Positions 1 to 28,608 of a stretch of DNA of 28,608 nt are shown piece by piece (within the stretch, counting starts at the first letter, position 1; each line of letters opens with the position of its first letter). The stretch comes from an uncultured Acidimicrobiia bacterium (GTDB lineage Bacteria; Actinomycetota; Acidimicrobiia; Acidimicrobiales; AC-14), in the NCBI GenBank assembly GCA_963836205.1, contig CAWIIV010000004.1, forward strand, positions 1 through 28,608, given 5' to 3'. The notes beneath the pieces were generated by a model. That model was not told the origin of the DNA. It made no database searches and saw only the letters and a list, made by a program, of their open reading frames with translations. Made by a program: the position numbers and the translations under genes.

Positions 1-83
1 GGCCGCGGTTGCTGGCGTCTTCCACCCGCCGGGCACGCCCGCCGCCGGGTACTGACGGTCGGTCGCGGGTAGAGCCTCCCTGC

Positions 84-1370
84 ATGCGACGCCTTCTCCT
101 CGCCTTCGCCCTGGTTGTCCTGGTGGTCCCGGCCGCGGCCGCCGCCCAGACCGGCGTTCTCGACCGGGCCGCGGCCGCCTGCGCTCCAACTCGGTCTACG
201 TCGATGCCGATGCCGACCCCGAGCGGGCCGACGAGGTCGACGCCGACGGCCTGCGCCAGCGCATCCGGGACTCGGGGGCGCCCATCTTCGTGGCCGTCCT
301 GCCCGCAGCGGCGGTGGACGAGGTCGACGGCGACGTCAGCCGATCCCCCAGACCCTCGGAACCCGCACCGGGCTGGCCGGCACCTACGGGGTCGTCGCCG
401 GCAACAGCTTCCGGGCCGGCAGCAACACCCTGGCCGCGGGCGGGGGCGCTGGCCACCACCTCGTTCCAGGCCCACTCCGGCGAGGGCACGCAGGCGGTGC
501 TGGAGGACTTCGTACAGCGGGTGGCGCAGGAACAGGCGGCCCGGGCACCGCAGGCGACCTCGCCCTCGGCGACCACACCCTTCAACCGGGGGGAGGGCGA
601 TTCCGGTAGCGAGAGTGACGGTGGCGGCGGGGGCTCGAGCGTGGTGCCGCTGGTCCTCGTGGCCGCCGTCGTCGGGGGCGGTGTCTGTACTTCCGCCGCA
701 AGCGCAGCCGGGAACGGGCCCAGGACCAGCGCGATCGAAGCGTCCTCGAGTCCCAGCTGGCCGTGCTGGCCGACGACGTCGTCACCCTGGAACCCCTCGT
801 CGACCTCCACCCCGCGGCCCGTCCGGACTACGACGCGGCCGTGTCGCGGTACCGGGTGGCCCAGGAGGCATTGCGGGCCGTCGACCAACCCATCGACCTG
901 GTGCGGGTGGGCCGCCTCCTCGACGAGGCCCAGTACGCCATGGCCCGGGCCAAGGCCGTTGTCGAGGGACGGAACCGCCCCCGCCCCCGCCCGCCCTCGG
1001 GCAGCCCGGACGCCGGGGAGAGCCGCCCCTCGACCTCGACGAGCGGGGCCAGCCGGCCTACGTCGGCTCGGGATCGCCCTTCTACGGCGGCGGCTGGTTC
1101 GGCGGCGGTGGTGGCGGCGGCCTCCTCACCGGTCTCTTCCTGGGCGAGATGCTGGGCGGCGGCTGGGGCTGGGGCGGCGGCGGTCACGACACCGACGTCT
1201 ACGTCGACAACTCCGGCGCGGGTGGCGACGGCGACCCGGGCGGCGGGGGCGACGTCGGCGGCGGCGATTGGGGCGGCGGTGTCGGTGGCGGCGACTGGGG
1301 CGGTGGTGGCGACTGGGGCGGTGGCGGCGATTGGGGCGGTGGCGGCGACATCGGCGGCGGCGACTGGTAG
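84..1370 (+). CDS. Exported/membrane protein (signal peptide, TPM-like domain, TM helix, Gly-rich C-terminal tail); frameshifted in this assembly
   Basis: Stitching frames gives MRRLLLAFALVVLVVPAAAAA (signal) ... IFVAVLPAAA ... GTYGVVAGNSFRAGS ... TM VVPLVLVAAVVGGG ... LADDVVTLEP ... GLLTGLFLGEMLGGG ... GGGDW stop at 1370. About five -1 shifts are needed (near 180, 341, 441, 685, 969). Confidence 0.7.
   Translation: MRRLLLAFALVVLVVPAAAAAQTGVLDRAAAACAPTRSTSMPMPTPSGPTRSTPTACASASGTRGRPSSWPSCPQRRWTRSTATSADPPDPRNPHRAGRHLRGRRRQQLPGRQQHPGRGRGRWPPPRSRPTPARARRRCWRTSYSGWRRNRRPGHRRRPRPRRPHPSTGGRAIPVARVTVAAGARAWCRWSSWPPSSGAVSVLPPQAQPGTGPGPARSKRPRVPAGRAGRRRRHPGTPRRPPPRGPSGLRRGRVAVPGGPGGIAGRRPTHRPGAGGPPPRRGPVRHGPGQGRCRGTEPPPPPPALGQPGRRGEPPLDLDERGQPAYVGSGSPFYGGGWFGGGGGGGLLTGLFLGEMLGGGWGWGGGGHDTDVYVDNSGAGGDGDPGGGGDVGGGDWGGGVGGGDWGGGGDWGGGGDWGGGGDIGGGDW
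1243..1367 (+). repeat. Coding low-complexity repeat (GGGGDW/GGGD[VI])n
   Basis: Repeated ggcggcga(c/t)tggggcggt units encoding five GGGDW motifs at the C-terminus. Confidence 0.9.
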
Positions 1371-1390
1371 GTCGCCGCCCCCCCGGACCG

Positions 1391-1454
1391 ACGGCTCGGT
1401 CCGGCGGTCGGTCCGGCGGCTCGGTCCGGCGGCTCGGTCCGGCGGTTCGGCCCG
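1391..1454. repeat. Intergenic tandem repeat, about 5 x 13 bp (GCGGCTCGGTCCG)
   Basis: Units at 1391, 1404 (12 bp), 1416, 1429 and 1442, lying between two convergent stop codons. ccggaccga at 1383-1391 is the reverse complement of the unit core tcggtccgg. Confidence 0.85.
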
Positions 1455-1464
1455 CCCGGCACGC

Positions 1465-2564
1465 TCAGACCGGCGGCATGAGGACGATCTCGGGCGACGC
1501 CTCGTCCGGCACGACCCAGGCGAGGAGACGCCCGCCCTCATCGTCCACCGCCTCCCGATCGGCGGCGGGCCACGTCCAGAAGGGGCGGATGACCAGGCGG
1601 GCCGGGCGCTTCAGGTTCCACCAGCCGGCGAAGAGCCCGTCGACCAGGACCGAGCCCTGGATGCTGTTCACGCCGTCGGGGTCCGGGGCTCGGGCCTCGT
1701 CGTTGAAGAACCGGGTCCGGTCGGCGTGGCCGAGCAGGACGTTGTCGTACTCAGGCAGGAAGCGAGGCGATGCCGGAGCGGACGGGTCGGGACGGGGGGC
1801 GTCCGGCACGTCGAGCAGCTCCCGCCCGTTGTGGTCGCGGAACACCCGCAGCCCGGGACGGAGGCGATCGGCGACCTCCCGCAGGTGGGTGAGGCCGCAC
1901 CAGTTCTGCATGTCCATCGCGGACGCGGGGCCGAAGGCGGCCAGGTACCGCAGCATCAAGCGGTCGATGGAGAGACCCCGGTCGAGGGGTCGGCCCAGCC
2001 ACGACTCGATCGTGGTCCAGGTCGGACGGCTGCTCGTGTGCCAGAGGCCTCGGGGCGGGACCTGCACCACCGGCAGGAGGAACGTGGCCGCCGCGGCCAG
2101 TGACGCCGGATCGCGGTCGGGCCAGCGCTCGCCCAGCAGCCGGCGCAGCTCGACGCCCGTCCGGGGCTCGGCCTCCACGAGGGCCCGGCCGGCGGCAGCC
2201 ACCTCGTCGACCGCAACCCCGACCAGGTGGCGCCCGAACAGTCCTCCCGGGGAGACACCCCGATCCAGCACCGGCTGCATCATCGGTCGCAGGCGGAGGC
2301 CGTCGTCGGCCGTGACCAGGTGCAGGGTCGACCGCATGAGTCCCATCCGCACGACGCCGCGGCCCGCCAAAGCGCCTCCAGGTCCTCGGCCCGGAACCCC
2401 TCCACCCTCGACCACAGGGCCAGGTAGGGGTTCCTCGGCACCTGGGCCTGCATGCCGACCAGGTGCTCCACCATGGCCGCCACCGGCATGTCCACCCGCT
2501 CCAACAGGTGCTGGCGGGCGAGGGTGGCGCGGTTGAGGGCCCGCAAGCTGAGGACGTCGGACAT
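1465..2564 (-). CDS. AlkZ/YcaQ-like winged-helix (HTH_42) DNA glycosylase; one frameshift near 2370
   Basis: N-terminal LNRATLARQHLLER...GMQAQ.P..PYLALWSR (QxQ motif) joins MRSTLHLV, RYLAAFGPAS..D...WCGL and RFLPEYDNVLLGHADR. The shift falls in an A/T run at 2369-2371. Confidence 0.85.
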
Positions 2565-2609
2565 CCGCCCATGCTGGCCCAGCGGGCCGCGCTAGCGTCG
2601 CGGGCGACC

Positions 2610-3512
2610 ATGGAGCACCGGGCCGGACCGCTCCTGCGGCCGGAGGCTGCGCCGGTCGCGGTCGCCCCGTTCGGGACCACCACGGGTGCCGTCCTGCGCC
2701 TGGTCCGGGCCGAGAACTGCGTCATGGCCGGGGTGGCCACCCTGGTGGGTGCCGGAACCGCCGTCGCCGCCTCCCCCTCCCTGGCCACTCTCGCGGGACC
2801 GGTGGCCGCCGTCATGCTCGTGCTCGCCTTCGGCAACGTGGTCAACGACGTCGTCGACCAGGAGTCCGACCGCATGGGCAAGGGCCACCGCCCGCTCCCG
2901 GCGGGTCGGGTGTCGACCGCCCAGGCCGGGGGGCTGGCGGCCGCCCTCCTCACCGCCGCGTTGGCCGTGACCCTGGCCTCGGCCCGGGACGAGCTGTTCC
3001 TCGTGGTCGCCATGTGCGTGGTGGCCGCCCTCTACACGCCCTTCCTCAAGCGGGTCCCCCTCCTCGGCAACGCCGTCTTCGCGGCCCAGTGCGGGACCAC
3101 GCTGGTCTTCGGGGCCCAGGCCGCGGGTGGGGCCGAGGCCGCGACGGTGGCCGCGGCCCTGCTCGTGGGGGCGGGCATCCTGTGCGTCGAGGTGGCCAAG
3201 ACGGTGGAGGACGCCTCCGCCGACCGGGCCGTCGGCACCCGCACCGTGGCCCACCTGGTCGCGGTCCGGCACCAGCCCCGGCTGGTGGGCGGGTTCGCGG
3301 CGGCCTACGCCCTGGTGTGGGCCGTCCTCCTGACCACCGCCCGCAGCCCTGCGTTGTTCGCCCTGGCCGCAGCCCCGGTCGTCCCCCTCCTGGCCTTCGC
3401 CCTCCTGCCGCCCGGCCCCGGCCCGAGCGAGGCGCCGGCCCGGGTCGCCCGCTTCATCGTGGCCAGCAAGTGCCTGTGGCCCCTCGCCCTGGTGGCGCTC
3501 ACCGGCCTGTAG
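2610..3512 (+). CDS. UbiA-family prenyltransferase, DGGGP-synthase-like
   Basis: NDVVDQESDRMGKGHRPLPAG (NDxxDxxxD...RP), LYTPFLKR.PLLGN, second acidic motif KTVEDASAD, and many hydrophobic helices. Confidence 0.85.
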   Translation: MEHRAGPLLRPEAAPVAVAPFGTTTGAVLRLVRAENCVMAGVATLVGAGTAVAASPSLATLAGPVAAVMLVLAFGNVVNDVVDQESDRMGKGHRPLPAGRVSTAQAGGLAAALLTAALAVTLASARDELFLVVAMCVVAALYTPFLKRVPLLGNAVFAAQCGTTLVFGAQAAGGAEAATVAAALLVGAGILCVEVAKTVEDASADRAVGTRTVAHLVAVRHQPRLVGGFAAAYALVWAVLLTTARSPALFALAAAPVVPLLAFALLPPGPGPSEAPARVARFIVASKCLWPLALVALTGL

Positions 3513-3605
3513 CCATTCCGGCGCGGGCGCCCGGCGGGAACGGGGAGACTGGAGTCGGTGTTGGAACGATGAGTTCGGCGCCGGCCGTGCGTCACAACTG
3601 CCGGA

Positions 3606-3635
3606 TGCCAGCAACAGGGGTGCCAGCAACAAGGG
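3606..3635 (+). repeat. 15-bp tandem direct repeat upstream of the ABC gene (possible operator)
   Basis: TGCCAGCAACAGGGG followed by TGCCAGCAACAAGGG (14/15 identical), ending 16 bp before the GTG start. Confidence 0.6.
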
Positions 3636-3651
3636 TGAAGGGGGCAGGACC

Positions 3652-5538
3652 GTGAACGTCGACATGAACGGGTGGATGGCGCTGCACAGCGCCATGCAGG
3701 GCGAGCCGCCCAAGAAGGCGTTCACCAAGGAGATCCTGCTCCGGGTGTGGGAGTTCGCCAAGCCCTACCGGCGGGCGTTGGGCGCCTTCCTGTTCACCAG
3801 CGTTCTCGCCGCCGTCCTCACCGTGGCCACCCCGCTGCTGGCGGGCCGGGTGGTCGACGTGATCGTCGACAACGGGTCGGCCGGCACCGTCGTCGGGCTG
3901 GCCATCCTCATGGCGTTCCTGGCCGTCTTCGACGCCGTCATCGGTGTCGTCGGCCGCTGGCAGTCGGCGAAGATCGGCGAGGGCCTCATCCTCGACCTCC
4001 GGCGGGCCGTGTTCGGGCACATCCAGCGCATGCCGGTGGCCTTTTTCACCCGCACCCGCACCGGCGCCCTCGTCAGCCGCCTCGACAACGACGTCATCGG
4101 CGCCCAGCGGGCCTTCACCTGGACCCTGTCCGGGTTCGTCAGCAACCTCATCACCCTGCTGCTCACCCTGGCCGTGATGCTGCGGCTGTCGTGGTCGATC
4201 ACCCTGCTGGCGTTGATCCTGCTGCCGGTGTTCATCCTCCCCGCCCGGCGCATGGGCACCAAGCTGGCCGACCTCCAGCGGGAGGCGTCCGACAACAACG
4301 CGGCCATGACCACCCAGATGACCGAGCGCTTCTCCGCTCCCGGAGCCACCCTGGTCAAGCTCTTCGGGCGGCCGGCGGACGAGGTGGCCGAGTTCGGCTC
4401 CCGGGCGTCGCGGGTGCGCGACATCGGGGTGCGCACGGCCATGGCCCAGTGGGTCTTCCTCACCGCCCTCAGCCTGGTGTCGTCGCTCGCCCTGGCCCTC
4501 GTCTACGGCCTCGGCGGCTGGCTGGCCCTGCGGGGACGGCTGGATGCGGGCACCGTCGTCACCCTGGCCCTGCTCCTCACCCGCCTCTACGCCCCCCTCA
4601 CCGCCCTGGCCAGCGCCCGGGTCGACGCCATGACCGCCCTGGTCAGCTTCGAGCGGGTGTTCGAGGTCCTCGACGTCGAGCCCCTCATCAAGGAGAAGCC
4701 GGATGCGGTGGCTGTGCCCGACGGCCCGGTGTCGCTCGAGTTCTCCGACGTCCGCTTCGCCTACCCGTCGGCCGACAAGTTCTCGCTGGCATCCCTGGAG
4801 GAGGTTCTCACCCTCGACACCAGGGGCGGCGACGAGGTCCTCAAGGGCGTGTCGTTCCGGGTCGAGCCCGGGCAACTGGTGGCCCTGGTGGGGTCGTCGG
4901 GGAGCGGCAAGTCCACCATCGCGTCACTGGCCCCCCGGTTGTACGACGTCGACAGCGGGACGGTGAAGCTGTCGGGCATCGACACCCGCGACCTCACCTT
5001 CGACTCCATCCGCCAGTCGTTGGGGATGGTCACCCAGGACGGCCACCTCTTCCACGACACCCTCGGGTCCAATCTGCGCTTCGCCCGACCGGGCGCCACC
5101 GACGACGAGCTGTGGGACGCCCTGCGCAAGGCCCGGCTGGCCGACCTGGTGCAGTCGTTGCCCGACAAGCTCGACACGGTGGTGGGGGAGCGGGGCTACC
5201 GCCTCTCAGGCGGCGAGCGCCAGCGCCTCACCATCGCCCGCCTGCTCCTGGCCAAGCCCCAGGTGGTGATCCTCGACGAGGCCACCGCCCACCTCGACTC
5301 GGAGTCCGAGGCCGCGGTGCAGGAGGCCCTGGCCAACGCCCTGGCCGGTCGCACCGCCCTGGTCATCGCCCACCGGCTGTCGACCATCCGCGACGCCGAC
5401 CTCATCCTCGTGGTCGAGGCCGGCCGCATCGTCGAGCGGGGCACCCACGAGGCGCTCCTCGCCGCCGGCGGTCGCTACGCCGAGCTCTACAACACCCAGT
5501 TCTCCCAGGGAGTCGAGCCCGCCGGCGCCGTCGCCTGA
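3652..5538 (+). CDS. ABC exporter, fused permease/ATPase (MdlB/MsbA-like half transporter)
   Basis: N-terminal TM domain, Walker A GSSGSGKST, signature LSGGERQR, Walker B VILDEAT, and H-loop IAHRLST. Confidence 0.95.
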   Translation: MNVDMNGWMALHSAMQGEPPKKAFTKEILLRVWEFAKPYRRALGAFLFTSVLAAVLTVATPLLAGRVVDVIVDNGSAGTVVGLAILMAFLAVFDAVIGVVGRWQSAKIGEGLILDLRRAVFGHIQRMPVAFFTRTRTGALVSRLDNDVIGAQRAFTWTLSGFVSNLITLLLTLAVMLRLSWSITLLALILLPVFILPARRMGTKLADLQREASDNNAAMTTQMTERFSAPGATLVKLFGRPADEVAEFGSRASRVRDIGVRTAMAQWVFLTALSLVSSLALALVYGLGGWLALRGRLDAGTVVTLALLLTRLYAPLTALASARVDAMTALVSFERVFEVLDVEPLIKEKPDAVAVPDGPVSLEFSDVRFAYPSADKFSLASLEEVLTLDTRGGDEVLKGVSFRVEPGQLVALVGSSGSGKSTIASLAPRLYDVDSGTVKLSGIDTRDLTFDSIRQSLGMVTQDGHLFHDTLGSNLRFARPGATDDELWDALRKARLADLVQSLPDKLDTVVGERGYRLSGGERQRLTIARLLLAKPQVVILDEATAHLDSESEAAVQEALANALAGRTALVIAHRLSTIRDADLILVVEAGRIVERGTHEALLAAGGRYAELYNTQFSQGVEPAGAVA

Positions 5539-5593
5539 CGAGATACGCAGGACTCGGCGGCCAGCTCGCGGCTGCGGGTGATCGGAGGCAGCC

Positions 5594-6247
5594 ATGAAGG
5601 CCGGAACGCCGCTTCGGTACCGCCTGGCCGGCGGCGGCGACAAGCTCCCGTCCGTCGCCGACGACAAGGCCCGCGCCGAGCGCATCATCCTCACCGACGC
5701 CGATTTTCCCGGCCTGGAGCGGGAGGACGACGAGGAGGACGACGACGACGAGAGCGATTCCTTCCGCCAGTGCCTCAACGAGAACCAGATGCTCGCCGAC
5801 CTGGGCGAGGGGCCTCGCAGCGCAGAGGCGACCTTCTCCGACGAGGACGAGACACTGGCCCGTGCGTCGGCCGTCAACCTGGCCGAGAGCGAGGACGAGG
5901 CCGAGGAAGCGTTCGCCGAGCTCGAACAGTCGAGTTTCGTCGGCTGCTTCGAGAACGCCATCCGCACCGGGTTCGGGGACGAGCTCGGCGACGGCGTCGA
6001 GATCGACGACCTGTCCGTGTCGGAGCTTCGGGTTGGCGACCTCGGCGACGAGGCCATCGGCTACCGGGCCACCGTCGACCTGGTCGGCCAGGACGACGAG
6101 GCGTCGTTCGCCTTCGACTACGTCTTCATCCGGGTCGGCCGGGCCGTGGGGGTCCTTTTCTCGTTCGACATCGACACAACCTTCGACGAGGACGACCGCG
6201 AGCGCCTGTCCGAGACCCTCGCCGACCGCATGGCCGACGAGCTCTAA
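5594..6247 (+). CDS. Very acidic hypothetical protein
   Basis: GGAGG RBS before the ATG, strong GC3 codon bias, D/E-rich sequence with two Cys (RQCL, VGCF). No family recognised with confidence. Confidence 0.7.
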   Translation: MKAGTPLRYRLAGGGDKLPSVADDKARAERIILTDADFPGLEREDDEEDDDDESDSFRQCLNENQMLADLGEGPRSAEATFSDEDETLARASAVNLAESEDEAEEAFAELEQSSFVGCFENAIRTGFGDELGDGVEIDDLSVSELRVGDLGDEAIGYRATVDLVGQDDEASFAFDYVFIRVGRAVGVLFSFDIDTTFDEDDRERLSETLADRMADEL

Positions 6248-6556
6248 CTCCCGCTCGCGGACACGCACTCGAAGTCAGGTCGTCGACGACCGGCCCGTGT
6301 GCCACTCGGGCCGCGCCGCCCACGCCCACACGAACTGTGGCCGCCGGACCGCCGGAGGCGAGCTGGCGGCGTCCTCGGATCGAGCGGTCACCCCCGACGC
6401 CACGGAGAGCCGATCGGCCCCGAATCACCCGAGCCCCGCGGACGCTTCGACACCAGCGGTTGCGCGCCGGTCGGCGCCTTTGCGCACACCTACTCCGCCG
6501 GAACATCCGAGGCGCCCGCCGGGCTGGTCGTTCGCAGCGTTCCCGTGCGCCGGTCC

Positions 6557-7971
6557 TCACGGCGGGTCGTTCACCCTCGGCTCGACTGCGTTCCTCGGAT
6601 GCCGCCGATCCTCGGGTGGGACCAGCGCCCGTTTGCCCCGGCCCTCGACGAGTGACCAGTTCTGCCGCGTCTTGAGCGCGTGGCAGTGCCCACAGAGGCG
6701 ATCGAGCAGGTCGAGCACGGTGAAGTGGGTGCGGGACCAGTCGACGCGATGGTCGTAGTCGAGGCGGGCCTGGGCGCTGCAGGCCTCGTTGGCGCAGCTC
6801 GGGTACAGCCACTGGAGGGCCGTCTGCTGCAAAGCGTTAGGCCGCCGCCCCAGATGGGCCACCCCCACACGTCTCTGGCCCCGGGTGGCAACTGCGGTGA
6901 GGAACGGGTCGTCGGTGTCGATCATGTCCCGCACGGCAGATACCGCCACCGGCCCGAACCCGGCGATCTCGCAGACCTCCCCCTCGGTCGGCAAGCCTCG
7001 CAAAAGTGCCTCGAGGTCGACCCGCACGATGATCTTGGGTGGACCCGCCCGCGGCACCGGCGCCCGTTGCCGCACGGGCCGGCCACCCGCCACGGCGACG
7101 CTCTCGGCTCCGAGGGCCCGGTCGACGTCGACCTGCCCGTCGGGCGCACGAGTCTGGTCATTCCCGACGACCCCGCTCGCCCCCTCGGTTTCGCCGAACC
7201 CGATCGGCCCGTCGTCCCCCGTGGTCCCGCCGGCCCCGGGCGGCATCCCGGCGACTTCGCCGGCACACGACCGGCGGGCCATCTCGGCCAGGGCGTCGGC
7301 GGCGTAGGCGTCGGGTGGTTCGTGGCGGGCCTCGGCCCTCGCCCGGCGGAAGATCGCCTCTCGGATCGGTTCGAGGGCGGCCATGATGCGGGCGCCCACC
7401 TCGGGGTTGTCGCGGCAGTGGAGATGCCACTCGCCCTCCGAATCGGTGTAGGAGCGCAGCGACCGCCTTTGGTGGATGCGCCGACGGCGGGCCTCGGTGT
7501 CGACGTGGGCGGTGGCCTTGGTGCGGGCGCACTGCACCCGCAGCTCGGCCAGCGGCGAGCGCCGGGCCGCCTCGAGCAGCGCGACTCGGCCTCGGCGTCG
7601 GAACAGGCGGCGTCGACGATCGCCGACGCCTGCTCAGCCGACAGCTCACCCCGACGAGCGGCCGCCGACGTCTGCGGCAATGCGTCGAGCCGGCGGGCGG
7701 TGTCGAGGGCGGCCGCGGCCTGGACCACGCTGGTGCCCGTGCGCCGGGCCAGCATGTGGGCTGCCGAACGATCGCCCTCGGCCCGCCACGTCCCTGCATC
7801 CGCCACCCGGGCCGCGGCCAGGGCCTTGACCGTGGCAGCGATCTTCTCGATCCGGGACGCCTCGTCGACGACCACCGCGGCCTGCACCGCCGACAGCACG
7901 GCCGCGTCGAAGCCGGCGGCATACCCACTCAAGGACTCCCGCAGCTCCGCGATCCCTACGCCCATAGCCAT
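6557..7971 (-). CDS. DUF222 + HNH endonuclease (13E12-repeat-like family); frameshift near 7580
   Basis: N-terminal GDRSAAHMLARRTG...LPQTSAAARRGELSAEQA (DUF222-like) and C-terminal CANEAC...DYDHRVDW...LCGHCHALKT (HNH/Zn motif). Confidence 0.8.
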
Positions 7972-8013
7972 GCCCGTTGTCGACGAACGCCAAGGTGGGG
8001 GGAAGCAGCCCAG

Positions 8014-8027
8014 CGAACTGGTGTTCG
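8014..8027. promoter_or_regulatory. LexA SOS box (Gram-positive/actinobacterial CGAAC-N4-GTTCG)
   Basis: CGAAC-TGGT-GTTCG about 43 bp upstream of the DUF222-HNH start, directly downstream of a minus-strand extended -10 element TGGTAGGAT (8037-8029). Confidence 0.8.
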
Positions 8028-8104
8028 TATCCTACCACCTCTTGACCCGTAGGATCAGAAATCCCTGCGACGCCGGGCCGGGGTCGCGGCGGCCCCGACG
8101 TGGC

Positions 8105-9436
8105 TCAGGTCACCAGGAAGGTGAACAGCGGTGAGCCGGGGGGGACGGGTTCGATGCGCAGGCGGCTGTGGCGCATTCGATCGAGCAGGGGCTCGAGGTC
8201 GTCGCGGCCGTTGATCTCGATGCCCACCAGGGCCGGGCCCGTCTCCCGGTTGTTCTTCTTGACGTACTCGAAGAGGGTGATGTCCTCGTTCTCGCTCAAC
8301 ACCTCGTCGAGGAAGCCCCGCAGCGCCCCCGGCTCCTGGGGAAACTCGACCAGGAAGTAGTGCTTGAGCCCCTCGTGGATCAGGGACCGCTCGACGATCT
8401 CGCCGTAGCGGCTCACGTCGTTGTTGCCGCCGGAGAGCACGCACACCACCGTCTGGCCCGGCTCCACCGTCACCGAGTACCCGAGGGCGGCCGGGGCCAG
8501 GGCACCCGCGGGCTCGGCCACGATGCCCTCCCATTGATAGAGGTCGAGCATCTCGGTGCAGACCCGGCCCTCCTCCACCGTGACCAGCTCCTCGACCAGA
8601 TCGGCCACGATCGGGTACGTCACCGAGCCCGCCCGCCGCACCGCGGCCCCGTCCACGAAGCTGTCGAGGTCCTTGAGCACGACCGGCTCGCCCGCGGCCA
8701 CGGCCGCGGCCATGCAGGCGGCACCCGCCGGCTCGACTCCGACCAGGCGCGTCCCCGGGTGCCGGGCCCGCAGCCAGGTGGCGGTGCCGGCCAGCAGGCC
8801 GCCGCCGCCGACGGGTACGACCAGCACGTCGGGTGCGAAGCCGAGCTGGCGGACGATCTCCACCGCCACGGAGCCCTGGCCGGCGATGGTGAAGGGGTGG
8901 TCGAAGGGGGGGACGAGGACCCGGCCCGATGCCATGGCGTCCTCCACCGCGGCCAGGTTGGCGTCGTCGTAGGTGTCGCCGGTGACGACGAGGGTGACGA
9001 GGTCGCCGCCGATGGCGGTGATCCGCTCCCGCTTCTGGCGGGGGGTGGTGCGGGGGACGACGATCCGCCCGGGAACCCCCAGGTGACGGCAGCTGAAAGC
9101 CACCCCCTGGGCGTGGTTCCCGGCGCTGGCGCATTCGACGCCGTGGGACTTCTCCTCGTCGGTCAGCTGGGAGATGAAGTTGTAGGCGCCCCGGAGCTTG
9201 TAGGACCGGACGACCTGCTGGTCCTCCCGCTTCAGCCACACCTCGGCGCCCACCCGCTGGCCCAGGCGGTCGTTGCGCTCCAGGGGCGTGCGCCGGACCA
9301 CGGCGTCGAGCCGGACGTCGGCCGCCTCGACGTCGTCGGCGCTGGGCGCCCCTACGCCGGCGTCGTCGAGGTTCGATCGGACGGTTGCGGTGGCCATCAC
9401 GGGAACGGTAACGGGTGGCGGCGGGACGGCGGGCAC
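8105..9436 (-). CDS. ilvA: Threonine ammonia-lyase, biosynthetic short form (start could be 9397)
   Basis: LKREDQQVVRSYKLRGAYN (PLP lysine), SAGNHAQG, PVGGGGL, SGGNND, and a C-terminal regulatory domain FPQEPGAL...FEYVKKN. Confidence 0.95.
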   Translation of the reverse strand: MPAVPPPPVTVPVMATATVRSNLDDAGVGAPSADDVEAADVRLDAVVRRTPLERNDRLGQRVGAEVWLKREDQQVVRSYKLRGAYNFISQLTDEEKSHGVECASAGNHAQGVAFSCRHLGVPGRIVVPRTTPRQKRERITAIGGDLVTLVVTGDTYDDANLAAVEDAMASGRVLVPPFDHPFTIAGQGSVAVEIVRQLGFAPDVLVVPVGGGGLLAGTATWLRARHPGTRLVGVEPAGAACMAAAVAAGEPVVLKDLDSFVDGAAVRRAGSVTYPIVADLVEELVTVEEGRVCTEMLDLYQWEGIVAEPAGALAPAALGYSVTVEPGQTVVCVLSGGNNDVSRYGEIVERSLIHEGLKHYFLVEFPQEPGALRGFLDEVLSENEDITLFEYVKKNNRETGPALVGIEINGRDDLEPLLDRMRHSRLRIEPVPPGSPLFTFLVT

Positions 9437-9439
9437 GGA

Positions 9440-10189
9440 TTAGTGGGCGACCCACCCGCCGTCGACCGACACCACCGTCCCCGTGGTGTACGAGGACCCT
9501 TCCGAGCAGAGGAACAGGGCCGCGGCCCGGATCTCGTCCAGCCGGGCCCAGCGGTGCAGCGGTACCTCGTGGTCGAGGAAGGCCCGCACCCGGCGCGAGT
9601 CGGCGACGCCCTCGTTGAGGGGTGTGAGGAACGGTCCCGGGGCCAGTGCGTTGACGGTGACGCCGGTGCCGGCCCATTCCACCGCCAGCGCCCGGGTGAG
9701 CTGCACCACCGCCCCCTTGGCCGCGGCGTAGGCCGAGCGCTCGGCCGCCCCCACCAGGCCCAGGGCCGAGGCCAGGTTGACGATGCGGCCGTAGCCGGCG
9801 GCCCGCATGGGCCGGGCCGCGGCCCGGCAGGCCAGCCACGTCCCTGTGACGTTGACCGCCAGGCAGCGCTCGAAGTCGGCCACCGCCACCTCGTCGGCCG
9901 CGCCCCGGACATTGATTCCGGCGCAGTTGACGAGGATGTCGACCCGCCCGAAGCGCTCCACCGTCGCCCCGACCAGGCGCTCGACCGACCCTTCGTCGGT
10001 GACGTCACAGGTCAGGCCCCATGCCGCCACCGGTCCGCCCAGGGAGGAGGCGACCTCCGCGCACCGTTCGCCGTCGCGGCTGGCCACCACCACCGCCGTT
10101 CCCGCCTCGGCCAGGGCGGTGGCGATCTCCAGGCCCAGCCCGGAGCCGCCTCCGGTGACGATCGCCACCCGACCTTCGAAGGCGCCCAC
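9440..10189 (-). CDS. SDR-family NAD(P)-dependent oxidoreductase
   Basis: [12 protein letters not shown], catalytic YAAAK, VNALAPG, VDGG. Confidence 0.93.
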
Positions 10190-10235
10190 CCGGACATCAT
10201 CGCCCGGGGGCTGGGTCAGCGCCGACGGGGTCGAG

Positions 10236-10424
10236 TCAGGCCGAACGCTTGAAGGCGGGGCCGAGCATGTCGAGGAGGTAGGCCAGCACCGACGGCGCCA
10301 GCGTGTTCTCGTGGCCCCGGGCGCAGCGGGAGCGGTAGAGGCCGCCGTGGTCGCCGGGCGGGATCAGGTCGGCCAGCAGCCAGCACGTGGGGCAGGGGAC
10401 GACTTCGTCGTCCGGGCCCATCAT
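10236..10424 (-). CDS. Small hypothetical Zn-ribbon-like protein (62 aa)
   Basis: [14 protein letters not shown]...RCARGH. The ATG overlaps the upstream ORF's TGA (ATGA), suggesting translational coupling. Confidence 0.55.
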
Positions 10425-10735
10425 GCCGCCTTCGGCGGGGCCGACTCGGCGGAGGAGGCCGAGTCGACGTCGGTGAAATCGAAGGTGGCGTCGAACGGGA
10501 AGGCCGACTCCACCGCCGCCCGGGTGTCGGCTTCCTCGATCAGCCCGGTCATCGACTCGCCCGACATCATGGCGATGACGAGGGCGAGGGCAGCAACGTG
10601 GCCCGCCTCCCAACCGTCGCCGTAGCCGGTGAGGTAGTCGAACGTGGGGGCTTCCGGCGCCACCTTGCCCACCGCCCAGTGGCGGGCGGCGGCGTTCTGC
10701 AGGAATCCTCGGCACAAGCTCTCGATGTCATCCAT
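10421..10735 (-). CDS. Hypothetical protein (104 aa)
   Basis: AGAGGAG RBS before the ATG, good GC3 bias, YLTGYGDGWEAG motif. Confidence 0.65.
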   Translation of the reverse strand: MDDIESLCRGFLQNAAARHWAVGKVAPEAPTFDYLTGYGDGWEAGHVAALALVIAMMSGESMTGLIEEADTRAAVESAFPFDATFDFTDVDSASSAESAPPKAA

Positions 10736-11214
10736 CGTGCCGCTCCTCTCTGGGCGTCATCCCCGTATCGTCATTTCCCCTTTGGGACTTGAGCCACACA
10801 CGGCGAATGAGCTTTTCGACCCACCCGGCAATGGGGGCACGGTCGGGGCCGCGTTCCCCCCTCCCACACGGGAACCGCCTCACAGCGAGTCATACGCCCG
10901 CTGACCTGCGATGACGCGGCCATCACGCGTCCACCGACCGAAGACCGCAGGCGGGCCCGCGAGCGCAGGCAGGATCGAGCGTCGATTTTGTCAATACCGG
11001 GGCCCTGGCCGGTGACGGGCGCGTCACGCGGACGACCCCGGCCCGCCTCTTCAAGCGACCGCCACCGGGCGCCGTCGAGGACCCGCCCGTGGCCACCCCT
11101 TTGACCGTCGTCGAGCGGCACCAGCACCGCATGGAGGGCCGGGGAAGTAGTCCGATCGGCTCTTTGTCGGCCGCCGGCCTCAAGCGCTCTCGGGCGGTGG
11201 CCGACCGTTCGTCC

Positions 11215-11442
11215 ATGGCCACCCGGCGCTTCGTCAGGAGAGCGGAGGAATGGACTGAGGTCGCCCGCTGGCTGGGTGTCTTCTGGTTCTGCCGCTGCCA
11301 CTACAGCAACGTCGCCAGCTACCGCTGCTACTACTGCGGGAAGCGGGCGCCGGCAGAGGTCCGCACCCTGGTGATCGACACCCTCCGGGCCGCGGAGCGG
11401 GTCGAGATCCCGGCCCCCGTACCGGTCTCCGCCCGTCATTAG
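11215..11442 (+). CDS. Small protein with a RanBP2/NZF-like zinc ribbon (start uncertain; ORF open from 11089)
   Basis: W-F-C-R-C-x3-N-x5-C-YY-C-G, with coding-like codon use from ATG 11215. Confidence 0.55.
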   Translation: MATRRFVRRAEEWTEVARWLGVFWFCRCHYSNVASYRCYYCGKRAPAEVRTLVIDTLRAAERVEIPAPVPVSARH

Positions 11443-11479
11443 GGACGTTCGGCTCTCCCTGCCCCAACCCCGGTACGGG

Positions 11480-11485
11480 TACCTT
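11480..11485 (+). promoter_or_regulatory. Putative -10 element for a leaderless hydrogenase transcript
   Basis: TACCTT (TANNNT) lies 6 nt before ATG 11492 and there is no Shine-Dalgarno sequence. Confidence 0.4.
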
Positions 11486-11491
11486 GATCGC

Positions 11492-12514
11492 ATGGAGCAG
11501 GTGCCGGTCCTGTGGCTCACCGCCGGCCTCAGTTGTGACGGCGACTCGATCGCCATGACCGCCGCCACCCAGCCCAGCCTGGAGGACCTCGTGCTGGGCG
11601 CCTTCCCCGGTGTGCCCCGCGTCCGTTTCCACCACCCGGTGCTGGCCTACGAGGTGGGCGACGAGTTCCTGGCCGGGTTCGAGGACGCGGCGGCGGGCAA
11701 GCTCGACCCCTTCATCCTGGTCATCGAGGGCTCCATCCCCGACGAGACGGGCAACGAGGAGGGGTGTTGGGCCGGCTTCGGCACCGACCCCGCGACCGGC
11801 CAGCCCATCCCCACCACCACCTGGGTCGACCGGCTCACGGCCAAGGCGTGGGCGGTGATGGCGGTGGGCACCTGCGCCGCCTACGGCGGCATCCACGGCA
11901 TGGCCGGCAACCCCACCGGCGCCATGGGCCTGGCCGACTACCTGGGCTGGGACTGGCGCTCGCAGGGCGGCATGCCCATCGTCAACCTGCCCGGCTGCCC
12001 GATCCAGCCCGACAACTGCACCGAGACCCTGCTCTACCTGGTCCGCCAGCTGGCCGGGCTGGCCCCGCCGATCCCGCTCGACCACGTCCTGCGCCCCAAG
12101 TGGCTGTTCGGCCAGACCCTCCACGAGAACTGCGACCGGGGCGGCTACTACGAGCAGGGCGACTTCGCCGGCGAATACGGGTCGTCCAAGTGCATCGTCA
12201 AGCTCGGGTGCTGGGGACCGGTGGTCGACTGCAACGTGGGCAAGCGGGGGTGGATGAACGGCGTCGGCGGCTGCGCCAACGTCGGCGGCACGTGCATCGG
12301 CTGCACCATGCCCGGCTTCCCCGACAAGTTCCAGCCCTTCCTCGACGAGCCCCCGGGGGCGAGGATGTCGTCGTCGGCGGTGCTGCTCTACGGACGGTCG
12401 GTACGGGCCCTGCGCAACGTGACCCGTGCGTCGATGAACGTCGAACCGGAGTGGCGAGGGCCGCTGCCGAAGGGACTGCGGACCGCGGGCGACGACCCGC
12501 CGACCGGCGGGTGA
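11492..12514 (+). CDS. hhyS: [NiFe]-hydrogenase small subunit, group 1h/5 type, no TAT leader
   Basis: LWLTAGLSCDGDS.AMTAATQPS (Cys/Asp proximal ligands), EGSIP, GTCAAYGG, PGCP, HENCDR, KLGCWGP..CN, C.NVGG.CIGCTMPGFPD. Confidence 0.92.
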   Translation: MEQVPVLWLTAGLSCDGDSIAMTAATQPSLEDLVLGAFPGVPRVRFHHPVLAYEVGDEFLAGFEDAAAGKLDPFILVIEGSIPDETGNEEGCWAGFGTDPATGQPIPTTTWVDRLTAKAWAVMAVGTCAAYGGIHGMAGNPTGAMGLADYLGWDWRSQGGMPIVNLPGCPIQPDNCTETLLYLVRQLAGLAPPIPLDHVLRPKWLFGQTLHENCDRGGYYEQGDFAGEYGSSKCIVKLGCWGPVVDCNVGKRGWMNGVGGCANVGGTCIGCTMPGFPDKFQPFLDEPPGARMSSSAVLLYGRSVRALRNVTRASMNVEPEWRGPLPKGLRTAGDDPPTGG

Positions 12515-14283
12515 CCGACACCGGCCCCCACCTGGTCGACAAGACGTGGGACCCGATCACCCGCATCGTCGGCAGCCTCGGCATCCACGCCCGCATCGAC
12601 TTCCGTGACCGCAAGGTGGTGCGCTGCCACAGCACGTCGTCGATCTTCCGGGGCTACAGCGTGTTCATGAAGGGCAAGGACCCCCGCGACGCCCACCAGA
12701 TCACCAGTCGCATCTGCGGCATCTGCGGCGACAACCACGCCACCGCCTCCGTCTACGCCCAGCAGATGGCCTACGGGATCAAGCCCCCGCACCTGGCCGA
12801 GTGGATCGTCAACCTGGCCGAGGCGGCCGAGTACATGTTCGACCACAACCTCTACCAGGAGAACCTGGTGGGGGTGGACTTCTGCGCCCGCATGGTGGGG
12901 GAGACCAACCCCGCGGTGCTGGCCCGGGCCGAGGTCACCGAGTCGCCCCACGCCGACGTCCACGGCTACCGCACCATCGCCGACATCATGCGGGCGTTCA
13001 ACCCCATGGAGGGTGCCCTCTACCTGGAGGCGCTCAAGATGAGCCGCCTCACCCGGGAGATGTTCTGCCTGATGGAAGGGCGCCACGTCCACCCGTCGCT
13101 GTTGTACCCGGGCGGCGTCGGCACCGTGCCCACGGTCCAGCTCTTCGACGACTACCTGGTGCGGCTGGTGAAGTACGTCGAGCACCTCAAGCGCATCGTC
13201 CCTCTCCACGACGACCTCTTCGACTTCATGTACGAGGCCCTGCCCGGTTACGAGGAGGTCGGCCGGCGGCGGGTGCTGCTCGGCTCGTGGGGCTCGTTCC
13301 AGAACCCGGAGACGTGCGACTTCCGCTACGACCACATGACCTCGTGGGGCCGCGACATGTTCGTCACGCCCGGCATCGTGGTCGACGGCGATCTGGTCAC
13401 CACCGACCTGGTCGAGATCAACCTGGGGATGCGGATCCTGCTCGGCAGCTCGTTCTACGAGGACTGGGCCGAGGGGGAGACCTTCGTCACCCACGACCCC
13501 CTGGGCCACCCCGTCGACCAGCGCCATCCCTGGAACCAGACCACCTCGCCCCGGCCCCAGCGGCGCAACTTCGAGCCGGGCGGCCACTACACGTGGGTGA
13601 TGTCGCCCCGGTGGCTCGATGCCCGCACCGGAGAGCATCTCGCCCTCGACACCGGCGGAGGCCCCCTCGCCCGGCTGTGGGTCACCGCCCTGGCCGGCCG
13701 GGTGCACACCTCCTACGTCGACGCGCCGGGCGACGGGTCGGTGCGCATCCGCCTCCCCCGCACCGCCCACCTACCCGAGACCGAGCTCACCTGGCGGGTG
13801 CCGCGGTGGTCGAACACCATCGAGCGCGACCGGGCCCGCACCTACTTCCAGGCCTACAGCGCGTCCATCGCCTTCCACTTCCTGGAACAGGCGATGGCGG
13901 AGGTGAGCGCGGGCCGGCTCGACGTGTGGACGCCGTTCGAGGTGCCCGACGAGGCCGTCTCGTGCGGGTTCCACGAGGCGGTACGGGGCGTCCTGTCCCA
14001 CCACATGGTGATCCGCAAGGGCCGCATCGCCAACTACCACCCGTACCCGCCCACCTGCTGGAACGCCAGCCCCCGGGACTCGTTCGGCACCGCCGGCCCC
14101 TATGAGGACGCGGTCGCGGGATCGCCGGTGTTCGAGGAGAACGGGGCCGACCAGTTCAAGGGCATCGACATCATGCGCACCGTCCGCAGCTTCGACCCCT
14201 GCCTGCCCTGCGGCGTCCACCTCTATCTGGGCGGGGGAAAGGTGCACCGGGCCCTCCACGGCCCCACGCTCGGGGTCCGGTGA
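12511..14283 (+). CDS. hhyL: [NiFe]-hydrogenase large subunit, group 1h/5 type (590 aa)
   Basis: The GTG overlaps the hhyS TGA. Motifs: WDPITRIVGSLG, L1 TSRICGICGDNH, L2 SFDPCLPCGVH, plus a 20-aa C-terminal extension. Confidence 0.95.
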   Translation: MTDTGPHLVDKTWDPITRIVGSLGIHARIDFRDRKVVRCHSTSSIFRGYSVFMKGKDPRDAHQITSRICGICGDNHATASVYAQQMAYGIKPPHLAEWIVNLAEAAEYMFDHNLYQENLVGVDFCARMVGETNPAVLARAEVTESPHADVHGYRTIADIMRAFNPMEGALYLEALKMSRLTREMFCLMEGRHVHPSLLYPGGVGTVPTVQLFDDYLVRLVKYVEHLKRIVPLHDDLFDFMYEALPGYEEVGRRRVLLGSWGSFQNPETCDFRYDHMTSWGRDMFVTPGIVVDGDLVTTDLVEINLGMRILLGSSFYEDWAEGETFVTHDPLGHPVDQRHPWNQTTSPRPQRRNFEPGGHYTWVMSPRWLDARTGEHLALDTGGGPLARLWVTALAGRVHTSYVDAPGDGSVRIRLPRTAHLPETELTWRVPRWSNTIERDRARTYFQAYSASIAFHFLEQAMAEVSAGRLDVWTPFEVPDEAVSCGFHEAVRGVLSHHMVIRKGRIANYHPYPPTCWNASPRDSFGTAGPYEDAVAGSPVFEENGADQFKGIDIMRTVRSFDPCLPCGVHLYLGGGKVHRALHGPTLGVR

Positions 14284-14301
14284 CCCCGGGTCGGTGACCG
14301 A

Positions 14302-15807
14302 GTGAGCGACACCGGCCCCGTCGACGTGGCCGGGCTGGAGGCGCACCTGGCGGCGATGGCCGTCGGCGACAGCGAGGCCCTGGAGGCCATGCTCCGCCTG
14401 GCCGAGGTGGTCTTCCCGGGACGGGTGGGCATCGGCGACCGGGAGCGAGTCGTGTGGCCGACCGCCGGCCACCACCACGGTGGCGCCGCCCATCCGGGCG
14501 ACGACGCCGACCTCAGCGAGCGCGACCAGCTGGCCGCCAACGTGCGTCGATCGGAGGTCCGCTTCCAGTCCCTCGTGGAACAGGTGCCGGCGGTGGTGTT
14601 CTCCGCCGCCCTCGGCGACGCCGACAACGAGGTCTACGTCAGCCCCCACATCGAGACCGTGCTCGGGTTCACCCAGCAGGAGTGGCTGACCAACCCCCTC
14701 CTCTGGTACTCCCAGCTCCACCCCGACGACCACGACGTGGTGATCGAGGCCTTCACCCGGGGCGTGCAGACGGGGGGGCCGTTCCGGGCCGAGGTGCGCT
14801 TCATCTCCCGCGACGGCGAGGAGGTCTGGATCCTGGGCGAGGCCCGCCTCATCCGCGACGACGCCGGCCGGTTGGCCTACTTCCAGGGCGTGGGCTTCGA
14901 CATCACGCCGTCCAAGCGGGCGCAGGCGATGATGGCGGAGGCCGAGCACGTCCGGGTGGAGGCGGCCCAGCTCCTGGCCGAGGTCTACGCCGCCCGCAAC
15001 GTGGAGCTGGCCGAGCTCAACGAGCAGCTACGGGTGGCGGTGGACCAGGCGGAGGCGGCCGAGGCCCTCCAGCGCCAGCTCCTGGCCCGGGAGCGGGAGG
15101 TCGTCGACCGCCTGACCCGCCTCGACCGCGACAAGAACGACTTCGTGTCCAGCGTCAGCCACGAGCTGCGGACGCCCGTCACCAGCATGCTGGGCTACCT
15201 GGAGATGCTCGGCGACGGCGACGCGGGGCCGCTCAACGTCCAGCAGACCCGCATGCTGGAGGTGATCAGCCGCAACAGCCGGCGGCTCCTCAACCGCATC
15301 GAGGACCTGCTGACGGTGTCGGGCGTGGAGGCGGGCAAGATCCGGCTGACGCTGACGCCGGTGGCGGTTCCACTGCTGATCGAGTCGGCGGTGGCGGCCA
15401 TGGCCCCGGCCCTGTCGGGACGGGAGCTGAAGCTCACGGTCGACGTGGCCGACGACGCCATGACCGTCACCGCCGACGCCGAGCACCTCGACCGGGTCCT
15501 CATCAACCTGTTGAGCAACGCGGTCAAGTTCACGCCCGACGGCGGCCGGATCTCGGTCTCGGTGGGCCGGCAGGGCGACACGGTGGCGCTGGTGGTGGCC
15601 GACACCGGCCTCGGCATCCCCGAGGACGAGCAGTCGCGGGTCTTCGAGCGGTTCTTCCGGTCGTCCAACGCCCAGGAGCTTGCCATCGCCGGCACCGGGC
15701 TGGGCCTGGTGATCGTGAAGGGGATCGTCGAGCTCCACGGGGGGGCAGTGGCACTGCGGTCGACCCCCGGCGTCGGCACCGAGGTCACCATCAGCCTCCC
15801 CGCCTGA
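14302..15807 (+). CDS. Cytoplasmic PAS-domain sensor histidine kinase
   Basis: PAS/PAC (YVSP...LHPDD...DIT), coiled coil, H-box SHELRTP, N-box NLLSNAVKFT, DTGLGI, FERFFR, GTGLGL. No TM segment and no receiver domain. Confidence 0.93.
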   Translation: MSDTGPVDVAGLEAHLAAMAVGDSEALEAMLRLAEVVFPGRVGIGDRERVVWPTAGHHHGGAAHPGDDADLSERDQLAANVRRSEVRFQSLVEQVPAVVFSAALGDADNEVYVSPHIETVLGFTQQEWLTNPLLWYSQLHPDDHDVVIEAFTRGVQTGGPFRAEVRFISRDGEEVWILGEARLIRDDAGRLAYFQGVGFDITPSKRAQAMMAEAEHVRVEAAQLLAEVYAARNVELAELNEQLRVAVDQAEAAEALQRQLLAREREVVDRLTRLDRDKNDFVSSVSHELRTPVTSMLGYLEMLGDGDAGPLNVQQTRMLEVISRNSRRLLNRIEDLLTVSGVEAGKIRLTLTPVAVPLLIESAVAAMAPALSGRELKLTVDVADDAMTVTADAEHLDRVLINLLSNAVKFTPDGGRISVSVGRQGDTVALVVADTGLGIPEDEQSRVFERFFRSSNAQELAIAGTGLGLVIVKGIVELHGGAVALRSTPGVGTEVTISLPA

Positions 15808-15823
15808 ACGCTCTCCGGGCGCG

Positions 15824-15870
15824 AAAAGGGCGCCCACTCGGCTGACGGCGGACCAGCCGAGAAGGGCGCC
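15824..15870 (-). terminator. Intrinsic terminator-like hairpin
   Basis: Minus strand: GGCGCCC-tt-CTCGGCTG-loop-CAGCCGAG-t-GGGCGCC followed by CTTTT. Confidence 0.6.
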
Positions 15871-15962
15871 GGCCCATATGTTGGCGGGTTCCGCGCCGCT
15901 ATGCAAGACAGACCGGTCAGTCGCCTCGATTTCTTTCCGAAACCGCTCGGCGGCCGGGCCGT

Positions 15963-15983
15963 GACCCCGGCGGCTCCGGGGTC
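15963..15983. terminator. Hairpin just after the zf-UBP stop codon
   Basis: GACCCCGG-cggct-CCGGGGTC, a perfect 8-bp stem. Confidence 0.5.
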
Positions 15984-15987
15984 GAAG

Positions 15988-16278
15988 TCACGGGTGGTGG
16001 AACGAGGGGGCGCCGGGGACGAGGAAGGCGACCTCGTCGACGTAGCACCACCACCACTCCTCACCGGGCTCGTAGGTCTGGATCAGGGGGTGGGCGGTGC
16101 TGCGGAAGTGGGCGGTGGCGTGGCGGTTGGGGGAGCTGTCGCAGCAGCCCACGTGGCCGCACGCCATGCACAGCCGCAGGTGGACCCACCGCCCGCCGAT
16201 GGCCAGGCAGTCCTCGCACCCGTCGGCGTGGGGCGAGACGGCGGCGGCCTGGTCGAGATGGGTGCAGGTGTCGGGCAT
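15988..16278 (-). CDS. UBP-type zinc finger protein (96 aa)
   Basis: CTHL...GCEDCL...WVHLRLCMACGHVGCCDSSPNRHATAH...WCYVD, with RBS AGAGGGGA. Confidence 0.9.
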   Translation of the reverse strand: MPDTCTHLDQAAAVSPHADGCEDCLAIGGRWVHLRLCMACGHVGCCDSSPNRHATAHFRSTAHPLIQTYEPGEEWWWCYVDEVAFLVPGAPSFHHP

Positions 16279-16295
16279 GGGTCCCCTCTGGTGTA

Positions 16296-17696
16296 TCAGC
16301 CTCGGGCGCAGGATGTTCCCGGACGGCGGGCGGCGGTCGACCAGTCGGGATTGTCGGTGCGGGGCCAGTAGTCGCCGGTCCCCGGGTCCTGGTCGTAGGG
16401 GACGGGCGGGTCGTCGCCACCGGCGATGGCGGCTACGGCGGCCAGGAAGCGGTCGATGTCGGCCGCAGTGGTCGACAGCCCGGCGCTGGCCCGCACCGCG
16501 CCCGGGATGTGGCGCCGGTCGCCCCGAAGCACGGCCGACCGGTACGAGGCGACCTCGCGCTCGTCCAGGCCGAGCAGGCGCAGGAGGTAGGGGTGGGCGC
16601 AGAAGCACCCGTGGCGGACGCCGATGGCGTGCTCCGCGCTCAGCCGGGCCGCGACCAGGGCGTGGTGGACGCCGTCGACCACGAACGTGGCCAGGGGCAG
16701 GGTGGGCGCCCCCAGGGCCGGGCCCAGCAGGTGCACGCCGTCGATGGCGGCCAGCCCGTGGCGGAGGCGGTCGGCCATGGCGTCGTCGTGGGCGACGATG
16801 GCGGGCCAGCCGAGCTTGGCCAGCTCGTCGATGGCGGCGTGGAGGGCGATCGCGCCCACGACGTTGGGCGAGCCCGCCTCCTCCCGCTCGGGCGGGTCGG
16901 TCCACACCACCTCGTCGAGGTCGACCAGGTCGACGGCCCCCCCGCCGGCCAGGAAAGGGTCGCCCGTCTCGAAGGTCGACCGGGGGCCGACCAGAACGCC
17001 CCCGCCGTACGGGGCGTACATCTTGTGACCGCTCCAGGCGAGGAAATCGGCGCTGGCGGGAAGCGGGCGGTGGGCCGCCAGCTGGGCCGCGTCGACCAGC
17101 ACCGGGATTCCCCGCTCGTGGGCCGCGGCCACGATGTCGTCGGTGGGTGGAATCCAGCCGGTGACGTTGGACGCACCGGTGACGGTCAGCAGCCGGGGCC
17201 GGGGCCCGTCGTCGAGGACGGCCGCCACTTCGTCGGCGTCGAAGGTGCCGTCGGGCCCGCACTCCACGTACCGGCGGCGAGCCAGGCGGGCCCAGGGGAG
17301 GAGGTTGGCGTGGTGCTCGACGACGGTGGTGACCACGACGTCGTCGGGCGCCAGCCGCAGCCGGTAGGCGAGGTGGTTGACGGCCTCGGTGGTGTTGCGG
17401 CAGATGATTGCCACGTCGGTAGCCTCGTCCTTGCCGGCGAAGGCAAGGGCCGCGGCCCGGGCCTCCTCGTACTCGGCGGTGGCCAGCTGCGACTTCCACC
17501 CCGCCCCCCGGTGCACGCTCGAGTACCGGGGCATGAAGTCGGCGACCCGCTGGGCGACGGCCGGAAGCGCACTGGTGGACGCGGCCGCGTCGAGGGACAG
17601 GTAGGGCCGCTGGAGACCGTCGATGCAGGGTGCGCTCAGGCCGTCGCCGACCAGCTCGACGCCGAGACTTTCGCCTTCCGGCGCCCGATCCGGCAC
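16296..17696 (-). CDS. Class V PLP aminotransferase / cysteine desulfurase (SufS/CsdA-like)
   Basis: LDAAAST, SVHRG, NTTEA, EHHAN, DAAQ, SGHKMYAP (PLP Lys), AGSPN, VRHGCFCAHP (catalytic Cys region). Confidence 0.92.
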   Translation of the reverse strand: MPDRAPEGESLGVELVGDGLSAPCIDGLQRPYLSLDAAASTSALPAVAQRVADFMPRYSSVHRGAGWKSQLATAEYEEARAAALAFAGKDEATDVAIICRNTTEAVNHLAYRLRLAPDDVVVTTVVEHHANLLPWARLARRRYVECGPDGTFDADEVAAVLDDGPRPRLLTVTGASNVTGWIPPTDDIVAAAHERGIPVLVDAAQLAAHRPLPASADFLAWSGHKMYAPYGGGVLVGPRSTFETGDPFLAGGGAVDLVDLDEVVWTDPPEREEAGSPNVVGAIALHAAIDELAKLGWPAIVAHDDAMADRLRHGLAAIDGVHLLGPALGAPTLPLATFVVDGVHHALVAARLSAEHAIGVRHGCFCAHPYLLRLLGLDEREVASYRSAVLRGDRRHIPGAVRASAGLSTTAADIDRFLAAVAAIAGGDDPPVPYDQDPGTGDYWPRTDNPDWSTAARRPGTSCARG

Positions 17697-17762
17697 CCCC
17701 TCATGCTACCGGCCACCCGTATTTCGGTGGCACATCCCGGGGAGGTCGGCGAAGCTCAGGCC

Positions 17763-18323
17763 GTGCACCACCGGACGAGGGACGAGCTGGCCGCGGGCCT
17801 GGACGACATCGCCCGGTCGCCGGCGGACGGCGGGCGGGTCGAGCTGATCGTCCGCCGGCCGTCGCCGGGAGGGCGCGAGATCCTGGCCGAGGGGACGCTC
17901 GACCCCGACCTCGGCCTGGTCGGAGACGGCTGGCGGGTGCTGGGCAGCCCCGACACCCCCGACGGGTCGTCGCACCCCGACATGCAGCTCAACGTCATGA
18001 ACGCCCGGGTCGCGGCCTTGCTGGCCGTCGACCCCGACCGGCGGGCGCTGGCCGGCGACCAGCTCTACCTCGACCTCGACCTGAGCGTCGACAACCTGCC
18101 GCCGGGATCCCGCCTGGCCCTCGGATCGGCCGTCATCGAGGTCACCGACCAGCCCCATCTCGGCTGTCCCAAGTTCTCCGCTCACTTCGGTGGGGCCGCC
18201 CTCCGCTTCGTGAACTCCCGGGCGGGACGCAGCCTGCGCCTGCGGGGGATCAACGCCAAGGTGATCACGGGCGGGACGGTGCGGGTGGGCGACCGGGTGG
18301 CGAAGCTCCCCGCCGCCTGCTGA
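17763..18323 (+). CDS. MOSC-domain protein
   Basis: GLVGDGW, AGDQLYLDLDLS, GSAVIEVT..PH.GC.KF, LRGINAKV..GG.VRVGD. Confidence 0.85.
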   Translation: MHHRTRDELAAGLDDIARSPADGGRVELIVRRPSPGGREILAEGTLDPDLGLVGDGWRVLGSPDTPDGSSHPDMQLNVMNARVAALLAVDPDRRALAGDQLYLDLDLSVDNLPPGSRLALGSAVIEVTDQPHLGCPKFSAHFGGAALRFVNSRAGRSLRLRGINAKVITGGTVRVGDRVAKLPAAC

Positions 18324-18341
18324 CCGCCGCCCACCTGCCCG

Positions 18342-18854
18342 TCAGCCGGCGGGCTCGACCTCGAAGATGTCGGCGGGGGCGCTGGCCATGAGGCGGTCGG
18401 CCATCGCCTGCTTGAGGGCGGTGAAGCGGGCCTCGTCGGCGGGAGTGCGGTCGGGCTTGCGGGCCATGGCCACGAACTCGTCGGTGACCTGCCCCTCCCG
18501 CACGAGGAGCGTCACCGCGGCGTCGCCGTACCGGGGACGGAAGACGAACTGCTCCAGGGTGGTGCCCCGATCGGGACGCTCGAGGGCGGCGTCGACGAGG
18601 TAGCGCCCCTCGGTCAGGCCCCGGGTGACGAGCTCGAACGCGTCACGGGCGCCCGGCCCTCGGAAAGCGGTCTCGATCACGATCCGGCGGCGCTCGAGGG
18701 GCCACTCGGGATCGAGGAGGGGAAAGGCCAGCTCCATGGCCTTGAAGGCCATGGCCACTCCGGCCGGGCTGCCGGGTCCGCTGTAGCGGAGCATCTCGTC
18801 GAACGAGAAGGCCAGGGCCACCCCGTCGTCCACCACCTCCAGCACGTTCCTCAC
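18342..18854 (-). CDS. Hypothetical protein, FmdE-like
   Basis: FDEMLRYSGPGSPAGVAMAFKAM...GPGARDAFELVTR resembles the FmdE-type N-terminus but lacks the usual His/Cys. Confidence 0.6.
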   Translation of the reverse strand: MRNVLEVVDDGVALAFSFDEMLRYSGPGSPAGVAMAFKAMELAFPLLDPEWPLERRRIVIETAFRGPGARDAFELVTRGLTEGRYLVDAALERPDRGTTLEQFVFRPRYGDAAVTLLVREGQVTDEFVAMARKPDRTPADEARFTALKQAMADRLMASAPADIFEVEPAG

Positions 18855-18918
18855 CCGCGCGATCGTACGACCGGGCGGCCTAGGGTCCTGACCAGGCCCC
18901 GTCCACCAAAGGAGACCG

Positions 18919-19575
18919 ATGAAGGTTGCGATGCTGGGAACGGGCGTGGTCGGCCAGACCCTCGGCACCCGGCTGGCCGGCCTGGGCCACCAGGTGATGA
19001 TGGGCGCCCGCCAGGCCGGCAACGAGAAGGCCGCGGCCTGGGCCGCGGGCCTCGGGCCGTCCGCCTCGGCCGGCACCTTCGCCGACGCCGCCGCCTTCGG
19101 CGAGCTGGTGGTCAACGCCACCGCGGGCTCGGTGTCGGTCGAGGTCCTCACCGCCGCCGGCGAGGACAACCTGGCGGGCAAGGTCGTGCTCGACGTCTCC
19201 AACCCCCTCGACTTCTCGAAGGGCATGCCGCCGACCCTCTCGGTCTGCAACACCGACTCCGTGGGCGAGCAGCTCCAGGCCCGGTTCCCCGCCGTGCGAG
19301 TGGTCAAGTCCCTCAACACGGTCAACGCCGACGTGATGGTGCACCCCGAGATCGTCCCCGGGTCGCACACCATGTTCCTGTGCGGCAACGACGCCGACGC
19401 CAAGGACGAGGTGCGGGCGGTGCTGGAGAGCTTCGGCTGGCCCGCCGCAGACGTCCTCGACCTGGGCGACATCGGTGCCGCCCGGGGGATGGAGATGTAC
19501 CTGCCCCTCTGGCTACGCCTGTGGGGCGCCACCGGCACCGGCCACCTCAACGTCAAGGTCTGCGTCGGGACCTAG
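18919..19575 (+). CDS. NADPH-dependent F420 reductase family oxidoreductase
   Basis: AGGAG RBS, MKVAMLGTGVVG Rossmann motif, DVSNPL, VVKSLNT, CGND..AK, DLG. Confidence 0.9.
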   Translation: MKVAMLGTGVVGQTLGTRLAGLGHQVMMGARQAGNEKAAAWAAGLGPSASAGTFADAAAFGELVVNATAGSVSVEVLTAAGEDNLAGKVVLDVSNPLDFSKGMPPTLSVCNTDSVGEQLQARFPAVRVVKSLNTVNADVMVHPEIVPGSHTMFLCGNDADAKDEVRAVLESFGWPAADVLDLGDIGAARGMEMYLPLWLRLWGATGTGHLNVKVCVGT

Positions 19576-19771
19576 TGCCGCGTCAGGCAACGTCGGCCCT
19601 GTCCGCCAACGGCACCTCGGGGACACGCTGGCAACGGCAAGGGACCAGCATTATTGGGGCCACGTTCTGGGCACACCACCGCACGTCGCCAGCGCGCCCC
19701 GAGCCGTCGATCTGTACACATCGGCCGGCCCGGACGCCAGTAAGGGGCATCTACTCGAGAATTGCGGGTCA

Positions 19772-19870
19772 GCGCAGCTACCGGCGTCGACGATCCTGGA
19801 GCACAACCCCTCGCAGCCCCTCTACCTCCTGACCGAACCGGACATGGGATACCGCTTCGTCCCCGGCCCG
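19772..19870 (+). pseudogene. Relic of a KdpE/OmpR-type response regulator C-terminus
   Basis: AQL....LEHNPSQPLYLLTEPDMGYRF matches the KdpE end (AQLRRKLE.DP..P.YL.TEPG.GYRF). The upstream part is missing or degraded. Confidence 0.55.
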
Positions 19871-19941
19871 CCGTCGAACCCGGCTGATCGGGCGTATACG
19901 CTTGCTCCTTCGTCGCCCGGCGGGCGACATAGAGGCGGACG

Positions 19942-20601
19942 ATGGCGACGCTGAGCACCACGACGACGAACGCGGGCCTGCGAAGAACCACGAGGCGGGC
20001 CGGGTTGGTGGGCTTCCTCCTGGCGGCGATGGTGGCCTGCAGCGGATCGGACTCGGACGACGGGGCGAGTCCCATCTCGGCCCCCGGGTCGACGCCGACG
20101 ACGGCCGCCGGTGGGGGGTCGGGCGTGACCACATCGGCCCTGGCGCCCGTTACCACCGAGCCTTCCCGGCCACCCGCCACGAGGGGGCCTCAGACGGTCG
20201 TCGTCGGGCCCGTCACGTTCCACGTCCCGGCCAACTGGACCTCGTTCGAGAGCGGCGGCTCCACCTACGTGGGTGAGAGCGCGGGTAAGCAGGGACACAT
20301 GAACCTCATCGTGACGACTGACTACGGCGGGACCGTCGACGCCCTCCGTCACGACCGGTGCCAGGGTGACGGGACCCACGAGTCGAAGCCACCAGCGAAC
20401 GTGGAGCTGATCGAGTCGGGGTTCGAACCGGTGGGCCGCGCCACGGCCGAGTTCCGCCGGTGGCGTTTCGCCTGCCCGGACTCCGAGATCACGGTCGAGG
20501 AGCACCGGGCCTGGCTCCTTCCCGTATCCCGCGTCGGGATCGTCGAGCAGCGCCACGTCCCCCAGGTGCTCGACGTGGTCACGACCGCCGAGGTGGCCTG
20601 A
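19942..20601 (+). CDS. Putative lipoprotein
   Basis: GAGG RBS, basic n-region, hydrophobic h-region, lipobox-like MVAC-SG, Ser/Thr/Pro linker, and a two-Cys domain. Confidence 0.7.
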   Translation: MATLSTTTTNAGLRRTTRRAGLVGFLLAAMVACSGSDSDDGASPISAPGSTPTTAAGGGSGVTTSALAPVTTEPSRPPATRGPQTVVVGPVTFHVPANWTSFESGGSTYVGESAGKQGHMNLIVTTDYGGTVDALRHDRCQGDGTHESKPPANVELIESGFEPVGRATAEFRRWRFACPDSEITVEEHRAWLLPVSRVGIVEQRHVPQVLDVVTTAEVA

Positions 20602-20718
20602 CCCTCCCAAGGAGATGGCGGGCCGCGGGTTAGGCCTGGGGCACCATGGCCAGGTTGAGGCACAGACGCGAGGGCACTCATCACCCCGAGTTACCTTACA
20701 AGATGTATGCTTATCTGC

Positions 20719-20913
20719 ATGCAGAGCACAAGCGTTCGCATCGATCTAGCCACACACGAAGAGCTCAAGCGACTTGCCGCGGAGCTCAATACCACTGTCG
20801 GCAACACCGTGTCTCTTGCAGTTCGCGCGCTTCGCCAAGACCGCGTCGGCGAGGACCTCACGGCACCGCTTCGTGAGGACGAGACTGCCTGGCTCGATGC
20901 CGACGTCGGGTGA
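20719..20913 (+). CDS. Antitoxin (RHH-like, MazE role), probably leaderless
   Basis: MQSTSVRID..THEELKRLA with an acidic C-terminus. It overlaps the toxin start by 17 bp, and TATGCT at 20706-20711 lies 7 nt before the ATG. Confidence 0.75.
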   Translation: MQSTSVRIDLATHEELKRLAAELNTTVGNTVSLAVRALRQDRVGEDLTAPLREDETAWLDADVG

Positions 20914-21238
20914 TGTCGTTGATCTCGAGCTAGGCCCGCCGGAAGGACGAGAGGCGGGATTCCGCCATCCAGCGATCATCGTTACGGCCCAACGAATCCT
21001 CGATGCCCGACCTTCGGTCGTCCACGTCGTCCCGCTCACGAGCACCGTTCGCTCGTTTCACTCCGAGGTCGTGCTCGAGCCCGACAGCAGCAACGGCCTC
21101 GATGTCGTATCGGCGGCGCAGTGCCAGCACATCCGAGCCGTCTCGCGCCATCGGATCATCGACGTGCGCGGCAACGTCGGCACCACCGTGCTGAGCCAGC
21201 TGCGCGAGACCATCGCCGTCATCCTCGATCTGCCCTGA
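20897..21238 (+). CDS. mazF: PemK/MazF-family endoribonuclease toxin
   Basis: GDVV..ELGPPEGREAG.RHPAIIV...VVPLTS...SAAQCQHIRAVS..R....G. Confidence 0.88.
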   Translation: MPTSGDVVDLELGPPEGREAGFRHPAIIVTAQRILDARPSVVHVVPLTSTVRSFHSEVVLEPDSSNGLDVVSAAQCQHIRAVSRHRIIDVRGNVGTTVLSQLRETIAVILDLP

Positions 21239-21392
21239 CGACGACAACGTCGCGCGATATGGCACGAGAGCGCACCCGTAGCCGTCGTTCCGTACGGCAT
21301 GTGGATCACCTAGTCGGCGCGCTCGTGGTTCCTTGGCCACGGCGGTCTTCGACCAGCAGCACGTCGGGCGGCACCGCGACAAGACTGTGGCC

Positions 21393-21821
21393 ATGACCGC
21401 CAGGGGATCGCAGTTCAAACGGTGGGTCTTCGCCCGACACTCGCACCCATGGAGCGCGTGGACGCGGTGGGCATCGACACCGCTCCTCCTGCTCCCCGCC
21501 TGGAACCGGAGCGCAAGGCAGGGTGCCGTCGTCGCGGGATGGCTCGCGCTCAATCCCATCCTCTTCCCACCACCTCGCGATGACTCCGCCTTCGCGACTC
21601 GAGCGATTCTCGGCGAAGAAAGATGGCTGGAGGAGCGTCCAGTCTCCAGCGCGCTGGCGATCGACTGCCTGGCTGGCGCAGCCCTTCTCCTCGGCATCAA
21701 CAGGGCACGTCGCCATCGTCCCTGGCAGATGACCATCGCAACGATCGGCGCGATGAGCGCGCTGCTCTGGTATTGGCGGGAGATGGTTCGCTTCTACGAC
21801 ACGCGGGGTGACGGCCAATAG
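21393..21821 (+). CDS. DUF6653-like membrane protein
   Basis: FARHSHPWSAWTR...W..LNP.LFPPP...TRAILGE..W pattern, recalled from this family. Confidence 0.6.
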   Translation: MTARGSQFKRWVFARHSHPWSAWTRWASTPLLLLPAWNRSARQGAVVAGWLALNPILFPPPRDDSAFATRAILGEERWLEERPVSSALAIDCLAGAALLLGINRARRHRPWQMTIATIGAMSALLWYWREMVRFYDTRGDGQ

Positions 21822-22066
21822 TCGGCCGCTACCGGACCCCACCACGTCCGGCGGCAACGCTGGCGGACCGCGCCGAAATCGGCGGTCCGGCGCGTTGGGC
21901 CCTGGCGGCGGTGCGCGCTAGATCTTCGCGACAGAACGTGCGTAGGTTGCGGTCTTCAACCTGACGCTGGGCCTGGTCGGCTCCAGCCTCCGGGTCCCGT
22001 TCGACCCGGAGCTGCGACATGACAATGAACGATGCGACCCCGACGACGGAGATCGCGGTCCTCGAT

Positions 22067-22104
22067 GGGGTACGGCCAAGATAAGCCCGAAACCCGCAGT
22101 AGAG
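22067..22104 (+). repeat. Left 38-bp terminal inverted repeat of a Tn3-family transposon
   Basis: GGGGTACGGCCAAGATAAGCCCGAAACCCGCAGTAGAG has GGGGT at 1-5, CGAAA at 22-26, GT at 33-34 and AG at 37-38, as in the Tn3 IR. It lies 181 bp upstream of tnpA, and the partner IR is not in the window. Confidence 0.7.
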
Positions 22105-22285
22105 ACGCCAGCGGCGTCTGGTTGAGCCTCTGACCGCTCAACCGAACAGGCGTACGACGCTCAGCGGGCCCAGGACGCCCGGAAGCTGAACCCGACGACA
22201 CCCGGCAGCCCGCTGACTGGCCCGGGATCGGGCGAGCGCGATCAGCCTGACGTTGGTAGGTTCGCCTTCGGATGGACCTGGGCCG

Positions 22286-25200
22286 ATGACGTCGATCGAG
22301 CGGACCGCCTATCCCCGCTTCGGGCGCCTGGTGAGCGCCCGGGAGCTGACGGGCCTCAGCCCGTCGGCCGAGGAGGTTCTCTGGGCAAGGGACCGTGCTC
22401 GGTCCGATGCGCATGTGCTGGCCTTGGTGGTCTCGCTCAAGTGCTTCCAGCGCCTGGGGTACTTCCCGAGGCGTGACGATATCCCCGTCGCCGTCGTCGA
22501 CCACCTGCGTCGCTGCCTCGAGCTCCCCGAAGGGATCGATCCCGATGTGGGGTCCGAGCGGACGGGGACGTCCCAGCATCAACTGATCCGGGACAAGGTC
22601 GGGGTGGCGCTCGACCCGGAACGGGCGCGGATGGTCGCCGCCGAGGCGATCCGGGCCGCGGCCGAGGTCAAGAACAACCCGCCCGACCTGATCAACGTGG
22701 CGCTGGAGATGATGGTGAAAGCGTCGCTGGAGCTGCCTGGCTTCTCCACCCTGGACGCGATGGCGTCGCAGATCCGGGGGGAGGTGAACACTTCCATCTT
22801 CGAGCGGATCGCCAGTCGCCTGACGCTGCGCGACGCCAGGGTCCTGCAGCAGCTGCTGGACGTGATCGCGCCCGCCCGCACCACCCGGTTCAACGAATTG
22901 AAGAAGGTGGCCGGGCGGGCGTCGTGGTCGGCCTTCCGCGAGCAGGTCAGCCATATGGCGTGGGTCGACTCGCTCGGAGACACCTCGGTGTGGCTGGAGG
23001 GCATCGCCGAGTCCAAGATCGCCGACTTCGCGGGCGAGGCGTGGGCCGCGGATGCTGCGGTCATGGGTGACGTCGCCCCGCTGAAGCGCACTGCACTGCT
23101 GGCCTGTGTGGTCCACGTCGGCCGACAGCGTGTCCGCGACGACCTGGCGGAGATGTTCTGCAAGCGGATCGCCTCCATCACCAAGCGGGCCAAGACCGAG
23201 CTCGAGGAGATCCGGGCCCGGCAGCAGGAGCTGTCGGAGCGCCTCATCGAGCACTACCGCGACGTGCTCGTCCACCTGGACCCCCGCGGCGCATCCCAGT
23301 CGGCGGCGCTGGATCTGGCCAGGGCAGCAGTGGAACGGGCCGGAGGCTTCGAGGCCGAGCTGGCCGACATCGAGGCCGTCGCCGCCCATCACGCCAACCA
23401 CTACATGCCCTTGGTCGATCGCAACTTCCGCCGGGACCGGGCCACGATGTTCGCCTTCGCCCGGACCGTCGCGCTGGAGGCGACCAGCGCCGATCGCTCG
23501 GTCCTCGACGCCCTCGACCACGCCCTCGCCCATTCCCACCTGACCCGTGACCACATCCCGGGCCATGTCGACGGGGTGGCGCTCGACCTGTCGTTCGCCT
23601 CGGAGCAGTGGCAGCGCCTGGTCCGCGGCCGCGACGACAAGGGCCGGCTGGCCCGGCGCCATTTCGAGGCGTGCGTGTTCACCTACCTGTCCGACGCCCT
23701 GCGCACGGGCGACGTCGCGGTGAAGGGTTCCCAGGCCTTCGCCAACTGGTCGGCCCAGCTCCTGCCCTGGGAGGACTGCCGCGCCCTGTTGGGCGAGTAC
23801 TGCGCCGAGGCGGGCCTGCCCACCACCGCGGCCGCCTTCACCGAGCAGCTGAAGGCGTCGCTCGTGGCCAAGGCGGCCGAGGTCGACGCCGGCTACCCCA
23901 ACAACGCCGACCTGGTCATCGACGAGGTCACCGGGGTGCCGTCGTTGAAGCGCCGCCGGGGCCAGGACCGCAGCGCCAGCGCGGTGGCGCTGGAGGAGGC
24001 GATCAAGGAGCGCATGCCCGAGCGGTCGCTGCTCGACATCCTGGCCCGCACCGCCTATTGGCTCGACTGGTGGCGGCGGTTCGGGCCGGCATCGGGGGCG
24101 GACCCCAAGCTGGCTGACCCGCTGCGGCGCTACGTCCTGACGACGTTCGCCTACGGGTGCCTGCTCGGCCCCACCCAGGCCGCCCGCCACATCCGGGGCG
24201 TGTCCGCCCACGAGCTGGGGGCCACGGCCAACCGACACTTCAACATCGACAAGCTGAACCAGGCCATCGTCGACGTGGTCAATGCCTACCTCGGCCTCGA
24301 CCTGGTCAAGGTGTGGGGCGACGGCTCCTCCGTCGCCGCCGACGGCACCCAGCTCGACACCCTGATCGACAACCTCCTGGCCGAGTCCCACATCCGCTAC
24401 GGCGGCTACGGCGGCATCGCCTACCACCACGTGGCCGACAACTACATCGCCCTGTTCAGCCACTTCATCCCCTGCGGGGTGTGGGAGGCGGTCTACATCG
24501 TGGAGGGGTTGCTGAGGAACGAGTCCGAGGCCCAGCCGGGGACCGTCCACGCCGACACCCAGGGCCAGAGCTACCCGGTGCACGCCTTGGCCCATCTCTT
24601 CGGCTTCGACCTGCTGCCCCGGATCCGCAACTGGAAGGACCTCATCTTCTACCGGGCCGACGCCGACACCCGCTACCTCCACATCGACGCCCTGTTCGGC
24701 GAGGAGGGCCAGAACACCGTCAACTGGCGGCTGATCGAGACCCACTGGCAGGACCTGATGCAGGTCGCCCTGTCGATCCGAGAAGGCAAGCTGTCCTCGA
24801 CCCTGCTGCTGCGCCGGCTCGGGACCGAATCGCACCGCAACAACATCTACAAGGCGTTCCGGGAGGTGGGCCGGGTCGTGCGCACCATCACGCTCCTGCG
24901 CTTCATCTCCGAGCCCAAGCTGCGGGAGGAGATCACCGCCGCCACCAACAAGGCCGAGGCCTACAACGGCTTCTCGGGCTGGCTGATGTTCGGCAACGAG
25001 GTGATCGCCCGCAACGACCCGGCCGAGCAGGAGAAGATCCTCAAGTTCAACTCGCTGGTGGCCAACTGCGTGATCTTCCACACCACCCTCGACATGATGG
25101 CCGTGATCCGGCTACTCATCGCCGAGGGCTGGGTGGTCGACCCCGATGATGTGGCCACGATGTCCCCCTACCTCACGGAGCGGATCAAGCGCTTCGGCGA

Positions 25201-25291
25201 CTACGCCACCGATGGCCTCTCCGAGCCGCCCGAGGCCTTCGACCCTCACCTCGACCTTCCGGAGTCGGCCGCCGCCGGCGCCGCCGCCTGA
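22286..25291 (+). CDS. tnpA: Tn3-family transposase (1001 aa)
   Basis: MTSIERTAYPRF start, FQRLGYF, DDE residues in ADGT / HADTQGQS / NKAEAYN, LPRIRNWK, and C-terminal SPY....IKRFGDY. Confidence 0.95.
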   Translation: MTSIERTAYPRFGRLVSARELTGLSPSAEEVLWARDRARSDAHVLALVVSLKCFQRLGYFPRRDDIPVAVVDHLRRCLELPEGIDPDVGSERTGTSQHQLIRDKVGVALDPERARMVAAEAIRAAAEVKNNPPDLINVALEMMVKASLELPGFSTLDAMASQIRGEVNTSIFERIASRLTLRDARVLQQLLDVIAPARTTRFNELKKVAGRASWSAFREQVSHMAWVDSLGDTSVWLEGIAESKIADFAGEAWAADAAVMGDVAPLKRTALLACVVHVGRQRVRDDLAEMFCKRIASITKRAKTELEEIRARQQELSERLIEHYRDVLVHLDPRGASQSAALDLARAAVERAGGFEAELADIEAVAAHHANHYMPLVDRNFRRDRATMFAFARTVALEATSADRSVLDALDHALAHSHLTRDHIPGHVDGVALDLSFASEQWQRLVRGRDDKGRLARRHFEACVFTYLSDALRTGDVAVKGSQAFANWSAQLLPWEDCRALLGEYCAEAGLPTTAAAFTEQLKASLVAKAAEVDAGYPNNADLVIDEVTGVPSLKRRRGQDRSASAVALEEAIKERMPERSLLDILARTAYWLDWWRRFGPASGADPKLADPLRRYVLTTFAYGCLLGPTQAARHIRGVSAHELGATANRHFNIDKLNQAIVDVVNAYLGLDLVKVWGDGSSVAADGTQLDTLIDNLLAESHIRYGGYGGIAYHHVADNYIALFSHFIPCGVWEAVYIVEGLLRNESEAQPGTVHADTQGQSYPVHALAHLFGFDLLPRIRNWKDLIFYRADADTRYLHIDALFGEEGQNTVNWRLIETHWQDLMQVALSIREGKLSSTLLLRRLGTESHRNNIYKAFREVGRVVRTITLLRFISEPKLREEITAATNKAEAYNGFSGWLMFGNEVIARNDPAEQEKILKFNSLVANCVIFHTTLDMMAVIRLLIAEGWVVDPDDVATMSPYLTERIKRFGDYATDGLSEPPEAFDPHLDLPESAAAGAAA

Positions 25292-25442
25292 GGCCACCCG
25301 GTGGGACGAGAGGGCGAGCCGACCTGGGAGCCGACCAGCGCAATGGGTCTGATCGCCAGCATGATCGACGGCCAGCTCGCCAGCCGCGATCTCGAGGTCG
25401 GTACGGTGTGGCTGCTCCGGGGCCCGGGTGGTTGAGGGCGCA

Positions 25443-25832
25443 ATGCGACCCTTCGCACCCATGACCATCGAGCACCTCGCCGCCCACGTGGCGAAGGAGA
25501 TCGACGCCGATCGCAGGTGGATGCTCCTTCTGGAGTTCCTCGAGGAGTACGAGCACGAGCCAACACCGATTCGGCGCTCTCTGATTGAGGCCGAACCGGG
25601 AACCGTCGGCGACGACCGCTGGAACGCCCTGCTCGCCGGCGTTGCCGAATGGCTCGCCGTCCGGGACGACTTCGCCCCGCCGGCGTGGGTCCACGCCCCG
25701 AAGCGCAGCCTCAGCGATATGTGGTGCCCGCACACCCTGGCCTCACTGCGACGACTGGCGGATGACAATGTCCCCCCAGAGATCCGCCGCCACGGGGTGC
25801 TCATCGACCCCTACGACCTCGCCCGAGCATGA
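25443..25832 (+). CDS. Putative antitoxin/partner of the nucleotidyltransferase
   Basis: EP...GDDRWNALLAGVAEWLA......PAW...PPE.RRHGV.I...DL pattern. Its stop overlaps the next ATG (ATGA). Start could be 25428-25461. Confidence 0.6.
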   Translation: MRPFAPMTIEHLAAHVAKEIDADRRWMLLLEFLEEYEHEPTPIRRSLIEAEPGTVGDDRWNALLAGVAEWLAVRDDFAPPAWVHAPKRSLSDMWCPHTLASLRRLADDNVPPEIRRHGVLIDPYDLARA

Positions 25833-26365
25833 GCGACCCGCTCCTCAGTCGAGCCCAGCTCCATGAGGCACTGGAGAACCTGGCCCGCCGCCTGCACCGT
25901 CGGGGCGTCCACGCCGAGCTCTACGTCTTCGGCGGCGGGGCCATGGTCCTCGGCCACAACGCCCGAGAGGCGACTATGGACCTCGACGCCGCCATCCGCC
26001 GGGGCCACGGGGCGGTCACATCCGAGGCTCAGGCCGTGGCCCGCGAACTGGGCTTGCCAAGCTGGTGGCTGAACGAGCAGGCGACTGCCTACCTTCCGGC
26101 TGCCCCCGACGACGAGGCCAGGACGGTGCTCGCCCTTCCGGGACTCACGGTGATCGCAGCGTCGCCTCGCCACCTCCTCGCCATGAAGGCTCGCGCCGCC
26201 CGTCAGCGCGACGTCGCCGACATCATCACCCTGGCTCGCATCGTCGGGGCGACGAGTGCGGAGCAGGTCGTCCGCCTAGCCGAGCAGGTCTTCGGAGGGG
26301 AGATCCTCACCGAGCGGAGCAGGGCCGTGCTCGCCGACCTGGACGACACCCTGGCCGGCGGCTGA
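25829..26365 (+). CDS. Pol-beta-superfamily nucleotidyltransferase (DUF6036/AbiEii-like), putative toxin
   Basis: LYVFGGGAM......REATMDLDA (GG...DxD), WLN, LLAMK..A.R.RD..D. Confidence 0.75.
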   Translation: MSDPLLSRAQLHEALENLARRLHRRGVHAELYVFGGGAMVLGHNAREATMDLDAAIRRGHGAVTSEAQAVARELGLPSWWLNEQATAYLPAAPDDEARTVLALPGLTVIAASPRHLLAMKARAARQRDVADIITLARIVGATSAEQVVRLAEQVFGGEILTERSRAVLADLDDTLAGG

Positions 26366-26408
26366 CCTCGCGGACCCTCCTCGTACCCGGCCGTTTCCGA
26401 GATCGAGG

Positions 26409-26520
26409 CGCCCGGAAATCAACTTCAGAGAACATTCCTTCTCTGAAGTAAGCTTCCGGGCGTGGCTTCAGAGAACACGCCTCACCTGCCTTTAGCCGGG
26501 GCTGATTTCGCTTCAGAGAA
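26409..26520. other. Site-specific recombination (resolution) site: inverted core plus two direct accessory repeats
   Basis: ACTTCAGAGAA (26422-32), spacer CATTCC, TTCTCTGAAGT (26439-49). Outer arms CGCCCGGAA (26409-17) and TTCCGGGCG (26454-62). CTTCAGAGAA recurs at 26466 and 26511. Confidence 0.85.
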
Positions 26521-27451
26521 TAGGACGGACTCACCCGGCCCTCGACATGGGCGGGCCCCGGTCGACCTGGCTGACCGCTGGGCGGCGGAGCAGACCGCGT
26601 ACGTTGCGGCGCTAGCGACGGCCCCACTGGCGGCCCAGACCCGCCGCACCTACGCCTCCAAGGCCCGCCAGTACTTGGCCTGGCTGGCGGTCGCCGAGGT
26701 CGATGGCGACCCCCTCGGGTCCAAGGACGGCCGGGACTGGGCGGTGCGGGACTACCGCAGCCACCTCCAGGCCACACTCAAGCGGAAACCGGCGACGGTG
26801 AACAGTGCTCTGGCGGCCGTGGACGACTTCTACACCCGGCGGGGCCTCGGGCCGGCCAGCGCGCTGCGCGTCGACCTACCAGATGCCGCACCCCGAGCGC
26901 TCAGCGCCCGGGCCCAGGTCCGGTATCTCCGAGCCGTCAGCGCTTGCCCGTCGCCCCGAGACCAGGCGCTTGCCCTCATCCCGTTTTATGCCGGCGCCCG
27001 CATCAGCGAGATCGTCGGTCTCGACGTGGACGACGTCCGGCTGTCTGCACGCAAGGGGATGCTTCGGATCTTCGGCAAGGGCGAGCGGGTCCGAGAGGTG
27101 CCGATCCACCCCAAGCTGGTCAAGGTGCTCACCGGGTGGCTCCGCGAGCGGCCTGACTGGCCCGGGAGCGACTCTGCGGCACTGTTCCTGAACCAGCGTC
27201 GTGGCCGCCTCAGCGTCAAGGCTGCGCACGACATCATTACTGGCATCTCCAGCGGGGCGGGGCTCGAAGACGAGATCACTGCCCACGTCCTGCGCCACAC
27301 ATTCGCCACGACGCTGGTGCGGGGCGGTACGGACCTCGTCATCGTCGCCGAGCTCCTGGGCCACGCCCGACTCGAGACCACCCGCGGCTACACCCGCCCC
27401 ACGGCAGCGGATCGCGCCCGGGCGCTCGACCTTCTCGCCGTTGACGAGTGA
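26462..27451 (+). CDS. Tyrosine recombinase (XerC/D-like, TnpI-type resolvase role); start uncertain
   Basis: N-terminal SAM-like domain (TRRTY...YLAWL, PATVN), YAGARISE (R), GKG (K), HVLRHT (HxxR), LLGH, TT.GY (Y). Confidence 0.92.
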   Translation: MASENTPHLPLAGADFASENRTDSPGPRHGRAPVDLADRWAAEQTAYVAALATAPLAAQTRRTYASKARQYLAWLAVAEVDGDPLGSKDGRDWAVRDYRSHLQATLKRKPATVNSALAAVDDFYTRRGLGPASALRVDLPDAAPRALSARAQVRYLRAVSACPSPRDQALALIPFYAGARISEIVGLDVDDVRLSARKGMLRIFGKGERVREVPIHPKLVKVLTGWLRERPDWPGSDSAALFLNQRRGRLSVKAAHDIITGISSGAGLEDEITAHVLRHTFATTLVRGGTDLVIVAELLGHARLETTRGYTRPTAADRARALDLLAVDE

Positions 27452-27692
27452 GATCAAATGGGTCCCCGGGCCGGCGACCCGGGGTTGCGGGTGGTGGGGC
27501 AGGGCCTTGCTTGGATCGAATGCTGCTCTCGGTTCGGCTGGGCCGCGCCGACAACTCCCACATCAGGTTCTGTCAGCACACTGGCTGGCACGCGTAACAA
27601 GCGCACGGCGTGCCCCGCCAGGGAGATGAGCGGCTCCACCAGTACCGCCGTTGCCCGTCCACACCCGCCCACACCCCGCCCGCCGAACGCCG

Positions 27693-27790
27693 GTGAGGAT
27701 CCTCGACCACCGCACCGAGCGGTCCAAGACCTTCACCCCCGGTACCCCCGGGCAGTTCCGCACGGGAGCTCTACGCCGAGCGATGCACTA
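27693..27790 (+). pseudogene. Possible degraded IS4-like transposase fragment
   Basis: With one frameshift it reads VRILDHR...PGQF/ARELYAER, loosely like IS4-family 'DP..FPA.EL..LY..RW'. Weak. Confidence 0.2.
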
Positions 27791-28003
27791 CAAGGACCCG
27801 GGGGCGTCTTAAGGGAGTAGGTGTCCGAAACACTCTTGACACGGGAAGGCGACCGAGCCAAGGTGACATGGGTTGGGCTGGGCCTACGGTGGAGGCGAGC
27901 GGACGTGGCCGGCTGCGTGTTGGTGATGCGTGAGGCGGTGCATCGATATGCGTCGCAACGTGCTGACCTTTCCCGGTTGTCCTGTGCCCTCGAAGATTAA
28001 GAA

Positions 28004-28543
28004 GTGGTAGAGAACAGCGTCCGTCTGTTCTTGGTTGCCCTTCTACTGCTCGCAGCTGGCGAGAAGCTGGTTGAGCTTCTTCGCAGAACAGATCGCTGGC
28101 ACCCACTAATAATTCAGTCACCGTTCCGTAGGCGACACTCGGCCTTGCTATTCGCCGGTTCAGCGTTGACCGAGGTTGCGATAGCAGGGGCGATCCTTGG
28201 AGGCATTCAACCATACGCTGGGTATGTTGCCGGCGCCTTGATACTTTCGTATTCGTGGTTAGCAGTGACGACGCCGGGCAATAGGCGTTCCAAGCCGCCA
28301 TGCCGGTGTGTTCATCGACTGCTGGACGCCCCCACGGTATCTGCCCTGGTTCTTCGGAATAGCCTGATAGTCATCCTGACGCTCTATGCTGCAGGCGGCG
28401 ATTCACCCGTCGCAATAACTGCCGAGTCGGTTGCGCTCTGTCTCACACTTCTAGCGTTCATCTCTGTCCTGATGCGCCTGTTCATTCCATTCGCATTAGC
28501 TGGCAACCATCATCTACCAAAGCAAAGCACCACTCTAGGGTGA
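28004..28543 (+). CDS. MauE/DoxX-like redox-associated membrane protein
   Basis: LLLLAAGEKL, TEVAIA, several TM helices, CxC (CRC) followed by LVLRN. Visibly lower GC than the host genes. Confidence 0.7.
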   Translation: MVENSVRLFLVALLLLAAGEKLVELLRRTDRWHPLIIQSPFRRRHSALLFAGSALTEVAIAGAILGGIQPYAGYVAGALILSYSWLAVTTPGNRRSKPPCRCVHRLLDAPTVSALVLRNSLIVILTLYAAGGDSPVAITAESVALCLTLLAFISVLMRLFIPFALAGNHHLPKQSTTLG

Positions 28544-28557
28544 CTGGAGCATCCATC

Positions 28558-28608
28558 ATGAACGAAGTAGCACAGTGGGCACTCCTTGTGACGATCAGTG
28601 TGCTTGTT
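28558..28608 (+). CDS. Start of a membrane-anchored protein, truncated by the window edge
   Basis: GGAG RBS followed by MNEVAQWALLVTISVLV. Confidence 0.5.
   Translation, partial: MNEVAQWALLVTISVLV

Follow-up and report, generated by a model that had tools for sequence, protein, structure and literature searches.

The three consecutive genes at positions 11,492 to 15,807 of the DNA stretch analyzed here (28,608 nucleotides in total; hereafter the window) raise the question of whether a [NiFe]-hydrogenase of group 1h can serve as the input of a signalling system. A small subunit gene (hhyS2, 11,492–12,514; 340 amino acids), a large subunit gene (hhyL2, 12,511–14,283; 590 amino acids) and a soluble sensor histidine kinase gene (14,302–15,807; 501 amino acids) follow each other on the plus strand. 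The GTG start codon of hhyL2 at position 12,511 overlaps the TGA stop of hhyS2 (12,512–12,514) to form a 4-bp overlap, and the GTG start of the kinase lies 18 bp past the hhyL2 stop; this gap shows no terminator-like site in a simple pattern scan, and the three genes are presumably co-transcribed. Our preferred reading, to which we assign a probability of roughly 0.55, is that they form a cytoplasmic hydrogenase-linked signalling module in one operon, beside an ordinary energy-conserving Hhy enzyme. The host is described as a soil actinobacterium.

Pfam domains identify the two hydrogenase subunits (NiFeSe_Hases in HhyL2; Oxidored_q6 and NiFe_hyd_SSU_C in HhyS2), and HhyL2 clearly falls into group 1h by its sequence relationships. 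Residues 7–570 matched the large subunit HofG of the actinobacterial-type hydrogenase of Cupriavidus/Ralstonia (PDB 5AA5, chain C) with 1010 bits, whereas no other [NiFe] large subunit of known structure exceeded 160 bits (Huc, of group 2a, gave 117 bits). Comparison of 34 group 1h large subunits showed no variation in the Ni-Fe site motifs RICGICGDNH and DPCLPCGVH, and both motifs were identical in 11 of 11 kinase-linked HhyL proteins, so that the class assignment in the preliminary description holds. HhyL2 resembles HofG (ca. 72% identity, identical Ni-Fe motifs), and HhyS2 resembles the canonical group 1h small subunits in its cysteine pattern and in having no twin-arginine motif or TAT leader; canonical members of this group (formerly group 5) include Cupriavidus HofKG (PDB 5AA5) and the Hhy enzymes of Mycobacterium and Streptomyces. 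HhyS2 and HhyL2 constitute a complete and probably active group 1h [NiFe]-hydrogenase. Judged by the Ni-Fe motifs, the invariant cysteines and the HhyL identities, this enzyme is under constraint; among the six closest loci, HhyL is 87–95% identical, compared to 74–82% for the kinase.

The enzyme is not the only group 1h hydrogenase of its host. Contig C6 carries a second, canonical cluster in the order hhySL-NifU-DUF5947-DUF6084-protease-HypC, and whole-genome family searches located HypD, HypF and one HypC on contig C22. The same searches placed HycI protease, together with another HypC, on C6 and a further HypC-like match on C19; contig C4 had no Hyp or HycI matches. Within the window, none of the 33 open reading frames scanned with Pfam encodes a Hyp protein, protease or partner for electron transfer. 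The preliminary description had reported this lack of accessory genes, the tight spacing of the three genes and a kinase devoid of transmembrane segments, all of which were confirmed by Pfam and hydropathy analysis and by the whole-genome searches; it had also named a sole hhySL copy, served by hyp genes elsewhere, as an outcome that would undermine its proposal, and the C6 cluster together with hypFCD on C22 shows that the window's pair is one of two. No PAS protein is encoded in the canonical clusters of plasmid pHG1 and of C6, which contain NifU-like, DUF5947, DUF6084, protease and hyp genes; in contrast, the window copy has a kinase in place of the accessory genes and belongs to a separate subclade. 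The two copies share 67% identity in HhyL and 62% in HhyS. Every cysteine that is invariant in canonical HhyS is present in HhyS2, and the C-terminal "...LTTGY" tail of canonical HhyS is missing from it, as shown by alignment and by clade-specific columns.

The gene order small subunit, large subunit, soluble PAS-HisKA-HATPase kinase is that of the group 2b hydrogen sensors, HoxBC-HoxJ-HoxA of Cupriavidus necator and HupUV-HupT-HupR. As the preliminary description had proposed, the layout mirrors hoxBCJ in a different hydrogenase clade: the order on pHG1 is hoxA-hoxB-hoxC-hoxJ, the Pfam domain order of HoxJ equals that of the window kinase, and the window enzyme belongs to group 1h rather than 2b. 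In both systems the hydrogenase pair is additional to an energy-conserving enzyme, carries no TAT leader and has no adjacent maturation genes of its own. The likeness does not extend to the C-terminus of the large subunit, where absence of processing had been put forward as a shared trait; HoxC of pHG1 ends exactly at ...CTVH, whereas HhyL2 continues for about 20 residues beyond ...CGVH, as does its canonical paralogue. For comparison, the solved HofG chain (579 amino acids) stops at the motif histidine, the gene measures 1812 bp (603 codons), and a protease gene is found in its cluster. HoxB carries an extension, whereas the C-terminus of HhyS2 is shortened relative to canonical HhyS. Finally, the genus of the window has no response regulator gene adjacent to the module, unlike hoxA beside hoxBCJ.

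Since HhyL2 retains this tail and all catalytic motifs, it could simply be a second catalytic uptake isoenzyme with other kinetics or expression timing, whose operon is regulated by the PAS kinase without contact to the enzyme; the kinase would then be a normal cytoplasmic PAS sensor of oxygen, redox or energy status. We consider this alternative doubtful; it leaves unexplained why the kinase-linked copy is devoid of any accessory gene and the canonical copy has them.

The kinase itself combines a PAS_3 domain (residues 111–197) with a transmitter (HisKA, residues 278–344, 65 bits; HATPase_c, residues 392–500, 103 bits; together at 15,133–15,801 on the plus strand, with HisKA at 15,133–15,333 and HATPase_c at 15,475–15,801), which matches solved HisKA-family kinases with 125–130 bits and has its H-box histidine at position 287. 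An N-terminal helical motif (residues 12–52) precedes the PAS core (residues 85–215) and a coiled-coil helix (residues 202–254). No transmembrane segment was found, and hydrophobic segments are confined to the ATPase G2 box; the 19-residue hydropathy maximum (1.85, residues 460–478) lies within HATPase_c. Similarity to HoxJ is limited to the catalytic core (28% identity over 294 residues) and the PAS domains did not align. This pattern fits an independent origin; the kinase is not a HoxJ orthologue. The PAS domain (14,554–14,946, plus strand) represents a distinct, hydrogenase-linked subfamily that was delineated by alignment, genome surveys and protein search; the protein search found 210 protein clusters at E ≤ 1e-20, and 22 positions are invariant across 28 sequences from five phyla, including the stretch ...LGFTQQEWL...HPDD.... 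An AlphaFold2 model of residues 1–255 (mean pLDDT 80) shows a PAS fold of the generic type, with no recognisable cofactor site; this counts against our preferred reading, and agrees with the isoenzyme alternative insofar as the fold resembles oxygen-, redox- and light-sensing PAS domains in general.

The linkage of hydrogenase and kinase is conserved in the relatives of the host. In all nine Acidimicrobiia loci that have the kinase, hhyS and hhyL lie directly upstream of it, and the hhyS-hhyL-kinase layout is shared by 10 of 10 genomes in two genera (g1, 8/8; g145, 2/2); besides the window's own genome, the PAS match lies 240–350 nt past the hhyL match in 9/9 genomes (g1, 7/7; g145, 2/2). As a caveat, the kinase loci were located with kinase peptides, one of them inside the PAS domain, and the subfamily is thus defined by construction; such a search does not, in itself, create a linkage of the kinase to hhy genes. 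Exactly two hhyL loci were present in 5/5 Acidimicrobiia relatives tested, and both hhy copies in 8/9 relatives of g1 and g145, the ninth genome being 76% complete. The kinase-linked PAS domain was absent from the other 27 of 27 genomes of the family. The module is rare, which counts against our preferred reading: an even sample of the host's class contained it in only one of 301 genomes, the window's own.

Phylogenetic trees separate the kinase-linked HhyS and HhyL, each as a clade with 100% support (100/100 for the HhyS2 clade), from the canonical copies in the same genomes, and thus bear out the expectation that they would form a clade. Canonical HhyL groups with the HhyL of sister genera that have only one such protein and no kinase (100% support); kinase-linked HhyL groups with enzymes of Myxococcota and Gemmataceae whose clusters also include this PAS domain (98% support). 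The kinase-linked clade is thus closer to hydrogenases from other phyla than to the canonical copy of its host, which fits a horizontal origin, and a Tn3-family transposase (22,253–25,291) and a tyrosine recombinase (26,462–27,451), both identified by Pfam, lie 6.4 kb downstream of the module; the adjacency could reflect chance or co-acquisition on a mobile element. Such an explanation is very unlikely, given that close relatives share the chromosomal neighbours (threonine dehydratase upstream, class-V aminotransferase downstream) without a transposase, and that the linkage is conserved in both genera and is found, in other architectures, in a further four phyla.

In these phyla (Acidobacteriota, Myxococcota, Planctomycetota and Rokubacteria) the PAS subfamily likewise adjoins group 1h small subunit genes, and its outputs vary from HisKA-HATPase, with or without REC-Hpt, to HisKA_3 with an adjacent REC-GerE regulator, HisKA_2, GAF-HK-REC and SpoIIE/PP2C. 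Among 300 evenly sampled Acidobacteriota genomes, with the subfamily defined by at least 60% identity (the next best match had 46%), it occurred in eight genomes, all of them among the 13 with a group-1h-like HhyS, and in none of the 287 without one. Eight of the nine Acidobacteriota PAS matches follow an HhyS gene at a distance of 180–660 nt and the ninth precedes one by 2.3 kb; seven of the eight PAS-positive genomes have two HhyS genes. Often the PAS protein is accompanied by an orphan HhyS paralogue and a LuxR-type regulator, and this group immediately precedes the canonical hhy operon. In the HhyS tree the label "PAS-linked" requires a single change, with the canonical small subunits on one side of a branch with 98/95 support, and the differences between the two kinds of small subunit cluster at the C-terminus (T314S, V315M/L, K320E/D/A, loss of the TGY tail).

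These surveys bear on the isoenzyme alternative in both directions. The PAS protein ends complete hhy-hyp clusters in Myxococcota, Gemmataceae and Sorangium, as a cluster regulator might; the Myxococcota enzyme, whose cluster is complete and includes protease, HypA and HypB, looks like a working enzyme rather than a dedicated sensor, which also counts against the signalling module. The position of the Acidobacteriota kinase and its LuxR-type regulator upstream of the canonical operon could be read in the same way. Yet a regulator that never touches the enzyme does not explain why the nearest neighbour of the Acidobacteriota kinase is an orphan HhyS paralogue with intact cluster ligands, nor the C-terminal changes and the single side of the tree branch that PAS-linked small subunits have in common, nor a protein record (P0126, 761 amino acids) that reads as a complete HhyS joined in frame to the N-terminal motif, the PAS domain and a kinase. 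Such a fusion was found in none of 13 metagenome loci, which counts against its use as support for the module; two further apparent fusions, P0162 and P0163, look like frameshift artefacts.

The orphan small subunits beside the same PAS domain suggest that the kinase's partner is the small subunit and not necessarily a dedicated large subunit, which somewhat shifts the hoxBCJ-like sensor model. As the Acidobacteriota kinase is paired with a small subunit without a large subunit of its own, its signal may be redox state rather than H2, which counts against our preferred reading. The module could be a redox sensor built on an Fe-S small subunit that equilibrates with an electron carrier of the cell, or with the canonical Hhy enzyme, and is read by the PAS kinase, the Acidimicrobiia large subunit being a retained passenger. 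Orphan HhyS-kinase pairs without a nearby large subunit, found in 8/8 PAS-positive Acidobacteriota genomes and at L028 (where the sole hhyL of the genome lies on another contig), L030 and L034, agree with this possibility, as do the large subunit beside the orphan pair at L065, which is split into two reading frames, a broken extra hhyL in another genome, and the fusion record, which holds the small subunit only. We regard it as unlikely: in the window's lineage, the 87–95% identity of HhyL2 and the motifs intact in 11/11 proteins argue that the large subunit is needed. An orphan small subunit could, moreover, still report H2 by pairing with the canonical large subunit, and the split large subunits do not prove decay, since they were assembled from long-read metagenomes, where frameshift errors are common.

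Under the signalling reading, maturation of HhyS2 and HhyL2 would depend on the Hyp proteins and the protease whose genes lie elsewhere in the genome. Oxidation of H2 at the Ni-Fe site would load the three Fe-S clusters of HhyS2 with electrons, and the kinase may read the state of this small subunit by contact through its N-terminal helix and dedicated PAS domain. Changed autophosphorylation at His287 would then be relayed to a response regulator, for which no gene adjoins the module in this genus; the window has no such gene, which counts against this reading. The module would most likely act on the canonical hhy cluster or on a programme of starvation and persistence. A specificity for trace H2, as first proposed, is conjecture from the enzyme class. 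The earlier proposal of an independent H2-sensing or hydrogenase-linked signalling system thus stands in part: none of the genomic tests that it had named refuted it, and its premise on C-terminal processing is abandoned. A new, independently evolved hydrogenase-linked signalling module is probable, and suggests an undescribed bacterial route to sensing hydrogen or the redox state of the hydrogenase. Putative sensory hydrogenases have been described in other classes, with histidine-kinase-linked (C1) and phosphatase-linked (C3) [FeFe] enzymes and diguanylate-cyclase-linked group 2c [NiFe] enzymes; in the passages of the HydDB scheme considered here, group 1h is an uptake enzyme only and not a sensory or kinase-linked class (PMC5037454). 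[FeFe] group C and [NiFe] group 2c resemble the window's module in coupling a hydrogenase to PAS domains and signalling outputs, histidine kinases and PP2C-type phosphatases among them, and differ from it in enzyme class; the SpoIIE/PP2C fusions of the PAS subfamily in Myxococcota hhy clusters recall the phosphatase-linked C3 enzymes.

A small open reading frame on the plus strand (11,215–11,442; 75 amino acids) with a CxC-x11-CxxC cysteine motif ends 50 bp before hhyS2 and is a possible further gene of this locus, its membership in the operon being uncertain. It has no match in Pfam or NCBIfam, and its coding status is unproven because an overlapping minus-strand reading frame also draws tblastn matches. 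It is putatively coding, with a GC3 of 0.85 in frame and tblastn matches of 58–81% identity at the same position in five close relatives (L011–L015).

The window comprises an entire 28.6-kb contig of a 4.05-Mb genome (71% G+C, 25 contigs, 88.6% complete), with metagenome-assembled Acidimicrobiia genomes as its closest public relatives. On the forward strand, hhyS (11492-12514) encodes a small subunit of 340 aa with the domains Oxidored_q6 and NiFe_hyd_SSU_C; hhyL (12511-14283), with a GTG start and a 4 bp overlap with the hhyS stop, encodes a large subunit of 590 aa (NiFeSe_Hases); and a kinase gene (14302-15807; 501 aa; PAS_3-HisKA-HATPase_c) begins 18 bp past hhyL. HhyL scored 1010 bits against HofG, the large subunit of the Cupriavidus group 1h enzyme (PDB 5AA5), and at most 160 bits against the other solved [NiFe] large subunits; together with the coordinates and Pfam domains, this score bears out the preliminary description of a group 1h small subunit, large subunit and soluble kinase in that order. 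HhyL proteins encoded on Cupriavidus, Streptomyces, Mycobacterium and Methylocystis plasmids were 70-73% identical to that of the window. The Ni-Fe binding motifs near both termini, known as L1 and L2 and group-specific in form, read RICGICGDNH and DPCLPCGVH in all 34 group 1h large subunits compared, HofG included. The small subunit N-terminus, MEQVPVLWLTAGLSCDGD, contains no RRxF motif of a twin-arginine leader, and the cysteine columns that are invariant across 34 aligned HhyS sequences are all retained in the window protein. Judged by its nearest characterised relatives, its Ni-Fe motifs, and its TAT-less small subunit with a conserved pattern of putative Fe-S ligands, the enzyme is predicted to belong to group 1h. 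The suggestion that the Ralstonia enzyme of this type escapes C-terminal processing found no support; the solved HofG chain stops at the motif His despite a gene of 1812 bp (603 codons), and a protease gene is present in the HofG cluster, so that group 1h enzymes are probably C-terminally processed. A C-terminal tail was present in the window HhyL and in all other large subunits compared (34/34, including 11 kinase-linked ones).

The kinase is predicted to be soluble, since its sole hydrophobic stretch corresponds to the G2 box of the ATPase domain. HisKA (65.2 bits) and HATPase_c (102.8 bits) both scored above their Pfam cut-offs, the H-box SHELRTP provides the phospho-acceptor His287, and solved kinases were matched at 125-130 bits; with HisKA, phospho-acceptor His and HATPase_c in place, the protein is a HisKA-type two-component sensor histidine kinase. 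AlphaFold2 modeled its residues 1-255 (mean pLDDT 80) as a standard PAS core that leads into a long helix, and Foldseek searches with the PAS model returned generic PAS, LOV and FixL folds only, which pointed to no particular cofactor. No NCBIfam model scored above cut-off for HhyS, HhyL or the kinase, and no equivalog was found for the latter. A promoter and terminator scan of 10700-16500 returned no promoter-like site and one terminator-like site (11262-11278), at or below shuffle expectation. Sequencing runs matching 11400-15900 were DNA runs with small shares of the region, with no RNA run among them. Just upstream, a 75-aa ORF (11215-11442, forward strand) with a CxC-x11-CxxC motif and without family match stops 50 bp 5' of hhyS; five close relatives have it at the same position, and the operon may include it as a fourth gene.

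The hydrogenase of the window is not the only one in its genome. A family search of the whole genome located a further large-subunit gene on another contig (C6), in a canonical cluster with the order hhyS, hhyL, NifU-like gene, DUF5947, DUF6084, a 540-aa protein without family, HycI-type protease and HypC, which is also the order of the Cupriavidus cluster on plasmid pHG1; HypF, HypD and another HypC are encoded on contig C22. The two copies are 67% (HhyL) and 62% (HhyS) identical. A Pfam scan of the window ORFs found no NifU-like, DUF5947, DUF6084, protease or hyp genes, which confirms that maturation genes are absent from the window; their absence is a trait of this locus, which differs from a typical group 1h cluster, and not of the enzyme. 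Window positions 1-21290 recur over approximately 20 kb on contig C5 (99.1% identity) and approximately 11 kb on contig C3 (98.9%), the first 5.4 kb also at the start of contig C8 (99.4%); the homology stops near the mobile-element region. A true triplication was rejected, because the repeated stretches on C3 and C5 are 97-100% identical throughout, housekeeping genes included, and because each of the other nine genomes of the window's genus and a second genus, g145, has a single copy; the three copies are probably strain variants that were binned together. Many sister genera in the same family contain up to several [NiFe] large subunits that are only 40-47% identical to HhyL and on this basis belong to another hydrogenase group; none above threshold was found in the window's genus.

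The linkage of hhyS, hhyL and kinase recurs in other genomes. A scan with the kinase as query, using one genome per species, yielded 80 loci, nine of them with a full-length kinase match (42-82% identity, tblastn), all in Acidimicrobiia or Actinomycetota genomes and all with hhyS-hhyL immediately 5' of the kinase gene. In a survey of 60 related genomes, the PAS domain was present in all seven other members of the window's genus (85-95% identity) and in both members of g145, and it was absent from the other 27 genomes of the family; five of the genomes behind these family counts carry an unpublished flag (G313, G320, G322, G328, G340). The PAS match followed the kinase-type HhyL match at a distance of 240-350 nt in every positive relative (9/9), and eight of the nine also had the canonical copy, the ninth genome being 76% complete; five more relatives found via the loci each contained exactly two hhyL loci. 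The window and its close relatives have chromosomal neighbors in common: on the upstream side an ABC transporter and a threonine dehydratase, on the downstream side a class-V aminotransferase. That a hydrogenase and a kinase came to lie side by side by chance is, next to this recurrence, very improbable. Within an even sample of 301 Acidimicrobiia genomes, the window's own genome was the only carrier; across the class, the module is rare.

An apparent mobile island (22253-27451) lies downstream of the conserved region and includes a Tn3-family transposase of 1012 aa (DUF4158 and DDE_Tnp_Tn3), a tyrosine recombinase (26462-27451) and, at 25428-26365, a DUF6036 nucleotidyltransferase preceded by a small ORF. 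Since close relatives share the same chromosomal neighbors, the Tn3 transposase and integrase did not assemble the hydrogenase and kinase genes. Other genes of the window, all ordinary, are those for an AlkZ-like DNA glycosylase (1465-2415, reverse strand), a UbiA prenyltransferase (2463-3512, forward), an F420-dependent NADP oxidoreductase-like protein (18919-19575, forward), and a MauE-like membrane protein (28004-28543, forward).

In phylogenetic trees, the kinase-linked subunits group apart from the canonical copies; the trees are unrooted and do not fix whether the canonical or the PAS-linked form is ancestral. The canonical HhyL grouped with the sole HhyL of kinase-free sister genera (100% support), and is for this reason regarded as the vertically inherited enzyme. 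The kinase-linked HhyL proteins formed a clade of their own (100% support), and a branch with 98% support placed them together with Myxococcota and Gemmataceae enzymes and set them apart from those of Acidobacteriota and Cupriavidus and from the canonical ones of Acidimicrobiia. The HhyS tree, from which a very long acidobacterial branch (L068) was omitted, showed the same split, in which a branch (ultrafast bootstrap 98, SH-aLRT 95) sets off all canonical small subunits; the PAS-linked label requires a single change on this tree. The kinase-linked HhyL clade is distinguished by 16 substitutions at sites that are near-invariant elsewhere, including F63Q/V/I, five residues ahead of the first Ni-Fe motif, and P516C/S; in the window these residues are Q63 (Phe-to-Gln, 12697-12699) and C516 (14056-14058). 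Its HhyS counterpart has two clade-specific cysteines, C92 (11765-11767) and C176 (12017-12019). Columns that divide PAS-linked from canonical HhyS gather at the C-terminus, with T314S, V315M/L and K320E/D/A and a missing '...LTTGY' tail; the HhyS alignment omits a frameshifted Gemmataceae small subunit. Complex prediction for HhyS and kinase residues 1-255 gave a score of 0.00, which speaks neither for nor against binding. An ordinary isoenzyme accompanied by a conventional regulator that makes no contact with it would be the main, though less likely, alternative to a hydrogenase-linked signaling module.

The preliminary description had pointed to the hoxBCJ genes of the group 2b hydrogen sensor, and this resemblance holds for layout. 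The pHG1 order hoxA-hoxB-hoxC-hoxJ contains the same small-large-kinase succession, in both systems beside a separate energy-conserving hydrogenase, and HoxJ has the same Pfam domain order as the window kinase; yet BLASTP aligned only the catalytic core of the two kinases (kinase residues 235-501; 28% identity over 294 residues) and left the PAS domains unaligned, so that HoxJ does not qualify as an orthologue. HoxC ends at the motif His (...CTVH), whereas the window HhyL runs 20 residues further; with this tail and with group 1h enzymes as its nearest relatives, it is not of the group 2 type. The window system is HoxBCJ-like in layout without being group 2b; it pairs a group 1h enzyme with a PAS kinase that differs from HoxJ and was probably recruited independently.

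We favor, with a probability of roughly 0.55, the interpretation that the three genes constitute a hydrogenase-linked signaling module: the state of the small subunit would be read by the PAS kinase, and in this lineage the window HhyL would probably supply the input by oxidizing H2. That the genes are co-transcribed and their products in contact is inferred, as are the signal and the output. Group 1h hydrogenases are credited with much of the atmospheric H2 uptake in soil; to our knowledge, how bacteria time their production is largely unknown, and the characterised [NiFe] H2 sensors that we know of belong to group 2b only and respond to high H2. A signaling module based on group 1h, a scaffold with high affinity and insensitivity to O2, would provide a testable route to trace-H2 or enzyme-redox perception in soil bacteria, to a regulator of the hhy operon in Acidobacteriota, and to the design of a natural O2-insensitive H2 biosensor. 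In the full-text literature, no link between group 1h or Hhy hydrogenases and a PAS kinase was found; subscription journals and supplements lay outside this scope, and an earlier mention there is possible. In the parts consulted, the HydDB publication names 2b, 2c and [FeFe] C1-C3 as sensory classes and treats group 1h as an uptake enzyme only (PMC5037454), and the kinases mentioned in the consulted portions of the literature concern group 2b or other classes (PMC12319191; bioRxiv 10.64898/2026.02.17.706317; PMC10657181; PMC5037454).

The PAS domain of the window kinase (14554-14946) has counterparts in other phyla, again with group 1h genes; the corresponding loci were 36-55% identical to the window kinase in its PAS part (tblastn or blastp). 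Acidobacteriota (L026, L067 and others) have, in this order, an extra, orphan HhyS, a PAS x3-HisKA_3-HATPase kinase, sometimes with a second PAS-HisKA-HATPase kinase, a REC-GerE regulator, and the canonical hhyS-hhyL-NifU-DUF5947-DUF6084 genes. At L026 (6615-15169) and L067 (6854-13527), the canonical hhySL operon is immediately preceded by the orphan HhyS gene, a PAS kinase or two and the REC-GerE regulator, which together form the clearest candidate regulatory unit in the whole family. At another locus (L028), orphan HhyS and kinase stand alone, and the one hhyL of the genome is on a different contig; a further locus (L065) has the large subunit in two ORFs, then an orphan HhyS, then a PAS-GAF-kinase-REC protein. 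In Myxococcaceae, an hhySL-protease-hypA-hypB cluster ends in a gene that joins the PAS domain to a SpoIIE/PP2C phosphatase; the domain is joined to a HisKA_2 kinase in Sorangium, and in a Gemmataceae genome hhySL, NifU and protease precede a kinase to which it is fused. In the more distant Acidimicrobiia (L017-L019), the domain stands at the head of a kinase-REC-Hpt hybrid, at L017 with a stand-alone receiver gene directly 5' of hhyS. An alignment of 28 PAS regions contained 22 invariant positions and an N-terminal helical motif common to several phyla; as a caveat, one PAS peptide served as a search pattern, and this set therefore defines the subfamily by construction, the hhy linkage being the independent observation. 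A protein search yielded 210 protein clusters with the PAS region at E of at most 1e-20, covering the same range of architectures. The invariant HhyS cysteine columns were retained in kinase-linked and in orphan small subunits. A redox sensor based on the small subunit, with a signal other than H2, is a further and rather unlikely alternative.

The association also appeared in 300 evenly drawn Acidobacteriota genomes, examined together with the centre genome; one sample member flagged as unpublished (G387) adds to the sample size only. PAS matches separated cleanly into those at least 60% and those at most 46% identical. The PAS subfamily was detected in 8 of the 300 genomes and a group-1h-like HhyS (at least 61% identity) in 13; all eight PAS-positive genomes were among these 13, and none among the other 287. 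Related genomes are not independent, and no P-value is attached to these counts for that reason. Eight of nine PAS matches lay 180-660 nt downstream of an HhyS gene and the ninth (G500:C15) preceded one by 2.3 kb. Two HhyS genes were present in seven of the eight PAS-positive genomes. A metagenome scan, biased by its fusion-protein query, added 13 loci with HhyS immediately 5' of the PAS gene, nine of which extend to a downstream hhyS-hhyL; in all of them the genes were adjacent and none was fused. It is a tentative possibility that a dedicated PAS family in at least five phyla docks on group 1h small subunits, which, with a large subunit of their own or as orphan Fe-S subunits that borrow the canonical one, would act as atmospheric-level H2 sensors driving two-component, phosphorelay or PP2C outputs. 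If true, H2 sensing by [NiFe]-hydrogenases would have arisen a second time, independently, and the enzymes that make up the chief biological sink for atmospheric H2 would have their first known regulatory input.

A search for longer HhyS relatives retrieved a 761-aa protein record (P0126, three member sequences) in which a complete HhyS is followed by an in-frame linker with the N-terminal motif, the PAS domain, and a HisKA_2-HATPase kinase; as a protein record alone, it is suggestive of an HhyS-kinase fusion. A partial 664-aa record from Thermoleophilaceae (P0140) joins a small subunit of more divergent sequence to HisKA and to PAS domains other than this one. Two more fusion records contained garbled stretches and look like frameshift artefacts, and four same-frame pairs across one stop codon were rejected as fusions, since their genes have their own start codons. 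Several Acidobacteriota genomes have an extra or sole hhyL with internal stops or in pieces (G363:C6:2230473-2232216, G362:C19:30067-31657, G360:C4:137254-138992), which are either decaying large subunits or long-read frameshift errors. Finally, at a Rokubacteria locus (L024, 5715-8861), a PAS-PAS-GAF-kinase-REC gene, whose product is 51% identical to the window kinase in its N-terminal part, has a 54-residue remnant of the HhyS N-terminus just 5' of it; the arrangement looks like a decayed small subunit-kinase pair.

Follow-up and report, generated by a model that had tools for sequence, protein, structure and literature searches.

An actinobacterial Tn3-family transposon copy with a single end, a Tn4430-style tyrosine recombinase and a toxin–antitoxin-like gene pair as cargo

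RESULTS

Overall organization of the element

The locus described here is an actinobacterial Tn3-family transposon copy of which only one end is present; it encodes a tyrosine recombinase in the style of Tn4430, and its gene set lies on the + strand of the window (the whole 28,608-nt stretch of DNA that was analysed, from an uncultured Acidimicrobiia bacterium). Taken as a whole, it is best explained as a copy of a replicative Tn3/TnpI element whose right end is gone and which carries a toxin–antitoxin (TA)-like pair as cargo; we put the probability of this reading at about 0.7. In canonical form such an element would read IRL – tnpA – cargo slot – IRS – tnpI – IRR, where IRL and IRR are the left and right terminal inverted repeats (IRs) and IRS is the internal resolution site. 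All six features listed in a first-pass annotation (IR, tnpA, partner gene, nucleotidyltransferase, resolution site and tyrosine recombinase) were found, on the + strand and at or near where it had placed them. That annotation gave positions 22067..27451 for the transposon and left the right IR to be located downstream: the left end at 22067 stands; 27451 is the end of tnpI, with no right IR after it, and not the end of an element. The features are as follows.

22019..22066, + strand: target gene remnant, first 16 codons of a tyrosine-recombinase gene (97% identity to G421:C14, locus L213)
22067..22104, + strand: IRL, 38 bp, begins GGGG (single copy; kept in relatives)
22286..25291, + strand: tnpA, Tn3-family DDE transposase (PF01526, DUF4158, NF033527)
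25443..25832, + strand: partner gene, 129 aa, all-helical, without Pfam family; putative antitoxin (homologues; structure model)
25829..26365, + strand: DUF6036 nucleotidyltransferase (NTase), 178 aa; putative toxin (PF19502 above cut-off)
26409..26520, + strand: IRS (IR1–IR2 core, DR1, DR2)
26409-26432 / 26439-26462: 24-nt palindrome arms enclosing IR1 and IR2
26423-26432, + strand: IR1, motif copy in the core
26439-26448, − strand: IR2, motif copy in the core, 6-bp spacer from IR1
26466-26475, + strand: DR1, direct accessory repeat
26511-26520, + strand: DR2, direct accessory repeat
26462..27451, + strand: tnpI-like tyrosine recombinase, 329 aa from GTG 26462 (PF00589 E 1.4e-32)
27452..28608, no strand: DNA after tnpI in place of the expected right IR, up to the contig end (GC 0.61; MauE-like ORF)

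Transposase, left end and target gene

Identity as a Tn3 element of the TnpI/IRS type is hardly in doubt: the earlier proposal, membership of the Tn3 family with resolution by a TnpI-like tyrosine recombinase, was borne out by matches to PF01526, NF033527 and PF00589 and by a Tn4430-type IRS. The tnpA ORF (22253-25291) opens at TTG 22253 and matches PF01526 with E 1.9e-127 and DUF4158 with E 1.6e-25; its product scores 625.7 bits against NF033527 (cut-off 500), covering profile positions 14-951 of 954. Translation probably begins at the in-frame ATG at 22286, since relatives (TnpA 81-88% identical) align from residue 9-12.

Window positions 21870-22066 are 97% identical to G421:C14 (L213), in which the target gene is uninterrupted and encodes a 307-aa PF00589 protein. 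As this homology breaks off exactly at 22066, the left end of the element is fixed; judged from this alignment, the insertion point is codon 16 of another tyrosine-recombinase gene. The IRL starts with GGGGTACGGCC and occurs once in the window and once in the genome. An IRL-like sequence identical at 31-35 of 38 positions adjoins tnpA in five related loci (L006, L007, L008, L072 and L074), and the IRL has an inverted mate in the relatives found in genomes G001 and G002. The G001 relative is 15,521 bp long, has both IRs and is flanked on either side by a 5-bp target duplication, ATAGA; in the G002 relative the two IRs are separated by 3,963 bp, and there is no target duplication at its ends. 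No fully intact copy of the window-type backbone was seen among the relatives, all of them being disrupted, shortened by deletion or truncated at a contig end.

Resolution site and recombinase

The motif CTTCAGAGAA is found four times, at 26423 (+), 26439 (−), 26466 (+) and 26511 (+), where 0.41 copies are expected by chance; a count of four was reached in 0 of 100 shuffles. The IRS of Tn4430 consists of an inverted core, IR1–IR2, and accessory direct repeats DR1 and DR2, all with a common binding motif (PMC2847244), and the predicted site in the window has this layout, with an inverted core and two direct repeats of one motif. The motif-start offsets (16, 26-27 and 45 nt) are kept, in the same order and spacing, in L008, L072 and L180, and the DNA between the motifs diverges among these three loci and the window. 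Both core arms of the L072 site are altered in matching fashion.

The recombinase has ARISE at residue 179, HVLRH at 275, LLGH at 298 and TRGY at 307, which we take to be the catalytic R...HxxR...Y signature residues, and is 65-70% identical to its counterparts in L072, L008 and L169. Its GTG start at 26462 agrees with the GenBank start of a Nocardiopsis homologue, the equivalent GTG before DR1. DR1 and DR2 thus fall within the first 20 tnpI codons, an overlap which suggests that TnpI binding should also repress tnpI. As in other members of the family, TnpA would act on the 38-bp IRs and form cointegrates; by analogy with Tn4430, the TnpI-like recombinase would resolve these at the IRS, strand exchange should fall in the IR1–IR2 core and DR1 and DR2 would be accessory.

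State of the right end

The right IR of three related copies lies 31-37 bp 3′ of tnpI. The right IR sought downstream of 27451 was found neither in the window nor in the assembly: ungapped search for an inverted IRL copy gave at best 22/38 in the window and 25/38 in the assembly, and the score of a gapped search was no better than that of shuffles. The copy is therefore truncated or rearranged and is not a complete transposon; its right end has very probably been lost or displaced, and with the right IR lost or separated the copy has probably ceased to be mobile by itself. The DNA that follows tnpI has a GC content of 0.61 versus about 0.70, contains a MauE-like ORF at 28004-28543 (PF07291 E 3.6e-09) and was unmatched in 39 of 40 related genomes searched, the sole exception being a weak 110-bp match in a flagged genome (G420).

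This foreign composition and the lack of matches would also agree with an intact element whose right IR has been pushed past the contig end at 28608 by other DNA inserted behind tnpI. In a related copy (G002:C41, L176) the IRR is interrupted by an IS of about 1 kb, and the assembly, in 25 contigs, is 88.6% complete. We nevertheless consider an intact element rather unlikely: elsewhere in the assembly there is no IR-like sequence of at least 25/38 other than chance-level matches, and the assembly also lacks the 3′ remainder of the interrupted target gene, the sole match being a 68% paralogue.

The partner/NTase pair

The region between tnpA and the IRS behaves as a cargo slot. Sequence similarity to L008 and L072 ends near the tnpA stop (25254-25257), and that to L008 restarts at IR1 (26423); copper-resistance genes occupy the slot in L008, and the partner/NTase pair alone occupies it in the window.

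Partner and NTase form a conserved two-gene module. The NTase start overlaps the partner stop by 4 bp (ATGA). At 55 metagenome loci the sequence continues for 560 bp or more past the partner; the NTase is directly 3′ of the partner in 46 of them (at least 150 aa of the NTase being covered in 38 of these) and no NTase stands behind it in 9. At genome loci of distant partner homologues the NTase is immediately downstream in 10 of 10 cases, seven of them HTH-fused. The catalytic core of the NTase is deleted and the partner intact in at least two loci (L006 and L196).

Homologues of the partner comprise 70 homologous clusters, with 1902 representatives at E<=0.001. Its structure model (pLDDT 92.5) has no clear fold match, Foldseek at E<=0.001 returning none. 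Twenty long homologues carry an N-terminal Xre HTH in 11 cases and an AbiEi_4-like HTH in one; no DNA-binding domain was found in the window's own partner. Its alignment has 26 invariant columns, with no histidine among them.

The NTase matches DUF6036 (PF19502) with 27.6 bits (gathering cut-off 23.6), and DUF6036, DUF2204 and DUF7582 are the only Pfam matches for the pair, none of the Tn3-TA toxin families being among them. Pfam AbiEii (PF08843) does not match the window NTase even at E<=10; the PADLOC AbiEii model does, at residues 14-60 (E 0.0029). Among 30 homologues, 28 match DUF6036 and 17 match PF08843 (each at E<=0.01), which supports a place for the protein in the broad AbiEii/DUF6036/DUF2204 group. 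A comparison by hhalign with nine bona fide AbiEii proteins aligned no more than 46 N-terminal columns (71.8% probability, E 3.5e-5) and left the C-terminal motifs unaligned. Residues G35, G36, T49, D51, D53 and R125 are invariant, and K120, D128 and D131 nearly so; NTase residues were equated by eye with the catalytic residues of MenT1, T39, D41, K137 and D152 (PMC10435456). The NTase model is mediocre (pLDDT 78.2) and has no Foldseek match at E<=0.001. Its best whole-length structural match, a weak one, is MenT1 (8an4_A; Z 3.9, rmsd 5.5, 128 residues, rank 23 among the matches listed).

The pair occurs on the window-type backbone at four loci (the window, L006, L097 and L122) and on a second backbone, whose TnpA is only 23% identical, at four more (L084, L086, L089 and L091). 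On the second backbone it stops about 115 bp short of a GGGG-type end, where homology between copies breaks off. The proposed co-mobility of the pair with Tn3 elements is supported by the presence of Tn3 genes at seven of the ten loci where partner identity to the window protein is 64% or higher; none was seen in the flanking DNA examined at the other three, nor at any of 70 more distant pairs. The NTase stops at 26365, the IRS palindrome begins at 26409 and tnpI at 26462. As first described, the pair thus adjoins the resolution site and immediately precedes the IRS and tnpI, an arrangement that an excerpt of PMC7157771 gives for most Tn3 TA modules.

DISCUSSION

Function of the pair

We regard the pair as probably a toxin–antitoxin system with the NTase as toxin. 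The position of the NTase after the partner, the HTH-fused partners and the loss of the NTase core with an intact partner all fit the partner as antitoxin and the NTase as toxin. The two genes would be translationally coupled, the 129-aa helical protein acting as antitoxin and the 178-aa DUF6036 NTase as a MenT/AbiEii-like toxin which most likely nucleotidylates RNA, the 3′ ends of tRNA being one predicted target. By addiction, such a pair would favour retention of the transposon or of the replicon that carries it; alternatively, it would serve abortive infection.

Several of the similarities reported above also point towards AbiE, namely the PADLOC AbiEii match (E 0.0029), the Pfam AbiEii matches of 17 of 30 homologues and the single long partner homologue with an AbiEi_4-like N-terminus; in addition, Tn3 relatives in Streptomyces carry defence-like cargo (trypco2/TPR, AAA ATPase). 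The pair might on these grounds be mainly an anti-phage AbiE-type abortive-infection module carried as cargo, and not a means of transposon addiction. However, no phage context was seen and 70 of the 80 loci are far from any detected mobile gene, and we think this unlikely. The AbiE-type and TA readings are compatible with each other, and the present data do not separate them.

That the NTase is a small-molecule modifier akin to aminoglycoside or lincosamide resistance enzymes, with an accessory or regulatory partner and no toxin, is very unlikely. Its size and two-lobed layout do resemble ANT(2'') (4xje_A; Z 3.6, 116 residues, rank 45 among the matches listed), resistance genes are frequent as Tn3 cargo and an AAC(3) gene lies near a related tnpA in L165. 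On the other hand, no NCBIfam family, resistance models included, matched at E<=0.01; the strictly conserved, overlapping upstream partner and its HTH-fused forms are a TA signature; and a resistance gene under selection would not be expected to lose its NTase core repeatedly while the partner is kept.

HEPN toxins have a conserved Rx4-6H motif, which is missing from the partner, as no histidine is invariant in its alignment. With no HEPN fold among the structural matches either, an HTH fused to the partner in antitoxin-like fashion, and NTase-core losses in L006 and L196 that would be lethal were the intact partner the toxin, a swap of roles (HEPN-like helical toxin, MNT-like NTase antitoxin) is very improbable, even though the partner is all-helical and of about 130 aa and the sole NTase-containing TA reported in Tn3 elements, in TnSod9, is of this kind (excerpt of PMC7157771).

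Comparison with known systems

In Tn4430 and Tn5401 of Bacillus thuringiensis, as in the window, the tyrosine recombinase gene adjoins an IRS of inverted core and two direct repeats (PMC2847244), and Tn5401 and TnBth4 have a TA pair beside the IRS (excerpt of PMC7157771). The window differs from Tn4430 and Tn5401 in its order (tnpA – cargo – IRS – tnpI versus IRS – tnpI – tnpA) and in having DR1 and DR2 inside the tnpI reading frame; its core has a 6-bp spacer between 10-bp arms, versus 4 bp between 14-bp motifs in Tn4430. Compared with a B. thuringiensis tnpI–tnpA element (not necessarily Tn4430 or Tn5401), the recombinase is only 33% and TnpA 36% identical.

Tn4556 of Streptomyces fradiae is also an actinobacterial Tn3-family element with tnpA in first place; an excerpt of PMC6403206 describes IR-L, a tnpA that starts with TTG at nt 200, then cargo and a PF00589 resolvase, with IR-R at the other end. 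Likened to the window by published description and not by sequence, it shares 38-bp IRs, a tnpA about 200 nt from IR-L (187 nt from IRL for the window ORF), cargo in the middle and a tyrosine resolvase at the far end; in contrast to the window, its resolvase is on the complementary strand, and no TA pair belongs to the cargo described there, which consists of a methyltransferase and an isoprenyl diphosphate transferase. An element on Nocardiopsis flavescens plasmid CP054934.1 has tnpA, cargo, IRS and tnpI on one strand, identical IRS offsets (16/26/45 nt) and a TnpI 44% identical to that of the window. Its TnpA, however, is only 22% identical and belongs to another deep branch, its IRS motif is CTTCTGGAAA and its cargo (a TetR regulator, a tautomerase and alcohol dehydrogenases) is without the NTase pair. 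The tnpA-first order with a tyrosine resolvase, pointed out in the first-pass annotation, thus does differ from Tn4430 but has precedents in Tn4556 (excerpt of PMC6403206) and in the CP054934.1 element.

With MenAT/AbiE (DUF1814) systems the pair appears to share (i) a putative antitoxin gene upstream of the putative NTase toxin gene, (ii) a GG...T-x-D-x-D N-terminal motif and, as judged by eye, a later K...RDxxD-like motif in the NTase, (iii) a similar NTase size (178 aa; the MenT1 chain 8an4_A has 195 residues) and (iv) antitoxins that, like the partner homologues, are diverse and may or may not have HTH domains. The window NTase nevertheless scores as DUF6036 and not as DUF1814, only its N-terminal motif region aligns with true AbiEii proteins, and the partner has no relationship to COG5340/AbiEi or the 68-aa MenA1.

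As in the Tn3 TA passenger modules of Lima-Mendez et al. 2020, the (here putative) antitoxin gene comes first and the pair lies directly 5′ of the resolvase gene, beside the resolution site; both those modules and the window pair were apparently acquired independently by different backbones (excerpt of PMC7157771). The toxins given there for 39 reported Tn3 TA systems are ParE, Gp49, PIN_3, PIN or HEPN, with no NTase toxin in that excerpt. In TnCentral, 'abiEii' is already among eight transposon toxin genes, in a passage that leaves the host transposon unspecified (bioRxiv 10.1101/2021.05.26.445724).

Implications

On the published excerpts, a tnpA-first order with a tyrosine resolvase (Tn4556) and TA cargo beside res in Tn3 elements are already known; what is new is the toxin/antitoxin family in Tn3 cargo and its repeated capture. 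Tentatively, and with the odds slightly against so broad a statement, the DUF6036 NTase and the 129-aa helical domain may constitute an uncharacterised, widespread TA family, one branch of which was captured at least twice by TnpI-type Tn3 elements of Actinomycetota, each time immediately 3′ of tnpA. If so, the partner family would number about 1,900 cluster representatives, the toxin would be a compact cousin of MenT/AbiEii, and the antitoxin domain, which has no detectable relative of solved structure, would exist either alone or fused to an Xre HTH. The captured pair would then form part of the transposition module, and its HTH-less antitoxin, not autoregulating, would be expressed under transposon control.

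Gene content and setting of the transposon copy

Contig C4, which the window covers in full, belongs to an assembly of 25 contigs that is 88.6% complete; the GC content of the window is ~0.70-0.75. All the features that the first-pass annotation had named for the transposon were found on the + strand.

Features of the transposon copy in the window
22067-22104, + strand: left inverted repeat (IRL), 38 bp, GGGG-type; single occurrence in the window (pattern search, at most 3 mismatches)
22253-25291, + strand: tnpA ORF, Tn3 transposase; PF01526 E = 1.9e-127, DUF4158 E = 1.6e-25, NF033527 625.7 bits against a cut-off of 500
25443-25832, + strand: partner gene (putative antitoxin), 129 aa; stop overlaps the NTase start (ATGA)
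25829-26365, + strand: DUF6036 nucleotidyltransferase (NTase, putative toxin), 178 aa; 27.6 bits against a cut-off of 23.6
26423-26520, + strand: resolution site with four clustered CTTCAGAGAA motifs; 0.41 expected by chance, four in 0 of 100 shuffles
26462-27451, + strand: tyrosine recombinase (tnpI), PF00589 E = 1.4e-32

The start of tnpA is likely the in-frame ATG at 22286, since alignments with relatives begin at residue 9-12. The partner/NTase pair is the sole cargo of this copy. A promoter and terminator scan, which returned 0 promoter-like sites, was uninformative.

At its left end, the element abuts sequence (21870-22066) that is 97% identical to a locus (L213) of G421, a genome from another genus of the same family. 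This homology ends at 22066, and the transposon's left boundary is exact at 22066/22067. In G421 the same sequence continues without a break into a complete gene for a 307-aa tyrosine recombinase (PF00589, E = 3e-27); the transposon was therefore inserted after codon 16 of such a gene. The remainder of the interrupted gene is absent from the assembly, where the only match is a 68% paralogue on C24. The 197 bp abutting IRL (21869-22066) correspond to the promoter and 5' end of this gene and have 90-97% identical copies in three genomes (two in G421, one each in G411 and G407); the gene for the 307-aa recombinase itself seems to belong to a mobile element present in several copies.

Further left, 20000-21291 is repeated in the same assembly, with 98% identity at C3:9735-11028, and its first 152 bases are 100% identical to C5:1-152. 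A second repeated element thus lies just left of the transposon and also at a contig end. A NiFe-hydrogenase small-subunit-like gene (PF14720, PF01058) followed ~1.8 kb on by a PAS histidine kinase was noted in 11492-15807; the two may make up a hydrogenase locus of the regulatory (sensor) type. The remaining contig is chromosomal-looking (AlkZ-like glycosylase, UbiA and SDR genes).

Relatives and canonical layout of the element

Scanning a single genome for each species yielded 78 loci. The TnpAs of the close relatives (L006, L007, L008, L072 and L074, from MAGs labelled Acidimicrobiales, Actinomycetota or Solirubrobacterales) are 72-88% identical to that of the window, and the same IR is present in all five, at 31-35 of 38 positions. 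The L007 genome is flagged as unpublished and supplies only one of these IR matches and the remark that tnpA is fragmented. Paired inverted IRs were found in two relatives, G001 and G002, by whole-genome pattern searches. The G001 element (L008) is 15,521 bp long (C3:107990-123510) with the 5-bp duplication ATAGA on both flanks; its tnpA is interrupted by an IS66-family insertion (PF03050) and its tnpA-to-IRS interval, up to the internal resolution site, holds copper-resistance genes (CopC/CopD, SCO1, DUF1775). The coordinates given for the IS66-family insert and the copper-resistance cluster are L008 7900-10200 and 13000-21700. The G002 element is 3,963 bp long, with an internally deleted tnpA and no clear duplication.

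The right inverted repeat (IRR) lies 31-37 bp past the tnpI stop in G001, G002 and a third copy (L176, G002:C41), where it is split by an inserted IS of ~1 kb. This IS (L176 ~430-1527) has GGGGTATC... ends, a 327-aa minus-strand ORF and TTGCCGGT repeated on both flanks. From the layout of these relatives, the canonical element is IRL - tnpA - cargo slot - IRS - tnpI - IRR. The window is homologous to L008 and L072 up to 25254-25257, close to the tnpA stop; with L008 the homology restarts at 26423, the position of IR1. None of the copies examined was fully intact.

The window's own copy is defective at its right end: directly past the tnpI stop, the window departs from every relative. The right IR was not found by pattern search of the window and genome (at most 3 mismatches). 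Ungapped scans for an inverted IR copy gave at best 22/38 in the window and 25/38 across all 25 contigs, and gapped local alignment of 27452-28608 scored 16 against a mean of 16.5 for shuffled sequence. GC content falls to 0.61 beyond 27500, and the DNA after tnpI is single-copy in the genome, with one weak 110-bp match as the only hit in 40 related genomes. Reconstruction of an empty site for the right junction failed, the post-tnpI region being without a counterpart in related genomes. A MauE-like membrane protein ORF (PF07291, E = 3.6e-09) occupies 28004-28543 and the next ORF begins at 28559. Given the missing IRR and the foreign-looking DNA after tnpI, the right end has either been deleted or been parted from tnpI by an insert running beyond the contig end.

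The TnpA phylogeny was a quick maximum-likelihood tree of 23 TnpAs with SH-aLRT support only. In it, two TnpAs from Streptomyces plasmids (51-53% identical to the window's) form the sister group of the window and L006 TnpAs (SH-aLRT 100%), and this clade falls in an unresolved group with Bacillaceae tnpI-tnpA and Pseudomonas elements (43-46% identity). The backbones of L091, L086 and L180 form a very distant branch of the same tree. A serine recombinase lies downstream in one Streptomyces neighbour, so resolvase type has been shuffled between related TnpAs. The Streptomyces plasmid relatives were of no help for comparison, their organization being different (serine recombinase or upstream integrase).

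The first-pass annotation had suggested that a tnpA-first order, TnpI-like resolution and an NTase module together may mark an undescribed subgroup; for the gene order there is a catalogued precedent. Tn4556 of Streptomyces fradiae has the order IR-L, tnpA (from nt 200), two cargo genes, resolvase and IR-R, and its 324-aa resolvase (PF00589) is encoded on the complementary strand (PMC6403206). An element on a Nocardiopsis flavescens plasmid (CP054934.1) has a window-like order on one strand, with tnpA, a TetR/tautomerase/ADH cargo, the IRS and tnpI; its TnpA is only 22% and its TnpI 44% identical to those of the window. As a backbone, the window's element is of the ordinary Tn3/TnpI kind and belongs to an actinobacterial clade.

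Resolution site and recombinase

The four motifs of the IRS comprise an inverted core (IR1 at 26423, IR2 at 26439 and 6 bp between them, within 24-nt palindromic arms) and two direct repeats (DR1 at 26466 and DR2 at 26511). This is the same architecture as that of the Tn4430 IRS, where TnpI strand exchange takes place at the IR1-IR2 core, DR1 and DR2 serve as accessory binding motifs and make resolution selective, and a 9-bp sequence is common to all four motifs (PMC2847244). Motif starts are offset by 16, 27 and 45 nt in the window; in L008, L072 and the element of the Nocardiopsis plasmid (L180) the offsets are 16, 26 and 45 nt. The intervening DNA has diverged. Both core arms of L072 carry matching changes (CTTTAGAGAA / TTCTCTAAAG), as expected for a palindrome that would be bound by protein.

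The GTG at 26462 is the only in-frame start of the recombinase before residue 95, and DR1 and DR2 (26466-26522) therefore lie inside the first 20 codons of tnpI. They are exactly 45 nt (15 codons) apart, in the tnpI frame, and each encodes ASEN. In its GenBank annotation the Nocardiopsis homologue starts at the corresponding GTG; the L091-type element differs in that an ATG start follows the DRs. Occupancy of its sites by TnpI may autoregulate tnpI.

The NTase and its partner

Searches with the NTase found at least 605 homologous clusters. Among 30 aligned homologues, DUF6036 was matched by 28, AbiEii by 17 and DUF2204 by 17 at E <= 0.01. Nine residues are invariant or nearly so (G35, G36, T49, D51, D53, K120, R125, D128 and D131), in the pattern GG...TxDxD, then K...RDxxD. 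Judged by eye only, they resemble the catalytic set of MenT1, given as T39, D41, K137 and D152 in PMC10435456. The NTase had been described as MenT/AbiEii-like; its membership of DUF6036 stands (27.6 bits against 23.6), whereas, for strict DUF1814 membership, profile-profile alignment against nine bona fide AbiEii proteins, taken from related genomes, covers just 46 N-terminal columns (71.8% probability, E = 3.5e-5). The predicted model (pLDDT 78.2) gave nothing at E <= 0.001 with Foldseek, and the best Z of an exhaustive structure search (VIA), 5.0, is within the background for helical models. So are the near whole-length matches, among those listed, to MenT1 (8an4_A; Z 3.9, rmsd 5.5, 128 residues) and ANT(2'') (4xje_A; Z 3.6, rmsd 7.2, 116 residues). 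A PDB sequence search with the NTase and partner profiles gave nothing meaningful, and no paper mentioning 'DUF6036' was returned by a literature text search.

The partner has no match in Pfam, NCBIfam or PADLOC. Its predicted model is confident (pLDDT 92.5) and all-helical, and no solved structure stands out against it (best Foldseek E 2.4; best VIA Z 4.9, background for helical models). A profile search recovered 1,902 cluster representatives at E <= 0.001, 526 of them at E <= 1e-10, and an Atlas search only unnamed actinobacterial clusters. Domains were scanned in 20 longer members of the partner family: 11 have an N-terminal Xre-type HTH (HTH_3/HTH_31); 1 has an AbiEi_4-like HTH (24.2 bits, just below the cut-off of 25); 2 are fused to a DUF6036 segment; and 6 have no domain match. 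At all 10 examined genome loci with the partner domain, 7 of them HTH-fused, the next gene downstream on that strand is an NTase. In the textbook arrangement, an antitoxin combines a DNA-binding with a neutralizing domain and its gene precedes that of the toxin.

Co-occurrence, mobility and decay of the pair

A metagenome scan with the partner alignment left 80 loci; in 55 of them the partner is followed by 560 bp or more. An NTase lies directly downstream in 46 of the 55 (150 aa or more covered in 38, partial in 8) and is missing in 9 with room for it. Ten loci have a partner with 64% identity or more to that of the window, and 7 of them carry Tn3 genes. Two, L097 and L122, have tnpA of the window's backbone (80-87% identity), and with the window itself and L006 from the genome scan, four loci combine this backbone with the pair. 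L084, L086, L089 and L091 have another backbone, in the order IRS - tnpI - tnpA - partner - NTase, with a TnpA only 23% and a TnpI 42-43% identical to those of the window. L090 has a reversed recombinase fragment only. No Tn3 genes were found in the available flanking DNA of 70 more distant pairs (0/70).

Two copies of the second backbone are 87% identical over 5.2 kb, and the match between them breaks off precisely at a GGGGTCATCTGAG... end. Since this end lies ~115 bp past the NTase, the pair is inside this element too. For the second backbone (L091 type), no left end came up at 23/38 or better, and an inverted-repeat search of the second-backbone loci was negative. The pair appears to have been acquired by two TnpI-type Tn3 backbones that are unrelated to each other, at the usual position of Tn3 TA modules.

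The right end GGGGTCATCTGAG... of the second backbone (L091 8940-9033, L086 5637-5674) has a partial TnpI-binding motif (TCCACTAA) just inside the IR, a feature reminiscent of the additional DR2 copies close to the Tn5401 ends (PMC7157771). A fragment at L091 14499-14708 encodes recombinase residues 245-314, 87% identical to the window's TnpI; it lies 5.6 kb downstream of the second-backbone element, so both transposon types occur on one contig.

The catalytic core of the NTase is gone from L006 (residues ~41-112), and profile positions 32-117 from L196, with the partner intact in both; L122 is a heavier remnant. Loss of the toxin with retention of the antitoxin is typical of TA decay. It is also described for Tn5501.5 in a survey of Tn3-family elements (PMC7157771). 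Together, the signatures that the pair is a toxin-antitoxin system are strong, though comparative; its function, target and mode of neutralization are inferred.

Comparison with known Tn3 TA modules and implications

The observation made in the first-pass annotation is confirmed and its interpretation partly supported. In the survey of 190 Tn3-family elements, 39 have TA pairs, mostly directly upstream of the resolvase gene and beside res, Tn5401 and TnBth4 being the tnpI-type carriers (PMC7157771). The toxins in this 2020 survey are RNase-type and ParE only, and 'Actinobacteria' and 'AbiE' are absent from its main text (PMC7157771). The text of the TnCentral preprint gives eight toxin genes, including 'abiEii', in 43 transposons, with the carrier of 'abiEii' not named (bioRxiv 10.1101/2021.05.26.445724); among the matches listed in a literature search, it alone links an NTase toxin with a Tn3 element.

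The resolution-site geometry is kept across elements with differing motifs (CTTCAGAGAA, CTTCTGGAAA and CTTCCACTAA), which provides comparative material on specificity versus architecture of TnpI/IRS systems. What merits follow-up is the cargo: a DUF6036 NTase that is widespread and unstudied, together with a partner domain that has no recognized fold. The pair is an entry point to two unstudied families, that of the partner having ~1,900 representatives and no Pfam model. If it is a working TA system, it would add a nucleotidyltransferase toxin class to the built-in TA modules of the Tn3 family and would extend the Tn3 TA pattern to TnpI-type elements of Actinomycetota.
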